Program-made: the position numbers and the translations under genes
In this document: piece after piece, positions 1 to 64,000 of the stretch
Numbering within the stretch: the first letter of the stretch is position 1
Layout of the letters: each line of letters begins with the position of its first letter
The notes under the pieces: model-generated
Seen by the model: the letters and a program-made list of their open reading frames with translations, nothing else
What the model was told of the DNA's origin: nothing
Databases searched by the model: none
Virus record (IMG/VR): IMGVR_UViG_3300050821_003608
Location: 466-64,465 of that record
Reading direction: 5' to 3' (one strand)
DNA length: 64,000 nt
Source: a virus
Taxonomy: Duplodnaviria; Caudoviricetes

Positions 1-2692
1 TGTACAGGTCATCTGGCGCGTCGTAGTGGAACTTGTTGAACATTGGAGTCCCGCCGTTGAAGGATTCCGGGATGTCCGTGCCGATGACAGTCCCGTAGGA
101 CTCAGCGACGCAAGTCACAGTATTGGAAAGTTTATTGACGTTCACGATATATACTGTGCCGCCAGATCCCGGCCAGCCAACTAGTTCTTGTCGCAGCGTG
201 TCGTAGGTCAACGCTGAGCCATTAATGGCGATAGGCGAGCAGGAAGCGTCGAGTGATGGATGGTTGATAGAGGTGCATCCGGTAGAGATGTCGCACCAGA
301 AGGAGCCGCCGGGGTTCGGGGCGTCGTTTGGCGTAGACATAACCACGACAGCTTGGTTGAGTGTGTCCACACCGAGAGAGCCGTAGAGCGTAGCGTTGGT
401 CGAGAGCGAGGCTGTCTTCGTCCAAGTGTTAGCCACGTCGTCGAACTTCGAGATAGAGGCGACGCCGTTTCCGTTGAAGCTCTCCCATACCCAGATGAGG
501 CCAGACGAAAGGTCGGGAGCCGCCGAAGACATAACGATGTTCTCGCTCGACGGCAAGCCAGCAGGAGTAATTTGTGCCCATGACGCCGAGCAGGTGGGAG
601 CACAAGACTGCGAGATAGTAGTGGTGTCGAGCGACCACATGTTAAACGATGCACAGCCATCGCCGAGCGTGTCCCCAGTGATACGCGCCCAGATGTAGAG
701 ACGATTTAGCCGGGGAGACTTGATGTTGAAGCCGTAGGTATGCCCGGACCCCGGAGCGGAAGCGTCGGGGGAGCCACAGGTCGCAGCAAAGGTCGTCGAG
801 GGGTTGTTCAGTCGCAGTGCATTGTTGGTACGCGGGTTCAGTTCATAGCACTCGTTGCCCAGGTAGTCGCTGTGCCCACCGTTCGAGCAACCGAGCATAC
901 GCGGACCATTCGGGCCGGCAGAATCGAAGGCCAGGCTCGTCCAGGCATTCCATGCTCCCGCGCACTTGCCGCCAAAGGAGTAGGAAGTCCCTCCGAAGTT
1001 ATTCGGAGGACATTGATCGCGTCCGTTTCCTTGTACGGTCGTAGCAGTCGAGAACTTCGTCCACCCGAGCGTGGTCGAGGACGACACAGTGCCATTGTCT
1101 TGCAGATAGAGAATAGCGTCCCGCGCCGATCCCCAAGGTGGAGTGAAGGACTGCGTGGACGAGCCACCTTGGATGGTTGTTCCAGCCGTGTAGGCGCCAT
1201 TCGCGGGGTCGAGCCATTGCACGAGGATGTTGTGGGCGGATTGGTTGGATAGGTTGACGGTGAAGGCTCCACCAGAGGGAGCGTAGACGATAAACTCAAA
1301 GCTAGCATTGGCATTGTTGGCTAGACAGTAGGTCGTGCTACATAGAGAAGTCGAGGCGGACATCGCCGCGAGGTTGAGCACGCGGGAGTTGACGAGATTG
1401 GCTGCGTAGCCGAAGTTGTCGCGGAAGTTGTCGTACCGTGTGTCCACTCCGCCCGTACAGACTCCGTTGACGGGAGTGATGCAGTTGTTGCGGTTCGTCC
1501 AGTTGGGATTGGAAGCGCCCGCGAAGATAGCGTATGGGTCCATGAACATGACCGACGCACCGCGAGTGACGTTCTCCCATAGGAAGTTGCGGTTCTGCTG
1601 GTTGGTTTCTTGCCACAGACCGAAGTAGGAATGGTCGGAGTCGTTCAGGATAGTCTTACAGGCGGGAGCGCCCGTTCCGCAGCCGCTTACCTGGACGACG
1701 TGATAGTTGCCAATGGAGGTCGCACCCAAGGGAGCGACCATGTTAGCGGCAGAGTTGTAGAGCGATGGGTCGTTCGGGGAGTTCACGTTCAGGGTCGGGT
1801 ATAGGACTTGGTGCTGGAAGGGTTTCGTAGCCTCGTAGGACTGGATGACACTGATAACGTGGTTCTGCCAGAAGGTCGATCCCGTCGGCGCTTCTTCGCT
1901 AATTTCCCAAATGACGTTAGGGACATCGTTGAGCGTGTCGATTATCTTGCGGATGTAGGCGTCTTGGAAGGTGTTGATGGAATTGAGCGAGGTCATGGTC
2001 ATCGAGCCTTCGCCCTGCGCACCCGAGGTGTAGCCATCATCAACGGAGTTGATATTGTTGACTCCAGTGAAAGGGAAGCCATCTCCGGTAGGGGAGGAGT
2101 TCCCGCAACGATTTACAGTGAGGCCGAGTCCGTCGAATAGCTCGACGACGGCGTATAGACCAGAGCCGTAGAGTTGCAGCGCACGAGCCCGAGTACGATC
2201 AAAGTAGGATTGGTTGAAGGTCGATAGATCCCACTTGTTGCCGCCGTCGGATGCTCCGGTCGTGGCCGAGCGCGCCCATGGGAAGCCGGAGTCGGCGATA
2301 CGCCACGTTCCGCCCGCCCCCCAGTTGCAGAATTGTGGAATGTCCTTGTGCCACAAGATTGTAGCGTTGTGGTTGTGCGACTTGAGGAAGGCGATATAGT
2401 TGGTGAAGTTGAACGCTGCGGGCGAGGCGGAGGTGTCTTGGTCTTGCAGGTCGTCCCATGTTTGCGAACCGAACAGAAGGATAGGGTGAGTTTGCGAAGG
2501 GACTGCTAGGAAGTTCGAGGCGGGCTGTGCGACTCCCGCCGAGGACAGTGCTCCTAGCGCACAGGTGGGATTACAGACCGCATTGACGGAAGCCTTTCCC
2601 GAGATGGTCGCGCCACCGGAGGCCGAGACGCTCTGTGCCCGAAGCAGGACAGGCCACAGTAAAAGTAGGAGCAGGAGAAGTCGTCGCGGCAT
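1..2692 (-). CDS. Signal-peptide-bearing glycoside hydrolase-like protein (clan GH-A-like barrel, beta-sandwich, propeller-like region); 3' end outside window
   Basis: Missing from the ORF track because it runs off the window. Manual translation from ATG 2692, which overlaps the upstream TGA: MPRRLLLLLLLLWPVLLRAQS...FPWARS..DGGNKWDLSTFNQSYFDR...DTLNDVPNVIWEISEEA...VQWLDPANG. The frame stays open to position 1. Confidence 0.75.
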   Translation of the reverse strand, partial: MPRRLLLLLLLLWPVLLRAQSVSASGGATISGKASVNAVCNPTCALGALSSAGVAQPASNFLAVPSQTHPILLFGSQTWDDLQDQDTSASPAAFNFTNYIAFLKSHNHNATILWHKDIPQFCNWGAGGTWRIADSGFPWARSATTGASDGGNKWDLSTFNQSYFDRTRARALQLYGSGLYAVVELFDGLGLTVNRCGNSSPTGDGFPFTGVNNINSVDDGYTSGAQGEGSMTMTSLNSINTFQDAYIRKIIDTLNDVPNVIWEISEEAPTGSTFWQNHVISVIQSYEATKPFQHQVLYPTLNVNSPNDPSLYNSAANMVAPLGATSIGNYHVVQVSGCGTGAPACKTILNDSDHSYFGLWQETNQQNRNFLWENVTRGASVMFMDPYAIFAGASNPNWTNRNNCITPVNGVCTGGVDTRYDNFRDNFGYAANLVNSRVLNLAAMSASTSLCSTTYCLANNANASFEFIVYAPSGGAFTVNLSNQSAHNILVQWLDPANGAYTAGTTIQGGSSTQSFTPPWGSARDAILYLQDNGTVSSSTTLGWTKFSTATTVQGNGRDQCPPNNFGGTSYSFGGKCAGAWNAWTSLAFDSAGPNGPRMLGCSNGGHSDYLGNECYELNPRTNNALRLNNPSTTFAATCGSPDASAPGSGHTYGFNIKSPRLNRLYIWARITGDTLGDGCASFNMWSLDTTTISQSCAPTCSASWAQITPAGLPSSENIVMSSAAPDLSSGLIWVWESFNGNGVASISKFDDVANTWTKTASLSTNATLYGSLGVDTLNQAVVVMSTPNDAPNPGGSFWCDISTGCTSINHPSLDASCSPIAINGSALTYDTLRQELVGWPGSGGTVYIVNVNKLSNTVTCVAESYGTVIGTDIPESFNGGTPMFNKFHYDAPDDLY

Positions 2693-3411
2693 CAGAGCAC
2701 CACCGGAGGTTTCGACGGAGTGGCAGCACCGCCAGACGGCTTGACCGCGAAAACCACCGCGCCCCATGAGTCTGAGCCGCTGAGAGTCATCGGGCCGTTC
2801 GTTGCAGTCGCAGTGGTTTGTACCCAGTCCTCCATTCCGAGCTTGGACGGAGCCGCTGGGACTACCTCAAACATGGTGAAGTTGGTCCCGGCCGTGAAAG
2901 TCTCGGCTGCGTCCACCGATCCAGCCGCGATAATGAGTTCGTTGTTTGCTGCTGGGGTGATGGAATTGGACTGCGGGGACGCACTGGAGCCGGTGTTGGA
3001 GTTAGACGAGTCGATTGGTGAGGTAGTTGCGACGCCACTGTACTCAGCGATAGCGATACGGAGGGTGGTTGAGAGCGTGGTCGATACTGTGAGAGTGTCC
3101 GCCCCTCCTGCCGTGTTGTGCGCCTCGAAGCACTGGAGAAGTTCGCCGTTGCCCGTACCAGTTACTTGCACCGAGACGACAGAGTTCCAAGTGTTCGACT
3201 GTCCATCGGTGATGGATAGAGTAGTAGATTTATTCCCGGCACGCACGCAGGCGGACAGAAAGTTAGTCGCCGCAGTATTGCTGGAGAACGAAATGGTCGT
3301 AGAAGAGACGTTGGAGGTTTGATTGGTGTTGGCGTGCTGGACGCGGGAGATAGCCCCCTGCGCGGGGAGAGCACAGAGGAACAGGATTAAGGTGAGTAGG
3401 AGTCGTCGCAT
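2692..3411 (-). CDS. Signal-peptide-bearing Ser/Thr-rich beta-strand protein, putative fibre-associated
   Basis: Likely start MRRLLLTLILFLCALPAQG-AISRVQ at 3411, overlapping the upstream stop (TGATG). Two repeated beta-rich units. Confidence 0.7.
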   Translation of the reverse strand: MRRLLLTLILFLCALPAQGAISRVQHANTNQTSNVSSTTISFSSNTAATNFLSACVRAGNKSTTLSITDGQSNTWNSVVSVQVTGTGNGELLQCFEAHNTAGGADTLTVSTTLSTTLRIAIAEYSGVATTSPIDSSNSNTGSSASPQSNSITPAANNELIIAAGSVDAAETFTAGTNFTMFEVVPAAPSKLGMEDWVQTTATATNGPMTLSGSDSWGAVVFAVKPSGGAATPSKPPVVL

Positions 3412-6400
3412 CAGTTCGCCTGCACCGTCAAGAGTCTCGGGATGGTGATGCCCAAGCCATAGATTTCCACGTTCGTCGCGGTGTCGGTCGTGCGAGAGAG
3501 TTGAAGACGCAGGACGCCGCCAGCGATGCAGCCCGTCATGGTGATGGTCGAGAGCGTGGCATCCCATTGGCGGTTTGCGTTACCGTTCAGAGTGATGGTT
3601 GAAAGAGATTGCGCGGTGTTGAAGGCCACGTCGTCGGTGGTCGAGCCGTCTCCCTTAGAGCAAGCCGTCGCGATCTGCATGATGACCGTGTGGCCGTTGG
3701 TCGCGTCGGTCGAGGCCAGACGGAGGCGGACGTTTGGATTGGTCGCGGTGTCCCAATCGGCAGGGAGGCCGATAGACATTTGCGCCGTGTCGGACGCGCC
3801 CCATGTGAGGAAGCCCTCTTTGTTGTTCGTTCCGGCGCGGCAGGTCGCAGCGGGAGTCGCAGCGGTAGACCAGCCCGAGGCCGCAACAGCGTTCACACAG
3901 TCCGCCGCCGGGAAGTAGTGGTAGTCCGGGAAGTCGATATAGGCGGGAGGAGAGCCAGCCGTCAATATCTGCTTGCTAGTACCTGCCGCGAGAGATGCAG
4001 CGCCTTGACCACCACCTGACCCAATCACGACTTGGTTGTTGGTCAGAGCCGAGCCCGAAGTCACACAGGTAGCACAAGCAAGAGTTAGATTGGACGTAAG
4101 GGCTGCGCCACCAGTGATGGGGGAGGTCGTATTGATAGTCAGCGTAGTCGAAGTTGCGACAATGGCACCTGTACCGATCGCAGCCAAGCTGCCCGTCGTG
4201 TCCATCTGGACGCCGTTTGCGGTCCCTACGGCAGTAGCCTTGAACGGTTTCAGTGTCGAGGACGCAGCGGTGTGCAAGAACATCAACGCGCCAGTCGAGG
4301 TGGACGCACCGTCCACGATCTCCCAAGCGTTGCGTGTCCCGGTCATCACGCCATGCGTGAAGAGAGAATTGTTCGTGCCCATCGAGAGCGAGAGGTCCGC
4401 GGCGGGATTTGAGAGCGACGACCACACGGTCGAGGCCGAGCCGGCACAGGAGCCCCATGAGGGGGTGCCACCCGATACGCTGATGGCACAGAGCGTACCC
4501 GCGCCGCCCGTGGCGGTCGAGACTAGCTTCGTGCCGTCGGAATAGATGAAGCCGTTCGTGTTGGCGAGGCCAGAGGATGCGTTCGTACCACCGTTCCCAA
4601 ATGGAAGAGTTCCGGTCACGTCCGCAGTGAGGGACACAGCGGACCACGAGGGCGTCGTGCCTGAGTGTAGGAGTTGCGTCGCGGTTCCCGCAGCTAGACG
4701 CGTCCCGGATCCGCTTGTGCCGCCGTAGAGAATGTCTCCGGCCATGGTCAGGGGGGATAGATTGTTGAAGCAGGCAAGGGCAGTCGATGCACCGCAGCCG
4801 CCGTTGGTCACAGGGAGCGTCCCAGTCACGCCGCCGTTGGTGTTGTTGGAGTTGAGATTGATGGGCAGGATGTCCGCCGCGACTATCAAGCGGAAGGTCG
4901 GAGCCGCAGCTGCGCCGGAGGTGGGACCGACGAGGAAGGAGTTGGCGTTCTGCGAGCCGAACATGCCCCCAGTGATATTGCTGCACGTTGGAGATGTGTT
5001 GTCGTTGGCCGCAGTGACGACAGTGGTCGGGGAGCAGCCTCCTACGCCCGAGGCCGGGAGGAAGGACAACGTGGCTACGCTGGAGACGTTGCTGGCCCGC
5101 AGGAAGCCTGTCGCCGCGGAACCAGGGAGGACTATGGCATAGGACGACGGGATGGATGTAGGAGAGTAGATTCGCGCCGAGTTCGTCCCCAGTGGAGGAG
5201 CGGAAGTCTGCGGCAGGTCGATGTAGGATGCGCCAGAACCGATGCCAGTGAAGGAAGTCCCGGTTACGTTGCCACTCACGTCTACCTTATAGACTGTGGT
5301 GCCGGAGGTATCCTTGTAGTTTTCAAAGTTCCCAGTCGGGCCGGAGTTGGTAAATCGCTGCTGGGTGAGAGTGTCAACTCCGTTCGATGGCTGAAGGATA
5401 GTGTGGCCGGACGTGGCCGAATAGGTCCAGTTCGCCGAGCCGGTGACGGCAGAGGAAGTGTTCCAGAAGGTTCCTTGTCCGGCAGAGCCAGTGCCGCCGA
5501 CCGCGCCGGCTGCGCAGGAGTTCCACGTCGCCGTGGAACCGTTCGATACGAGACAGAGGCCGTTCGTGCCGATGCCGAGGCGTCCGGCCGTGTTTACACC
5601 CGTTCCGAGGATTAGGTCGCCGGTGGAAGTGACGGGCGAGAGTGCGTTGAACGCAGCGGAGGCGGTGACTTGGCCCGTGCCGCCATTGGCGATAGCGGTC
5701 GTACCCGTCGTGTCCGTTCCAAGATTGACAGCAGCATAGGTCGGCGCTCCGGCGGCGTTGCCATGGAGCACGGTCGTCGTCGTGCCAGCGGGACCGATTT
5801 GCGTCGCCTGTCCGCCCGCGCCGAGGACGATTTGATTGTTGGTCAGAGCGGCGGCGTTGGTCGTACAGGTCGGACAAGTGAGGTTCCCTGTCGTGGCCGA
5901 GAGCACAAGCGGCGCCGACGCGCCATCGGCGAACGTGCCCGAAGTGTTCGGGAGGGTGAGAGTCGGCGTCCCCGCAATCGCCTGTGGAGTGATAGTCACT
6001 GTGCCCGAAGTAGCACCAGCCATAGCTAATTGACCAGTAGTCGATGCCGCGACGCCGATAGTCAGAGTAGGCGAAACCCACGTAAGGTTCGCCGAGCCGC
6101 CAAACGACCCAGAGTTATTGAACTGGACTTGGGTGTTCGCGCCGCCAGGCGTGCCCGTGCCAGCGGAGCAGGCCGACCATGAGAGTTGCAGCGAGCCGTT
6201 TGAGGACAGACATTGCGTGCCGGAGGAGTCCGTCGTGGGGAACAGCCACACGAGATTGACGGTGGACGCTCCGCCAGTGAAGCCTGCGTAGTTCGTGCCG
6301 TTGGTGCTGAACCAGCGGATCGCCTTCCCGTTGGCGATAGACTGGTGATCGGTCCACGTCTGGGCGAGATTCAGTTCGGCCAGTGTGCCTGTGTTGTTCG

Positions 6401-8009
6401 GCAACGTGGCTGTACGCGTTGCGCTGAAGCTACCACTCAGAGTCGCAGTGTTCCCTCCACCAGTGAGGTTGAACGCGGGAGACGTGAATCCCGTGCTGGA
6501 TGTGACTTGCCCACCGAACAAGCTGGGCGTAGTGCCGTCTGTGGTAATCGCGAAGGCATGAGCACTGGCAGTCTGCGCGTCGATTTGGAGGGCAGAGGTT
6601 CGCGTCGTGCCAAGGTTCCTCTGGTCCTGCACCTGAAGACCATAAAGGTTGGTAGCCGTTTCGGTGGACGAGACTCCGCCAACTCGATTAAACGGAGAAG
6701 TGACTTGGAGGCCCACGCCCAACAACGCGCTGGAAGAAGGCTTGGTGAGGCTAACTTGTGCCTGCATCGCAATTAGCTCTTGTCCGGCGTTGGTGTCTAG
6801 AGGGTCGTCGCTGGCCACTGCCAGTACGCCAGTCGCGATGGGATTACCGGAGCCTAGCACGTCAACGAGAGACTGGATGCCTTGGTTTCCCAAGCCTGGA
6901 TTGGTGCTGACCGCGGTCACGCTCAGGATGGAACCACCCGATGCTGCGCCTAAGCTGGCCAAGGCCACGCTGTTCGTGAAACTCACTCCGCTGTCAGTGG
7001 ATGAGAAGGAGAGAGCAGAATTGTTGCTCGTCGTAGACTGGAACAGAGTATCGCAGGTAGCTGTGCTGCCGAATCCGCATCCCGCCACGGCTGGAACAAA
7101 TCCAGTAGCGGTCAGGTTCAGGTTAGGCAGCGTGAAGGTACGGTTCGCCGTCAGAGTCGCCGTGGACAAGGTGGACGCGAACCCGCTGTTGGACAGCTTT
7201 AAGCCACTTGAGGGGATGGTGATAGCCGTGCCGTTGTCGACGGCGATAGATGCGGCGAGAGCACCGGAGCCGTTGTTCTTCTGGAGAGAGTTGGCCGGTG
7301 GCGCAGGGTTGCCTCCCCCACCCGAGCCCGAGTTCGAGATGAGATTCCAGTTGGTCCCGTCGAACTTCCATGTGAGCGCGTTGGTCGCAAGCGCAAGCTG
7401 ATTGAACGAGAAGCCTAGAGGGAGGATGAAGTTCGAGGGGAAGGCGAAGGGTCGAGAGCCGATCGCGTCTTCGATGAGCGTGAGCGAGAGGATGTTGCCG
7501 TTCGCTGGCGTGCCTGTGATAGTCGAGGAGGTCACGTTCCCGGTGAGGGTCATCGTGTACGACACGTTGTTGGTGGCGTTGAACGCAGGGGTGGACGAGA
7601 AGGACAGGTTGGTGTTGGGCAAGGCGGCTTGCTGGTTCGCGGGGTCAGCGATGGAGATGTCGGAGTAGGTGACGGGGGAGGGGAAGCCCGCGCCAGAGAG
7701 CTGCACGTCGTAACGTCCGTTCGCGGCGTAGAACAGCCAGCGGCCGTTCGAGGTAGCAGTGAAGGGGTTGGACAGGGGCGTGCCAGAATTGTCCGAGAAG
7801 ATGGTCGCCAGTCCCCCGCCATGGATGAAAATGGTCACGGTGCAAGCTGGGAAGGATTGCTGGACCTGCGTGGTCGAGGTCAGGCCCGAGGTCACGACGG
7901 GCTGCGCGCCGGACTCACACCAGCCTTGGATGTTCTGGTTCGCCTTCGCGAGAACGGGCGACAGCAGGAATAAAGTGAGAGGTAGAAGCAGTCGGAGTAG
8001 TTTTCTCAT
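3411..8009 (-). CDS. Long tail fibre-like protein (~1532 aa) with N-terminal signal peptide
   Basis: Start MRKLLRLLLPLTLFLLSPVLAKA at 8009 (ATGA overlap with upstream stop). Tailspike anchor-like segment ATIFSDNSGTPLSNPFTATSNGRWLFYAANGRYDV. Fibre repeats LPVTNGG/LPFGNGGT/IANGGTG and PGGANTQVQFNNSGSFGG. Confidence 0.8.
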   Translation of the reverse strand: MRKLLRLLLPLTLFLLSPVLAKANQNIQGWCESGAQPVVTSGLTSTTQVQQSFPACTVTIFIHGGGLATIFSDNSGTPLSNPFTATSNGRWLFYAANGRYDVQLSGAGFPSPVTYSDISIADPANQQAALPNTNLSFSSTPAFNATNNVSYTMTLTGNVTSSTITGTPANGNILSLTLIEDAIGSRPFAFPSNFILPLGFSFNQLALATNALTWKFDGTNWNLISNSGSGGGGNPAPPANSLQKNNGSGALAASIAVDNGTAITIPSSGLKLSNSGFASTLSTATLTANRTFTLPNLNLTATGFVPAVAGCGFGSTATCDTLFQSTTSNNSALSFSSTDSGVSFTNSVALASLGAASGGSILSVTAVSTNPGLGNQGIQSLVDVLGSGNPIATGVLAVASDDPLDTNAGQELIAMQAQVSLTKPSSSALLGVGLQVTSPFNRVGGVSSTETATNLYGLQVQDQRNLGTTRTSALQIDAQTASAHAFAITTDGTTPSLFGGQVTSSTGFTSPAFNLTGGGNTATLSGSFSATRTATLPNNTGTLAELNLAQTWTDHQSIANGKAIRWFSTNGTNYAGFTGGASTVNLVWLFPTTDSSGTQCLSSNGSLQLSWSACSAGTGTPGGANTQVQFNNSGSFGGSANLTWVSPTLTIGVAASTTGQLAMAGATSGTVTITPQAIAGTPTLTLPNTSGTFADGASAPLVLSATTGNLTCPTCTTNAAALTNNQIVLGAGGQATQIGPAGTTTTVLHGNAAGAPTYAAVNLGTDTTGTTAIANGGTGQVTASAAFNALSPVTSTGDLILGTGVNTAGRLGIGTNGLCLVSNGSTATWNSCAAGAVGGTGSAGQGTFWNTSSAVTGSANWTYSATSGHTILQPSNGVDTLTQQRFTNSGPTGNFENYKDTSGTTVYKVDVSGNVTGTSFTGIGSGASYIDLPQTSAPPLGTNSARIYSPTSIPSSYAIVLPGSAATGFLRASNVSSVATLSFLPASGVGGCSPTTVVTAANDNTSPTCSNITGGMFGSQNANSFLVGPTSGAAAAPTFRLIVAADILPINLNSNNTNGGVTGTLPVTNGGCGASTALACFNNLSPLTMAGDILYGGTSGSGTRLAAGTATQLLHSGTTPSWSAVSLTADVTGTLPFGNGGTNASSGLANTNGFIYSDGTKLVSTATGGAGTLCAISVSGGTPSWGSCAGSASTVWSSLSNPAADLSLSMGTNNSLFTHGVMTGTRNAWEIVDGASTSTGALMFLHTAASSTLKPFKATAVGTANGVQMDTTGSLAAIGTGAIVATSTTLTINTTSPITGGAALTSNLTLACATCVTSGSALTNNQVVIGSGGGQGAASLAAGTSKQILTAGSPPAYIDFPDYHYFPAADCVNAVAASGWSTAATPAATCRAGTNNKEGFLTWGASDTAQMSIGLPADWDTATNPNVRLRLASTDATNGHTVIMQIATACSKGDGSTTDDVAFNTAQSLSTITLNGNANRQWDATLSTITMTGCIAGGVLRLQLSRTTDTATNVEIYGLGITIPRLLTVQAN

Positions 8010-9001
8010 TGCGTCCCTATAGTGCTGGCCACGCCAGCGATGGTGTTGTAGAACGGATAGCCGAGGCCGCCGAATACGTTGTCGCGCACAGCAAACCAGT
8101 TGTCCACGAACTCGCGGTCCTGTTTGCGATAGAGCGAGAGGAGTTTGCCATAGCGCGTGGAGGTTTCGCCCATCAGGAACTTCCAGTCCGGGCCAGTCGA
8201 GCGCGGAGAGATGTCGCGGTTGGCCTCGGCCCACTCGTAAGCGTAGAACTTTGCTTTGGCGAGGAGAAGGTCTTCGTCGAGCGGTTGAGGGAGAGCATCG
8301 GATGGATTGATGAGGTCCGCTCCCATGCGAAGGCCATAGCACTGATAGGTGAATGGCGAGACAGGCTGGCCCCACAGTTCGTAGAGAGGGTAGCCGAGAG
8401 TGGCCGAACCGACGCGCGTGTCGCGGTACGCAGCGACGACACGAGTCGGGAACTGATATATAAGCCGCTGAGGGTCCTCGCGGTCGAGTTCCGAGCGTGT
8501 CTTGGTGAGGTCGAGGTTCAGGAACAGGAGAGGATTGCGCACGGACAGCCAAGTGCGGTGGTCCTTAAACGGAGGAGCGTAGTAGAGTTGGTAGACTTGG
8601 TAGGCCGCTCCGGCAGCGGTGGGGTCGCCGAAGATGCGGTCGAGAGTGACGATGCCGTTCGCCGCGAAACCGGGGTCTAGAGTTTGGATATTGTAGATGC
8701 CGCCCGAGCCGATGCGGAACTGGCGGAGCGTGAGCGGTGAGTAGATGTTGGCGATGACGGAAGCGAGGAGGGCCGCAATCGCGGTCGCGTCGAAAGTGAT
8801 GGTCGCGAGTCCCTGCGTCGCGGTCACGGTCCCGAGGGTACACACAGGAGGGGTAATCCACGACGACTCGAAGAGGTTGAACGACCACAGATTCGACTCG
8901 CGGATGTCCCTCCAAGAGCGGTTGATGAGTGTCTTGGTGAAGGCGAATGGCAGCTTGGGGACGGAACCGCGAAGTTCCGCCATCATGTCCTGGAGGGCCA
9001 C
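8006..9001 (-). CDS. Putative head-tail adaptor protein
   Basis: Lies downstream of the capsid genes. Helical N-terminus (LINRSWRDI..W.F), central beta insertion, C-terminal LPQPLDEDLLL helices. Confidence 0.55.
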   Translation of the reverse strand: MALQDMMAELRGSVPKLPFAFTKTLINRSWRDIRESNLWSFNLFESSWITPPVCTLGTVTATQGLATITFDATAIAALLASVIANIYSPLTLRQFRIGSGGIYNIQTLDPGFAANGIVTLDRIFGDPTAAGAAYQVYQLYYAPPFKDHRTWLSVRNPLLFLNLDLTKTRSELDREDPQRLIYQFPTRVVAAYRDTRVGSATLGYPLYELWGQPVSPFTYQCYGLRMGADLINPSDALPQPLDEDLLLAKAKFYAYEWAEANRDISPRSTGPDWKFLMGETSTRYGKLLSLYRKQDREFVDNWFAVRDNVFGGLGYPFYNTIAGVASTIGTQ

Positions 9002-9141
9002 TAGAGCCTCCCTGACTTTTTACCTTGCTTCTTGAGCGAACGTTTAGACTTGGGGCCAGCGAAGGTTATCGTGCGAGGATAGACTGGCGCTGCGGCGGCG
9101 CCGGGAGCCTTCGCGACAGGAGTGGATTTTCCGTAAGCCAC
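9001..9141 (-). CDS. Small basic protein (46 aa, MAYGKSTPVAK...KRSLKKQGKKSGRL)
   Basis: Manual translation. GTG start about 10 nt after AGGAGG; stop abuts the next start. Confidence 0.6.
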   Translation of the reverse strand: MAYGKSTPVAKAPGAAAAPVYPRTITFAGPKSKRSLKKQGKKSGRL

Positions 9142-9155
9142 ACGCGCAATGCCTC

Positions 9156-9329
9156 CTACGAAACGTGCTTGCGCCCGCGCTTGCCCGAGCTGGAAGTCTT
9201 GAGAGCACGCTTCGGGCGGGCGGAATGCGAGTGGACGAGCGGGCGGCCCGACTGTCTTGGGCCGTGGGGCTGGGGCGGTTCCTTCTCGTGCCCCATGTAC
9301 GCGCCTACTGCTCCATGTCCTTTTCTCAT
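9156..9329 (-). CDS. Small basic protein (57 aa, MRKGHG...SGKRGRKHVS)
   Basis: Manual translation. ATG lies 1 nt after the upstream stop and the ORF fills the gap in the operon. Confidence 0.55.
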   Translation of the reverse strand: MRKGHGAVGAYMGHEKEPPQPHGPRQSGRPLVHSHSARPKRALKTSSSGKRGRKHVS

Positions 9330-9330
9330 G

Positions 9331-9693
9331 TTAGACCCCTCGAATTTGAAGACGGATGGATTTGCCCGAAAGATTGATGGCGTTGGCCACTTCGACGTTG
9401 GTCAATAGCACATACCAGTGGATGACTGCCTGCACGCCGACGTTGCCCTTGTTGGCTCCGGTGATGGATTGCCCGGTGAGGATGACGTAGGCGTAGTTCA
9501 GGCCGTCGGAAGAAAGCGCATCCACCTGGACCAGCTCGAAGCCACCGAGGCCGAAGTCGGAAGCGTTGATGGTTTCGCCGGAGGTCGCGAAGGTTCCAGT
9601 GTTGTTGTACGAAGCCGGCCCGTCGTGATCGACGACGGTTTCAATCTTGTCGCAGTACGGAGCCGGATAGCCGTCGAGTGTTCGATTCGCCAT
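9331..9693 (-). CDS. Putative virion structural protein
   Basis: AAGGAG RBS; beta-rich 120 aa in the head operon. Confidence 0.6.
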   Translation of the reverse strand: MANRTLDGYPAPYCDKIETVVDHDGPASYNNTGTFATSGETINASDFGLGGFELVQVDALSSDGLNYAYVILTGQSITGANKGNVGVQAVIHWYVLLTNVEVANAINLSGKSIRLQIRGV

Positions 9694-9705
9694 TGAGAAC
9701 GCTCC

Positions 9706-10371
9706 TTAGATTCGGCTGAAGGGGTTGCGCTGGAGCAGCACAGCGGTAATCGTTGAGAGGACCGGGATGACGATGGCAGTGCCAGCGAAGGCTCCCGCGT
9801 AGGAGAACGGGATGGTCGCAGTGACCACGTTCACGCCTACGTCGAAGGTCGAGGCGACAGCGGCGGAGATTTTGACGCTGACAGGGTTGCCGACAGCAGC
9901 CGCAGTGATGGCCGAGTCGAACAGGCAGGAGGCCACGCCGCCAATTTGAATCCAGCCGAAGTTGCCCTTGGTGATGGCGTTGATGAATACGCCGGCGAAG
10001 AGAGTCGGGATGGCGGTGGTGGGCTGCGCGTCGGAGGTTACTTGGTACAGGTTCGACGCCGCGGGTGGAAGGTCGGCGGCACGGAAGAACGCAGCGGTGC
10101 CGCGAGCGGGCGCGGCGGCGGCCGAGGACAGAGTGCCGACGTACATGTAGATGCCGCCGAAGAGGGTGCCGGTGTTCACCGTGTCCGACAGCGCGAGCGC
10201 AGTAGCGTCGTCGAGGCAGATACGATCGCCCGCGATGGTCTGGCTGACCTGCGGGGACGGCGCGCCAGCCGGGACCGAGACGATGACCCCGCCCGCAGCG
10301 GCGTCGTTGACCGTGTTGAGGAACTTCGCGGTCTGGAACTCGGCTTGTTTCGTTAGCATTCCTGATGCCAT
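9706..10371 (-). CDS. Putative capsid decoration/cement protein
   Basis: Directly after the major capsid gene; AAGGAG RBS; motif ITKGNFGWIQIGG typical of decoration proteins. Confidence 0.65.
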   Translation of the reverse strand: MASGMLTKQAEFQTAKFLNTVNDAAAGGVIVSVPAGAPSPQVSQTIAGDRICLDDATALALSDTVNTGTLFGGIYMYVGTLSSAAAAPARGTAAFFRAADLPPAASNLYQVTSDAQPTTAIPTLFAGVFINAITKGNFGWIQIGGVASCLFDSAITAAAVGNPVSVKISAAVASTFDVGVNVVTATIPFSYAGAFAGTAIVIPVLSTITAVLLQRNPFSRI

Positions 10372-10383
10372 GGTCGATTCTCC

Positions 10384-11526
10384 TTAGAAGCCCGAGCCGT
10401 AGATTTGCGAGTTGTCGCGGGGCGACGTGGTGTAAGCGTTCAGCGCGGCCTTGAGGAACATGACCACGAGGTCCGGGTTGTTGGCCGAGCGGATCGGCGG
10501 GGTGAAGTTGAAGTTGTACTCGGGGTCCACGGACGGTCGGAGCTTCCAGCCCTTCGCGCGCAGCCAGAAGAACGGCTCGCCGGGGTTGATGGTCACAGCG
10601 GAGGGAAGGTTCGAGATTTTGCGCTGCGCGGCCGTTAGAGTCGCGGAGGTGAAGGTCGAGGGGAGGAGCGTCGTGGTTTGCGATAGACCAGACGGGAGGA
10701 TGGTCCCGTACTTGGTCGAGGGCGCCAGCTTGTCCTCGAAGATCATGGCGTCGAGTAGTTTCAGGCCGGACATGCCGATGGATACGTCGGTCTGAGTCTC
10801 GAAGCGTTGTTTGGGTTCCTGCCGTTCGAGCAGGTAGGCGTAGAGAGCCTTGTTGCACAGGCCGATGTCCGGGCGCTGCACGCAGTTGAGATAGGCTTCG
10901 ACCAAGATTTTGTAGGTGATTTGCCCGGTGTTCCCGGCTTGGTCGCCCGCCCAGATGGGCACGGAGTTGAGCACGTTGCCGACCACGCCGTTGCGGAGCT
11001 GCCCGCCGTAGGTAGTGAAGACGTTGCCGTCCCAAGAGTTGTTGATGCCGTCGTTCAGGGCCTCGCTGATGCCGTTGAGAAAGAGGATACGGTTGGATCC
11101 AGAGATGTTCTGGCCATGACGGTAGAAGTCGATGGCGAGGTCGGTGTTGAGCGCCTGGACCGCGTTGGTCATGTAGGCGTCAACCTCTTTGATTTTGACG
11201 GCCGGACCCGCCGCCTGGATGACGTTGGTGCGGAACAGGTTCAGAGGCACGTCTTCCTTGTACGCCTTGGGCACGAAGGCAGTCGAAGCGATGATTTGCT
11301 TCTGTTGCACCTGCACGTCCGAGCCCGGAGCGTAGGCGCCACCGTTCACGCGGTCGTACTGGAACGGAGTCTGCATGAGCGTCCCGCCGAGGAAGTCGTC
11401 GAGGGCACCGCTGACGCGGAGCTTGCGCAGCCATGCGGAGTCGACGAAGAAACAATCGTAGAGCACGTCGTCGCGGAGGTCAGCCAACGTGGTTGAGCTG
11501 AGTTGGTCAAATACTGGATCTGCCAT
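10384..11526 (-). CDS. Major capsid protein (HK97 fold)
   Basis: 380 aa, strong codon bias, RBS CAGGAG, follows the scaffold. Sequence pattern (D.LYD...WL.KL..GG....PF.Y; LNGISEAL..G..YGG.R) resembles podovirus-type capsids. Confidence 0.85.
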   Translation of the reverse strand: MADPVFDQLSSTTLADLRDDVLYDCFFVDSAWLRKLRVSGALDDFLGGTLMQTPFQYDRVNGGAYAPGSDVQVQQKQIIASTAFVPKAYKEDVPLNLFRTNVIQAAGPAVKIKEVDAYMTNAVQALNTDLAIDFYRHGQNISGSNRILFLNGISEALNDGINNSWDGNVFTTYGGQLRNGVVGNVLNSVPIWAGDQAGNTGQITYKILVEAYLNCVQRPDIGLCNKALYAYLLERQEPKQRFETQTDVSIGMSGLKLLDAMIFEDKLAPSTKYGTILPSGLSQTTTLLPSTFTSATLTAAQRKISNLPSAVTINPGEPFFWLRAKGWKLRPSVDPEYNFNFTPPIRSANNPDLVVMFLKAALNAYTTSPRDNSQIYGSGF

Positions 11527-11561
11527 CGCTGTTCTCCTGTCCTACCTCGAAAACGAAATCG

Positions 11562-12413
11562 TTAGTTCGCTCGCCCACCCGACTCGCGGGAGTAGTGCCG
11601 CTGGATCGCGCGCTGCACCCGGTCGTTCGAGCCGGACTCGCCGTCGAGCCCCACTTCCCACGGCTGCTTGTCGCGGCCGGTTTCCTTGCGGAAGGTGAAT
11701 GGGGAGGACGAGGGCTGAAGCGGACGGGTCTCGGGATTGCCATACTGCGAGGCCATCTCGGCGCGCACACGGTCGGCCTCTTCCTTGCGGATTTTGTTGT
11801 CGCGCTCGTCCTGGATGCGCTTGGCAGCGGAGTCGCGGGCTTCCTGGACCTTGAACTCGTCCATCCAGAGCTGCTTCACGGGGATCTTGCGCTCGACTGC
11901 GCGGGAATAGAGGGACTCGAAGTCGAGCGGACGGTCGGGGAAGAGTCGCGCGTGCTCGTTCAGGATAGAAGCGGTGACTGCGATGGCCTGACCTTCCGAT
12001 CGTGCGATGGCGTTGATTTCCTCGCGCGTGTAATACTTCGAGGCGTCCAGAGAGGGAGTCGGAGGAGGGGTGTTCTGTGGGGGATTGTTCGGAGGATTGT
12101 CGAAGTTGTAGCCGAGGTCCTTGGCCACGTCCACCATCCCGCGTTCGTGGGCGGTACGCAAGGCCGCGACCGCACGAGCCTCGTTCGCCTTGGCGGCGAT
12201 GATTTCGTTGTCAAGACGGGCGCGGCGTTCCTTCTCGGTCTCGTAATAGTTGTTCACCTGGTCTTGGAACGTAGCCGCGGTTTCCTTGAACTTGTTGAAG
12301 TCGGTCTCGACCGTCTGCATCCTCTCGAACGCCTTGCGTCCGACGGAAGTGTCGAGGATTTTGATGTCCTCGTCCGATGCGCCCTGAGACTTCAGCCACT
12401 CTGCGTAAGTCAT
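11562..12413 (-). CDS. Capsid scaffolding protein
   Basis: Charged coiled-coil protein immediately upstream of the capsid gene; AAGGAG RBS. Confidence 0.65.
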   Translation of the reverse strand: MTYAEWLKSQGASDEDIKILDTSVGRKAFERMQTVETDFNKFKETAATFQDQVNNYYETEKERRARLDNEIIAAKANEARAVAALRTAHERGMVDVAKDLGYNFDNPPNNPPQNTPPPTPSLDASKYYTREEINAIARSEGQAIAVTASILNEHARLFPDRPLDFESLYSRAVERKIPVKQLWMDEFKVQEARDSAAKRIQDERDNKIRKEEADRVRAEMASQYGNPETRPLQPSSSPFTFRKETGRDKQPWEVGLDGESGSNDRVQRAIQRHYSRESGGRAN

Positions 12414-12424
12414 CGTCTACTCCT

Positions 12425-12724
12425 TCACCCGCCCGTTGGCGGCGCTTGCGGTTCGCCGGGTGTCTGTGACTCCATCATTCCGGCGAGAACTTCCCGCATC
12501 AAATCGTTTATCTGTCCCACCTGCGGCGCGACCTTCGGATGCGCCTTGGCTATCCCTCGTAGCTTGTTCACGATCTCGATTACGTCCTGTGTCCCTTGCT
12601 GCATCGCGGGAGATGGCTGCGCGGGCGAGGGAGAGGCCGCCGTAGGGGATGAGGGAGTCTGCGGCGGTGGGGCAGAGTCGCCCATCTGAGGCGGAGGTGT
12701 GAGCGCGTTGGAAGGTGAGGCCAT
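12425..12724 (-). CDS. Pro/Gln-rich small head-module protein
   Basis: 99-aa ORF with a helical hairpin between portal and scaffold. Confidence 0.6.
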   Translation of the reverse strand: MASPSNALTPPPQMGDSAPPPQTPSSPTAASPSPAQPSPAMQQGTQDVIEIVNKLRGIAKAHPKVAPQVGQINDLMREVLAGMMESQTPGEPQAPPTGG

Positions 12725-12738
12725 TCATCTCTCAGAGG

Positions 12739-12900
12739 TCAAACTTTCTTATGCGCTTGCTTCGACGCTTTCTTGAAGGTCGAGTTGGTGAGATTCTCGG
12801 GGCGCATGTCGCCGGCGAGACGGAGCTTGCGATGCGAGCCGCCCAGCTTCGCGAGGTTGCCGACGAATCCACCGCGCTTGCCCTTCTTGCCGTACGCCAT
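12739..12900 (-). CDS. Small basic protein (53 aa, MAYGKKGKRGG...KKASKQAHKKV)
   Basis: Manual translation; AAGGAG 7 nt before ATG. Confidence 0.7.
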   Translation of the reverse strand: MAYGKKGKRGGFVGNLAKLGGSHRKLRLAGDMRPENLTNSTFKKASKQAHKKV

Positions 12901-13046
12901 CGTGGTTCTCCTTTGCTTCTACTTCTACTTGGGACTCGGGAATTGGTAGGGGTGGACTGCCTTCTCATGCCGCCACCCCCGCCTCGGTTTACCCTGCTCG
13001 GGGACCATCCTCGGACGAGGATGCTCGTTTCCGGGCGAGGGAGGGC

Positions 13047-13109
13047 TTAGCGTTTCTTGCCGCCCTTGTGCCGACGCTTGGAAGCGTTGAAGCGATCGTT
13101 GGTCAACAT
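13047..13109 (-). CDS. 20-aa basic peptide MLTNDRFNASKRRHKGGKKR
   Basis: Strong RBS AAAGGAG about 10 nt before ATG. Confidence 0.55.
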   Translation of the reverse strand: MLTNDRFNASKRRHKGGKKR

Positions 13110-13134
13110 TTCAGTAGGTCTCCTTTCTCAGAAT

Positions 13135-13191
13135 AAAAAAAAAGCCCGCGACTTGAGAGAGTGAGGGAAGTCACTCTGCTGAGTCACGGGC
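13135..13191 (-). terminator. Intrinsic terminator-like long hairpin with U9 tail
   Basis: Minus strand GCCCGTGACT...GAGTGA-CTTCCC-TCACTC...AGTCGCGGGC followed by TTTTTTTTT. Confidence 0.75.
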
Positions 13192-13271
13192 CTTGGGTTG
13201 TCCATCCACACAGGACGGAGACTTCAGGATGCCGTTACGGTTGATAGTAGGCTACACGCTCAAACAGCTTG

Positions 13272-13475
13272 TCAAGGGGAAACTTCAAGTTTTTGCTGTT
13301 CGATGATTCTGACGTTCCTGACGCCCCCTAGATTGCAGTCGAGGATGACCTGTCCCGAGAGGCGTTCTTCGAGGATTAGCTGCATCACGCGCGCAAAGTC
13401 GGACGGCAGGAAGGTACGCTCGCGCACGACAGTTGTGCCTTCGCGGGAGACCAAGATGTCCGACGTTGCGCTCAC
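13272..13475 (-). CDS. Hypothetical protein
   Basis: 67 aa, overlaps the portal stop. Confidence 0.55.
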   Translation of the reverse strand: MSATSDILVSREGTTVVRERTFLPSDFARVMQLILEERLSGQVILDCNLGGVRNVRIIEQQKLEVSP

Positions 13476-15547
13476 TTACTCTCACTCACCGTACTGCGCG
13501 CTCCGCCCTCTTTGGACTTGATGGACGGTGGCGCGTTGCCCGATGGAGGACGACCTTCGGGTGCGCCCCCTCCCGGCTTGGGTGCTCCCGGAGGCGCGCC
13601 GAGGCCGAGGCCCTCGCCGAGTTCCTTCATGCGGGCCATGAACTCTAGTTCTTGTTCCTTCTCCGCTTTGAATCGCTCGATGACCGTGTTGCCGGGGATC
13701 TTCCCATAGTCGGGAATGTTCCACGGCTCGGCCACGGTCTGAGAGTCCATCATCACTCCGGCCTTCTTGAGCTGGATGAGTCCGAGCTTATGCACGGTCT
13801 GAGTGATTTCGTGCAGCGAGTTGGGCATGATGAAGAAGCGCAGGTTGTCGGCGAAGATACGGGCGCGCTGGGCCGAAGTATGCGAGGACGGGCCGGAGTC
13901 GGGGGACTCACCGGGCAAGTGCGATGGAATGAGCGAGGACGGGTCGTAGTCGAAGACTTGCGGCACGATGCCGTCCGGGCCGACGTACTGCATTACGCGG
14001 GGCGTGGAGTAGTATTGGAGGATGAGATATTTCACCATGTTGCCGAGGTCGCGCATGGGCGGTTCCATCGAACGGGAGATGTCCTCGATGATGGGGCCGA
14101 CTTTCTCCATGATAGTTTCGATGTCGTCCATCGCGCCGGAGGAGCGGAGTTTGGCGAGTGCGGCCGCTTCTGAGACGCCGAGTTGATGGTCGAGCATGTT
14201 CTGGAGCGCATCGACGAAGGCCATGGACGACTTGTCGATTTCGAGTACCTTCGGGTCCACGCCGAGTTGGAAGGGATTGCCCTCGGTCGCCGAGCCGTCG
14301 AAGCCCACGCGGCCTTTCGGCAGGTACGGGTCGTAGCGGCGGGCTTCTGAGAGCGAGACGGCGTTGGTGTCGTAGGCGAGAGACGGGTCGAGTTGCGCGC
14401 GAACCTTGTCCATGTTGCCGCGGACGATGGTTTTGATGGCCTCGTTCAGTTCATAGCCGTCGTGGACGAGCGAGAAGCCCAGAGGCTCCCACGGCCACTC
14501 GTCGACCGAGAACGACACTCCTGGCATCATGCCGTGCCAGTCGAAGCCGGGGCCGTCGTAGGTGATGCAGTTGTCGGAGGAGATGATGAGCCGGCGGTAC
14601 GGGTACAGTCTGGCGTCGTTCTCGTCGGCCTTGCGGTAGGCCATTTGACCGGACTTGGTGTCGATGCCGACCGGGATGTCCATCCCGACGGAAGGAACGT
14701 CGTAGGCCCAAGACGAGCCGGGTTCGCCCATGGGGATTTTCCGCCCTGTTTTGTTGATGGTCAGGTCGATGATGTAAGAGTAGCGAATGGGCACGAGGAG
14801 ATCGGATAGAGGAGTGTCCTTGGTGGTGCGCGTCTTGCCGAAGGCGCGGGACAGCCAGTTTCCTTGCGCGGCTTTGCGGGTGAGTTCGGACGAGTACCAG
14901 TAGCGCGAGGAGGTTGGACGTAGGCGGGCTTGGAAAGTCGGGAACATTCCATGTGCCATCGCCACAGGCATCTCGTCGAGGAACGTGACGGTGTAGGCCG
15001 ACTGCCAATCGTTCGAGGACGGGAGTTGCACAGGGAGCACGGATGGAGAGCCGTAGGTGAGGAGCTTGATGTCCCCGCGTCCGGTACCGTACATGTCCCG
15101 GCGATAGACCGGACGAATCCAGCCGCGGCAGGTCGCAGCGGCCCACTGGAGAGCGGATTTCACCGCGCGATCCGCGAAGGATTCGAGGTACCACGCGCGA
15201 GTGACGTTGTTCATCATCTGTGCTTGGTCTTTGAACGCAGAGTTGTCGGAGTGATAGCCCCACATCGGGCGCAGCTTGGCGAGAGCGCCGATGACTTCGC
15301 GCATGTTGCGTTTCAGACGATTGGGCGAGAGTTTGGAACGGTAGTCCGCACCAGGGGAAGTGGCGGTGTCGGCGCCGGAGATCGTATCCAACGCTTTATG
15401 AAAGTCCCTCGCTCCTCGTTGCGACTTGACCCACGCTTGGCCTTCCTCGACGGCTTCGTTGAGCCAGCCAAGGCGCTTGGACTCTTCGGTGGCCTCTGCT
15501 GGGACCTGCCATTCACGATACGATGGAGTTGTCTGGTCGTCGGCCAT
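13472..15547 (-). CDS. Portal protein
   Basis: 691 aa between terminase and scaffold/capsid; NRLKRNMRE, helical and beta segments and Pro/Gly-rich tail like P22-type portals. Confidence 0.8.
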   Translation of the reverse strand: MADDQTTPSYREWQVPAEATEESKRLGWLNEAVEEGQAWVKSQRGARDFHKALDTISGADTATSPGADYRSKLSPNRLKRNMREVIGALAKLRPMWGYHSDNSAFKDQAQMMNNVTRAWYLESFADRAVKSALQWAAATCRGWIRPVYRRDMYGTGRGDIKLLTYGSPSVLPVQLPSSNDWQSAYTVTFLDEMPVAMAHGMFPTFQARLRPTSSRYWYSSELTRKAAQGNWLSRAFGKTRTTKDTPLSDLLVPIRYSYIIDLTINKTGRKIPMGEPGSSWAYDVPSVGMDIPVGIDTKSGQMAYRKADENDARLYPYRRLIISSDNCITYDGPGFDWHGMMPGVSFSVDEWPWEPLGFSLVHDGYELNEAIKTIVRGNMDKVRAQLDPSLAYDTNAVSLSEARRYDPYLPKGRVGFDGSATEGNPFQLGVDPKVLEIDKSSMAFVDALQNMLDHQLGVSEAAALAKLRSSGAMDDIETIMEKVGPIIEDISRSMEPPMRDLGNMVKYLILQYYSTPRVMQYVGPDGIVPQVFDYDPSSLIPSHLPGESPDSGPSSHTSAQRARIFADNLRFFIMPNSLHEITQTVHKLGLIQLKKAGVMMDSQTVAEPWNIPDYGKIPGNTVIERFKAEKEQELEFMARMKELGEGLGLGAPPGAPKPGGGAPEGRPPSGNAPPSIKSKEGGARSTVSESK

Positions 15548-15555
15548 CTAGTCTC

Positions 15556-15858
15556 CTACGTCTCGGGCGGAAAGTCTCCGCCAGTGTAGCCTATCAGCTT
15601 GAGATGAACGTGCCAGTTACATCCGTGTGGGTTGTGCACGGTCTGTCCCTTCCACTGGAAGGGTTGATTGGAGTCGAAGAACGAAGCGGTAACAGTTCCG
15701 TCCGCATGAACGAAGTGGTTCGCAAGTCCAATGTAGGCTCCACAGTTACAACGGATAATGGGACGGAGAGGTTTGCCGTCGATGTCGGATACGGCCAGCC
15801 ATCCCGGTTTCACCTTCTCCGCGTCATCGTGGTTGACTTGTGGGATTTCGGTCCACAT
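15556..15858 (-). CDS. Small Cys/His metal-binding protein (DUF6527-like)
   Basis: IRCNCG...H...GTVTASF...CNWHVHL. Confidence 0.5.
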   Translation of the reverse strand: MWTEIPQVNHDDAEKVKPGWLAVSDIDGKPLRPIIRCNCGAYIGLANHFVHADGTVTASFFDSNQPFQWKGQTVHNPHGCNWHVHLKLIGYTGGDFPPET

Positions 15859-15861
15859 GGT

Positions 15862-16314
15862 TTAGGTTTTCACATTGATGCGGTCAGGATGAAACTCTTC
15901 TGAATCGACAGGCCGGGAGCCGGAGTCGTTCTCCCGCGCCCAGAGGTAGGCGGTGCGCTCCAGCCAGCGTTGCTGGTAGACGGCTCGCTTGTCGTTGCGA
16001 AGCTGGAGGTAGAGCCGGATGAACTCGCGCTCGAACTCGGAGGTCGCCGAAGAGGTCATGCGCGCGTAGAGTCGGTCGCGCACCTCGTCCATTCGCGCCC
16101 CGAACGTCGCTGCATCGCGTTGGACTTCGCGTTCCCACTCGCGCTTCTCTTGCGCGACGAGAGTAGCCTGGAGTCGGTCCACGGCGGCGAGAGTGTCGGC
16201 GTACTCGCGGATAGCGCCCTCGGGGGTAGGGAAGTCCGAGTACGGGGCGAGAGTTAAATGGTCGTCCGGGTGGCGGAAGTAGATGACGGGTTCGATGCAG
16301 CCGGGCTTTCTCAT
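15862..16314 (-). CDS. Hypothetical protein
   Basis: 150 aa, ATGA overlap with the terminase stop. Confidence 0.65.
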   Translation of the reverse strand: MRKPGCIEPVIYFRHPDDHLTLAPYSDFPTPEGAIREYADTLAAVDRLQATLVAQEKREWEREVQRDAATFGARMDEVRDRLYARMTSSATSEFEREFIRLYLQLRNDKRAVYQQRWLERTAYLWARENDSGSRPVDSEEFHPDRINVKT

Positions 16315-19250
16315 CGCGACAACCTTTCTAGCATCCCCTCGTTGTAAAGTAAATCTTCAATTGACGACGTGGTGCGGTGCATCGGATGGTCCGGGTTGAC
16401 GAGGAGGCCGGACGGGGACGGGCCGAGGTTCAAGGGCGGGAGCGCGGAGGATTCGACGAAGCGTTTCTTCGAGCGATCCGCGAGTTGATCCATGTCGTGT
16501 GGGCAGAAGATGGCCATGGCGGAGGCGAAGATACGGTCGTCGTGGGAGTCGTCGGCGTGCTCCAGCTTCTCCTTGCCCGAGGAGGTGACGTGCACCTCGA
16601 ACTCCTTCATCTCGTTGATGAGCCAGGGACTATTTATCTCCGCCCAGCCGTTCTGCGCCGCATGCACGAAGTTGCCGGTCAGCATCGCGCGGGTGTAGGA
16701 GAAGGTGAACCAGCCTCGCTTGCCGCCGGTTTTTTTCTGGCGGATGATGCGCTTAACGGAAGAGTCGTAGCGGGCCATCTTGTGAAAGTTGGTGTAGCCC
16801 ATGCGCGCGAGCTGGAGCTGGCAGGTGTCGCCGACGGCCGCGACCTGCTCGATGCTGAGATAGGGCTCCTTCCAGCGGGTCTGGCCGATGGCCATGTGCG
16901 TTTTGTAGTAGGCGGAGATCGCGAGGACGAAGGCGAAGGCTTCGACGTGGTTCACGCGGGACGAGGAGAACTCGGCGACTTGGATGTCGGGGTCGCCCTT
17001 CTTGCCACAGGTCCATACCGAGATGACTGTGGAGTCTTGTCCCTTGCCCTCGGAAGTGTCGACACCGATAGAGTAGCTGACGCCGGGCTCGGGATGATGG
17101 AAGATGAGCAGGATACCATCCACGTCCTCGGCCTGGTCCTCGCGGAGCGATTCGTCGCGGAGCGGGATGAACTCCCAGCGGAAGGTCTCCTGCTTATTGG
17201 AAGTGAAGCGGACGGGGATGCGCTCGCGAGAGTAGTCGTAGAACTCGGCAGCCACCTCGTGAGATTCCTCGATAGATTGTCCAGTGATTGTATAGCACTC
17301 GAAAGTCTTCTTCCTTCGCACCCTAATCTGGTCGATGGTGTCATGTCCGAATACTGACTCTGAAGAACGCTGGAGAGCCTCTTCGTCGTCGCCAGCCATC
17401 TCTTGTAGGAATACACCTTCGATGTTCTTGGCCTTGGCTTGTTCGTGCTCGACCTCCCAGAACCACTGCTGCGCACGGGGCATCTTGTAGTCCACGCCGA
17501 GGTGCCTCGACAATAACTTATCGGAATGTACGTAGAGTTCCGCCTTGGCCACATGTGTCCGGGTGTTGCGGTTCGGGCGCCAGTCGGAAGGGATGGGCCG
17601 CATCCGCAACCATGTGGAGGTCGGGTAGATGTCGGTGCCACAGAACCAAGGAAGGAAGAGTGGGCAGAGACGCGAGCGACGATGGACCCAGTTGGCCTTG
17701 GCGTGGCGGTAGGTGTCTGGCCACCAGCCTTTGTCTCCCTCGCCCGTCGATTCGAGGATGCCGAAGACGGACGGGGATGCGTGGACCGCTTTGAAGAGAG
17801 AGGCTTCGATCTGATTCACGGGGTCGGTGAAGGATGCACATTCAGAGAGATGATAGATGGTCGGAGTCGTGCCGCGCGCGATGCCAGAAGTTTGCGCGCC
17901 GTGTTGGAAGCTGACCCCTGATGCGGTGTGGCCGAAGACTAGCATCCCGCGATCGGACTCGACGCGCCGGGTCCACGACGGACGGAGCCAGATGGGCATC
18001 ATGTCGTAGGCCAGGAACAGCATGTTGGCCATGAGGGAGGTCTTGGTCTGGTCCGCGGAACCGATGACCGCGTTGACGCCGTGGGCGAAGATGATGCGGA
18101 GAGCGATGAGGAGTTCGACGAGCGTGGACATGCCGAGCTGCCGCGCCTTGAGAATCATTATCTCGATAGAGGCCCGCATCTCTTCAAGGTCGCAGATGAT
18201 GTCGAACAGGAGACGCTGCGGGATGCGGAAGCGGAATCGTTGGATGATGTTCTCTTCGTTTTTGATAAAGCAGTTCTTGCTCGCGTAACCCCACGCCACA
18301 TAATTCCCCGTCTCGGTTTGCATGGAAACTACTTCACCCTCGCCATCTGGTTCCACTGAGACAATCGAATCCTTATCTCCCTTCAAGGTAGAATGCTGAC
18401 TGAAGATATAACGCTCCAAACTCTCAAAGCGTATGGGCCGACACCAAGCCAGAAATCTTGCCATTTCTGCGGCTCCACCGTTTATGGATATAACTTTTCC
18501 ATTCTTCATCACTCCCGCATGGAAGCCCAAAACACGTAGAGTTTCCGCAATATGAGCATGAACTTTAGGGTTATGTATCTTATCTTGTGCTATATAATGG
18601 CGACTACCTTCTCCATCGTAGAGTCCCCCCAACCATGCTGCTCGCTGTGGATGAGATGGCTCGTTGGAATAAACATTCACTAAGCGACGAAGATTCCACC
18701 CCACACGCGCACGAATCCATGGCCTCTTTGATCTATCGTAATTCCCAGAAGACCAGAGATGGTCAGGGGTGCAGCGAATCACTCGACCCGAAGCTAAAGT
18801 AACTCTTACAATCGGAGCAATGCGCCTAGAAATAGCTAAAACCTTAGACCGTTTCCAACTTTCCCTAAGTGTACCCCTCCATGCTCCTTGACTAGAGCGA
18901 AGAACGCGTTCCCACCCCATGACAATATCTCCGACTTGCACCTCTCCGATTGGCTTGAATGTGAAGTCTCCCATCCAAATAGGAGCTTCGGGAGGATTAC
19001 AGTAGCGGGTCAGCGCGTAGGCCGCGTCGCACATGCACAGAACTTGTTCGTTGAGCATCCATTGTTGGTTGGAAGGAGAGAGGTTCTGGGTCGAGGCGGG
19101 GCGACCGGTGTCGTCGAGGAGGTATTTCCCTTCGCGATGGAGACGGGACTCGAAGGCGTCGACTTCCTCGACGGATTTGTAATCGACAGTGAAGCCAAAC
19201 TCGTCGCGGGCGAGCTGGAGGCGTTCTTCGACGATGGAAGCTGCGTACAC
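16311..19250 (-). CDS. terL: Terminase large subunit with intein
   Basis: Walker A LKARQLGMST, Walker B YHLSE, coupling motif LESTG, nuclease motifs IGVDTSEG and HDDRIFA. Confidence 0.92.
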   Translation of the reverse strand: MYAASIVEERLQLARDEFGFTVDYKSVEEVDAFESRLHREGKYLLDDTGRPASTQNLSPSNQQWMLNEQVLCMCDAAYALTRYCNPPEAPIWMGDFTFKPIGEVQVGDIVMGWERVLRSSQGAWRGTLRESWKRSKVLAISRRIAPIVRVTLASGRVIRCTPDHLWSSGNYDRSKRPWIRARVGWNLRRLVNVYSNEPSHPQRAAWLGGLYDGEGSRHYIAQDKIHNPKVHAHIAETLRVLGFHAGVMKNGKVISINGGAAEMARFLAWCRPIRFESLERYIFSQHSTLKGDKDSIVSVEPDGEGEVVSMQTETGNYVAWGYASKNCFIKNEENIIQRFRFRIPQRLLFDIICDLEEMRASIEIMILKARQLGMSTLVELLIALRIIFAHGVNAVIGSADQTKTSLMANMLFLAYDMMPIWLRPSWTRRVESDRGMLVFGHTASGVSFQHGAQTSGIARGTTPTIYHLSECASFTDPVNQIEASLFKAVHASPSVFGILESTGEGDKGWWPDTYRHAKANWVHRRSRLCPLFLPWFCGTDIYPTSTWLRMRPIPSDWRPNRNTRTHVAKAELYVHSDKLLSRHLGVDYKMPRAQQWFWEVEHEQAKAKNIEGVFLQEMAGDDEEALQRSSESVFGHDTIDQIRVRRKKTFECYTITGQSIEESHEVAAEFYDYSRERIPVRFTSNKQETFRWEFIPLRDESLREDQAEDVDGILLIFHHPEPGVSYSIGVDTSEGKGQDSTVISVWTCGKKGDPDIQVAEFSSSRVNHVEAFAFVLAISAYYKTHMAIGQTRWKEPYLSIEQVAAVGDTCQLQLARMGYTNFHKMARYDSSVKRIIRQKKTGGKRGWFTFSYTRAMLTGNFVHAAQNGWAEINSPWLINEMKEFEVHVTSSGKEKLEHADDSHDDRIFASAMAIFCPHDMDQLADRSKKRFVESSALPPLNLGPSPSGLLVNPDHPMHRTTSSIEDLLYNEGMLERLSR
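18273..19001 (-). mobile_element. Intein (243 aa) with LAGLIDADG-like endonuclease region
   Basis: Starts C-NPPEAPI, block B IRCTPDHLW, WLGGLYDGEG, ends TETGNYVAWGYASKN followed by +1 Cys. Visibly lower GC than the flanks. Confidence 0.9.
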
Positions 19251-20066
19251 CTAGGGAGTCAACTCGGCTTCCTCTTCCCTTTCGTTGTCGTCTCGGTCTT
19301 CCACTACTTCCACCACTTCAAGGTCTTCGTGCGGCATCACTTCCGGCAGGACTGTTCCTTCGACGCTCGCGGGCAGTGCAGGCGTGCCGCGAGCGTCGTT
19401 GAAGCGGTTGACCATTCGCCGGATAGTCGCTTCCGGTGGCGGCGCCGTGACGGACGCGGCCTGCGCGTTCGCCTGCGCCGAGGCGTTCTGAGCGATGGTG
19501 ATGTTGGTCTGCGCTCCTCGGGGAGTGGGCAGGAATCCGGTGGCCTTGTGCAAGGTGGCGCGGTCCTCGGTGCCTTCGTCGGTCAGGGCCATCTCGACGG
19601 TCTTCTGCGTGACGCGCGGATGGCTCACGGCTGCGACGAGCATCGAGGCTTGCGCGCCGAGGCGGACGGCGGTGGCGGTCAGGATTTCGAGAATGCGCAG
19701 AGGCGACACAGCGACGGACAGACAGAATGCTTCGACAGGTAGAATGCGAGCGAGCGTCCGAGGCATCGCGTAGTACACGTCGAGCACCTTGCGCGCTTCA
19801 GGATCGGCGGAAGAGTCGAGATACCAGGGCCACGAGCGAGCGATGTCTGAGCCGGGGCCGTAGGGAGGGACGTGCTCGGTCACACGCTTGATGTCAACCG
19901 CATCGCCATGCTGGCTGACGAGTTTGTGCGTTACCCTCTGCTGTCCTGCACGACGAATCACGGCGGCAATGGCCTTGAGCTGCGGCGTAATCTGTGGCTG
20001 CTTGCGCACGTCTTCGACGCGGACGCCGAGTTTCTCGTAGGCTTCGGCGATGGGCCATGTGGGCAT
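19251..20066 (-). CDS. Possible terminase small subunit
   Basis: Abuts terL; helical with an acidic tail. Function inferred from position only. Confidence 0.45.
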   Translation of the reverse strand: MPTWPIAEAYEKLGVRVEDVRKQPQITPQLKAIAAVIRRAGQQRVTHKLVSQHGDAVDIKRVTEHVPPYGPGSDIARSWPWYLDSSADPEARKVLDVYYAMPRTLARILPVEAFCLSVAVSPLRILEILTATAVRLGAQASMLVAAVSHPRVTQKTVEMALTDEGTEDRATLHKATGFLPTPRGAQTNITIAQNASAQANAQAASVTAPPPEATIRRMVNRFNDARGTPALPASVEGTVLPEVMPHEDLEVVEVVEDRDDNEREEEAELTP

Positions 20067-20321
20067 TTAATCTTGATCCTCGGGGAAGTCCTCGGCGGTG
20101 GCAAGTCCCTGTTCGATGAGGTCGCGGTGGTAGGCGCGATTGGCCTCGCGCACGTCGAGGGAGGAGAAGTCCGTCGTGGACTTAGCGCGAGAACGATGCT
20201 TCTTGTCGTGGTCGGACTGAGCCAAGGACGCGAGGGTGCGCTGGGAATCCGCGATGGATTCGGCTGCGACGACGAGGCGGCGCAGGTAGACGACGACGCG
20301 GAGTTGGAAGATGACGTTCAT
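20067..20321 (-). CDS. Hypothetical protein
   Basis: Translationally coupled ORF in the operon. Confidence 0.6.
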   Translation of the reverse strand: MNVIFQLRVVVYLRRLVVAAESIADSQRTLASLAQSDHDKKHRSRAKSTTDFSSLDVREANRAYHRDLIEQGLATAEDFPEDQD

Positions 20322-20563
20322 GGGATGGGAGAGTATTTGCGCTCGAACACTTCCTTCGGGTTGAGGTAGATGTAGCCGTCGGATTGGATGACCCAGTAGT
20401 CTCCGGGAACGGGACGCATACGCGCAATCATACCGTCACTGGCTCTAACTTCACATCCGTCCTCCAAGGTCAGAGGAATGTAGCCGTGACGCGAATCGTA
20501 CACTCCCACCTCGGCTATTTTCAATGCCTCGACTTCAACTGGGTTGGCTCGGTACTTGGGCAT
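20318..20563 (-). CDS. Conserved small phage protein (KYR..PV.VEA...PGDY...PKEVFE..Y family)
   Basis: Recognisable motif; GAGGAGG RBS. Confidence 0.7.
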   Translation of the reverse strand: MPKYRANPVEVEALKIAEVGVYDSRHGYIPLTLEDGCEVRASDGMIARMRPVPGDYWVIQSDGYIYLNPKEVFERKYSPIP

Positions 20564-21119
20564 GACTCGCCTCCTCTTCTGCTCCTTCGATGACGATGTC
20601 CTGTACCTCGCTCAGAAGATTCCAGTCCACCTTGGCCTGCGCGGTCGTGTCGACGATGGACACGTCCCCCTCGCCCAGTTCAGGGTACGAGCCGGGCGGG
20701 TAGGTGATGGACTCCTGCGCGCGAGTGCCGTCGTTCTGAGGGACGAGGCACGGGATGGGCATGTCGTTGCGCAGGCGCTCGGCGTTGCCGGAATCGACCT
20801 TGCGCGTCAGGGTCGTGGCACCGACTTCGCCTCCACGCTCCGCGTTTAGCAGGGGCGGGGCTTCGATGGACAGACGCGAGGGTTGGGACGCGATTTCGGT
20901 CGGCGTCGCCGGCTTCGACGACAGGGATACGGACGACTCCGGGTAGAAGGGATTGTCCATGTGCAGCTTGAGGGAGATGGAGTAGGCCACGCGCGGGAAG
21001 GCTACGTTCGGTTGCAACATGCACTCGTTGTCGAGAAGCCGCTGGCAGTCGGCGAGGATGATCTTCTTGAGTTCGTCCCCGTTGAGCGGGAGGTTCAGGA
21101 TTTGTTCGTGTCCGGGCAT
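20535..21119 (-). CDS. Hypothetical protein
   Basis: Likely start MPGHEQ at 21119 after AGGAGG. Confidence 0.65.
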   Translation of the reverse strand: MPGHEQILNLPLNGDELKKIILADCQRLLDNECMLQPNVAFPRVAYSISLKLHMDNPFYPESSVSLSSKPATPTEIASQPSRLSIEAPPLLNAERGGEVGATTLTRKVDSGNAERLRNDMPIPCLVPQNDGTRAQESITYPPGSYPELGEGDVSIVDTTAQAKVDWNLLSEVQDIVIEGAEEEASHAQVPSQPS

Positions 21120-21328
21120 CACGCCTCCTGATTCTCTGACTTGTTGGCCATCGCTTTCTTTGCGAAGAAGCAAGCCTCTTCTAGTTTCGTCTTGACGATG
21201 GACAACTCACGTCCTGCTCCACACTCTCCTTCCAGAAAGGTGAGTAGGCCATCGAAGGCATTTGCGATAGCCTTCGCGCTGTTCTTTCCCTGCTCGTTCA
21301 ACATGTGCACTTGGAATAATGTATCCAT
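21119..21328 (-). CDS. Acb2/Tad1-like helical hairpin protein (putative anti-defence sponge)
   Basis: GRELSIVKTKLEEACFFAKKAMA motif. Confidence 0.65.
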   Translation of the reverse strand: MDTLFQVHMLNEQGKNSAKAIANAFDGLLTFLEGECGAGRELSIVKTKLEEACFFAKKAMANKSENQEA

Positions 21329-21702
21329 TAGGACCGCCCTCCTTGGGCGGGATACTTCTTCGATTTCGTTGTGGGCGTCTTCATTCTACATCGCCTGCGC
21401 TCGATCGCGGCACGCAGGAGAAAGTTGAACCTCGCGTCATCGATAGTCGGATCGTCGAGGCCATGCTCGCGGAGAACGTCCCACTGGATGCCTGCGAGAA
21501 GGATGTTGATTAGTCTGGAGCGGTGACGAGTGCGGAACAGGTACAGATGGTTCGCGGGGTCCGAGTGTCGTCGCGCCTCGACAGTGCAGTATGGGAGCCA
21601 CTCGCGCCAGCGACGCTCGATGTAGTTCTCGCGCTTCGGCGGGAGCATGGGCGGAGCGGGCTGGCTGACGAGGGACTGGATGTCGCTTCGGGTGGTGGCC
21701 AT
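21328..21702 (-). CDS. Hypothetical protein
   Basis: AAGGAG RBS; coupled to the next gene. Confidence 0.6.
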   Translation of the reverse strand: MATTRSDIQSLVSQPAPPMLPPKRENYIERRWREWLPYCTVEARRHSDPANHLYLFRTRHRSRLINILLAGIQWDVLREHGLDDPTIDDARFNFLLRAAIERRRCRMKTPTTKSKKYPAQGGRS

Positions 21703-21723
21703 GGAAGTTATTTCTCCTTCGAC

Positions 21724-22140
21724 TCAGCGATGGACGACCGCGACGTGCGACATGTCGACGTGGGTCGTCTTGTCCTTGCGCCATTCCACGATGCCGTGGC
21801 CTAGCTGGAGGCAGCTTCCACCGTAGCTGATGGCTGCGCCTGACTTGCCGCCAATCTTCTCCGAGATGGGAATCATCAGGAAGTTCGCGCCGGTGTAGAC
21901 GCCGAAGATGGCCCACGACTCGCCATACTTGCCGTCACAACGTTCGACTCCGCCTGTGCGGCAGTGGTGCAGGCCAGCGGCGCCGACGCCGGCGGACACG
22001 CCCGCGTAGAGCAGCTTGGTCGCGACGGGATGACGGAGGAACCAGTCGAGCGGATTCGCCAAGGTCGTGGTCGATAGGCCCATCAGGACTAGAGTCGCTA
22101 TCGTCACTCTAATTGTCGTTGCCACGTTCGGCCTCCTCAT
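21724..22140 (-). CDS. Exported/membrane protein
   Basis: Signal-like N-terminus, hydrophobic helices, one Cys pair. Confidence 0.6.
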   Translation of the reverse strand: MRRPNVATTIRVTIATLVLMGLSTTTLANPLDWFLRHPVATKLLYAGVSAGVGAAGLHHCRTGGVERCDGKYGESWAIFGVYTGANFLMIPISEKIGGKSGAAISYGGSCLQLGHGIVEWRKDKTTHVDMSHVAVVHR

Positions 22141-22972
22141 ACGCGGACTGCTCGTCCACCGTCGAAGTCGATTCCACTTTCACCTGGTCCGAGCGAACCC
22201 ATTCGTTGCCCACGCGCACGTAGTCCACGCTAGGGTCGGCGGTGTCGGGCTCGATGGGCGGATGGTCGCCGCGGAACGAGACGCCGACGGGGATGCGGTT
22301 GGCTTCCTCGACGACGGCCTCGACCTGTGCGAGCTGGTCGTCGGCCATCACAGGAAGTTCGGTGATGCTGCCGTCGTCGTTTATCTTCACGGGCACTCCA
22401 TCGTCGGGCTCGGCTATCGGCGGGGGCGAGGGCGGGGCCGACACTGTTCGTTCCGGCTGTGGCTCCTCCCTCGGTGCCGACGCAAACCGCACGCTCTCAG
22501 AGGGGACCATCCTCGTCGTCGTGGGGACTTCCAGCCTCGGTGGCGGCGCCATCGTCACTACGTCCTCCAGCCGCGGGGGCGGAGCGATAAGCGTCGAGGC
22601 TGCCTCGGTCTGCGGCGGACGCGCATGTAGTCGTGGCCTCCCGACCGGACGCTTGGGTATCCCCAGCCGCTTCCGCCTTCTCTCGGCTGAGGTGGCCCAG
22701 TTCGGATTCGGCGGATCCTCCGGCCGTCTCGCGTTCGAGTGCATCGGCAGCCGATTCCATCCCGCCGACCCGCAGCGCGGACAGGCGGTGGGCGGCCTCC
22801 CAACCGTCAATCCCTTCCACGTGTGTCCGCAGCGAGTGCACGGTCCCCACGTCGGGCGGTCGGACTTGTCCGACTGGAGCCGCGCGAGGAGGATGGAGAT
22901 TTCCGTGTCAATGTCGTGGCGCTGGCGGCGCAGGATGACGAGCCGCTGGATGTCCTCCTCGACCTGGGCCAT
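22109..22972 (-). CDS. Zinc-ribbon and AT-hook protein, putative regulator
   Basis: CTRCGHTW...CPRCGSAGWN and PVGRPR, then a Pro-rich/acidic tail. Start uncertain. Confidence 0.6.
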   Translation of the reverse strand: MAQVEEDIQRLVILRRQRHDIDTEISILLARLQSDKSDRPTWGPCTRCGHTWKGLTVGRPPTACPRCGSAGWNRLPMHSNARRPEDPPNPNWATSAERRRKRLGIPKRPVGRPRLHARPPQTEAASTLIAPPPRLEDVVTMAPPPRLEVPTTTRMVPSESVRFASAPREEPQPERTVSAPPSPPPIAEPDDGVPVKINDDGSITELPVMADDQLAQVEAVVEEANRIPVGVSFRGDHPPIEPDTADPSVDYVRVGNEWVRSDQVKVESTSTVDEQSAYEEAERGNDN

Positions 22973-23022
22973 GGTTGAGCCGGGTGGGGGAGGTGGGAGG
23001 GTTTCGGTTGTGGATTGGTCGA

Positions 23023-23337
23023 TCACAGGGCGCGGATGAACTCTCCCTGCTTGCCCCCGAGCTTGGCAATCCACGTGTCCCAGCGGCGGTCCCCTGTCGG
23101 CGAGGGACTGGCTGATGGGGAAGGCTCCGTCGTGTCTCCGCTGAGGACCGCGCGGAATCCCGAAAACAGAGAGCCCACTTTCTGCATGAAGGCTTCGTGT
23201 TCGCGTTGAAGCTGGCCCAAGTCCGCGCGCAACTCCCTTACTTCTTCGCGCAACTCCGCCAGTTCGTCCACGGACTCGGCCACATGAGCCGAGGAGGAGG
23301 AGGGAGAATCAGTGAGCAGATGCGGACGCGTAGTCAC
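23023..23337 (-). CDS. Coiled-coil hypothetical protein
   Basis: Heptad pattern; ORF in operon. Confidence 0.55.
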   Translation of the reverse strand: MTTRPHLLTDSPSSSSAHVAESVDELAELREEVRELRADLGQLQREHEAFMQKVGSLFSGFRAVLSGDTTEPSPSASPSPTGDRRWDTWIAKLGGKQGEFIRAL

Positions 23338-23983
23338 GCTCGCCCTTCCCTTCCGTCAGTGCCGCGACGAACCCTTCCATCGCGCGTTCGAGGATCATCG
23401 GCGCGCCGCAGTTCTCCAAGCCACGGAGATAGACCAAGGCCATCTGCACTGCGCGCATGTTCAGCCGAACCTCGTTGAAGGTGTCGATGGCGATGACGCA
23501 CTGATAGTTCGCGCCGGTCTTGCGGGCGATGAAGTCCAGAGCCCGCTTCCTGGCTTCGTCGTAGCGCATGTAGATGTTGATGTCCCCCGTGCGCGGGTTG
23601 TCCGGGTGGTACTGGGGGTGGTACTGGGCCGCGAGGCGCTTGAATGCGTCCCCGATGTCCCGCTCAGACGGCGACGGGGACGAGATGTGCAACGTCTCCT
23701 GCCACGAATAGTCGTCCGGCCGTTCCCGCGAGAACCACACCGCGACTCCAGTGTCGGCTGGCGAGGGCACGTCCGCGAACTTCTCCCCGCTCGGGGGGAT
23801 GTTGCAGGAGATGACGTAGCTCAGGACTTTCGAGCGCGTCAATTCCTTGCGCAGCTTCCCTACCGACTGGAGCAGGGTATCCTTCCACGCCTTCCGGTCC
23901 TTGAGATCGCGCAGGAGTGTCCGCGGCCAGCCATCCGGCCATGCCAAGGGGTAGGCTTCCTTCATCGTCGTTGTCGTAGTCAT
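23309..23983 (-). CDS. Phage J-domain (DnaJ-like) protein
   Basis: AYPLAWPDGWPRT N-terminus, DTGVAVWF, AFKRLAAQYHPQYHPD. Confidence 0.75.
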   Translation of the reverse strand: MTTTTTMKEAYPLAWPDGWPRTLLRDLKDRKAWKDTLLQSVGKLRKELTRSKVLSYVISCNIPPSGEKFADVPSPADTGVAVWFSRERPDDYSWQETLHISSPSPSERDIGDAFKRLAAQYHPQYHPDNPRTGDINIYMRYDEARKRALDFIARKTGANYQCVIAIDTFNEVRLNMRAVQMALVYLRGLENCGAPMILERAMEGFVAALTEGKGERDYASASAH

Positions 23984-24476
23984 AGTCGTGTGCTTCCCTC
24001 CACGCCCCAACCCTATCCTACTAGCGGAATGCTTGTCAAGGGAAATCTACACAGTGTTCGTAATGGTAGGTAAGTACATGAAAATAAAAATGATAAAAAT
24101 AGCCCTCGTAGTGTGGAAACACGGACCCGTTTCCCCTCTTCCCTATCCCGGACAACTCGGGCGACCGGGACTATGACAAGGCCGGCGTCGATCGGGACTG
24201 CCACGTCCAGGCGGCCGGCGAGGTCACAATGTTACGCGTCGAGGTAACGTGTGGGGAGTCGCGTCCCGTCCCACGTGGTAGGCGTCGACAGAGGCGGAGA
24301 CAAGGACAACGGACTAGACATGGCCATAGACGTGCTAGGCGCGCTGGGCAGGACATTAAATGGACACCATTCTCATCTCCCTCCCATAATACCGTATTAC
24401 GGTAATACCGTCATACCGTCATACGCTACAGAATACCATATCCTCAAACTATTTTGCCTTGCGTGTCGGATTTTAC

Positions 24477-24505
24477 TTGACAAGTGTTTGAGACTTTGCT
24501 AGAGT
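24477..24505 (+). promoter_or_regulatory. Sigma70-type early promoter
   Basis: TTGACA-17 nt-TAGAGT with extended -10 TG, upstream of the first rightward gene. Confidence 0.7.
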
Positions 24506-24535
24506 TTGAGTGTGGGACGGGAGACCACACTCGCC

Positions 24536-24976
24536 ATGCCCTACGTAGCAATGCAACGCCTCGCAGTTCAGGGAGTTTACGCGCTATTTGAGCAAGCTAT
24601 CGCGCACAAGCTCCAGTATCCCAAGATTAGACTCCAAACCGTCACGCAGACACCCGTTGTGCTGTCACGCGCTGGGAAGATGTCCAAGTACACTGGACAG
24701 ATTATGGTGACGGATGGCGGACCATTCGGCGCTAACCGTTATTTCGGACGCATTGACCTTGACGGAGTGTTCCACGCGACGGACTCCGCTGACGTGCCAG
24801 TGTTTCACTTGTTGCAACGCCTGAGCGAAAACCCGGCGGATGTTGCCAGCGAGTATGGCAAGCTGACGGGTAATTGCTGTTTCTGCCAGCTTGGATTGAA
24901 GGACGCAAGGTCAACGGCGGTTGGATACGGTCCAGTGTGCGCGGACCATTTCGGATTGCCTTGGGGAACACACTGA
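24536..24976 (+). CDS. DUF6011-like zinc-finger protein
   Basis: CCFCQLGLKDARSTAVGYGPVCA. Confidence 0.75.
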   Translation: MPYVAMQRLAVQGVYALFEQAIAHKLQYPKIRLQTVTQTPVVLSRAGKMSKYTGQIMVTDGGPFGANRYFGRIDLDGVFHATDSADVPVFHLLQRLSENPADVASEYGKLTGNCCFCQLGLKDARSTAVGYGPVCADHFGLPWGTH

Positions 24977-25048
24977 CATGACCAAACTCCAATTGCAACG
25001 AATCGCGCGGGAACGCGCCAAGTCAATCCGCGCGGCACGGTTAGGCCA

Positions 25049-25261
25049 ATGAAACTCAACGTCACCATTGGTGGAAGCCATCGCAAGTTTAACCGTCAGA
25101 TGGACGCGCTACAGCCATTCGCGGATGGACTGCCACTGCGCACGCGCTTGTACGGCAAGTTGTTCACCTTGACCATTACCGATTCGCCGGAAGCGCGGGA
25201 GACTATGAAGCGCGTTGGCGCTACGGTGTCGCGTTGGCAACCGGATTGGCTCAACGAGTAG
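25049..25261 (+). CDS. Hypothetical early protein
   Basis: ORF in the early cluster. Confidence 0.5.
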   Translation: MKLNVTIGGSHRKFNRQMDALQPFADGLPLRTRLYGKLFTLTITDSPEARETMKRVGATVSRWQPDWLNE

Positions 25262-25331
25262 CATGGCTCCAGTCTCGCGTCTCCCCTGGGGGACGCGGGG
25301 AAGTGGCCAGCACAGTGAGAGGGAGGACAAT

Positions 25332-25652
25332 ATGAACGCGTACATCTATCAAGCTGACATTTATTGCGTGGATTGTGGCGAGGCAATCAAGCGAAGGGTG
25401 GAGCGCGACACGCCCGCGAATGTACCAGCGAATCCCAACGATGAACGGACGTTCGACTCTGACGATTATCCCAAGGGACCGTACACGGACGGTGGAGGGG
25501 AAGCGGATTGTCCTCAACATTGCGGTATGTGCCGTGTTCACCTTGAGAATCCGCTAACACGCGACGGCGAACAGTACGTATTACGGGCAATCAATTCGGA
25601 ATGTTGCACCATTCCAGAATGGCGGGAGTATTACTCGTATTTGTTCGCCTAG
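25332..25652 (+). CDS. Early protein with two CxxC motifs
   Basis: GGAGG RBS; YCVDCG and HCGMC. Confidence 0.7.
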   Translation: MNAYIYQADIYCVDCGEAIKRRVERDTPANVPANPNDERTFDSDDYPKGPYTDGGGEADCPQHCGMCRVHLENPLTRDGEQYVLRAINSECCTIPEWREYYSYLFA

Positions 25653-25721
25653 CCACAGTCTCAAGCCCATTCAAACGCGCGTGGGCTTGGGGAAGTGACT
25701 AGGTTAGGGGAGGGTGACACC

Positions 25722-25982
25722 ATGAACTATATTGTGGGCAGTAACGCGGATCGTTTCTTCACGGAGTACCGCAAGCAATTGGAAAATGCCTTGCGTGATT
25801 ATCCTCAAGAGTACGCGTTTCCGGCCAGTGAATTGCCGAACGTGTTCGAGCGGATGCGCGTCGCGATCGAGAATGGCAGTGCGAACAAGGACAGCCGCGC
25901 GATCAAGGCGACATGCAAGATGTTGGGGATTAAGCACACCTACACGGCGATTCGCGAATACCTCGCGACGGTGCCAGCATGA
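25722..25982 (+). CDS. Hypothetical early protein
   Basis: GGAGG RBS; AIKATCKMLGIKHTY. Confidence 0.7.
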   Translation: MNYIVGSNADRFFTEYRKQLENALRDYPQEYAFPASELPNVFERMRVAIENGSANKDSRAIKATCKMLGIKHTYTAIREYLATVPA

Positions 25983-26182
25983 CCGCGCGTGGGGAGATCG
26001 TAACGCTCGGCGCAACGTCGCACGGTCCCGCGTGGGACGCCAACACGTTCCGGGTGGTCGTACTTGAAGACAGGCCGGACGCGCTGATTGCCGTGAGTGA
26101 ACGTAGGTACTTCGAGACTCACGGCGAAGCGGTCAAAACTCCGGGGATATTCCCCAAGTTTGCGTGGGAGGTCCGCCAATGA
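25979..26182 (+). CDS. Hypothetical early protein
   Basis: ATGA-coupled. Confidence 0.55.
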   Translation: MTARGEIVTLGATSHGPAWDANTFRVVVLEDRPDALIAVSERRYFETHGEAVKTPGIFPKFAWEVRQ

Positions 26183-26397
26183 CCCGCACCGTCACCATAC
26201 CCGCTATCAATCGCACCGTCAGTCTCGCGGCCTACGTCAAGGCGATCAAGCTGGCACTGGCGAATCCCGACATGGAGTTTACTCACGGGCTCACTACCTG
26301 GTGGCCGACCAAGGGGAGTGAGATTGTCGAGCAGTTCCGCGACGGCATGCACGACCGGATTAGTCAAGGGGTGCCGTACAGTCAACGAGGGTTGTAG
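26179..26397 (+). CDS. Hypothetical early protein
   Basis: GGAGG RBS, ATGA-coupled. Confidence 0.65.
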   Translation: MTRTVTIPAINRTVSLAAYVKAIKLALANPDMEFTHGLTTWWPTKGSEIVEQFRDGMHDRISQGVPYSQRGL

Positions 26398-26461
26398 TCG
26401 TAGTGGGAGGGACCGTACCACGCAACGGGGAATGCGCGCGCGCCAATGGAAAGGAATACAA

Positions 26462-27148
26462 ATGGGAACGGTATCAGATGAACAACGATTCCGAGACATC
26501 CTCGCTGTACTAGCTGTGGACTCTGAGAAGTTTTGGGCCAATGGCAAGGTCATGCAAGCCGAATATGAAGCCGAATTGGCTGCTGACTATCACACGCGAT
26601 TCCCACGACGTAAGTACGTGGCTTCTAAGTTTGACGAATGCCCAAACGGAGCAACGATAACGGCGAAGTGGAAAGCCGAAGTAGACAAGGTGTGTGCTGC
26701 CCACGACGATACAAAGAAAGAACGGAAAGCCGAATTGGATAAGATAGCTGAGGCATTGGAAGTTTGGATTACACCCGAACTGAACCTAGTCCACACAGTT
26801 CATGCTTCAACGTACGCTTCCCAAGGATTCGGGTGTGAGAAGTACACACGACAACGCGCTGAGAGTTACGCTGACACAGCACGATTCAACAATCTTACCG
26901 CCGAGGTCCGGCCTGTAGGTGAACGATGTTCCGGTTCCTATGGTATGTCGTTTCAGGATTACGGGGTTTTTGTCAACACCGATTCAGTAGGCTGGGAGTT
27001 GGTGCAGCGCAAACCAAGCCAAACTATAAAGGAATGGCTAAAGTCTTGTTGGAAGCGTGGAGTCAATCCGCGAGTCTACAATCCATTCCTACCATACGGC
27101 CTAGAGGAAAAGATGGGGCTGGATTATTTCGGAGGCGAGGCGGTGTAG
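26462..27148 (+). CDS. Hypothetical early protein
   Basis: AAGGA RBS before MGTVSDEQ; lower GC. Confidence 0.65.
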   Translation: MGTVSDEQRFRDILAVLAVDSEKFWANGKVMQAEYEAELAADYHTRFPRRKYVASKFDECPNGATITAKWKAEVDKVCAAHDDTKKERKAELDKIAEALEVWITPELNLVHTVHASTYASQGFGCEKYTRQRAESYADTARFNNLTAEVRPVGERCSGSYGMSFQDYGVFVNTDSVGWELVQRKPSQTIKEWLKSCWKRGVNPRVYNPFLPYGLEEKMGLDYFGGEAV

Positions 27149-27214
27149 GGAGCGTAACCCCGCACGCGGAAGCGGGGACAGTCCGGGCAGGACTATAAAC
27201 ACGGAGGCAAGGGT

Positions 27215-27538
27215 ATGGCAGTCACATCGAAAGAGAAAATGGAGTTCGCCTACGCAATGGCGAGGCACAGCACGGTCACACAGCACGAGTGCTTGCGATT
27301 GCTCAGGCTAGCCGCGACGGTACAACGGCTGGCCACGGAAGCGTGCAACCGAGAATTGACCGAGCGCGAGGTGCGGAAGGACGAGAAGGTCCAGATGGAC
27401 ATTATCGCTATTCTCGCGCCGCACGATTGCGAGGCCAAGTTCCAGGGCGATCCGCGAGGGTGCTGCGTCAAGGTCAAGGTTCCAGACGGCTACACAAACG
27501 ACTGGGGACGGGAGGGGATATGCGTGCCGACAAGCTAA
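27215..27538 (+). CDS. Conserved phage early protein (GDPRG motif)
   Basis: GGAGG RBS; ACN...QGDPRGCCVKV. Confidence 0.7.
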   Translation: MAVTSKEKMEFAYAMARHSTVTQHECLRLLRLAATVQRLATEACNRELTEREVRKDEKVQMDIIAILAPHDCEAKFQGDPRGCCVKVKVPDGYTNDWGREGICVPTS

Positions 27539-27650
27539 CGGAGGTGAACATGCACGAGGCCAGCAGCACAAAGCCTCGTTGACCATCAGGACACGTCCCC
27601 TCGATTGTTCTCCCAAGTATGAGGGGACGTGGCCGGAGGATCAAAGGGAC

Positions 27651-28127
27651 ATGCTGACACACTCTCAACAGGTCGCCGTGAACGCGGCGAAGTTTCTGGT
27701 CAAGGTCGCAGTCACGGCTATTGTGCTGTGGATTGTGATGGTGCTGTTTCTCAGTCTCCCGGCGAGGGGGCAGGAACTACCAAAGGCGCCCGTCGCCAAG
27801 GTCAAGGTCGGGATCGTCGAAAAAGTGGAACTGTTCACCTTGGCCGGGAGCGCAGCCGCCGACTATGGAAGCACCGAGGGGATGCTCGGCCGGGGCTGGA
27901 AGGAATTGAACCCGGCGTTCGGGCCGCATCCGAGCCACGCGAGGCTCTGGGGGGTGGGCGCGGCGATTACGAGCGCGCAGGGTGGGGTGCTGCACTACAC
28001 GGAACAGTCGAGGCATGCGTGGGTGCGGTGGCTGGGACGCGCGGGCTGGCTCTACGTCACGGAGGAGCATGTCCGGTTCACGATTCACAATCGAGGGCTA
28101 GGCAGGCCGAGGGGGAGGGTGCAATGA
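27651..28127 (+). CDS. Membrane/exported protein (AD..ST...ELNP motif)
   Basis: TM helix, then ADYGSTE..GWKELNPAFG. Confidence 0.6.
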   Translation: MLTHSQQVAVNAAKFLVKVAVTAIVLWIVMVLFLSLPARGQELPKAPVAKVKVGIVEKVELFTLAGSAAADYGSTEGMLGRGWKELNPAFGPHPSHARLWGVGAAITSAQGGVLHYTEQSRHAWVRWLGRAGWLYVTEEHVRFTIHNRGLGRPRGRVQ

Positions 28128-28249
28128 CACTCGCGGAAGCCTATTGGACAGGCATGATAGTCGGGGGGTGTGTGATGGCCACGCTCGGGTGGTTGGGGTG
28201 GTGGCTTGGGCAGCGACCGTGGCGACAGCCACAGAGGAGGGGATTATGA
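28124..28249 (+). CDS. Small membrane protein
   Basis: MTLAEAYWTGMIVGG...; ATGA-coupled on both sides. Confidence 0.5.
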   Translation: MTLAEAYWTGMIVGGCVMATLGWLGWWLGQRPWRQPQRRGL

Positions 28250-28743
28250 CGCGCGGGGAGGAGCTAGTTCAGGCGCAGGACTATGCGAAGTGGATGGTGC
28301 TGCGCATCGTCCGGGACGAGGAGGACGCCAGGGACGTGCTGCAAACGGCCACGGTCAAGGCACTGGTAGCCTTGCGCGAGGGGAGATTCCGCGGGGACTG
28401 CTCGCTCAAGACGTGGTTCTCGACGATCGCGCAGAACGAGGCCAAGATGGTGCTCAGGGGCAGGCTGGGTGCGAAGGGGACTAGACAGTTTTTGTCATTC
28501 GACGAGGGGGACGGGGCCGAGGTGGAGCAGCTTCGGTCTGAGGAAGTGTCGCCGCTGGAGCGGGTGGTGCAGGGCGAGGTGGTGGCGAGGGTGAGGCACG
28601 CGATAGCGAGGCTCTCCCCGCTGATGAGGGAGGAAGCCGGGAGATGGCTGGCCGGCGACAAGGTAGGCGCAGATGGAAGGCGGAAGGCCAGGCGGCATCA
28701 CGCCAGGGTCAGGCTGAGGGAACTATTGAGTGTGGTCCAATGA
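28246..28743 (+). CDS. ECF-type RNA polymerase sigma factor
   Basis: Region 2 DEEDARDVLQ...FRGDCSLKTWFSTIAQN; AIARLSP; region 4 degenerate. Confidence 0.8.
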   Translation: MTRGEELVQAQDYAKWMVLRIVRDEEDARDVLQTATVKALVALREGRFRGDCSLKTWFSTIAQNEAKMVLRGRLGAKGTRQFLSFDEGDGAEVEQLRSEEVSPLERVVQGEVVARVRHAIARLSPLMREEAGRWLAGDKVGADGRRKARRHHARVRLRELLSVVQ

Positions 28744-28955
28744 GGACGCGAGGGACGAGGCTCTATGTGGAAGGGAAGCACGCACGGGATGCGTGGTGGA
28801 CGAGGGTGTACTGGGTGCCCGTGTTCAGCATGAAGGCGGCCGAGAGGTGGATACCAGTGGCCGATGGGATGACCGTCCCAGGGGAGAGGACGAGGGAAGG
28901 TCTAGGGAGACTACTTCGCATCCGCACGATATGCCAGATGGAGCGGGTCCAGTGA
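28740..28955 (+). CDS. Hypothetical protein
   Basis: ATGA-coupled to the sigma gene. Confidence 0.5.
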   Translation: MRTRGTRLYVEGKHARDAWWTRVYWVPVFSMKAAERWIPVADGMTVPGERTREGLGRLLRIRTICQMERVQ

Positions 28956-29016
28956 CACGTCGGGCTTGGTGGTTCGTGGCGTTGGTGATTTTGGCTGTTT
29001 TGGAGTTGCTCTAAGG

Positions 29017-29865
29017 TCAACTAGGGGGCGACGGAACCGGTGGGACGGTCGAAATCCACACAAACTCACTCTCAGGTGTCTGTGGTCCGTGCGATTTAGT
29101 GTGCCGGAAGCACCCAGGAACCTTGCACAAGGGCTCAGGGGGAGGATCTTGGGTACTACCAACGGAAAAGTTATCCGGTAAGGTGTCTTTCTCTATACCG
29201 GATAACTTTATGTCCTTACGTCCTTGTTGTGAGAGTCCTTGGAAGAACAACACACGTTTGGATAGTTCCAATTCGGCCCGGAGAGAGTAGTTGGTAGGGA
29301 GGTCGGGAGCTAGGACGAGCCGGAGACGCTCGAAGAAGTCCACCTTGGGGTGGGATGAGACTTGGAGGGAGTAGTCGTGGGAGCGGAGCAGTTCGATGGT
29401 CGGAGTCGGGATGGAGTGGATCGAGGCGAGCAGGAGGACCTTGTGGACGAGCCGGCCACCCTCGGGACAGCCCAGCTTGGACAGGATGGGTCCGAGCGGC
29501 GCCAAGAGGGAGCGGATTAGCTTGCCGTCTCCTTCAAAGCGCAGGATCGTGAAGTTCTCCGGGCAGATGAGGTGAAGCTTGCGGTACTTTTCATACTCGG
29601 CCGTGGCGAGGAGCTGGGAACAGTGGATGCACCCGCGGCGCTTACAAGCGGAGATGTTCTGTTTGTACCTGCCTTTGGGGGTGTCGTGCGTCCGCCAGAT
29701 GGTCGAGCAGTTGTCGAGCTTGGCGGCGATCTTGAGGTGGCGCTCGCAGCCAGGGTCGAGGTCGTAGATAAACTGAGCGTAAGACTTGGTGAAGGTGGGG
29801 ACTTGGACGACGTTGCAGAGTTCGTGGAGTTGGGCCAACGTGGGAACGAACTGGTGTGTGGACAT
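29017..29865 (-). CDS. Zinc-binding Rep/IS91-like (HUH-related) protein, putative replication initiator
   Basis: AGGAGAGG RBS; KLDNC...ACKRRGCIHCS, FTILRF, GRLVHKVLLL. It is the only reversed gene in the region. Confidence 0.5.
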   Translation of the reverse strand: MSTHQFVPTLAQLHELCNVVQVPTFTKSYAQFIYDLDPGCERHLKIAAKLDNCSTIWRTHDTPKGRYKQNISACKRRGCIHCSQLLATAEYEKYRKLHLICPENFTILRFEGDGKLIRSLLAPLGPILSKLGCPEGGRLVHKVLLLASIHSIPTPTIELLRSHDYSLQVSSHPKVDFFERLRLVLAPDLPTNYSLRAELELSKRVLFFQGLSQQGRKDIKLSGIEKDTLPDNFSVGSTQDPPPEPLCKVPGCFRHTKSHGPQTPESEFVWISTVPPVPSPPS

Positions 29866-30138
29866 AGGTAGTAGTCCTCTCCTGTGGACACAAGATAGGA
29901 GAGGGGCCGGGGTGTCCACTCCCCGGCCCTTCTGAGAGGTCGAATCGCTCCCGAAGGAGTGCCCGCCCAGCCTCGGGTGGAGATTCGCATAGGTGGGCTG
30001 GTGGCTGTCAAGTAAAAAGTGAGGCTTAGTGAAAAATAATTTAGAGGCTCATCCTACGTAAATACTAGTCATAATTAGACTTGCAGGCGGAGTGCTCGGG
30101 AGATGCTGGCGGGAGGACGCAAGTAACAAAAATAATGC

Positions 30139-30167
30139 TTGACAAGCATTCGGACTTTTGCTAAAAA
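30139..30167 (+). promoter_or_regulatory. Sigma70-type promoter of the replication operon
   Basis: TTGACA-17 nt-TAAAAA with TG extension and A-rich upstream element. Confidence 0.55.
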
Positions 30168-30197
30168 CGAGCCGTTGGCTCGCAATGGAGGTGGACA

Positions 30198-31721
30198 GTG
30201 GAGTGGAGCGCATACCAGAGCGACATTTTCAGGTGGATCGAGGAGAGTCGGGACAGCCTCATCATCGAAGCCGTCGCCGGCTCAGGCAAGACCACGACCA
30301 TCGTCGAGGCCATCAAGCACGTCCCTCCCGAGCAGTCGGTCGTGTTCCTTGCGTTCAACAAGAGCATCGCCGAGGAGCTGAAGCGTAGGGTGACTCAGCC
30401 TAACGCTAAGTGTATGACTTTGCACAGCTTAGGGTTGAGCGCGTGGAAGCAGGCGCTCACTTGGGACGCCCAAGGACTGAACATCGACGGCAAGAAGATC
30501 AGGAACATCATCGACGAGATGGAACTGGAATGGGGGAAGTGGACCAAGGAGATGACCAAGTTGGTCGGGCTCGCCAAGGGCGGAGGGATAGTCCCGAAGG
30601 GATTGGAGGTCAAGTATTCCGGGCTAGTCGAGGACTCCGAGGACGTGTGGGAGGATCTGATGGAGCTGTACGACATCGACCCCGACCAAGTGGACCTTGG
30701 GCTTGTCAGGGAAGTGCTCACGCGCTCGATCGAGCAAGCGCGGGAGGTGATTGATTTTGATGACATGTTGTACATGCCGGTCATCGCGGGGGCGGAGTTT
30801 CAGAAGGCCGACGTGGTGTTTCTGGACGAGGCGCAGGACGTGAACGGGATTCAGGCCGAGATTGTGTCGAGGATGCTCCTACCGGAGTCGCGCGTAGTGG
30901 CCGTGGGCGATCCCAACCAAGCCATCTACGGCTTCCGCGGCGCACTGTCGGACTCCATGCACCAGATTGGAAGGAGATTCCACTGCACGTCCCTCCCGCT
31001 GAGTGTGAGCTATCGCTGCCCGAAGTCGGTGGTGGCGAAGGCGAGGGAGTGGGTCAGCCACATCCTGCCGCATGAGGATTCGATCGAGGGCATCGTGGAG
31101 GACGCGGGGGACTGGCGAGTGGGGGACTTCCGGCCGGGGGACGCCATCCTCTGTAGGAACGCTCGACCGGTGGTCGCCATTGCGTTCCTCCTGATAAGGA
31201 ACAAGGTCGCCGCGAGAGTGGTCGGAAGGGACATCGGACAAGGCTTGGTCAGCCTCATCAATAAGATGAAGGCCTCGACGATCCTCGACCTCGACGAACG
31301 ACTCAGCAAGTATCGGAAGCGCGAAGTCGAGCGCGCGAAGGGGAAGGAAGCCAAGATTGGCGCTCTGGACGACAAGCTCGACACCATCAGAGTGTTCATG
31401 GACGAGGCCGGGCCGCACGCGGGCATCGGGACGCTCATCCAAAGTATCGAGGGCTTGTTCGGCGACGGCGCGGACATGCGCGGCATGGTCACCTGCTCGA
31501 CGGTGCACAAAGCGAAAGGGATGGAGTGGGATCGGGTGTTCGTGCTGGACGCAGACACGCTGATGCCGTCGAGGTGGGCGCGGCAAGCGTGGGAGATGCA
31601 GCAGGAGGACAATCTCTGTTACGTCGCCGCGACGAGGGCCAAGAAGGAGTTACGGTACGTGTCGTCCGAGGGGCTAGGGATAGAGAGGAGGGAGCGTGCC
31701 GCATCGACCGAGAATGCCTAG
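30198..31721 (+). CDS. UvrD/Rep-like SF1A helicase
   Basis: AVAGSGKTT, LAFN, LDEAQD, VGDPNQAIYGFRGA, STVHKAKGMEWD, YVAATRAK. Confidence 0.93.
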   Translation: MEWSAYQSDIFRWIEESRDSLIIEAVAGSGKTTTIVEAIKHVPPEQSVVFLAFNKSIAEELKRRVTQPNAKCMTLHSLGLSAWKQALTWDAQGLNIDGKKIRNIIDEMELEWGKWTKEMTKLVGLAKGGGIVPKGLEVKYSGLVEDSEDVWEDLMELYDIDPDQVDLGLVREVLTRSIEQAREVIDFDDMLYMPVIAGAEFQKADVVFLDEAQDVNGIQAEIVSRMLLPESRVVAVGDPNQAIYGFRGALSDSMHQIGRRFHCTSLPLSVSYRCPKSVVAKAREWVSHILPHEDSIEGIVEDAGDWRVGDFRPGDAILCRNARPVVAIAFLLIRNKVAARVVGRDIGQGLVSLINKMKASTILDLDERLSKYRKREVERAKGKEAKIGALDDKLDTIRVFMDEAGPHAGIGTLIQSIEGLFGDGADMRGMVTCSTVHKAKGMEWDRVFVLDADTLMPSRWARQAWEMQQEDNLCYVAATRAKKELRYVSSEGLGIERRERAASTENA

Positions 31722-32079
31722 GCCACGGTGGCAGGGGAGCCGGCCGCTCAAGCTCATCACCGTGAGGATCGTGCCGAAGGAGGGCGAGGGGGTGGAGGAG
31801 AAACTCCCATTCCACGCGCCCGATGGGAGGTACTGGGCTGAGGAGAGCGTCGAGGAAGTCCTCGACCGGGTGATTGACTATCTCGATGGGAAGTATCCAG
31901 CTTGGGAGTTTCGGTTGGTGGCACTGAAGGGCGGAGGGCAGTTCAATTTTGTGTATGATGGGCCGCGGGCGCCCAGTGCGCTGGCGGAAGTCATGGCGAA
32001 GAGGGAAGGGAAGGTGGACAGTGAGAGCGAAGGTGATTCGAGTGGAGTCGGGGGAATCGTTCACGGACAAGGAACGTAG
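31696..32079 (+). CDS. Hypothetical protein
   Basis: GAGGAG RBS. Confidence 0.6.
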   Translation: MPHRPRMPRPRWQGSRPLKLITVRIVPKEGEGVEEKLPFHAPDGRYWAEESVEEVLDRVIDYLDGKYPAWEFRLVALKGGGQFNFVYDGPRAPSALAEVMAKREGKVDSESEGDSSGVGGIVHGQGT

Positions 32080-32224
32080 GTACACGTTCCAGTTTGCGAC
32101 AGCCGAGAGGTTCGGGCAGAACACGGTGACATTCTGCGAGAGCGCACTGCCGTCCGAGTTGCGCGGGTTGGAACTCGACTATGAGGTGGACGTGGTGATG
32201 GTTCCGGTGGGGGTCAGGACATGA
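32021..32224 (+). CDS. Small OB-fold-like hypothetical protein
   Basis: GTG start; beta-rich; coupled to the next gene. Confidence 0.5.
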   Translation: MRAKVIRVESGESFTDKERRYTFQFATAERFGQNTVTFCESALPSELRGLELDYEVDVVMVPVGVRT

Positions 32225-33768
32225 CGCAGAGAGTGTTCACCGATAGATCGCGCATCGAAACCCACCAGCGATGCCCGAGGCTAAGATGGCTGGAGTATCA
32301 CTCCGGCGAGGCGAGGATGGGCGTCGTCAGCGCGAGGAAGCCACTCCCTCTCGCGGTGGGAGGCTCGGTCCACGCTGGGCTGGCCGTCCTGCTCCAATGC
32401 ACGATGGGCATCCCCCTCGGCGAGCTGTCGTTTGAGTTAGCCGAGTTGAAGGCAGTCCGAGCGGCGCTCGCGGACTTCTCTACCTTCGCCAACGCGCTCG
32501 ACATCGACACCTCCGAGCAGGCCGCGTTCTTGGCCACGACCACGGACCCTTCGTTGAAGGAGATGCACGAGGGGATAGTGAGGCGAGCGAAGTCGGACTT
32601 TGACCTCTATCTGTACACGGAGCAGGCGGCGTTGGTCGAGGGGATGGTTCGCGCGTATGCGAGGCGGCGCCTGCGGCCACTGTTGGAGCAGTATGAGGTG
32701 CTGGAGGTGGAGCGGGAGGGGCAGTGGGAACTGCACGAAAGCGAACAGGATTTCAGTTACCCTGGTGGTCGTCGTCCCGCCGTGTGGTTCATGTCCCGCC
32801 CCGACGCGCTCCTGCTCGAACGGGACTCGCGCCAGCTCTACATCCTGAGCTTCAAGACCGCCGGCGGGTGGGACATCCGCAAGGCGAGGGACGCCGAGCA
32901 TGACATGCAGGGGCTCGGTGAGGGCGTGGAGGTCGAGAAGCGGCTCGCTCGACACTGGGAGGTCATCCAGCAAGTCAAGAAGCGACTCCCGGAGGGACAG
33001 GACGTTCTGGAAGTGGCGGTCGGGAAGGAAGTCCTCTCGGGAGCAATGCTCGACTTCCTGAAGCGGTCCCCGGCGCCGCCGCGTATCCTCGGCATCCGAT
33101 ACGAGTACATGTTGAAGGGTGATCGGTGGGTAGACAAGGACTTGAGCGCGAAGCTGGGCGTCGAGGTCCGCTCCCAGCGCAGTCCGCTCGTCCGCGGCTA
33201 TCTCAATCAGGGAATGACCTCGGGGGACGAGCAGTGGAATGTGTCTTGGGACTACGTGAAGGAGGACGGCACCTCGTCGAAGCTGTACTGGAAGAACTGG
33301 AAGTCCTCGCCCGTGTGGGAGCATCAGACCATGAGGGAATGGATTGACAAGCTCGACGCAACGGTGATGACCGTCGGGGAAGAGAATCACGAGCTAGGAT
33401 TCTCCTGCCCAGCGCAATCGACCGGGTTCCTAGCGACGCATCCTCTCGATGACATCTTCATCCCTCCGATCGTGGTGTACCGGAACGACGACGACCTACG
33501 GGACTGGGTGGAGCAGATCGAGGCGCAGGAACGTAGGGTGGCTGAGGGGGTCCAAGCTGTACGGGCCGCGGGCAGTGCGGACGAGGAGCGGTCCATGCTG
33601 AACGTACACTTCCCGATGACGAGACGAGCCTGTGAATATCCAACTACTTGTTCCATGTCGAGATTATGCTATGGAGGAGAGGACATCCGGCGGGATCCGC
33701 TCGGGTCGGGGCTGTACTCGATTCGCAAGGCCAATCATCCGCAGGAGGTGGCTAGTGATAAGTCTTAG
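32221..33768 (+). CDS. PD-(D/E)XK nuclease, Cas4/AddB-like
   Basis: SRIETHQRCPR, GGSVH, SRPDALL, ILSFKT, C-terminal C-x5-C-x5-C. Confidence 0.8.
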   Translation: MTQRVFTDRSRIETHQRCPRLRWLEYHSGEARMGVVSARKPLPLAVGGSVHAGLAVLLQCTMGIPLGELSFELAELKAVRAALADFSTFANALDIDTSEQAAFLATTTDPSLKEMHEGIVRRAKSDFDLYLYTEQAALVEGMVRAYARRRLRPLLEQYEVLEVEREGQWELHESEQDFSYPGGRRPAVWFMSRPDALLLERDSRQLYILSFKTAGGWDIRKARDAEHDMQGLGEGVEVEKRLARHWEVIQQVKKRLPEGQDVLEVAVGKEVLSGAMLDFLKRSPAPPRILGIRYEYMLKGDRWVDKDLSAKLGVEVRSQRSPLVRGYLNQGMTSGDEQWNVSWDYVKEDGTSSKLYWKNWKSSPVWEHQTMREWIDKLDATVMTVGEENHELGFSCPAQSTGFLATHPLDDIFIPPIVVYRNDDDLRDWVEQIEAQERRVAEGVQAVRAAGSADEERSMLNVHFPMTRRACEYPTTCSMSRLCYGGEDIRRDPLGSGLYSIRKANHPQEVASDKS

Positions 33769-33973
33769 TGGTGCGTTCATCACGCGGTTCGAGGAAGAGG
33801 AAGAAATCGCCCGGCGCATGTCGCATGGTGGCCGTCGCGAACGCGTGGAGTTGTTCGTCGAGGCCATGAAGTACGAGTTGGCGAAAGTGCTGATGCCGGA
33901 GGTGGTGCCCAATGCCACGATCTCGCTCCCCCAAAGTGGGGCATCCTCCGCACAGCAACCGAAGGAACAGTAG
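33755..33973 (+). CDS. Hypothetical protein
   Basis: GGAGG RBS, GTG start. Confidence 0.5.
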   Translation: MISLSGAFITRFEEEEEIARRMSHGGRRERVELFVEAMKYELAKVLMPEVVPNATISLPQSGASSAQQPKEQ

Positions 33974-34208
33974 GAACGAGGCTATCTCGCTCCGGGCCTT
34001 GCTGGTGTCGGCTTGTCGCGTCTTGGAGGAGTATTACCCGGAGATGATGCCTCTGCACGTCAAGGAGTGGTGGGCGGCACACAAGAGCATGACGACGAGG
34101 AAGAGAGAGATGAAGCAGGACGCGGAGGCCGCGAGACTTACCTCGGTACTGTCCGAGATGAAGGAGATGGACGAGGATTTCGACAAAATAGTTGAAGATT
34201 TCTCTTGA
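33912..34208 (+). CDS. Hypothetical protein
   Basis: EWWAAHK motif and coiled-coil end. Confidence 0.55.
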   Translation: MPRSRSPKVGHPPHSNRRNSRNEAISLRALLVSACRVLEEYYPEMMPLHVKEWWAAHKSMTTRKREMKQDAEAARLTSVLSEMKEMDEDFDKIVEDFS

Positions 34209-34233
34209 CAGGATTTCGACTTGGACGTAAAGT
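34205..34233 (+). promoter_or_regulatory. Sigma70-type promoter
   Basis: TTGACA-17 nt-TAAAGT. Confidence 0.65.
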
Positions 34234-34271
34234 TCGCAGGCTGACCAACGGTTGATAAACGGATTACGACA

Positions 34272-34448
34272 ATGAAAAAGCGCAAATGCGCCGAATGCAA
34301 ACGTGTCTTCAAGCCGGTTCGCGAGTATCAACTGTACTGCTCGCGGCGGTGCAAGAACCGCGCCGGATCACGTAGGCTGCGGGAACGGGCCAAGAATTAC
34401 GTGGAGATGGTGGCGGAGCACGGAGGGGTGATGGGAGGGAATGACTGA
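34272..34448 (+). CDS. Small zinc-finger protein (CGNR-like, 58 aa)
   Basis: Manual translation MKKRKCAECKRVF...YCSRRCKNRA; TGATG overlap with the next gene. Confidence 0.7.
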   Translation: MKKRKCAECKRVFKPVREYQLYCSRRCKNRAGSRRLRERAKNYVEMVAEHGGVMGGND

Positions 34449-35491
34449 TGGCACGCTCAGGCTGTATCTACTGTCCAACTGGAGCACGCAAGACCTCGCA
34501 GGTGAAGGATTTCGCGCACTACATTGCGAGGAAGACCGGGAAGGCCACGCTCCTGTTATCGACCGACGGCGGGGGATGGGATCCCTGCACTCCCGAGGTC
34601 AACGCGGGGATGATAAAGCCGTATCGCTGCGAAGTGGCCAATATGCCGCTCGTGCTCTTACGAAAAATCAGCCAAGGGTATTGGCCGGTCAATCCCTTGG
34701 AAACCAATCCCGAGCGCATCGACCTCGAACCTATGAACTACGACGAGATTGGAGGCATCGCCGTCGAGGGCTGGTCGTCCATCTCGCAGGTGGTGATGCG
34801 CTACCTGCCCGACCAAGGGATTAGCGTCGGCGGCGAAGACCGCAAGAAGGCCAACTCGAACATGTCCTTCGTCCAGTCCGTGCAGGTGATGGGCCAGTGG
34901 CGGCCCGAGAGCTTCGGGAGCAACACCCGCGGGGACTATGGCTTCGTACAGAATTATCTCTACGGACTAGTGATGAACCTGAACTCACTGCCAGTCGAGT
35001 ACGTTCTCTATACCGCGCTGGAGTCGAAGACCGAGGACGACGACCGCTCGACGACGTTCGGCCCGGCGATCGCGGGGAAGAAGGGAACGCGGGACTGTGG
35101 CGCGTGGGTCGGGGACCTCATTCACGGGCAGGATTACCCTATCGCCAAGAAGATTCAGATGCCTGACCCGGCGGACGCGACCAAGACGATTGAGCTGGAC
35201 CAGATCGACGTGACGGTGCGCTTCCACTTCAGGAAGCATCTCGACCCAGCGACGGGGATTCCATTCCCGGCCAAGCCCAGAGTGACGCCCGAGAAGACCG
35301 AGGCGCTGGAGAAGAGGTTCCCAGGGGGATACTTCGAGCCGTATGTGAAGGATGAGGTCGTGTACGAGGGGTTCGGCACGTACCTCGACGTGGTGGATTC
35401 GCTGGGAGCGATGCAAGCGGATACGCTCAAGGATTGGCGCACGAGGATGGACGCCAAGCTCGGGAGAGTTTCAGCAGGTCAGGGGAAGTAG
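34448..35491 (+). CDS. Sak4/AAA_24-like ATPase (single-strand annealing)
   Basis: N-terminal degenerate P-loop YCPTGARKTS, IAVEG, DYG..Q, GPAIAGKK; lies between a nuclease and an SSB-like gene. Confidence 0.7.
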   Translation: MARSGCIYCPTGARKTSQVKDFAHYIARKTGKATLLLSTDGGGWDPCTPEVNAGMIKPYRCEVANMPLVLLRKISQGYWPVNPLETNPERIDLEPMNYDEIGGIAVEGWSSISQVVMRYLPDQGISVGGEDRKKANSNMSFVQSVQVMGQWRPESFGSNTRGDYGFVQNYLYGLVMNLNSLPVEYVLYTALESKTEDDDRSTTFGPAIAGKKGTRDCGAWVGDLIHGQDYPIAKKIQMPDPADATKTIELDQIDVTVRFHFRKHLDPATGIPFPAKPRVTPEKTEALEKRFPGGYFEPYVKDEVVYEGFGTYLDVVDSLGAMQADTLKDWRTRMDAKLGRVSAGQGK

Positions 35492-35522
35492 AATTTCAAT
35501 CTAATCGAAAAGAGGAAACGAA

Positions 35523-36353
35523 ATGGCAACACCATCGAAACCATGGGAAGTCAGTCAGGGCAGTCAGGGCGGTGCTCCGTCGCAGCCAGGACAGCCAGGG
35601 GAGGCTCCGGTCAACGGCGCCGCACCAGTCTCGTCCGACGTACAGGATGTCATCGACCCGAACGACCCTCGCCTGGTATCAGAAGCCGTGGACGTGAACG
35701 TCGAAGGCGACGCTTACGCGCAGCCCAGTCCGCCGCCGGACGGGAAGTACCGTATCAAACTGAAGCTGGAGGGGATCGAGAAGGCCGACAAGTCGCATCT
35801 CGACTATGAACACACCGCGACGAAGAAGGCGCCCGTGATGCCGTACTTTCACACGCGCATCTCGGCCACCATCATCGACCCGACTGGAAAGTACGACGGC
35901 ATCAAGGTCTACCCGGAGTTCGGCGGCTACGTCGGCACGCTCCAGAACAAGGACCGCTCGACCAAGGTCGCGACGATCCTCGCGCGGCTGAAGCGGCCGG
36001 ACGGCCAGCCATGGGTCAACTCGACGATGAAGATGGACCAGAAGGGCTGGATGGACCTCTTCGTGAAAGCTCTGGCGGGCGAGCCGGAAATCGGCGGCGA
36101 GCTGCAATGGCAAGCGAGCTGCGAACAGTGCGGCAAGGAAGCCAAGGCCGCCAGGGAGCAGGGAAAGGACGCTGCGTACCCCGCGAACGTGAATGGGATG
36201 CATCGGTTCCCGCAGGAGCAGTCGGCAGACAAGCGGAAGTCGGCCGGCCACGGATACTCGTCCGAGGTGAAGTGTCAGAAGGACGCCTCACACGGGTACT
36301 CCAGAGCGCAGGCCCGCATCGTGCGGTTCCTGCACACGCATGAGTTGAAGTAA
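35523..36353 (+). CDS. Putative single-stranded DNA-binding protein
   Basis: PPPDGKYRIKL motif typical of Sak4-associated SSBs; CxxC insert. Confidence 0.55.
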   Translation: MATPSKPWEVSQGSQGGAPSQPGQPGEAPVNGAAPVSSDVQDVIDPNDPRLVSEAVDVNVEGDAYAQPSPPPDGKYRIKLKLEGIEKADKSHLDYEHTATKKAPVMPYFHTRISATIIDPTGKYDGIKVYPEFGGYVGTLQNKDRSTKVATILARLKRPDGQPWVNSTMKMDQKGWMDLFVKALAGEPEIGGELQWQASCEQCGKEAKAAREQGKDAAYPANVNGMHRFPQEQSADKRKSAGHGYSSEVKCQKDASHGYSRAQARIVRFLHTHELK

Positions 36354-36569
36354 GTCGAGTTGGGTGGTGGGAAGGTCGGCTACTTGGCTGACGAGGCTCC
36401 TGGACCAACATCGCAGGAAAGGACGCCACCCTTTTGAGGTTCACGAGAGAGCCCGTATGAAAACTCTACCCCTCCACGGGGAGAGGCTCATGGGCTGGGA
36501 TACGATGGCTCTCTCGTGGGCATGTCTCATCCTCACCATCGAGCCCCACATTTGAAAAAGGAGAACGAT

Positions 36570-36842
36570 ATGGCAGCACGAGGTTCGGCATTGCAACGCG
36601 CGCTCACGTATTTTCGTGAGGCGCAGATCGACGAAGCAAGGGTCGCGTACCAGCTGGCCGAGGAGATTATGACCAAGCGGCTGGATGATGCGGAGAAGGA
36701 CTTCGCTCCATTCAAAGCGAAGGCATCGACACCGAGAAAGCAGCGGAAGACACGGACGCCCAAGACAGGCGCAACCACCGACCACCAGGACGTTCAGGCT
36801 CCTCCAGCACAGGAGCACCGGGAGTCCCTGGCCGACGCATGA
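36570..36842 (+). CDS. Small basic protein
   Basis: AAGGAG RBS. Confidence 0.65.
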   Translation: MAARGSALQRALTYFREAQIDEARVAYQLAEEIMTKRLDDAEKDFAPFKAKASTPRKQRKTRTPKTGATTDHQDVQAPPAQEHRESLADA

Positions 36843-38179
36843 ACGAAGAGGTCCAACTCGGCCAAGTCGACTCCGAGATCCAGCTCGTCGGGGAGGAACT
36901 CCCAGTTCCATGTGAGTTCCTCACCGGCAAAGCTGGGAGCGGCAAGACGTATGAGGTGCTCCGCCGCGTGGGGGCGGACCCATCCTACGGGCTGGTCTGC
37001 GCGACCACGGGCATCGCGGCCGTGAACCTAGGCGCCGTGACCATCAACTCGGTGCTCAAGTATTTCGACACTGCGTCGATGCGAGACTCCTACCTCGCCG
37101 GCCACCTCACCCGCGTCCTGCACAAGATCGCCAAGGAGAAGCGTCGCATCATCATCGACGAGGGGTCCATGCTTGAAGCGGAACAGCTTGGCTACCTCTA
37201 TCGTGCGACACAGGAGGCCAATCGCTTCGCCGACGTGAAAGTGCCCCTCGGTATCGTAGTGGTCGGGGACTTCGCCCAGCTCCCTCCGGTGAAGGGCGCC
37301 TGGGCGTTCACCTCCCCGTACTGGGCGGAGTTCGCATCGAACACCACGAGACTCGACAAGGTATGGCGGCAGGGAGAGGGACAGTTCCTCGACGCACTGA
37401 ACTTCGCTCGTGTCGGGGACGGACTGTCCTGCGCCAAGACATTATCTGAGGCCGGGGCGGGATGGAACTCCTCTCGCGACATGGACTTTGAAGGCACGAC
37501 CATCTTGTGCAAGAACGACATGGTGTCGCGGCACAACGACGTGGTGCTCGACCGCGTTCCTGGACCACGCTTCAAAGTAACCTCCGAGCGATGGGGCAAG
37601 CAACGCTCGGAGTGGGGCGAGAATAAACGTACCCACGAGTGGGGCATCCCTCCGTCGTCGGAGTTCAAGCTGGGCGCGTATGTGATGGTGCTGTCCAACA
37701 CGCGCGACTTCAGCATGGTCAACGGGGATTGCGGCTGGGTCCGATCCTACGATCCCGACCTGGAAGTGTTCACGGTCGAACTCATCCGCACCAAGAAGGA
37801 AGTCGTGGTTGGTAGGATCGTGCGTGAGGTCGCCGCGACGGACGAGCCCGAGGGATGGGTGGGAGACGAGTTGGACCGCGACGACGAGGCTGGGTGGCTG
37901 CCACGGCAGCACTATAGACCAAAGGACAAGAAGTACGTGCTGGGGCAGATTCGATATTTCCCGCTGAGGCTGGCCTACGCGTCGACGGTGCACAAGTCGC
38001 AAGGACTCACGCTCGACCGCGTGCAGGTGGACTACCGCGACCGATTCTTCGAGAGTGCGGCCATGGTATACGTCGCGCTCTCGCGGTGCCGGACACTCGA
38101 AGGGTTGCGACTGGTCGGTGGGCCGGACGTGCTGGCGCAAAAGTGTAGGGCGGATGTGAGGGTGATGGCATGGCTCTAG
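36839..38179 (+). CDS. PIF1/RecD-like SF1B helicase
   Basis: TGKAGSGKT, ATTGIAA, IIDEGSM, GDFAQLPPV, LAYASTVHKSQGLTLD, YVALSR. Confidence 0.93.
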   Translation: MNEEVQLGQVDSEIQLVGEELPVPCEFLTGKAGSGKTYEVLRRVGADPSYGLVCATTGIAAVNLGAVTINSVLKYFDTASMRDSYLAGHLTRVLHKIAKEKRRIIIDEGSMLEAEQLGYLYRATQEANRFADVKVPLGIVVVGDFAQLPPVKGAWAFTSPYWAEFASNTTRLDKVWRQGEGQFLDALNFARVGDGLSCAKTLSEAGAGWNSSRDMDFEGTTILCKNDMVSRHNDVVLDRVPGPRFKVTSERWGKQRSEWGENKRTHEWGIPPSSEFKLGAYVMVLSNTRDFSMVNGDCGWVRSYDPDLEVFTVELIRTKKEVVVGRIVREVAATDEPEGWVGDELDRDDEAGWLPRQHYRPKDKKYVLGQIRYFPLRLAYASTVHKSQGLTLDRVQVDYRDRFFESAAMVYVALSRCRTLEGLRLVGGPDVLAQKCRADVRVMAWL

Positions 38180-38355
38180 TGCTGCTCAGGAGACAACTAC
38201 CGGGGAAGCAAGTGGACGTGGCGGTCAACCCGGCCAACGTGGAGTGGGTCCAGCCTTCCGACGAGGGCATGACCGACGTGCGGATGCTGGACGGGATGAA
38301 TCTGTACATCGTCGGCCCGTTCAACGAGGTGTGGAGGGCACTCAATGTCTCTTAA
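38170..38355 (+). CDS. Small hypothetical protein
   Basis: VAVNPANVEWV motif. Confidence 0.6.
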   Translation: MALVLLRRQLPGKQVDVAVNPANVEWVQPSDEGMTDVRMLDGMNLYIVGPFNEVWRALNVS

Positions 38356-38587
38356 TGGATTCCGTTCGCGGGTCCGCTCCTTCTTCCTCGGAACGAAGCA
38401 GGACAAGCCCGTCATTATGACCGAGCACGGCCAAGTCACCGAGTCCATGCGCTTCCAAGCGGCGATGAACATGCGGCTCAAACCGGAGATCAAGGCCGCA
38501 GTCGAGGGACAGCTCGCGAAGGAGCTGGGCAGCTTGGCGAAGGGGATTATGGAGGCGCGGAGGCGCTATCCCGAGGCGTATGACTGA
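38345..38587 (+). CDS. Hypothetical protein
   Basis: Coupled ORF. Confidence 0.6.
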   Translation: MSLNGFRSRVRSFFLGTKQDKPVIMTEHGQVTESMRFQAAMNMRLKPEIKAAVEGQLAKELGSLAKGIMEARRRYPEAYD

Positions 38588-38868
38588 TGAGAGATCAAAT
38601 TGGCAATAGAATTACTGAAAAAGACCTCGTGCGCTGGAACATCCCCGAGGACCTGCTGCACAAGTTGGTCTTCAACGTAGTCCGCGTGAGCGATGGAGGC
38701 ATAGCGACTCCACAGGGGAACACCCCTCCGCTAATCCAGTTGAGCATCACGATTCCCATACACTCGGACACCCCCGAGCCGGTGCTGACGGACTTTGTAT
38801 GTGTGCGCAATCCCGAGAGTGAAGCGTTGCTCGATGCTCTGGCGGGAGTGGGAGGTCGGAAGCAGTGA
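38587..38868 (+). CDS. Hypothetical protein
   Basis: Coupled ORF. Confidence 0.6.
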   Translation: MRDQIGNRITEKDLVRWNIPEDLLHKLVFNVVRVSDGGIATPQGNTPPLIQLSITIPIHSDTPEPVLTDFVCVRNPESEALLDALAGVGGRKQ

Positions 38869-38907
38869 CTCCGAGGTGCAAACCGAATAGTTGTGTTGGA
38901 GCCTTTC

Positions 38908-39312
38908 ATGCCTAGAAAGGGAACGAATCCGTATCGTTCCTCGACTTTTAGACGAAGCTGTCACAGAAAGTCTAGAAGGTTGTATGAGAGAACGTACAAT
39001 ATAAAACTCCCTTACTGGGTTGATGTTCATCATAAGAACGGCGACTACGCTGACATCAGAATAGAAAACCTCGTTGCTCTGGATGAGGCTACTCACAACC
39101 GAGTTCACTTCACCAAGCACTCCGAGCCTATACGATGGAAGCGCCCTGAGCACAAGAAGTATCAAAGAGAATATAAAAAGAGGATTCGGGTTGTGAGGAT
39201 TTGCGCTAGGTGTGGTGCGTCTTTTACGTGCGACAAGTATCACAAGGGTCTATGTTGCTCAGTTGGATGCTATCTGAGAGGAATGTCTCGTGGCAGCTCG
39301 TTCAAAGCCTAA
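38908..39312 (+). CDS. HNH homing endonuclease
   Basis: DVHHKNGDYADIRIENL...HNRVH plus C-terminal CxxC..C; lower GC. Confidence 0.8.
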   Translation: MPRKGTNPYRSSTFRRSCHRKSRRLYERTYNIKLPYWVDVHHKNGDYADIRIENLVALDEATHNRVHFTKHSEPIRWKRPEHKKYQREYKKRIRVVRICARCGASFTCDKYHKGLCCSVGCYLRGMSRGSSFKA

Positions 39313-42300
39313 CTCGTGTATTGGTTGTGTCTGTCACGACATGGGAACGGACTTCTCTGCGATCGAGGGCACGGGCAGCTCGGGGATTATGTTGGTGGGG
39401 GAGGCGTCAGGTGAGCATGAACAACGCGATGGGCTACCGTTTCGACCTCACGCCCCTGCTGGCGGAGTTCTGGAGCGCACTCTTCGGCGCATGGGCCTTG
39501 ATCGTCAGCAATTCTCCATTACTAACGTTGTGCGCTGTCGTCCTCGCAAAAATTGGCTGGAAGGCTCTCCGTGGGAATTTTCGGCTATCAATCATTGTCG
39601 TCCCAACTTGGACGCCGCCATTGCCGAGCGCCGTCCGCGTGTCATCGTCGCGCTCGGAGGGACCGCGCTCAGGGAATTGACGGGAATGGCCGGGGAGGCG
39701 CAGGGGATTTCTCACTTGGCTGGCTATGTGTTGCCCCTCGCGATTCCTACGATGATTCCCTGTTCGGAGCCAGCAGAGTTGGATGGGAAGCACCATCCTA
39801 ATTGTTTCATCTGTGGGGGGTCGGGATTCATCGGAGGGCGTGGAGCTGGGACCATCCCAGTGATTGGAGACTTCCACCCCTCCTTCCTGCGCCACGGGAA
39901 GATGGCCCTCGGCGGGGTGTTCGCCCGCATCCTCCAGCGCGCCACCAATATCGCGAAGGGATTGGATAGGGAGTGGCTGTGGGGAGTGGACCCACGAGAC
40001 CATTCCACTTGGGGGAAAAAGCAGTACGTAATTCATCCGTCCGTGGATGACGCACGAGCCCTACGGAACCGCGTCTACGACAATCAGAATATTCCCGTGG
40101 CAGAGGACATCGAGACTCCCGAGTCTGCCTCTATGGACGAAGACGCCCGAGACGGATACAAAGACACGGAGATCCGCCAGATTCAATTCAGCATGGGCAA
40201 GGGCGAGGGGATGGCCTTTCCGTGGGAGGAGCCGTTCCGGTCCATCGCTTCGGAGATTATGCACTCTCCTAACCCGAAGTATGGGCACAACTGGGACAAC
40301 TACGACCACAAAGTTCTGCGAGCGGCGGCAGCCCGTGAGGGGTGGAGTTATGCCCCCACAGTTCGGGTTCTGGACACTCTGGACTTATTCCATCATTGGC
40401 AGCCCGACCTTCCGGCGCATCTCCAGTTTGCCTGTAACTTTATCTCGTTCCCCTTTCCTTGGAAGCACCTGCATACGCTAGAGAACGAGCCTTTCTATGG
40501 CTGTGTGGACGTAGACTCGGACTGGCAGCTCGGGGAGATGCTCATTAGGACGTTGAAGCGCGACGACATGTACGGGTTCGCTCAGTCGTCGATTGGGTAC
40601 ATAGGGCAGGTCTATGAGGTCCGCCCGGTCCTCGCCGCGATGGAGGACCGCGGGATGCCCATCGACGACGCTGCGAGGCTGGCGCTCGACGTGGAGTTTG
40701 AGATTGCCCAGCGCGAGTTGGGCACAGAGCTGGCGAAGCTGGCGCCCAGACAGTGCGGAAGACTCCAGCCCAAGGAGGGATACAAAGGGGTTCCTCCAGA
40801 GATGAAGCCGTGGATTAACACTCCACAGTTACAGGAGGAGATGGACCGCCCGAGGCTTGACGACAGGGAATACTACCACTACGCGATTTACGACTTCCCC
40901 GTGGCAATCAGAGGAGCCAACGATGAGCTAGCTATCGAGAAGGTGGACCGCTGGGTCCGCGTCTACGACTTCAACCCGAACTCTCGGCCGCAAATCATCA
41001 ACTACATGAAGGCCAAGGGCCACCCGGTCCCCAAGTCGAAGGAAGAAGACTCCGAGGGCAATGCGAAGGAGACCACTGCGGCGAAGGAGCTGATGCGCCT
41101 CGCCGCGAAGACGGGGGACGACTTCTATCTCAAGTGCAATCAGTACAAGGGATATACGAAGATGCGCGGCACCTACGTCGCGGGATTCATCCCCGGCGAG
41201 GACGGCTGCGTACACACGACCTTCACCTTCGACACCGGAATTGGGCAGCTATCTTCCAGAAATCCTAATATCCAGAACTTCCCCAAGCTGAAGCCTACCC
41301 CCGCGATCGCCAAGTCCATGCGCAAGATGGTCGCGGCCAAGCCGGGGCACGTACTGACGGAGTGGGACTTCAAATCCTGCCACGTCATCACGCTCGGCTT
41401 CCTGGCCGAAGACCTGAACTACATGAGACTGGGGAGATTGGACATCCACTCGTTCGTCGCCGGCCACTTTCTCGGCCACTGGGATGGACTGAAGATATTC
41501 GGCGAGACCGACGAGGAGTTGCTGGCCCGATTCAAATGGCTGAAATCGGACGAAGTAAGAAGGACGGTGCGCGATGACCAAGCCAAGCATGGGATACTTG
41601 GTATTGGTAACGGGCTCAAAGCGAAGGGTCTTTACGAACGCTACATGGAATCGTTTCCTCCAACGCCATGCCAGGTCTGCGCTGGAACGGGCAAGGTTGC
41701 AGGCGTCCGTGGGCCTAAGAAGTGCGCGTCGTGTCAAGGAATAGGGAAGGTCCCCGGCCAGCGAGTCGCCGAGCGCGTCCTCGAAGTGTGCGAATCCCTC
41801 TTCCCGAACGTCTTCGCCTACCAGAAGCGGGAAGTGAAACAAGCACACGAGCAGCAATTCCTCAAGACCGACTTCGGGCATATTCGCCGCTTCTACGAGG
41901 TGTTCCGCTGGGACCATCGCCGTGGCGACTGGGGGCCGGGTGACCAGCATGAGGAGGCAGTGGCGTTCCGCCTTGCGAACATCGCGTTCGGGCATATACG
42001 GGAGAAGCTCAAACAGTTGCACTACTCGGGGCTGGCCGAGCGATGGGGACTTTTCAACAACGTACATGATAGCTTCCTCTTTAATTTCCCCGAGAGTCAG
42101 TTAGAGGAGCATGTCGCCGAGGTCTACCCTGTCCTCGTCGAACCATCGAAGGTGCTGCGTCATCCAACGATATGCCCTGACGGACTGGTGATCGGTGTCG
42201 AAGGCGCGTGGGGCAGGACGTGGGCCGACATGCAGGAGATCAAGGTCGGGGTCAGTGCGGCATCCTCCAGCCATGAGCCGGAGGTATCTCGTGACGCGCA

Positions 42301-42361
42301 CACGTCTCAAAGCGCGGATCTGGCAACTGCGCGAATGGGAACCGATAGGGGAACGCTGTGA
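39290..42361 (+). CDS. Family A DNA polymerase with N-terminal family-4 uracil-DNA glycosylase-like domain (SPO1-type architecture)
   Basis: UDG motifs GEASG..E..GLPF, TNVVRCRP, HPSF; exonuclease DIET, GHN..YD, Y...D; LSSRNPNIQNFP; motif C VHDS. Confidence 0.92.
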   Translation: MAARSKPNSCIGCVCHDMGTDFSAIEGTGSSGIMLVGEASGEHEQRDGLPFRPHAPAGGVLERTLRRMGLDRQQFSITNVVRCRPRKNWLEGSPWEFSAINHCRPNLDAAIAERRPRVIVALGGTALRELTGMAGEAQGISHLAGYVLPLAIPTMIPCSEPAELDGKHHPNCFICGGSGFIGGRGAGTIPVIGDFHPSFLRHGKMALGGVFARILQRATNIAKGLDREWLWGVDPRDHSTWGKKQYVIHPSVDDARALRNRVYDNQNIPVAEDIETPESASMDEDARDGYKDTEIRQIQFSMGKGEGMAFPWEEPFRSIASEIMHSPNPKYGHNWDNYDHKVLRAAAAREGWSYAPTVRVLDTLDLFHHWQPDLPAHLQFACNFISFPFPWKHLHTLENEPFYGCVDVDSDWQLGEMLIRTLKRDDMYGFAQSSIGYIGQVYEVRPVLAAMEDRGMPIDDAARLALDVEFEIAQRELGTELAKLAPRQCGRLQPKEGYKGVPPEMKPWINTPQLQEEMDRPRLDDREYYHYAIYDFPVAIRGANDELAIEKVDRWVRVYDFNPNSRPQIINYMKAKGHPVPKSKEEDSEGNAKETTAAKELMRLAAKTGDDFYLKCNQYKGYTKMRGTYVAGFIPGEDGCVHTTFTFDTGIGQLSSRNPNIQNFPKLKPTPAIAKSMRKMVAAKPGHVLTEWDFKSCHVITLGFLAEDLNYMRLGRLDIHSFVAGHFLGHWDGLKIFGETDEELLARFKWLKSDEVRRTVRDDQAKHGILGIGNGLKAKGLYERYMESFPPTPCQVCAGTGKVAGVRGPKKCASCQGIGKVPGQRVAERVLEVCESLFPNVFAYQKREVKQAHEQQFLKTDFGHIRRFYEVFRWDHRRGDWGPGDQHEEAVAFRLANIAFGHIREKLKQLHYSGLAERWGLFNNVHDSFLFNFPESQLEEHVAEVYPVLVEPSKVLRHPTICPDGLVIGVEGAWGRTWADMQEIKVGVSAASSSHEPEVSRDAHTSQSADLATARMGTDRGTL

Positions 42362-42445
42362 GGGCGAAGTCCGGTCGGTTCCTCGCTCTGGTGAGACTGA
42401 GTGAGAGCGCACCCCTGACCGGGCGCGGAGAGGACAGGAGGAGGA

Positions 42446-43459
42446 GTGATGAACCTGAACACTAAATTCACGCGCGGACAACTCGGCGGGTTCGCTGCGG
42501 AATTGCAGGCCATCAGTGCCAAGATTGGCTTTAAGGTTTCCGCTCGCGGTTGGTGCTATCTCTTAGAGCAATCTCGGTTAATCAACAAGGACCAGTTCGA
42601 CAAAGTGGAAGGCGTTATTAATCGTTGCCGTCGCCTAGGGATTCTGCCGGTTGATTTTATCGCTGAGGAAGATGCGCGGGCATTTCATGGCGTTGAAACT
42701 AAGAGCGATGGGACAGTGGAAGATACGCTGAAATGGATGCTGAAAGACGTTCTTGACGGCCATCGGTACTACACTCCCGATTGGTGGGACGGCGAGAAGT
42801 TCTACATTCAGATGCTAGTCGAAAAGATTGACCTCAAGACCCTCTTCGAGCCTGTGTGCTCGCAGTATCATATTCCCATCGCCAACTCGAAGGGATGGTC
42901 CTCGATTCTCCAGCGAGCGGAGTATGCAAGGAGATTCAGCGAGGCTGAAGACCGTGGCTTGCGGTGCGCGCTGTTGTATTGCGGGGACCACGACCCGGAC
43001 GGACTGCGAATATCGAGCACGCTGCGAGCTAACTTAGAGCAAATCACCGACATCGAATGGGACGATGGAACGCGCGGTTACGACCCAGTGAACCTTGAGA
43101 TTCGACGCTTCGGGTTGAACTACGATTTCATTGCCGAGCGTGGCTACGCTTGGATTGATAACCTCATCACAGGTTCTGGCAAGAATCTGGCCAGTCCGTC
43201 GCACCCTAATTTCCGCCTGCCCTACCTTCAACAATATCTGAAAACGATAGGCGCTCGTAAGTGCGAGGCCAACGCGATTGTTACGACCCCCGATGCCGCG
43301 CGAACGTTGTGTAGGCAAGCGATAGAGTCGCTGATTGGTACGGGAGCGAGAAACCGTTTTGCCGTGAAGCGCGAATTGGTAAAGCAAGATTACGCGGCAG
43401 TGCTGGCAAAGTCGGGACTGTCTAAGGCTATATCGAAGGCGCTGAAAAATGGAGCGTAA
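42446..43459 (+). CDS. Topoisomerase VI-A/Spo11-like WHD plus TOPRIM protein
   Basis: SARGWCYLL, LVEKIDL, SKGWSS, GDHDPDG, EANAI. Confidence 0.75.
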   Translation: MMNLNTKFTRGQLGGFAAELQAISAKIGFKVSARGWCYLLEQSRLINKDQFDKVEGVINRCRRLGILPVDFIAEEDARAFHGVETKSDGTVEDTLKWMLKDVLDGHRYYTPDWWDGEKFYIQMLVEKIDLKTLFEPVCSQYHIPIANSKGWSSILQRAEYARRFSEAEDRGLRCALLYCGDHDPDGLRISSTLRANLEQITDIEWDDGTRGYDPVNLEIRRFGLNYDFIAERGYAWIDNLITGSGKNLASPSHPNFRLPYLQQYLKTIGARKCEANAIVTTPDAARTLCRQAIESLIGTGARNRFAVKRELVKQDYAAVLAKSGLSKAISKALKNGA

Positions 43460-43751
43460 ACGCATGACCCCCTCGAAACGGCAGCGGCGGAGCGGGGGCC
43501 AGGTGCAGCTAGTGGATACGTTGTACGGTTGCGTTTGCGGCCACTCTTGGTGGTCGATGCGTAATCCCCGGCGTTGCCCCAGGTGTAGGAGGATGCGCCA
43601 AACGAAGCTACAGAAGGCGGTCCTCCAAGCAGTGCAAGTCGAGAGCGATTGGTGGCACAAGGAATGGCACAACGCTACGGGAATTCCTTGCGATGGCGTT
43701 TCCGAGTACTGCCCGCTGGTGCGCCGCGAAAGGTCGGCCAAGCATGGGTGA
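43449..43751 (+). CDS. Zinc-ribbon protein
   Basis: CVCGHSW....PRRCPRC. Confidence 0.6.
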   Translation: MERKRMTPSKRQRRSGGQVQLVDTLYGCVCGHSWWSMRNPRRCPRCRRMRQTKLQKAVLQAVQVESDWWHKEWHNATGIPCDGVSEYCPLVRRERSAKHG

Positions 43752-44316
43752 GCGAGTGACGACGTTGAGCGATTGCCGAAAGTACCGCTACACGCTTTGG
43801 CGCGACTGGCCGATGTCAGATGGTGAGGAGCGTCAAGGGTTCGACCGCGAGCGCGCTTACGCGATGTTTATTGGCCTGAATCCGTCTACCGCCGACGAAG
43901 TGGAGGACGACCCAACGATACGTCGCTGCATAGGTTTCGCAAAGTCTTGGGGCTACGGAGCGTTGTGCATGACGAATCTGTTTGCTTTCCGTGCGACGAA
44001 TCCCAAGGAACTGTACCGCAACAGCAACGTTGTGGGCGCAGAAAACGATGAGTGGATTAAGCGATGCGCCAAAGGCGCGTGCGTTGTCGTGGCCGCATGG
44101 GGTAAGGATGGAGACCACCTATACCGAGACCAAGACGTGCCTTACATGCTGGCGCAGTTAGAAGGATTTCCGAGCGAGCGGTTCAAATGTTTCGGACGTA
44201 ACAAGGATGGGTCACCGAAGCATCCGCTTTACTTGGCGAAGACCACGCCACTGATTCCATTTTGGCAGATGTGCGGCCCGCGCCGCAGGCGGAGAAGGGA
44301 ACGAAATGAGGACTAA
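43744..44316 (+). CDS. DUF1643 family protein
   Basis: YRYTLWR, FIGLNPSTADE..DDPTIRRC, NLFAFRATNP, PKHPLY. Confidence 0.9.
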   Translation: MGERVTTLSDCRKYRYTLWRDWPMSDGEERQGFDRERAYAMFIGLNPSTADEVEDDPTIRRCIGFAKSWGYGALCMTNLFAFRATNPKELYRNSNVVGAENDEWIKRCAKGACVVVAAWGKDGDHLYRDQDVPYMLAQLEGFPSERFKCFGRNKDGSPKHPLYLAKTTPLIPFWQMCGPRRRRRRERNED

Positions 44317-44506
44317 AAAGGTAAGCCGAGTATTCTGCCCGCAACTTCCGTGTCAAGGGGCTGCGCATTTCAATGTAAGCGTTCGGGTCGGTGTAAATGA
44401 GTTCGATGGCTGGAAGCCGGAGCAAATTGCCGCCTTTTTCGCTGGTATTGCTGAAGTGCTCAAGGCTAAAGAGCGGGCGGAGAAGGGAACAGGCGATGGC
44501 AAGTAG
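44306..44506 (+). CDS. Hypothetical protein
   Basis: WKPEQIAAFFAGIAEVL. Confidence 0.55.
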   Translation: MRTKKVSRVFCPQLPCQGAAHFNVSVRVGVNEFDGWKPEQIAAFFAGIAEVLKAKERAEKGTGDGK

Positions 44507-44966
44507 TATCATGATCCGTTTCGTCAGCGGCAAGGGCCTAGACTCCAAGCTCATCGAATGGTACTCCCGTTGTCGTTGGTCCCACGTCGAGTTCGTCAGC
44601 GACGGCTGTACCTTCGGCGCACAGCTACGTGGTGGGTTGAAGTGGCGGACGCTCGACGATCCTTGCTACCGCCACGCCAGCGCGTTCGAGACTTGGACTA
44701 TCCCAGTTACCGACGACCAGTACATCGATTTCATCCGCATGATCGACGCCGCTATCGACGCTCGCTACGACTGGAAGGCCATCGTCTCCTTCGTGCTGGG
44801 ACCGTGGCGCTGGCACACCAAGGGGGCGTGGATTTGTTCTAGCTTCGTCGCCGGAATGCTTCAATCGCTTCAATTATTGCCGAGGGTTATGTGGGCCGAG
44901 ATGTACGACCCACGAGACATCTACCTCGTCGTCCAGCAGATTCCCAGTGTATCCAAGGTCGGCTAA
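44496..44966 (+). CDS. Permuted papain-like amidase (NlpC/P60, YiiX-like)
   Basis: WSHVEF...YDW...WICS (His before Cys). Confidence 0.8.
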   Translation: MASSIMIRFVSGKGLDSKLIEWYSRCRWSHVEFVSDGCTFGAQLRGGLKWRTLDDPCYRHASAFETWTIPVTDDQYIDFIRMIDAAIDARYDWKAIVSFVLGPWRWHTKGAWICSSFVAGMLQSLQLLPRVMWAEMYDPRDIYLVVQQIPSVSKVG

Positions 44967-45005
44967 GTAGTAGTATCATTCGCACGTCAAAGGAGAATCG
45001 ACTCA

Positions 45006-45635
45006 ATGAAACAAGTAACTCGCTACGTATCTCGGGGCCTTCTCGCAATCACTCTCTCGCTTGCTCTCATCGTCGCTGGCTGCCCACCGTTTGCTACGGT
45101 GATGCAGAAGTTAAAACAGTACGTCCCCATCGGCCTGCAAGCCTTCGCCGGCGTCGTCGCCATCATCAATCCTCCCGTCGGATCGGCCCTCGCGCTCGCG
45201 GCTCCCTTGGTCAACAAGGCATGGTCGGACCTCAGCTCCACTATCGACGCCTACAACGCGGCCCCGGCCGCCGACAAGTCCTCCGCGCTGGGAGCGACCC
45301 TGACCGCGCTCGACGCGCTCGAAGCCAATCTAAAACAGTCGGTGACTGACCTTGGAGGGAATCCCTCGTCGCCCGAAGTGCAGGCAGCTCAGGCCGCCTT
45401 GCTACTTCTCACGACTACCCTGACGGCGATTGAGTCACAGCTCGTGCCTCCGCAAGCACCTCCGGCCTTGGTCATCGCCCATGCTCATGCGCGCATCGCT
45501 ATGGCACAGGGGCCACGCACAGTGATGGTCGCCCACGACTCCATCGTCCTCGTCCCGGCGAAGTCTCCGTCCGACTTCTGCGCCCAATACAACCGCATCA
45601 TGGCTTCGGCGGGACATCCCGACCGCAGACTCTAA
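45006..45635 (+). CDS. Lipoprotein, possibly spanin-like
   Basis: Lipobox-like LIVAG-C; amphipathic helices; AAGGAG RBS. Confidence 0.65.
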   Translation: MKQVTRYVSRGLLAITLSLALIVAGCPPFATVMQKLKQYVPIGLQAFAGVVAIINPPVGSALALAAPLVNKAWSDLSSTIDAYNAAPAADKSSALGATLTALDALEANLKQSVTDLGGNPSSPEVQAAQAALLLLTTTLTAIESQLVPPQAPPALVIAHAHARIAMAQGPRTVMVAHDSIVLVPAKSPSDFCAQYNRIMASAGHPDRRL

Positions 45636-45644
45636 GGAGTAAGG

Positions 45645-46094
45645 ATGTTCGACCTACACCTGTCCGATCGTGATCGCGAGGAACTCCACGACATCGTGGA
45701 GTCCTTGCGAGAAATCACTTCCCTTTTACGCCGAGCCGTGTTAGGTATATCTGCGACGACAGGGACCATCACACAGATTGGGATTGGAGAACCTATGATT
45801 ATCGGAGTTAAAGTAGGACTGTCAGGTACGTTCCAAGTCACTTGGAACGGCGCAATCAAGCAAGGATCGACCACATGGAAGACTGGCGACCCGAGCGTAA
45901 CTCTCACTGCCAGTCCAGACGGGGACACCACGAAGGTCATTGCTACTGTAGCAACGGGAGAGACGCTGCCCTCCTTCGGACTTACGGCCTCGGCGGTTTC
46001 GTCCGACGGTAGCACCATTACTTCGGATGCGAGCATCCCGGTGCTTGCCAATGTTCCTCCGGCAACTGGCGGGACTATCGACCAGCTCGCCTAG
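45645..46094 (+). CDS. Ig-like protein with N-terminal helix; possible internal start at 45795
   Basis: Beta-sandwich pattern; GGAG 6 nt before an in-frame ATG. Confidence 0.6.
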   Translation: MFDLHLSDRDREELHDIVESLREITSLLRRAVLGISATTGTITQIGIGEPMIIGVKVGLSGTFQVTWNGAIKQGSTTWKTGDPSVTLTASPDGDTTKVIATVATGETLPSFGLTASAVSSDGSTITSDASIPVLANVPPATGGTIDQLA

Positions 46095-46097
46095 ACA

Positions 46098-46544
46098 ATG
46101 AGGCTCCTCGTCCTCCGCGACGTGCTGGCTCCGACCGACTCGCTCGGTCGGCTGGCTGTCGATGGAGTGCAATTCGGCTACACGCTTGAACTCCCCGTCC
46201 GGGATGGCCTTCCAGGTTCGGCTATCCCGGATGGAACCTACGACATCCACATTGTCGACTCGCCGCACTTCGGGCGACCGATGCCGCTCATTGTGGGTAT
46301 TCCCAACCGCTCGGAGATTGAGATCCACTGGGGCAACGACGTGAAGGACACCCGTGGGTGCATCCTCGTGGGCGACAGCCGGGACTTCTCGTCTATGCAG
46401 ATTTACAACACCCGCGCGACCTTTGCGAAGCTGTTCCCGCTTATCGAGGCTGCGGTGGCGTCGCCGGATGGATGCCAGATAACGATTGAGACGGTCCAGA
46501 ACAACTCCGAGGACGTACAAGCGGCGACGGCTGGCGAGGTCTGA
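46098..46544 (+). CDS. DUF5675-family protein, putative endolysin
   Basis: YTLELP..SAIPDGTY..SPHFG..VP/IPNRSEIEIHWGN..DTRGCILVG. Confidence 0.8.
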   Translation: MRLLVLRDVLAPTDSLGRLAVDGVQFGYTLELPVRDGLPGSAIPDGTYDIHIVDSPHFGRPMPLIVGIPNRSEIEIHWGNDVKDTRGCILVGDSRDFSSMQIYNTRATFAKLFPLIEAAVASPDGCQITIETVQNNSEDVQAATAGEV

Positions 46545-47475
46545 AGCCGAGCGAGGCCACGTCCACCACGTCGCCATAGCACACAGTCTGGAAGGGACAG
46601 GGCACCCACTCGTCACAGGCATTCCTCGACATCGGCTGCATCGTCCAGTGGTCCCCGGACGCTTCCTGCATCGCCAATGACTCGACTAGAATGTCGCTCA
46701 ACACCCGCGAGCACTGATGCTCGGTCGGCACCTTCACCTCGATCGTGTGCATGACTTCCTGCGCGGCCCCTTCCTTCCATAGCTGCTCGACCCAGGACTC
46801 GACCGACACCCGCTCGTCGGACAGGTAGGTCGGCTTCCACCCTTGGAAGTCTCGTCCGTCCTTGCGCTTGAATCGCAGAGGGAGGGACGACATGGCCGGA
46901 TGACGCCAGGCACGGGTCCATGGCGACGCTCGTCGGCCGGAGCGGACCTGCCCGATCTCGATGACGTGCAACGTGAGAGGGAGCTTGGTCGTGGCGATGT
47001 CACCGATGACCCACCAGGAGTGCAGTTCGCGCATGAGAGCGGACTCGTCCCAGCGGTCGAGGGTGACCCAGCGGTGCAGGGATTGGCCCGAAACGTGCGC
47101 AAGGGGCTGCCATTCGACGCTGGAGTTGAGCCGGACTGGGGGATGCTCGACTAGCCCCTTGGGCACGCCTGCTCGTGCGACGGATCGGACCACCGTGTCG
47201 AGCAGGGCGCACCACTCCTTCGCTAAGGAGTAAGTGTCCCCAGAAGCGTCCAGTCCGGGGTTGGCGGCAGTCTGTAGGAACCTCGCCGTCGCTTCGCCCG
47301 CTGTGGCTGCCGCGTCCATTCCGCCCGATAGGGCTAGAATGGCCTGCCGGAGCGTCCCGTCCGCCAGCGCCTTCCCGCGCCATTTGTGGGGCCTCCAGTC
47401 GCGATCGAGGATGCCTCGGCGGCGACAGGACTGCCACGACGAGATAGAGGAGGCGTCTAGGACTAGTACCGACAC
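46441..47475 (-). CDS. Degenerate Cas4-like (PD-(D/E)XK fold) protein
   Basis: SSISSWQSCRRR at the N-terminus, SRNACDEWVPCPFQTVCYG at the C-terminus; no clear PD..EXK. Confidence 0.6.
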   Translation of the reverse strand: MSVLVLDASSISSWQSCRRRGILDRDWRPHKWRGKALADGTLRQAILALSGGMDAAATAGEATARFLQTAANPGLDASGDTYSLAKEWCALLDTVVRSVARAGVPKGLVEHPPVRLNSSVEWQPLAHVSGQSLHRWVTLDRWDESALMRELHSWWVIGDIATTKLPLTLHVIEIGQVRSGRRASPWTRAWRHPAMSSLPLRFKRKDGRDFQGWKPTYLSDERVSVESWVEQLWKEGAAQEVMHTIEVKVPTEHQCSRVLSDILVESLAMQEASGDHWTMQPMSRNACDEWVPCPFQTVCYGDVVDVASLGFRPRQPSPLVRPRSCSGPSQSLSGIHPATPPQPR

Positions 47476-48957
47476 TTATTGTTCCATCTGCGGCGGGGGC
47501 TCGGGTGCCGAGCGGGACTTGCGGGCGTCTTCGCCGGCGGTGGTCAGATGGGACAGAGGGAGGGACAGTATGGCTCCCTTGGCGACTTTCTTCCCGCGAT
47601 TCGGCCCGCCTCGCTGGAACGCCGACTTCACCTTCGAGTCGGCCAGCTCGCCTACGTCCTCCGGGACCGCCTCGCCCATCGGGACGTGCACTCGGGGGCC
47701 ACCCGCAGACATGTAGGCATGAGGCTTCACTCGTTCGCGGACACTCTGCCCCGCCTTGGCCGCTTGTTTGTTCCGCAGCTTCTCCACTTGGTCGGCCATG
47801 TGGTCCTGAAGGTCGATGAACGCCTCCTGCTTCTGGCGCAGGATGTCGTAGTAGAAGCGGGGCTTCCCCGTCGTGTGCGCGAGGTGGTCGTTGACCGTCT
47901 CAGACATCACGTTGGCGACGATGCTCTTAGCTTCCATCTCGGAGTCGCGGGCGAGCGCTGCGCGAGCATCAGACGGGGCCATGTTTCTGAGCGAGCGGAT
48001 GTCCTTGCGCAGCGAGGACCGCTCCTTGTTGAACTCGTCCAAGGTCCACCCAGTCACGTCGTACTCGGCCTTCACCTTGTTGATGGCCGCGATCCGCGCG
48101 CGTCCAGCCTCGGTCTTCGTCCATTGAGGATTCTCGCGGATGATGCGGTCGAGATGATTGCGGATTAGCGGAGTATAGACCTTGTTCCCTTTGATGGGGG
48201 AGAAGTCGCGCTGGAACTCGGCCTCCTGCTGGAGCGACCCTTGGTCGATGATGTCCTTCAACCCACCGATGGTGGTGGGGCGCCCGCTCCGCTTGGCGGC
48301 CTCGGCGATGTCGGGCATCACGCGCTCCAAGTTCTTTACGTCAGCTCCGGTTGCAGAAACGACCTTGTTTATCCGAGTAGTCTCAGTAGGCTCACTCCCA
48401 ATCTTCTTCCCAGCCCAGAGAGTTAGAATATCGAACGCTCCCTGTCCAATAGCTTCGTGAAGCCTGCCCTCGTCTGTGGCTTGATTGGCACTAACTACAC
48501 TTCCGGTCGCAAATGGGTCAGCTAGGGATAGAGCCGTAGCTGCTCCATGAAGTCCCTTGGCAAACCGTGTCGTCGGGTCGGGATCTCGTGCGGCTTCTTG
48601 GAACTGTTCCTTGGTCTGACGGGCACCCTGTTTATAAGTTTCAATAGTTTGCTTGCCAACGTCGCGTGCGCCGCCAGCTTCGCCTTCAGGAATGAAAAGG
48701 TCATGGATGTTCTGGAATGCTCCTTTTGCTCCTTTGACAAAGCCCGCGAGCATCCCCTCGTCTTCCTTCTGTGGTGTCTGCTCCTTCGGCTGGGTCGTCT
48801 TCAGCGCCCGCACCCCCAACAGTAGCCAGTTCTTCGCCTCCGGGGTCATCTTCGACAACGCGCGAGTCTGCCCGCCTTCGTCGAGAGCCATGAACGCTTT
48901 GACGGAATCTTCGCTGGCTTGTGCTGGATTAGTCTGTGTCTGAGGCTCTTGTGGCAT
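47476..48957 (-). CDS. Putative internal virion/ejection protein
   Basis: Helical, Ala/Gly/Lys-rich; third of three genes after the GNAT-like gene. Confidence 0.55.
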   Translation of the reverse strand: MPQEPQTQTNPAQASEDSVKAFMALDEGGQTRALSKMTPEAKNWLLLGVRALKTTQPKEQTPQKEDEGMLAGFVKGAKGAFQNIHDLFIPEGEAGGARDVGKQTIETYKQGARQTKEQFQEAARDPDPTTRFAKGLHGAATALSLADPFATGSVVSANQATDEGRLHEAIGQGAFDILTLWAGKKIGSEPTETTRINKVVSATGADVKNLERVMPDIAEAAKRSGRPTTIGGLKDIIDQGSLQQEAEFQRDFSPIKGNKVYTPLIRNHLDRIIRENPQWTKTEAGRARIAAINKVKAEYDVTGWTLDEFNKERSSLRKDIRSLRNMAPSDARAALARDSEMEAKSIVANVMSETVNDHLAHTTGKPRFYYDILRQKQEAFIDLQDHMADQVEKLRNKQAAKAGQSVRERVKPHAYMSAGGPRVHVPMGEAVPEDVGELADSKVKSAFQRGGPNRGKKVAKGAILSLPLSHLTTAGEDARKSRSAPEPPPQMEQ

Positions 48958-48963
48958 GGGGCC

Positions 48964-50799
48964 TCACGCAGCGGGGCGTTGCGCTTCGCGGACGGCCTTC
49001 TTGATTTCGTCGTCGAGTGGGTGTCCGCCCTCGCCCAGTTTTGGCGGTGTGTTCGGTGCGGACTTGGACTTCGACTTCGGCTGGGCCTTGTCGCGGAACT
49101 TCCCAGGCAGGGCCTCGATGTACTTGCGCTCCTCCTGCGGGAGCGGGACTGTGCGCGAGCCCGTGTAGACCTCTTCGGCGAGCCGAGCCATCTTGTCGTT
49201 GAACGCGGCCGCAGACATGGCGTTTAGTCCGGGCACAGGGACATCGCGTTCGAGTGCAGCGACGCTGAACTTCGCCGCGCTGGCCTTGGTGAGCGAGCGG
49301 AGGCCCATGACGGTTGAGAGCGACGACACCACCGAGTTGAACGCTCTGGTCTCTTCAGGTGAGAGCTTGCCGATGATGTCCTTATTGATAGACAGTTGCG
49401 AGGCGATGAGAGCTTGCGGCACGCCACCGTAATTCTTGAGCAGGGTGAATAGCGACCCGGAACGTTTCTCCTCCTGCTCCATGCCATCGAGCACGAGTCG
49501 CACGGCGGAAGCGACCTTCTTGCTGGCCTTGGGGTCGTCGGCTAACTTGTCGAAGTCGGATAGCGAAGTCGCGGACGGTTGCGTCGGATCGCCGAACAGT
49601 TGCGTGTAGGCTTCGCGCACGGGGGCGATGCGCTGGGAGGTGGCGTTAGATGGGAGCATTCCGCTAGACGAAGGGGTCGCAGCACCGCCTCGACTTCCGC
49701 CACTCGCGCTCGGTGCGGCGGCTCCACCCGGCTTTGCTGTCGGACCCTGTGGTGGTGCGGATGGAGCGGACTTACTGCCTCGACCCTTCACTCCCGTCGT
49801 CGCCGGCGCGCTCGTTCCCTTCGTGACATCGACCCCCGTCTTCTCGTCAAGGCCCCGGACGCTCGTGTGTGCCGTGCCAACGCGATGCTCGCCGAGGTCG
49901 GTCCCGGCGCCCTGTCCCAACGCTTCCACGTCCATCGGGCTGACCGCGAAGGTTTCATTCCCGACCGTGACCACTTTCGAGTTGGGCGAGAACGGCTCGT
50001 AGAACGACTTCCCGCCCCACACGATATTCTTCAACCCCATCGTATCCGGGAGCGTAGTGAGATCGATGGGCTGGCCGTCCTTGTCGATGAAGGACTTCCC
50101 TTGCTTGGCGAGATCCCGCGCGTTCGACACGGAGATGGCTGGACCCATGACGGGGCGACCGGAAGGATTCGCAGCTTTGGCCTTCGCTACGGCCTCGGCC
50201 TCCTCCATCTTGAACTTGTGCTTCAGTTCCTCCTCGCGCTTGAACTTGGCGAACTCGCGGTCGTCCTGTGCTTGTGGCGAGGGATGCGCCGCCGACAGGA
50301 TACTGGCCATCGTAGGAGGAGGAGCGGGAGCGGACTTAGGGGCAGCGCCCCCGCTCTGGGGAGCCGTTGCTGAAGCGGCTTGGGGGGACCGTGGGGGCAT
50401 GGAGGGAGCGTTCGGGCCGGTGCTGGATGCATTCGCGCCGGGGATTTGTTCGGACATCGCGGGAGGCTGGGCCGGAGCAGACGACTGGGGCTGGCCCTGA
50501 CTCCCGTCCTGACCTCCACCTTGGCCCTGCTGTCCATGTGGACTCTTGTGAAACATATCCGCGATGTGGCCGAATTTCTCGAACGCTCCCTTGATCCCTT
50601 TGGACTTCGGATACAACTTCTGCAACTCTTCGAGCGTCTGAGTCATCTGCTCGGGCGAGAGGTTCCCCGAGTTGATAGCATCGTGGAGAGCCTGCACCTT
50701 GATGTCGCGCAGTTTGTCGTCATCGGCTTTATGCTTCTCGGCCACGTCCTGCAACTTCTGCCCGACGGCGCCAAAGAAGCCTGATGCGAAGTTTCCCAT
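48964..50799 (-). CDS. Putative internal virion/ejection protein
   Basis: MGNFASGFFGAVG N-terminus, low-complexity linkers. Confidence 0.6.
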   Translation of the reverse strand: MGNFASGFFGAVGQKLQDVAEKHKADDDKLRDIKVQALHDAINSGNLSPEQMTQTLEELQKLYPKSKGIKGAFEKFGHIADMFHKSPHGQQGQGGGQDGSQGQPQSSAPAQPPAMSEQIPGANASSTGPNAPSMPPRSPQAASATAPQSGGAAPKSAPAPPPTMASILSAAHPSPQAQDDREFAKFKREEELKHKFKMEEAEAVAKAKAANPSGRPVMGPAISVSNARDLAKQGKSFIDKDGQPIDLTTLPDTMGLKNIVWGGKSFYEPFSPNSKVVTVGNETFAVSPMDVEALGQGAGTDLGEHRVGTAHTSVRGLDEKTGVDVTKGTSAPATTGVKGRGSKSAPSAPPQGPTAKPGGAAAPSASGGSRGGAATPSSSGMLPSNATSQRIAPVREAYTQLFGDPTQPSATSLSDFDKLADDPKASKKVASAVRLVLDGMEQEEKRSGSLFTLLKNYGGVPQALIASQLSINKDIIGKLSPEETRAFNSVVSSLSTVMGLRSLTKASAAKFSVAALERDVPVPGLNAMSAAAFNDKMARLAEEVYTGSRTVPLPQEERKYIEALPGKFRDKAQPKSKSKSAPNTPPKLGEGGHPLDDEIKKAVREAQRPAA

Positions 50800-50812
50800 C
50801 TCTCATCCTTCA

Positions 50813-51376
50813 CTAAGCGAACATCAAAGCAGCCATGGCGATCTGTCCTGCGGCCTGCCCCATGGCAGCACCGTTGGCGTCGGACTGCTTCTTAGAGTCT
50901 GTAGCTATTTTGCCTAGATCATTGGCGGAAGTCTCGCCCAGCCCAAGTGCGTTCAGCGCCGCCGACAACTCAGTGCTGCCAATCGCCGCAGTCTGCTTGG
51001 CCGCTTCTGGCCTCGCCCCGAATATGGCGTTGTCCGTTTTCGCGCGAGTGGAATCATCGAGCGTGCGCGAGGCTGCGTTGACTCCGCCCCCGCGGGCGGT
51101 CCCTGACGTGGCCAACTGTCGTTTGCTGGCGTCTGCTCCAGCACGGACAGCGTTAGTTTCGGGCGCAACCGCCGCACTGACCGACGCACGATTCCCCGTG
51201 AGGATATTCTTCCAGTAACTCGCGGCGTCGCCGACCATCGACTGTCCCGTTTTGAACGCCTGCTCCCCAGCGGGGAGAGCGAAGTTGAATACGTTGTGCA
51301 GGTCTTGGAACGAAGTCAGTTGCTCCTTCCTGTCCGTCTTGGACGACGAGCCGCCGATCCCGAACAGTCCGCCCAT
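50813..51376 (-). CDS. Putative DNA pilot/ejection protein (P22 gp7-like)
   Basis: Start MGGLFGIGGSSSKT; ATSGTARGGG; hydrophobic C-terminus. Confidence 0.65.
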   Translation of the reverse strand: MGGLFGIGGSSSKTDRKEQLTSFQDLHNVFNFALPAGEQAFKTGQSMVGDAASYWKNILTGNRASVSAAVAPETNAVRAGADASKRQLATSGTARGGGVNAASRTLDDSTRAKTDNAIFGARPEAAKQTAAIGSTELSAALNALGLGETSANDLGKIATDSKKQSDANGAAMGQAAGQIAMAALMFA

Positions 51377-51768
51377 CACTTCGCTCCTGAGACAGTCACG
51401 TACACGGGATGGTGAACCTTCACCATTCCTCGTGCCTCGCACAGCCTCACTGCCGCGGGGTGTTCGCACACCGCCATGTATCCACGGACATGGCACTCGA
51501 CGAGGAAGGCTTGCATCTCGTCGGCCAGTTCCTCGGCTAGTCCAGTGGCGTATTCAGAGCGGTCCACGAGGAGGGGTTCGGTGTGTGGGACGAGCTGGAG
51601 GCAGGTCAGTCCGACGATGCGTCCATCCTTCTCGGCCAGCAACACGCGCGAGGTCTGGCGGTTCAATGACATCCATCCTCTCGCCGCCAACTTTTGATCG
51701 ATGGCATCCCAGTCCCGCTCCGAGCAGGTCGCCCCGTCCACCCAGCGTTTTGTAATTCCGTCGCTCAT
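51376..51768 (-). CDS. GNAT-fold tail assembly protein
   Basis: LAEKDGRIVG, EPLLVD..Y..GLAEEL, LCEARGM; typical podovirus position. Confidence 0.6.
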   Translation of the reverse strand: MSDGITKRWVDGATCSERDWDAIDQKLAARGWMSLNRQTSRVLLAEKDGRIVGLTCLQLVPHTEPLLVDRSEYATGLAEELADEMQAFLVECHVRGYMAVCEHPAAVRLCEARGMVKVHHPVYVTVSGAK

Positions 51769-52223
51769 TGGATGATGGCCGTCACCTGACAGGCATCCCC
51801 CGTAGTGTCCGCGTCGATGAAGAACTCGTACAAACTGTAGACGTTGCGATTGAGAGCCGCGCTCCCGAGGATGAACGTCTCTCCGGGGACCAGTGCTTTG
51901 ATGATGGTCCCTTTGTCGGTGGCGTTCCCAGTGCCTCCCGCCGCCCCACGCTTCAGGATGTAGACAATCCCCGTGTTGTTGGCGAGCGAAGGCGGACCCG
52001 CTCCGGCCTTGAGTGCCTGGAAGATGATTTGCTGCGCACGAGTCGTGTACTCGTCGGCCGCGGGAGGAGTGCCGGACACGCCAGGGTTGGGCGTTTCAGG
52101 TGCATTCACGGCCGTAGAATCTACCAAAGAAGTGATGCGAACCGGAGTCCCCGCCGCAGCGACGACGATATTCCCCAAGGGCCAGACCGGGCCTTGTTTG
52201 TCCTGATGAACTGAGTTCGCCAT
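51765..52223 (-). CDS. Putative virion protein
   Basis: Beta-rich; NTGIVYI...LVPGE motif. Confidence 0.6.
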   Translation of the reverse strand: MANSVHQDKQGPVWPLGNIVVAAAGTPVRITSLVDSTAVNAPETPNPGVSGTPPAADEYTTRAQQIIFQALKAGAGPPSLANNTGIVYILKRGAAGGTGNATDKGTIIKALVPGETFILGSAALNRNVYSLYEFFIDADTTGDACQVTAIIQ

Positions 52224-52238
52224 TGCTCTCTCCCTCTC

Positions 52239-52706
52239 CTACGGATAGACCCGGACGTTGTACGTTTTCGCTGGCGGAGTCAAAGCCACGAACGCGACTG
52301 CGTTCACCGTCACTGTGTTCGAGGCCGTGACTGTGCACTCAATGCTCATCCCTAGCGCGGAGATGTTCGTGCCGTCGCTCGGGGAAGCGATGCAAGGCTG
52401 TCCTGCGACTGCGCCCGTGACCGTCGCGGTGCCCGAAGCACTTCCTCCGAGTGCGAGCAGTCCTCCGCCGATGCTCCCGGTTGTTCCGGTCAGATAGGCG
52501 GCAGGAGAAGAAGTCCCGCAGGACATCGCTCCGCCCGACATGTTCAGGTGGTTCCCAGCGGAGTCGGGACAGTTCGGGATGGAAGGAGACGGAGAGTTGG
52601 CGGTTGATTGCGACTGGACCCGATGCCGAGTCGCGACGAGGTAGGAGCCGCTCAGGATCAAGCAGAGCAGCACCCACGCGAGGGGCTTCTTGAAGTCTCG
52701 CAACAT
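52239..52706 (-). CDS. Signal-peptide-bearing fibre-tip-like protein
   Basis: KKPLAWVLLCLILSGSYLVA; two Cys pairs; ATVTGAVAG..C..SP C-terminal domain. Confidence 0.65.
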   Translation of the reverse strand: MLRDFKKPLAWVLLCLILSGSYLVATRHRVQSQSTANSPSPSIPNCPDSAGNHLNMSGGAMSCGTSSPAAYLTGTTGSIGGGLLALGGSASGTATVTGAVAGQPCIASPSDGTNISALGMSIECTVTASNTVTVNAVAFVALTPPAKTYNVRVYP

Positions 52707-52732
52707 GACTGGACTATACCCCCTTTTTGGCT

Positions 52733-53026
52733 CTATACGAAGTGGAAATTACCACTCTTCTTGTCCCACTTGAGAATGGCTCCGTCTGCGAGTGTCTGAA
52801 CGTCCACGGGCGCGACTCGCAATCCTAGAATCTGCGTGTCAGTCGGCCCCGAGCCCGGAGGTGGCCCTGACGACTTAGTTGTTATGGGCTTGGACATCTC
52901 CTCGCGCATCGACGCCACGCTATCTTGCAGGTTGTAGTGTTGGGTGAGGAGCTGGCGGAACGCTCGCTCGGTCGCGGCGGGATCTTTCAACTGGTCAACT
53001 GAGGGGAACCATCGTTGCTGGCTCAT
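52733..53026 (-). CDS. Small tail protein with coiled coil
   Basis: ATGA overlap with the upstream stop; LADGAILKWD. Confidence 0.6.
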   Translation of the reverse strand: MSQQRWFPSVDQLKDPAATERAFRQLLTQHYNLQDSVASMREEMSKPITTKSSGPPPGSGPTDTQILGLRVAPVDVQTLADGAILKWDKKSGNFHFV

Positions 53027-56000
53027 ATCTTGGCTTCGTCGCCCGACCTTTCTCCAACCAGAGGCTTGTTCGTGTATCCGTCCTGTCGACCCCACGCACC
53101 CACGAGGACTTCGCACTTGTCTTGGTGTACTGCGAATGGCGCGGTGGAAGTCATCGAGTACGTGTAGAGCTGCCCTTTGTTGAAGGTCGGGACGAAAACC
53201 AGCTTCTTCACCAGTCCTCCTGTGGATGGCATGATGATCGGAGCAGGCGCGGTGCCGTCAAACACTCCAATCGTGAGCGTCACAGGCGTCGTGGACGAGT
53301 ACGTGATAGACACCTGCCGGACGTACATGAATCCTTGCATCCCGTGCGAAGTGGGCTGGGTCGTCCACGTCTCGGCCGACTCGGGAGTCTCCTCCGCGAT
53401 CCAGCGGACTTTCCAGATACGCATCGGGAGTCCGTCGGGCTGTGGCTCCAACCGGACCATGTGCGCGATGAACGGCTGGTTGAAGGAGTAGGCGATTTCT
53501 TTCTCCCCGTTGTGGTTGACGACGGGAGTGAAAGCGTGCGCTGCAAGTGCATCTGCATCCCGCACGATTATTCCCTTAGCCGCCGCGAAGGTGTCGGCGT
53601 GCAAGATAAATCCCTGAATCCACTTCGCTCCCTCAATCCCAGCATCGTCCCAGTCCATCTGGCGGTCGATGATGTTCTCGGGTTTGGGGATGAGCGCGGG
53701 CTGCCATACGTAAAGTGTGGTCGGGACAGACTGCTGGGAAAAGTCGTCGGCCCACTGGTAGAAGGTGCCGAGGAAGTTCGACAACACCCCGCCGACGAGC
53801 GAGACAGGTTGCTGGACACGCACGAGTCTCTGTGGGATAGTCTGCGTCACGCTGATAGACACACCAAGATTCATTGGTGTCATAGTCAGAGGGGAACCCT
53901 TCGCCGCAGGGAGAGAGTCGAGGTAGAGGTCACCCCACTGCTCGCCCGCGCGCACGTCGCCGCCGTCGAACTCGAACGTCGCGAGGGAACAGGCGATGGG
54001 ATTGCCTACTCCATTCGTGCCGTCGTCGTTGAACAAGTCGTTCTGTTGGTAGATTGCTCCGCGATTCGGAGCACCGACCGTTCGTCCAGCGAGAACTGTT
54101 ACCGCGTTGGACGCACTAGAACTTTCCTTCTGTTGCTCAACGTGATAGACCGCCGACACTTGGAAGGGATAAAGGTCCACGCTCCACGCGCCCGTGCGGA
54201 GGTTGCACACCAGAACGCGGAACACGAACGCGCTGTCCTGATACGTAGCGTACAGCCAGCCGTTTGAGTGTGCCAGCCGGAACGTCGGAGCATTCTGATA
54301 GGCCGGCGCGTGGATGGTCACGCCGTTGTAAGTCACATCTTGTCCAGGAATGCCCTCGTGTGGGAAGAGATTGAAGAGGTCGGCGTCCGTGAGCGAGCCA
54401 CGACTGGTCCCGTAGATACCGTCCTTCCCCCAGAAGAACACTTCCTTGCCGTCATTGCAGTGCCCAAACGGAGCGCCCAGCCCGCGGGTGATGGGCTGCT
54501 GGACGAAGTTGTATCGTTGCAGAGGGTTGTCCGGCTGTGGGTACAAGGCCCACCAGCGTTCGGTCGAGCCGACGAAGGACAATCCATCCACGACTTCGCC
54601 ACCGAGCAAGGGTTCAGTCGGCGGGGAGATTTCGATGTTGTACGAATCGGGTGCCGAGTCTGGCTGATTATTCTTGGCGAAGTAGAGCGTACCCGGACGA
54701 AGTGGATCCCCGACCGCGAAGACCGTTCCGTTCACGTCCGGTCCCCACATATAGGGAAGGAACTGTCTGGCGGTAAGTGGTTCGTAGATGGAGAAGACCG
54801 CAGGGACGGTGGGCGAATTGGCATTCTCCTCGAACTCAAACAGGTAGGTCGTGCCTCCGACCAGCACGGGCCGCTTGCGCAAGGTGTAGACGTTGCCGAG
54901 TGCTATTTGCACGAGGTTGCCGGGGAGATAGCGAAGCACGTTGGTCGGCGAAGGGATAGTCACGAGCGCAACAGTCCCGGTGACTTGCGTCGCAGTCGCG
55001 TTCAGTGGAACGTCGATAGTTGGCCACGGTTCGTGATTGTCGAAGTCGAGGGCCTCGCCTGCGCCAGCAGCGTCGTCGCTGAAGATGTCGATGAACTGGG
55101 AAACCAGAGGCATCGAGGCAATGCGTCTCCACTCCGTTACCGACCCTCCATACCGTTCGATGTCCCAAGTGTCTATCTGAGGGTCGTATGCTCCGCTTGG
55201 GAGGATGACCAGCACAGCCTGACGACGCGGACTGATTCCATACCGCGTGGCTGGCGAAGGGTTCCCGACCGCTCCCGTCACGCTCGATCGCGGACGCACT
55301 CGATAACGATACGGCGCTCCGACATCGCCCACGTCCGGTGCGCTCCCGCCCGATACGCCGAACGACCCGGTGGCGACGTTGATAGTCCCGGAAGCGTTCC
55401 ACAGGATTTGCATCTTCGTGGCGTTCTGGAGGTTCTTGGTGAGGTCACCGCCCACTCGGGTCAAGTTGGTCAAAGGGAAGATGAGTTGAATCCAAGTGTT
55501 ATTGCCGGGAGTGAGTTGCTGGCTGGAGGAAGTCTGGACGGAGTTCCCCTTGCCAATGGAAGACTCATCGTCGATGGTAGCTCGTTGGTCTACGGTCTGC
55601 GCCGAGGCGATTTGCGTCACAGAGTTGGCGATGGCCGCAGTGATGTCGCTTGGACGGAAGGTGACGTAGAAGAAGTCCCGCGTGAAGGTGCCGTCCCCGA
55701 CATCGAAGAGAATTTTCATCTCATTAAGGTTGGCGAGGTTGTCTACCTTGATTCCGATGTAGAAATAGTCGTCCGGCTGCGCGGACGGAAACCCGAATGG
55801 ATTGAGCGCCCCAGGGGAGGCGGGATTGAGCGTGGCGGTCTGTGTCCCAATCCCTACCGTGACGACGTAGGTGGCGGATGTCGCGGAGATAGCCTGCCCA
55901 GCTATAGGGAGTGTCGTAGTGAAGATTTGCACGGCGGGGATAGCCGTGATGCTATCCGCCACGCTGTGCGCCAACGTGGTGGAAGTTTCGATAGAGACGG

Positions 56001-56970
56001 TTCCGTCCGGCCCCTCGGTGACGCTCCAGACGTAGCAGGTTTCGGTCCCGACCTTGATGAGCGCCCCGCGACGCAGAGCGAATAGGAGAGAGGTAAGGTA
56101 GATGGAAGTCTCGCCTCCCGCGCCCGACTGTGCTTGGAGAACACTAGGCACGATGATGCAGCGTCCGGTCACGCCCGAGAAGTAGAAGATGCTGGAGATG
56201 CTCAGAGTGGAAGTGAATCCCGCGAACACGTCCAGCACGAAGGCCGAGTTCTGGACTCCGTTGATACTGAGTGGGAGCATCCTCTGGTACTGCGCGGCTG
56301 CGGTGACTCCGATGGACACTGTGAAGGGATTGATGATGGCAGGATCCGGGAGGACTGGCCCCACAGTGTCGGTGATTCGATTCCCTGCTGCGCTGGCTCC
56401 CGCAGTAGCCACATTGGTCCAGAAACTCCCGCCGCCGCTATCGGTGAAGGTTCTATTCGCACTACTCATCAGCATGTCTGGTGCGACCTGCGGCTCGGCA
56501 ATCCCGACCTTCTGTTGCGTCACCACCCCCGCGAGTGTCGGCGCCGAGAACTTTTGATAGTCGCTCCCGTTGGCGATGTACATGTACGGGTTGGGGGACT
56601 GGTTCGGGCGGAACGGAATGAGGGACGCGCCTTGAATGGCGATGGGCGAGCCACCAGCGAGCGAGCCAACCTGCGTGCCCAGCCCGGCGTCAATCCACAC
56701 GGAATTGTCGAGGTTGAACCCCAGCAGTCGAGGTTGATCGTCGGTCCCGAGCGTCGCATAGGCGCGAACGTCGGTAAAGTAGGCGCTCGCGGGACCAGCT
56801 TGGAATAGTTTCGTAGTGCCTGGCCGGGTCCGCACGGAGGAGTCCGAGTACGACCGGATGTTCACTGCAATGGGATACTTGTCGGGTGGCATGGAATCCG
56901 GCGCGGAGTTGGTCTTCATCCCGCCGAACTTGAAGCGGAACCCCTCCTTCGGCCTGGAGTAGTCGCTCAT
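53023..56970 (-). CDS. Tail nozzle/DNA stabilisation protein (tail tubular B-like)
   Basis: FGGMKT..APD..AVN...VRTRPG N-terminus; beta-propeller pattern; 1315 aa. Confidence 0.75.
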   Translation of the reverse strand: MSDYSRPKEGFRFKFGGMKTNSAPDSMPPDKYPIAVNIRSYSDSSVRTRPGTTKLFQAGPASAYFTDVRAYATLGTDDQPRLLGFNLDNSVWIDAGLGTQVGSLAGGSPIAIQGASLIPFRPNQSPNPYMYIANGSDYQKFSAPTLAGVVTQQKVGIAEPQVAPDMLMSSANRTFTDSGGGSFWTNVATAGASAAGNRITDTVGPVLPDPAIINPFTVSIGVTAAAQYQRMLPLSINGVQNSAFVLDVFAGFTSTLSISSIFYFSGVTGRCIIVPSVLQAQSGAGGETSIYLTSLLFALRRGALIKVGTETCYVWSVTEGPDGTVSIETSTTLAHSVADSITAIPAVQIFTTTLPIAGQAISATSATYVVTVGIGTQTATLNPASPGALNPFGFPSAQPDDYFYIGIKVDNLANLNEMKILFDVGDGTFTRDFFYVTFRPSDITAAIANSVTQIASAQTVDQRATIDDESSIGKGNSVQTSSSQQLTPGNNTWIQLIFPLTNLTRVGGDLTKNLQNATKMQILWNASGTINVATGSFGVSGGSAPDVGDVGAPYRYRVRPRSSVTGAVGNPSPATRYGISPRRQAVLVILPSGAYDPQIDTWDIERYGGSVTEWRRIASMPLVSQFIDIFSDDAAGAGEALDFDNHEPWPTIDVPLNATATQVTGTVALVTIPSPTNVLRYLPGNLVQIALGNVYTLRKRPVLVGGTTYLFEFEENANSPTVPAVFSIYEPLTARQFLPYMWGPDVNGTVFAVGDPLRPGTLYFAKNNQPDSAPDSYNIEISPPTEPLLGGEVVDGLSFVGSTERWWALYPQPDNPLQRYNFVQQPITRGLGAPFGHCNDGKEVFFWGKDGIYGTSRGSLTDADLFNLFPHEGIPGQDVTYNGVTIHAPAYQNAPTFRLAHSNGWLYATYQDSAFVFRVLVCNLRTGAWSVDLYPFQVSAVYHVEQQKESSSASNAVTVLAGRTVGAPNRGAIYQQNDLFNDDGTNGVGNPIACSLATFEFDGGDVRAGEQWGDLYLDSLPAAKGSPLTMTPMNLGVSISVTQTIPQRLVRVQQPVSLVGGVLSNFLGTFYQWADDFSQQSVPTTLYVWQPALIPKPENIIDRQMDWDDAGIEGAKWIQGFILHADTFAAAKGIIVRDADALAAHAFTPVVNHNGEKEIAYSFNQPFIAHMVRLEPQPDGLPMRIWKVRWIAEETPESAETWTTQPTSHGMQGFMYVRQVSITYSSTTPVTLTIGVFDGTAPAPIIMPSTGGLVKKLVFVPTFNKGQLYTYSMTSTAPFAVHQDKCEVLVGAWGRQDGYTNKPLVGERSGDEAKI

Positions 56971-58913
56971 GTCGCGGACTCCAAGGTCATCCGCGGATTG
57001 CGAGCCTCTTCGTGGCTCGACAGGCCGTAGAGGATGGAAGTGTACTCGCCGAGCTGGGACAGTTTCACGTTGTAGGACTGGGCCACGCCGAAGAAGTGTT
57101 GGAGCAGGGGCATGGTGGAAAGGAACTCGGCCCCGCCGAGCTTGAAGGCCGCGAGATGCTGCGCGTAGTCGAGCATGGCGTCGTAGTCGTCGCGGGCGAT
57201 TTCAACAGGATCATTGTCTGCGACCGGGATGGGAGCGTTCTCGACGACAGTCGCAGTCAGCGAGTACAGTCCCGCGTCGGGCGCAGCCGCGAGGGCTAGG
57301 AGGTTAAGTCCCGACTGATAGACATTCGATGGCTTCCCCTGCGCAAGTGCCTGCCAGCTAGTCTGATAGTGGTCGGCGTCTTTCACAGCGTCGATTTGTA
57401 AGGGCACGTTCCCTATTCGCATCGCCAGCAACGCAGCGGATTCCTTCAGCGCAGCGATACCCATTTTGTATCGTTGCTCGCAGTAGGTCGCGCGCAGGAC
57501 ATCCTTGGCGTTCGACTCGCGGCCGAGCAGGTCGGCCAGTGCTCCCCACTTTATGATGTGTATCCAATCGTCGGGGACGAACAGAAATGAGCCTATGTTT
57601 CCGCTCCCGACCCAATCCTTCCAAGCCAAGTCGCCGGGAGTGGACAACGCCGCAGAGGATTCCAAGAGAAGCCCTGGGCTTCCGACTGGTATCGGGGACG
57701 GGTCGGTGAAGGAGCCTCTAAATACGCCGTTTTGGAACACCGAGATGGTAGCACCCGAAACTTGGGCCGTGAAGATGTCGCCGATCTGTGGCGTGACCGC
57801 AGGGAATTGGGATAGGAGGCTCTGGACTCCTCCTGCGACCTTTTGCAAATTAAGCGGAGTGGGAATGCCAATCCCACCCACTCCACCAGCAATACCGGAA
57901 GCGTCGAGGTCGATGTAGTAGAAATTCTGAGCAGTTGCGTCGCAACGCAGGACCAAGGCCAAGTATCCCTTGCCAGCTACGAGCTGCACTATCGTCGCTT
58001 GACTAGACTGGTTCGGGGACCACGAAATGCCACCGTACAGCATCAGCCATGTGGTCGCAGCGGCCATGCTCGCGGGCGAGACTGCATTGTTCAGGATTTG
58101 CGGAAGAGGGAACGCTCCTGCTGCTATCCATGGCACTCCAATGGGATTCTGATTGGGCAAGGTAAAGCTGAAAGGTATGGTGCCGCCAGCACCAACGAGA
58201 ATGCTAGCGAGTGATTGTCCAGCTTCGACCGTCAGGAGTTCGTACACTCCCGCCGATCCCGGTGGACGGTCGGTGTCGAACGAGATGGGCGGCTGGGTGG
58301 ACATCAGATAGGTGAGAGGAGTCCCCGGAGTGTTCTGAAGGTAGGAGGTGGCGAAGGACTGCTCCGCCCAAGTGTCTTCAGGCCACATGGTCGAAGGCGA
58401 GCCGACCGCCGGAAGGTAGGCCATACGTCGTACATCGATAACTGTGTCGGGGAGAGGGATTCTACCCAGCACCGCCCCAAGGGTACGTCGCGTGATAGTG
58501 CATCCTGCTAGACTGAGAAGTTCGTCACGGCGTCTCTGTACAGCATTCACGAGATCGTCGGGAGTGAACTGGGAGGACACTCCGGTCCAAGGATTGATGG
58601 ATCCGGCAGGCTCTAGCAGGTGATACTGAATGGCCGTGTAGATGTCCACGTCCGTCAGAGTGTAAGGACGCAACGTGTTGGGCATAGCCACGCGGTCGGT
58701 GAGGTCGTACCACGACACTCCTTGCTGGGACTGGAAGGTGAAGTCTCCTCGCCAGTAGGAGGTCAGCGCATTCCAAGTGCGCAGGGCTTCGACTATATAC
58801 TTTCCGAGTTCGAGGTCGGACCAGAATTGTTTGCTGGAATCAAATAGACGATTGGCAAGCTGCTGTCGGGCTTGGACGAAGGGAAGGTAGGAATAGGGAA
58901 GTGGGTTCGGCAT
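56967..58913 (-). CDS. Tail adaptor (tubular A-like) with inserted beta-sandwich domain
   Basis: FWSDLEL..YI.EAL; two adaptor-like C-terminal motifs (VPDDWIHIIKWGAL, DYDAMLDYA). Confidence 0.65.
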   Translation of the reverse strand: MPNPLPYSYLPFVQARQQLANRLFDSSKQFWSDLELGKYIVEALRTWNALTSYWRGDFTFQSQQGVSWYDLTDRVAMPNTLRPYTLTDVDIYTAIQYHLLEPAGSINPWTGVSSQFTPDDLVNAVQRRRDELLSLAGCTITRRTLGAVLGRIPLPDTVIDVRRMAYLPAVGSPSTMWPEDTWAEQSFATSYLQNTPGTPLTYLMSTQPPISFDTDRPPGSAGVYELLTVEAGQSLASILVGAGGTIPFSFTLPNQNPIGVPWIAAGAFPLPQILNNAVSPASMAAATTWLMLYGGISWSPNQSSQATIVQLVAGKGYLALVLRCDATAQNFYYIDLDASGIAGGVGGIGIPTPLNLQKVAGGVQSLLSQFPAVTPQIGDIFTAQVSGATISVFQNGVFRGSFTDPSPIPVGSPGLLLESSAALSTPGDLAWKDWVGSGNIGSFLFVPDDWIHIIKWGALADLLGRESNAKDVLRATYCEQRYKMGIAALKESAALLAMRIGNVPLQIDAVKDADHYQTSWQALAQGKPSNVYQSGLNLLALAAAPDAGLYSLTATVVENAPIPVADNDPVEIARDDYDAMLDYAQHLAAFKLGGAEFLSTMPLLQHFFGVAQSYNVKLSQLGEYTSILYGLSSHEEARNPRMTLESAT

Positions 58914-58916
58914 GGG

Positions 58917-59078
58917 TCATCGTTTGGAGCCACGCTTGTGGGATTTCTTCTTCTCGTTCTTCCGCTTGTTCTCCGTCGCGTAGAAGACTCGTTTCGTCGT
59001 CTCGGTGTCCCCATAGGTCTTCTTCATGGAACGATAGACCTTCTCGCCGTGACCGTCGTAGTGAGCGGAGCGAGGCAC
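58917..59078 (-). CDS. Small basic protein (53 aa, ..GEKVYRSMKKTYG...VFYATENKRK..)
   Basis: Manual translation; resembles a recurrent small phage family (SMKK.YG...VFYA). Confidence 0.65.
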   Translation of the reverse strand: MPRSAHYDGHGEKVYRSMKKTYGDTETTKRVFYATENKRKNEKKKSHKRGSKR

Positions 59079-59084
59079 GAGGGA

Positions 59085-59381
59085 CTACTCGTCGCCTTCG
59101 TTTCTGAAGCCAGGCCCCGCACGTAATGCACGATTGAACTCGGCGCAGCGGTTCTCCGTGATTTCCCCATGACGCGGACCCGGCGATGGCGGAGCAGAAC
59201 TGGGATAGGCGTCGAATCCCCTATCGCCTCGAATCGTCCCTTCGCGCATCTCACGTTCCTCTTCCCAAGGAATTTCACAATGGATGCGCGTGGCAAGCAA
59301 AGGCCGTTGCGCTGCGATTTCGCTGGGATAAGTCTTGTCCCGAATCAAACCACTCGGATTAATTTTGTAGGCCATGTCCAT
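59085..59381 (-). CDS. Hypothetical protein
   Basis: AAGGAGG RBS. Confidence 0.6.
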   Translation of the reverse strand: MDMAYKINPSGLIRDKTYPSEIAAQRPLLATRIHCEIPWEEEREMREGTIRGDRGFDAYPSSAPPSPGPRHGEITENRCAEFNRALRAGPGFRNEGDE

Positions 59382-59387
59382 CCTCCT

Positions 59388-59579
59388 TCAAGCTGCGAGA
59401 ACTTCTCCGTTCGCTCCCAACGCTGAAACCTGAAACAGTTCTACGTTGTAGTCATTCCCGCCCGCACCGGACGAGCCTCCTTGCGAAGCGTTCATCACGT
59501 AACTATCCGCGTCCGCTTTCGTGGAGAACACCTGCTGGGCCTTGCCGTCGTATGTCACTACGTATACCATCGTCGCCAT
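59388..59579 (-). CDS. Small hypothetical protein
   Basis: CAGGAG RBS; QVFSTKADAD. Confidence 0.65.
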   Translation of the reverse strand: MATMVYVVTYDGKAQQVFSTKADADSYVMNASQGGSSGAGGNDYNVELFQVSALGANGEVLAA

Positions 59580-60204
59580 ATACGATTCTCCTGGGTCGAA
59601 TCATACGCCGCTGCCGCCAGCCCGTCCAGCCAATCCAGCCGAACACGACCAGACCAAGAGTATAGGTCAGCCAGTAGGAAAGTGAGTCCCAGCGATGAGC
59701 CTCGACCGCGAAGCCGAATAGAGCGACGGCCAAGGTCACCCACAGGACCGCTAGAGGGATGAGGGAGGAGCGGTACTTTGAGAATCGGCACCGCAGGGTA
59801 AGCGCGGTGCCGAAGAACATGGTGAGCGTCCCGGCGACGAGCAGGATGGCGTTGTCGGGAGTCCAGTGCTGGATGGTCGACATGGTGACGGAACAGGCGA
59901 AGCAGGCGCTCATGGCCGAGAGGAGGAGAGCGACGATTTCGGCTCCGACTGCACGGACCAGCCGCCATGAAGCATAGGTGACCGCGAGCGTCGCGATACC
60001 ATAGGCGACACGGTAGGGGTCGGACTGCCGAGTGTAGAACAATCCGACCCCAACAAGGCCAAGGAACGTCCCAAGCTGAACCCCTAGATAGATCCTAAGA
60101 GTCGCTGGGGCCTTCGCTGCCAGTGCCCACAGGAGGCTGAGGGCTGTTAGGCCAGAAAGCCAAAGCTCCAGTAGTTTTGGATTTGAAATAGGCCACGTCC
60201 TCAT
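59503..60204 (-). CDS. Polytopic membrane protein (about 7 TM)
   Basis: Series of hydrophobic helices; start uncertain. Confidence 0.65.
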   Translation of the reverse strand: MRTWPISNPKLLELWLSGLTALSLLWALAAKAPATLRIYLGVQLGTFLGLVGVGLFYTRQSDPYRVAYGIATLAVTYASWRLVRAVGAEIVALLLSAMSACFACSVTMSTIQHWTPDNAILLVAGTLTMFFGTALTLRCRFSKYRSSLIPLAVLWVTLAVALFGFAVEAHRWDSLSYWLTYTLGLVVFGWIGWTGWRQRRMIRPRRIVYGDDGIRSDIRRQGPAGVLHESGRG

Positions 60205-60289
60205 CTTTCATTTTGAATGTAACCTTGTCGTCCTTGACCGAAAAGACTTCCACTTCGGCTGTGATGCCTGGGGGTCCGCCGACGCTCAT
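60095..60289 (-). CDS. Small hypothetical protein overlapping the membrane gene
   Basis: AGGAGG RBS, ATGA-coupled. Confidence 0.45.
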   Translation of the reverse strand: MSVGGPPGITAEVEVFSVKDDKVTFKMKDEDVAYFKSKTTGALAFWPNSPQPPVGTGSEGPSDS

Positions 60290-60534
60290 TGTGCCCTCCT
60301 CTGTAATTCAAGAAGCCGATCGTAAAGATTCCGCAGCTCCCGGTAGTCATTCTCCTGCATCTTCCGATTAGTCGCAATAGCCACGCGCAACTCCTCGTCG
60401 TCTTCCTTTAGATGCTGGAGTTCCGACTCAAAGGTGCCAGAGCCTTTCGCTCCACGCAGAAGATACCAGACCAGCCCGCCGAGAAGACTGAGGGCTTGGA
60501 GGACGACGGCGGTGAGGGCTAGGATGTGGTCCAT
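60286..60534 (-). CDS. Single-TM coiled-coil protein (holin/antiholin-like)
   Basis: N-terminal TM, then coiled coil. Confidence 0.55.
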   Translation of the reverse strand: MDHILALTAVVLQALSLLGGLVWYLLRGAKGSGTFESELQHLKEDDEELRVAIATNRKMQENDYRELRNLYDRLLELQRRAQ

Positions 60535-60540
60535 CTCTTT

Positions 60541-60870
60541 TTATCTCTGACGATTCCTCAACAACGCTTCACGGATAAGCTCTCGCAATTTTTCATCACG
60601 TTTCCTGAACTCCCGCTCGATTACTTTCTCCATCAACTTCTCCAAGTCTTCGTGTCGTTGTGGGGCATTCTCAGTAAGTACCTCTTTGACGGCTTCGCGG
60701 AACTCTATACGCCAGAATGAAATAGGCTGCTGCCCGCTGCTTGGCTCCTCTCCTGTGCGATGCCCGTTCTTGCCGTTCTTGATGGACCGGATGATTAGCA
60801 ACACTATCCACAGTCCACCAAGGAATGCAGCCAACCCGACGCTGAACTGTGCCAGTTTGGAGAAGTCCAT
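60541..60870 (-). CDS. Single-TM coiled-coil protein (holin/antiholin-like)
   Basis: N-terminal TM, then charged helix. Confidence 0.55.
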   Translation of the reverse strand: MDFSKLAQFSVGLAAFLGGLWIVLLIIRSIKNGKNGHRTGEEPSSGQQPISFWRIEFREAVKEVLTENAPQRHEDLEKLMEKVIEREFRKRDEKLRELIREALLRNRQR

Positions 60871-60871
60871 A

Positions 60872-61207
60872 TCACTTAGGTTGCTCCCCAGCTCCGGTCG
60901 TGACTATGGTAGTCGTGGTCTGTGGAGTCTTGCTTGGCCCGACTGTGGTTTCTACGACTGTTGTGGTGGGTTCCTTAGCAGGCAGGGGATTCTGATGTAG
61001 GTAAGCCATCATGGTTATGAAGCCGTTGATGAGGAATGAGAATGCTGCCAGCCTCATGGTATTGCCAAATTGTGTGTTGAGGTTGTAGGAATTAGGAGTA
61101 ATTCCAATGGCACCGAGCGCGGTGATGACCGAGCCCGCACCACCGCCCACGAATCCAGCGATCAATCCGTACAGCCAGTTGCCCCAATCGAGTCGCAACG
61201 CTGCCAT
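60872..61207 (-). CDS. Putative holin
   Basis: WLYGLIAGFVGGGA, two TM segments, YLHQNPLP. Confidence 0.6.
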   Translation of the reverse strand: MAALRLDWGNWLYGLIAGFVGGGAGSVITALGAIGITPNSYNLNTQFGNTMRLAAFSFLINGFITMMAYLHQNPLPAKEPTTTVVETTVGPSKTPQTTTTIVTTGAGEQPK

Positions 61208-61317
61208 CGTCGATCTCCAGTCCCTTTATACTACAGTTCTAACTCTCCACAACCGATAATATACCGTCTCCCTGCATCACTCCCGACGCCGCACAGCCAA
61301 CCATCCCATTGTCTATG

Positions 61318-61968
61318 TCAACTAGACAATCGGGCGGGAGCGTTCCCGGCGCGAAAGGAGAGAAAATCGAACACTCGCGGGTTGAAGTTCATCGCCAAGC
61401 CGCTCGAATCAGTCACAGTGAATCCAAAAGTGGAAGATCCGCTCGAAGAAGGAACACCCGCGACGATGCCGGACGATGACAATGTAAGTCCGGGCGGCAA
61501 GGAGCCTAGACTGACTGTCCATTTGTAAGGTGGGACTCCCCCCGTTAGTCCAGTCACTGATTGTAGCGACACGGAATAGCTGAGTCCCACGGTTGCGTTT
61601 GGGAGCACGACCGGAGTTTGCATCGTTAGGGGGGTCACTGTACAAGTGAGAGTAATAGTCACGGTAGAGTTAACCGCTCCCGAGGTCATTGCTGCCGTGA
61701 GGTTGCCCGTCAACGCCTGCGTCGTCGCGCTGTAAGTCACTGGCAACGCCGTCGAGCCGACGGTCACGGTGCAGGAGGAGTTGAATCCGTTGGTCGAGCT
61801 GGCGAAGGAAATCGGAGCCGCGGTGTTTTGATAGAAGTGAGTCGGAGTGGGAGTGACCGTCCCAAGTGAAGCTGGAGCGACGATAGTGATAGTCGTCGTC
61901 TGTGTCTGCGATCGAGAGGGCACACAGAAGGCTAGGATTAGAAGCGGGGCCGATAGCAGTCGTTTCAT
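61318..61968 (-). CDS. Signal-peptide-bearing Ig-like protein (He_PIG-type domain)
   Basis: MKRLLSAPLLILAFCVPSRSQ; LPNATVG..Y...GGVPPYKW...GSLPPGLTL...G.P...FTVTDS. Confidence 0.8.
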   Translation of the reverse strand: MKRLLSAPLLILAFCVPSRSQTQTTTITIVAPASLGTVTPTPTHFYQNTAAPISFASSTNGFNSSCTVTVGSTALPVTYSATTQALTGNLTAAMTSGAVNSTVTITLTCTVTPLTMQTPVVLPNATVGLSYSVSLQSVTGLTGGVPPYKWTVSLGSLPPGLTLSSSGIVAGVPSSSGSSTFGFTVTDSSGLAMNFNPRVFDFLSFRAGNAPARLSS

Positions 61969-61990
61969 TGTTTCGTCTCCTCAGTATGAC

Positions 61991-64000
61991 TTATCTTCTC
62001 GGGACTATATCCCATTTTGGACTAGGATTGGTGAATATCGCAGGGTTGTTGAACATACCCGGCATACATCCGGCGGCGCCGTAGAGCGAAGCGCGAGCAG
62101 TGTCGTAGGCCACCCGACCGGACAGTCCATCCACTGTATAAGGATAAAACAGTCCCAACTCGGCCAGTGGCGCCGCGTGCCCATGGTCGTCCTCGGCGGA
62201 AAAGTCGCAGGGTTTTTGTGAGTGAACTTGGTCGGTCCATGTTGTCGCCAGACCACTGCCATTCCCTTGAGTGAATCCGGCAAGATAGTCGGCGGCAGTC
62301 TGAATCCACGTCCCGGACGAAACCAGCTTGGACGCCATCCGGTAAGTGCCAATCATAAAAATCCCGCCCCAGTTTGAGTCCAGCGCGAGATGAAGCATCC
62401 GCTTCGCTTGGTAGTTCAGGACGGAGTCGTAGTTGGTGAATCCCATGTCGCGGGCCTGCGCCTCGACTACGACGGTGTACTGTTCCTCCCACGGGGAAGT
62501 GCCGGTGAGCAGATGTCCAGCGGTGGTGTCGAGCGGAGCCTCGACGAAGCTGCCGTACCAGCCGTCGAGGTAGATGTGCAGGGGATTGTGCGTAGGATCG
62601 TCCTGTTGAGTGACGCCAAAGTTATAGGCGGCGAGACGAGACGAATCAGTGTTGGTCGTCCCGTACTTCCCCTGGTGGTAGGCTCCATTGTTTTGTAACT
62701 TGTCGAAGTAATAGACTTGCTCAGGCGAGCCATCGGGCGACACGGCCCAAGCCCATAGTGCCGCGCGCGTCATCCACGCGGTCCCGCGGCCTTCTTGCGT
62801 TGACCAGATGATGCCCATACTACCGTTGCGATGGCCGCTGGGACATCCGCGGTCGAGTCCGACCATGTAGGCGCCGGACATCTGGGCTTCTTCCACATAC
62901 CAGAACTTCCCGGTGATGAGCGCGGCCGTGTAGCCGAACTCAGGCCAGTGAGAGCCGTCCATACCTCCAGAGCCTCCGCCGCTAATCCAGCCATCGTCGG
63001 TCAGAGGCGAGCCCATGTTGAGGGTGAGCGTATTCGCGCCGCCGCAGGTGTCGTTGAACTGGCTGACCTGAGTGCCGATGCCCCAGTTCTCCATGGGCCG
63101 GGCGTTCACGGAGATAGTGCGTCCGCCGGCGGGGACGGTTCCTCCGGCATCGTAGAAGAGATTCGTTGCACTCACCGTATTGTCGCCCTCGCGGTAGTGG
63201 AACGGGATACGCCCACCGACCTGCGAGTTCCCGAGTACTTGGTTGAGCATTCCGGTAGAGCCATGGCTGAACCAGTACATCGCCTCCCAAGTATTCAGGA
63301 TGCCGAACCATTGTGAGGTGCCACCCGTGTTCATGTCCTTGCCATACTGGCCCACGCCGCCGGAACCATCAGGCGGTCCCGAAGATGTACCAGGGATGGA
63401 CTGGTCGCCCGTGACCCACGCGTTGCCGGTGGTCATGGATGCGGGGATATTGATGGCCGGGTCGAAGTTCGGGATGGCCTTTGCGTAGGCTTCGTAGGCG
63501 GCGTTGTGGTCGACGATGATGGACGAGCAACCGTTGAGCTGCCCCTTGTTGGGTCCGTTGATGCAGTAGTTCTTGACCCAGCGGGAGCGGCCGATGTGGG
63601 TGAAGTTGGGCTGCGTGAATAGAGTGATGGGCGAAGTGTTCCCGCCCGTGAGCGTAAAATTATAAAGTTGATCGTGCATCGAGTTCGCCGTGATCGTGCT
63701 GGCCCAAGTGTTTTCCACTCCGCCGAGACAGTCCACGGACTTGTCTTGAGGGTAGAACCAGCATTCAAAGGATGGATGGAGGACCGCTCCAGCAGTGCCA
63801 TCCTGCTGGAAGTCAAAGCTACGCGAAGCAACATTGCGGTCGTCGCAGATAACGGAGGTGACGACAGGCCCCTTGAGCCAGTAGCGACAGATGCCGTTAG
63901 AGGCGCCAGAGGGGTCCGAGCCAGGGTCCGCGATAGTGGAGGTGGCGTTCAGCATAGAGAGGGCACTGGATGTGTGATTCGGCCCCGCCCCAGTGGACTG
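61991..64000 (-). CDS. Large glycan-active-like protein (beta domains plus alpha/alpha toroid, polysaccharide lyase-like); 5' end outside window
   Basis: Frame open to 64000; DGSHWPEFGY..LITG..WY.EE, GRGTAW..R, SPWEEQY; many Cys pairs. Confidence 0.6.
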   Translation of the reverse strand, partial: QSTGAGPNHTSSALSMLNATSTIADPGSDPSGASNGICRYWLKGPVVTSVICDDRNVASRSFDFQQDGTAGAVLHPSFECWFYPQDKSVDCLGGVENTWASTITANSMHDQLYNFTLTGGNTSPITLFTQPNFTHIGRSRWVKNYCINGPNKGQLNGCSSIIVDHNAAYEAYAKAIPNFDPAINIPASMTTGNAWVTGDQSIPGTSSGPPDGSGGVGQYGKDMNTGGTSQWFGILNTWEAMYWFSHGSTGMLNQVLGNSQVGGRIPFHYREGDNTVSATNLFYDAGGTVPAGGRTISVNARPMENWGIGTQVSQFNDTCGGANTLTLNMGSPLTDDGWISGGGSGGMDGSHWPEFGYTAALITGKFWYVEEAQMSGAYMVGLDRGCPSGHRNGSMGIIWSTQEGRGTAWMTRAALWAWAVSPDGSPEQVYYFDKLQNNGAYHQGKYGTTNTDSSRLAAYNFGVTQQDDPTHNPLHIYLDGWYGSFVEAPLDTTAGHLLTGTSPWEEQYTVVVEAQARDMGFTNYDSVLNYQAKRMLHLALDSNWGGIFMIGTYRMASKLVSSGTWIQTAADYLAGFTQGNGSGLATTWTDQVHSQKPCDFSAEDDHGHAAPLAELGLFYPYTVDGLSGRVAYDTARASLYGAAGCMPGMFNNPAIFTNPSPKWDIVPRR

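Follow-up and report, generated by a model that had tools for sequence, protein, structure and literature searches.

In family A DNA polymerases (PolAs), a glutamate at the steric gate and its tyrosine partner are held to be near-universal, and the pair is central both to textbook sugar selectivity and to the engineering of Taq- and Klenow-type enzymes. SP15-like and SPO1-like UDG-PolAs are described from phages with modified thymidine (Missoury et al. 2026, PMC13697223; Czernecki et al. 2023, PMC10201439). According to the latter paper, position B4, the equivalent of E. coli Y766, helps dNTP/NTP discrimination. Histidine gates are described in other families: H931 of PolD gives an rATP discrimination of about 2300-fold, which is abolished in H931A, and a His gate is proposed for family C polymerases (PMC7708050). 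No report of a His substitution at the PolA steric-gate position was found in the literature searched, and the subfamily described below seems to be absent from the 19-cluster PolA scheme of 2023 as given in the main text of that paper (PMC10201439).

The window analyzed here comprises 64,000 nucleotides (positions 466 to 64,465 of IMG/VR record IMGVR_UViG_3300050821_003608) of a complete phage genome of ~64.5 kb with direct terminal repeats. Ordinary DNA sequencing underlies the assembly. A six-frame search of this 100%-complete record found PF00476 in a single open frame, in two stretches that both lie inside the polymerase gene. The gene and its features are as follows (window coordinates):

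39290..42361, + strand: whole gene of a UDG / 3'-5' exonuclease / family A polymerase fusion (1023 aa, GTG start, stop counted)
39305..39958, + strand: family-4 UDG domain (aa ~6-223), from phmmer against solved family-4 UDGs (4zbx, E=4e-14)
39755..39835, + strand: low-confidence insertion within the UDG domain, with C158, H168/H169 and a CxxCxGxG element (C172, C175)
40022..40579, + strand: 3'-5' exonuclease domain (aa ~245-430), with Exo I D273/E275, Exo II N334/D339 and Exo III Y403/D407
41348..41404, + strand: motif A (aa 687-705), with catalytic D693 (41366-41368) and His698 at the steric gate (41381-41383)
41552..41614, + strand: motif B / O-helix (aa 755-775), with R761, K766, L770, N774 (41609-41611) and G775
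41669..41752, + strand: zinc-ribbon-like insertion in the fingers, 3' of motif B, with two CxxCxGxG elements (C794, C797, C812, C815)
42065..42073, + strand: motif C, H926-D927-S928, equivalent to E. coli H881-D882-E883 by profile alignment to Taq and by HHalign

Both Pfam matches of the fusion pass their cut-offs (PF03167, E=1.9e-20; PF00476, E=1.2e-18); with 67.7 bits against a cut-off of 34.3, the protein belongs to family A by the profile. The GTG start is supported by the alignments of relatives, which begin at residue 3-6. The AlphaFold2 model has a pLDDT of 91.6 and a pTM of 0.89, and it contains the elements expected for a polymerase (strand 687-694, helix 697-705, O-helix 755-773, and hairpin 921-925/928-934); its C-terminal 35 residues are disordered. 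A Foldseek search with the model retrieved Klenow, Bst, and Taq at E~1e-22, with TM scores of 0.7-0.8 (by target) and an identity of 15-18%. The fold of the exonuclease domain is also that of the Klenow, Bst, and Taq large fragments.

The sequence-only reading had described the catalytic aspartates, the exonuclease motifs, and the fused UDG as intact, and conservation among 106 full-length sequences bears this out. The equivalents of D693, H698, K766, H926, and D927 are invariant (106/106), R761 is conserved in at least 90%, and so is each of the six exonuclease residues listed above. The UDG domain has catalytic-type residues (GEASG with E38, N79, and HPSF with H196), and E38, G41, N79, C83, C103, H196, and P197 are each at least 90% conserved in the same set. 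We take Cys 10/13/83/103 to be the Fe-S ligand positions of family 4. Around the UDG insertion, at residues ~150-189, the pLDDT falls to 52-66.

Two substitutions had been proposed from the sequence: a motif A reading DFKSCH, with His at the steric gate, and an Asn in place of the motif B tyrosine. Both were confirmed. The motif A codons are gac (D693), ttc, aaa, tcc, tgc, and cac (H698), and those of motif B are aag (K766), cat, ggg, ata, ctt (L770), ggt, att, ggt, aac (N774), and ggg (G775). In E. coli numbering, D693 corresponds to D705, H698 to the steric gate E710, L770 to F762 (position B3), and N774 to Y766. A HMMER profile of 29 pol-only relatives matched Taq in the PDB with E=3e-23, pairing D693 with Taq D610, H698 with Taq E615, and the HDS of motif C with Taq HDE. 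A like profile against E. coli Pol I (NC_000913) paired D693 with D705 and H698 with E710. HHalign of the clade alignment against a canonical PolA alignment of 68 sequences (probability 100, E=2.7e-57, 339 columns) gave the same gate residue and the motif B pairs R761=R754, K766=K758, L770=F762, N774=Y766, and G775=G767, with one extra O-helix residue, D763, between R761 and K766. The assignment of motif B comes from HHalign, from the exact K-x3-[L/F]-G-x2-[N/Y]-G spacing, and from the modelled, i.e., predicted, helix. The family A catalytic set is complete: the motif A Asp, the motif C His-Asp, and the motif B Arg and Lys align to D705, H881, D882, R754, and K758. The Glu of the gate position (A2), which is highly conserved though not definitional for family A, is absent, His698 standing in its place; the Tyr of B4 is also absent and replaced by Asn774.

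Misalignment, sequencing error, or decay of the gene could also produce such an odd pair, and plain HMMER does leave motif B of the phage polymerase unaligned with Taq or E. coli. This explanation is effectively refuted. Three independent alignments concur on motif A, so that realignment places no Glu at the gate, and HHalign concurs on motif B. The frame is open for 1023 aa, the fold is predicted with high confidence, every catalytic residue is kept, and His is invariant across hundreds of independent metagenomic sequences; its presence in 230 of the 231 alignable relatives rules out a sequencing error.

His occupies the gate in all 120 close relatives, in all eight full-length IMG/VR relatives, and in 230 of the 231 sequences with all anchors aligned. 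The single Glu-gate relative in the clade sample (P0254) has Tyr at the Y766 position. At that position, the 231 anchored sequences have Asn (130), Phe (78), Leu (14), or Tyr (4), and 227 of the 230 His-gate members have a residue other than Tyr. The counts were made after dropping 34 of 265 rows: 19 with the motif A D and H but another anchor missing, nine fragments without the region, and six misaligned or interrupted long forms (P0122, P0126, P0180, P0182, P0186, and P0202, the last aligned as D...R). The His-gate sample exceeds 230 distinct sequences; at E<=1e-30, the query matches no more than 664 representative clusters. Outside the clade, Glu was found at the gate in 67 of 68 comparison PolAs, and Tyr (65/68) or Phe (2) at the Y766 position; the other 72 IMG/VR PolA loci have Glu (63) or could not be aligned (9), and none has His. 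The gate is also Glu in E. coli, T7, P74-26, N4, SP-15, MW202455, MW202554, phiLo, and CP-51.

Among alignable PolAs outside the clade, the gate is Glu throughout and the Y766 position nearly always Tyr. The proposed coupled change stands as an association of the two positions, Glu going with Tyr outside the clade and His with non-Tyr inside, but His and Asn are not a fixed pair. In the clade, His also occurs with Phe, Leu, and rarely Tyr.

Two residues ahead of D693, at E691, 189 of 231 clade members have Glu vs. 15 of the 68 others. As a weak note, it might be a relocated carboxylate.

On a tree of 234 tips, the gate changes twice and the Y766 position about 27 times. Only the clade of 124 that includes the phage protein is fixed for Asn (122 Asn, 2 Phe, support 1.0). 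In this sample, His has about one origin, at the base of a large UDG-PolA clade from metagenomes, and Asn came later, in the subclade that also acquired the zinc-ribbon insert. In the HHalign alignment, this putative ribbon has no counterpart in E. coli Pol I, and the AlphaFold2 model shows a hairpin at 802-805/808-811; its two CxxC elements are present in 105 of 130 Asn-type vs. 2 of 78 Phe-type relatives. The Glu-to-His and Tyr-to-Asn changes are coupled only loosely. The UDG-PolA subfamily with the His gate is large, so far uncultured, and apparently undescribed.

On balance, we favor the explanation that His698 still excludes ribonucleotides and that the enzyme is a dNTP-specific, primer-dependent replicase of a UDG-fused subfamily with a rebuilt sugar pocket; the protein is probably the sole, proofreading replicative DNA polymerase of the phage. 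In this subfamily, the sugar-selectivity pocket has been rebuilt: the gate Glu became an invariant His, the F762 position became Leu, and the Y766 position, the usual partner of the gate Glu, no longer has Tyr and shifts between Phe, Asn, and Leu. In the proposed mechanism, this pocket keeps its selectivity. The imidazole of His698 would pack against C2' of the incoming nucleotide and reject ribonucleotides, as His does in family D and is proposed to do in family C, and the Tyr hydroxyl would no longer be required once the Glu carboxylate was gone. Since His would still reject ribonucleotides and the Tyr hydroxyl would be dispensable, the polymerase would stay dNTP-specific and primer-dependent. 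The fused UDG probably scans the template DNA for uracil, as in SP15-like polymerases. That His698 points toward the sugar is an assumption based on homology. The pocket differs at several points together (Leu at F762, Asn at Y766, Gly773, and the extra residue between R761 and K766), so the mechanism may differ more than assumed.

The same pocket allows another reading, in which His, Leu, and Asn admit rNTPs or 2'-modified nucleotides, for example, for starting or restarting synthesis without a dedicated primase; we regard it as quite unlikely. Both positions of dNTP/NTP discrimination are altered, in the terms of PMC10201439, and the loss of Tyr at B4 could weaken this discrimination. The absence of a visible primase, pointed out from the sequence alone, holds at the Pfam level: a six-frame search of the complete genome for the Prim-Pol, Toprim_2, DNAG_N, DnaG zinc-ribbon, and DnaB families found none, and three primase families were found in none of five related virus records (0/5 each). 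A novel primase is nevertheless compatible with a missing Pfam match, and a Toprim-like protein is encoded directly downstream of the polymerase. Upstream lies a replication-recombination module:

32221..38179, + strand: whole module, identified with Pfam and PHROGs
32221-33768, + strand: PD-(D/E)XK nuclease-like protein (Atlas score 0.98 to PDDEXK_1 clusters)
34448-35491, + strand: Sak4-like ATPase (Pfam / PHROGs)
35523-36353, + strand: ORF of 276 aa within the module
36839-38179, + strand: Dda/PIF1-like helicase (Pfam / PHROGs)

The first ORF was considered as a hidden primase and rejected, since it looks like a PD-(D/E)XK nuclease instead. Among eight related IMG/VR loci, the order of the module upstream of the polymerase is the same in L013, L015, and L016 and partially kept in L012 and L017. 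Many phages without a primase rely on the host primase, on transcripts, or on recombination, and the nuclease / annealase / helicase module suits recombination-dependent priming. To our knowledge, family A polymerases do not initiate chains de novo. In addition, the clade keeps an intact proofreading exonuclease in what is the only polymerase of a dsDNA phage, and His is bulkier than the gate needs and has been proven to act as the gate in PolD (PMC7708050). No evidence was found for rNTP use or self-priming, both suggested in the sequence-only reading, and a missing primase match does not count as evidence for the latter.

Nor does anything found point to modified nucleotides in the DNA, which that reading had also suggested. 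That the enzyme is adapted to a non-canonical dNTP pool, to modified bases, or to another catalytic metal or pH is very improbable in our estimation. Its basis is an active site lacking two carboxylates, the equivalents of E710 and E883 being uncharged, together with a His that favors Mn2+; moreover, active-type UDG fusions occur in SPO1, SP-10, SP-15, and YerA41, which have modified thymidine (PMC10201439, PMC13697223). In this phage, a six-frame search of the complete genome found no thymidylate-synthase/hydroxymethylase homologue (PF00303). Scans of 43 ORFs (41 with Pfam, 20 with PHROGs, and 7 with NCBIfam, in overlapping sets) showed no other nucleotide-metabolism enzymes; ORFs <120 aa and several structural-region ORFs lie outside this set. 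The gate touches the sugar and not the base. As for the third position of motif C, the clade has Ser (160), Ala (47), Glu (10), or Asp (8) among 231 sequences, and the 68 other PolAs have Ser (37), Glu (11), or Ala (10), so Ser928 is ordinary for phages. With Ser or Ala in 47 of 68 ordinary phage PolAs, and with the Tt72 polymerase described as having Ser for E883 while its gate is a normal Glu (PMC9324360), this residue was dropped as part of the oddity.

A further possibility is that the polymerase has adapted to its own UDG. The glycosylase would make template abasic sites just ahead of synthesis, and Phe, Asn, or Leu at the Y766 position would alter abasic-site bypass or nucleotide choice, His being a compensating neighbor; taken jointly, this is unlikely. 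Possible results include stalling or an escape from the C-to-T outcome of the A-rule. The Y766 position is indeed the labile one in the clade, with its 27 changes, and the UDG residues E38, N79, and H196 are conserved at the level given above. Obeid et al. (2010/2012) are said to have described "amino-acid templating" by this Tyr of canonical PolAs, which occupies the gap opposite an abasic site and favors dA insertion. Complexes of KlenTaq with abasic sites exist, according to the titles of 3lwl and 3rrg, and SP15-like UDG-PolAs are reported to excise template dU ahead of the fork and to bypass abasic sites mainly with dA (PMC13697223). These SP15-like enzymes keep the Glu gate, and SP-15 keeps Tyr too. 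The invariant change is at the gate, which contacts the sugar and not the template, and it would be left unexplained. The SP15-like repair scheme has PolX and an ATP-ligase as partners, and a six-frame search of the complete genome found neither (PF14792 and PF01068); for PF14792 this is a weak test, since the same search gave no match above the cut-off in 14 control genomes. A possible link between the Y766 position and the handling of UDG-made abasic sites is a live idea.

Stated more generally, the claim that an entire and abundant phage replicase lineage swapped Glu/Tyr for His and a non-aromatic or Phe partner and so changed its substrates or its copying seems doubtful. The options would be tolerance of ribo- or 2'-modified nucleotides, another metal requirement, or protein-templated handling of UDG-made abasic sites. 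If it were true, nature would offer a family A polymerase whose substrate rules are non-canonical, and polymerase engineering would gain a new scaffold. Under the favored explanation of a dNTP-specific replicase as well, the clade is a natural replacement of the gate Glu and its Tyr partner, with a His as invariant as the catalytic aspartates. It raises the question of how the UDG fusion and the O-helix tyrosine interplay at abasic sites and flags an unclassified PolA subfamily.

In 50,697 deposited phage records, tblastn with the polymerase yielded 33 partial matches, all with <60% identity and <80% query coverage; no cultured relative is among them. From a representative set of 1.8 billion proteins, the best 150 of 12,654 matches were covered. 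A look-up of clusters gave no informative names. In NCBIfam, the UDG, PolA, and DpoZ matches are sub-threshold (DpoZ, 15.6 bits vs. a cut-off of 500). A scan of GTDB genomes gave one match, a 1-kb contig of a Terracidiphilus metagenome-assembled genome (MAG), which is too weak to propose Terracidiphilus as the host. The BFVD structure search gave matches of <=18% identity; the top ones include the polymerases of Achromobacter phage Motura, Erwinia phage pEa_SNUABM_5, and Vibrio phage HCMJ (about 1000 aligned columns, 13-18% identity), phages that are presumably N4-like.

When the fusion is compared with the SP15-/SPO1-like UDG-PolAs (SP-15, YerA41, phiLo), an N-terminal family-4 UDG, a proofreading exonuclease, and a PolA are common to all, as are the catalytic-type residues of the UDG and the role of replicative enzyme of a tailed phage. 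The UDG motifs of phiLo are GEAPG (at 52) and HPSFV (at 178), vs. GEASG and HPSF here, and SP-15 and CP-51 share Ser at the third position of motif C. In contrast, SP-15 (DFSQME), phiLo (DYSQME), and CP-51 (DYSQLE) have Glu gates, and at B3 and B4, where the phage protein has Leu and Asn, SP-15 and CP-51 carry Phe and Tyr. For phiLo, Phe at B3 is reported as F930, and its motif B did not match the motif pattern used. The polymerase domain of SP-15 has no detectable sequence relation to the phage protein (profile E 0.2-0.4), and no Spounavirinae polymerase was among the tblastn matches, CP-51 being of this subfamily. The PolX, ATP-ligase, and thymidylate-synthase homologues of the SP15-like scheme are missing from the six-frame results. 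At 1023 aa, the protein is 152 aa shorter than that of phiLo (1175), and the zinc-ribbon insert is its own; the SP15-like marks Insert 1, Insert 2, and the ~80-aa C-terminal domain were compared by length and model only.

N4-like UDG-PolAs (cluster #17, Czernecki et al. 2023) share the UDG / exonuclease / polymerase architecture, but their UDG domains are described as lacking catalytic residues (PMC10201439), whereas the phage UDG keeps E38, N79, and H196. N4 gp39 has a Glu gate (DFASLE), Phe at B3, and Tyr at B4; it gives a weak, partial HMM match (E=1.6e-6), and N4 was not among the tblastn matches. By annotation, N4 has a primase gene, unlike this phage, in which none was recognized at the Pfam level.

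Klenow, Bst, KlenTaq, and the PolA of Thermus phage G20c/P74-26 have the same fold and catalytic motifs and are the best matches among solved structures, but they have a Glu / Phe / Tyr pocket and neither a UDG nor a zinc ribbon. The DpoZ polymerases (clusters #18/#19) are the only PolA clusters noted in PMC10201439 with a non-Tyr residue (Phe) at B4, and phiVC8-like DpoZ have Leu at B3, as in the phage protein; the main text of that paper mentions no gate change in DpoZ, which have no UDG and serve aminoadenine genomes. The closest likeness to the proposed position of His698 is H931 of Thermococcus 9°N PolD, where a His faces the incoming nucleotide at its 2' position. Because the two folds are unrelated, this would be convergence at most, and it raises the question of convergent histidine gating in families A, C, and D.

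The polymerase belongs to a virus record of 64,465 bp, which has direct terminal repeats and is rated 100% complete (the window holds its bases 466–64465). Only one open frame in the whole record matches PF00476:

39290–42361, + strand: UDG-PolA ORF, 1023 aa (ORF list and translation)

In the Pfam search, this protein matches DNA_pol_A (PF00476, E = 1.2e-18) and, at residues 30–156, the family-4-type UDG profile PF03167 (E = 1.9e-20). Comparison with solved structures by phmmer matched residues 8–136 to family-4 UDGs and residues 558–727 to Taq/Klenow-type polymerases. The AlphaFold2 model, for which 106 full-length relatives were the input, has a mean pLDDT of 91.6 and a pTM of 0.89; Klenow, Bst, and KlenTaq are its structural matches in Foldseek (E~1e-22, TM by target 0.7–0.8). 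In the viral structure library, the model matches phage polymerases of 820–1060 aa over ~1000 columns at 13–18% identity, so the UDG/exo/pol architecture as such was already known; some of these polymerases presumably come from N4-like phages. The 1023-aa protein is a proofreading replicase of family A, and its UDG domain retains family-4 catalytic-type residues (E38 in GEASG, N79, and H196 in HPSF), which are conserved clade-wide; in the available text on phiLo, the flipped uracil lies between the counterparts E53 and H178 (PMC13697223). An insertion in this domain (aa 156–182, window 39755–39835) is poorly modelled (pLDDT 52–66) and contains C158, H168/H169, and CxxCxGxG, which might form a second, small metal-binding site.

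The codons give D693-F-K-S-C-H698 in motif A and K766-H-G-I-L770-G-I-G-N774-G in motif B. A profile of 29 pol-only relatives aligned with Taq (E = 3e-23) pairs D693 with D610, H698 with E615, and motif C HDS with HDE, while a profile of 120 close relatives places D693 at D705 and H698 at E710 of E. coli Pol I (NC_000913). HHalign comparison of the clade alignment with 68 other PolAs, the first of which is E. coli Pol I, gave a probability of 100 and E = 2.7e-57 over 339 columns. Motif B was left unaligned by plain HMMER, and its assignment is based on HHalign, exact motif spacing, and the model: R761 = R754, K766 = K758, L770 = F762, N774 = Y766, and G775 = G767; the O-helix is one residue longer and is followed by 30 inserted residues. 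The secondary structure of the model fits (strand 687–694, helix from 697, O-helix 755–773, motif C hairpin). Since the three alignments are concordant and the model elements fit, the sequence-only reading correctly placed His at the steric gate (H698 = E710) and Asn at the motif B tyrosine (N774 = Y766). Of the 68 comparison PolAs, 47 carry Ser or Ala as the third residue of motif C, so HDS is no part of the oddity; in the available text on the Tt72 polymerase, Ser at this position accompanies a normal Glu gate (PMC9324360).

His698 is present in all 120 relatives of 56–80% identity and Asn774 in 118, the other two having Phe. Among 1.84 billion representative proteins, 664 matched at E ≤ 1e-30, and the best 150, reaching down to 34% identity, were used. 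D693, K766, and D927 were all aligned in 231 of 265 fetched proteins, on which the residue counts rest; the 34 left-out rows include 19 with D and H at motif A, nine without the region, and six misaligned or interrupted long forms. The gate residue is His in 230 and Glu in one. The Y766 position holds Asn (130), Phe (78), Leu (14), Tyr (4), or another residue or gap (5), and the F762 position mostly Leu (210) or His (13). Invariance across the 106 aligned full-length sequences is limited to G455, Q653, D693, H698, H720, K766, H926, and D927; the constraint on His698 equals that on the catalytic residues. That the unusual pair is an artefact is hardly conceivable.

E691 (window 41360–41362) lies two residues ahead of the catalytic D693 on the same strand face. 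Glu at this position is enriched in the clade (189/231 vs. 15/68 other PolAs) and might in part make up for the carboxylates that have disappeared. Much longer relatives also exist (P0079 and P0088; forms of 1200–1700 aa, P0122, P0126, P0199, P0260, and P0262). The intein/Hint domains PF14890 and PF07591 were found in two of the longer relatives, and motif A or B is broken up in the alignment in some, which suggests inteins at the active-site motifs.

Outside the clade, Glu prevails at the gate. Scanning IMG/VR with patterns drawn from the alignment gave 80 loci: all eight full-length relatives carry the gate His, whereas the other 72 have Glu (63) or an unalignable motif A (9), and none has His. 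In the comparison set, Glu occupies the gate in 67 of 68, with Tyr in 65 and Phe in two at the Y766 position, and Phe in 65 at the F762 position. Records of E. coli, T7, P74-26, N4, SP-15, MW202455, MW202554, phiLo, and CP-51 all have the gate Glu, and all have Tyr at B4 (the Y766 position) except phiLo, whose motif B was not pattern-matched. In MW202554, the nearest deposited phage relative, UDG-exo (1727–2986) and pol (3138–4364) are separate genes, and the gate stays Glu (DKNQLE).

A FastTree phylogeny (LG+gamma, local supports) of the 231 clade sequences, sampled as those scoring best against the query, with E. coli (root), P74-26, and MW202554, requires two changes at the gate and 27 at the Y766 position; His arises at the clade base, and this single basal transition gives no statistical test of coupling between the two sites. 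The sole Glu-bearing member, P0254, has Tyr at the Y766 position and falls in a small basal group with three His/Tyr sequences. Asn is fixed in a 124-member clade (support 1.0; 122 Asn, 2 Phe), which includes the protein under study, and arose several further times outside it. A double CxxCxGxG insert after motif B occurs in 105 of 130 Asn-type members vs. 2 of 78 Phe-type members:

41669–41752 of the window (aa 794–821): DnaJ-like double CxxCxGxG zinc-ribbon-like element in the fingers, just past the O-helix

This element, not present in E. coli Pol I, might contact the template strand en route to the UDG.

Probably, His698 replaces Glu as the barrier to the 2'-OH; loss of the carboxylate would leave the Tyr hydroxyl without a partner, which would account for the near absence of Tyr and the drift at the Y766 position. 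The Y766-position tyrosine of PolA also acts opposite abasic sites, and a link between its change and abasic sites produced by the UDG is conceivable, if unlikely. In the accessible part of a KlenTaq study, a stacking role of this tyrosine in the open complex is documented (PMC7155079). For a histidine barrier such as that proposed for His698, the available text on PolD reports ~2300-fold discrimination against rATP by H931, abolished in H931A, and also proposes 3'-OH binding by H931 and a histidine gate in family C polymerases (PMC7708050). B4, next to the gate, is described as aiding dNTP/NTP discrimination in the accessible text of the 2023 PolA classification (PMC10201439). Genuinely relaxed sugar selectivity, with the rNTP use that the sequence-only reading named as one option, is improbable.

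The polymerase lies among the following genes:

28144–28743, + strand: sigma-70 region-2 protein, upstream of the replication module
30198–31721, + strand: UvrD-like helicase, upstream of the polymerase
32221–33768, + strand: PD-(D/E)XK nuclease-like protein, 515 aa (Atlas 0.98), upstream of the polymerase
34448–35491, + strand: Sak4-like ATPase, upstream of the polymerase
36839–38179, + strand: Dda/PIF1-like helicase, upstream of the polymerase
38893–39312, + strand: HNH endonuclease, sharing 23 bases with the start of the polymerase gene
42446–43459, + strand: PHROG 6247 ("DNA topoisomerase") protein, directly downstream of the polymerase
43693–44316: DUF1643 protein, downstream of the polymerase

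The opposite strand carries the portal and large terminase genes. The order nuclease/Sak4/ORF276/helicase/polymerase is found in three of eight related IMG/VR loci and partly in two more; a similar HNH gene precedes the polymerase in one related locus (L017). The 515-aa protein, which has neither a Pfam nor a PHROG match, resembles RecB/Cas4-like nucleases, has Cys near both ends, and is kept upstream of the polymerase in relatives. The PHROG 6247 protein carries a GDHDPDG motif and shows a Toprim-like signal of the Topo VI-A/Spo11 type, which at an Atlas score of 0.89 counts only as a lead. No such gene was found near the polymerase in the eight related loci. The protein may have a so far unrecognised priming or nicking function. 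Six-frame search of the complete genome, many ORFs of which have no family assignment, gave no known-family match to Prim-Pol, Toprim_2, DNAG_N, the DnaG zinc ribbon, DnaB_C, thymidylate synthase, ATP-ligase, or the PolX palm, and the three primase families searched for in five related records, of which two reach 90% completeness or more, likewise gave no match. It is very improbable that the active site has adapted to another metal or to a pool of modified nucleotides. Among cellular sequences, the polymerase matched a single 1-kb contig, which belongs to a Terracidiphilus metagenome-assembled genome (MAG).

According to the available text of the 2023 classification, PolA catalytic residues are strictly conserved, B3 (the F762 position) varies more than any other conserved position, and Phe at B4 occurs only in DpoZ; His at A2, the gate, goes unmentioned there (PMC10201439). 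Searches of the openly accessible literature turned up nothing further on UDG-PolA fusions or gate His substitutions. According to the accessible texts, UDG-PolA fusions are known from N4-like phages (dead UDG) and from SPO1-like and SP15-like phages (live UDG) (PMC10201439, PMC13697223), and for SP15-like enzymes, cryo-EM structures are available and both A-rule bypass and excision of uracil from the template are described (PMC13697223). Judged by sequence, the phage polymerase represents a UDG-PolA subfamily that has a histidine gate and is so far undescribed: no His gate appears in the literature searched, and the features tested for the N4-like and SP15-like families do not fit the protein. 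Unlike N4-like UDG-PolAs, it has live-type UDG residues and Leu at B3; unlike SP15-like phages, its genome has no family match to PolX, ligase, or thymidylate synthase, and its polymerase has no detectable sequence relation to that of SP-15.
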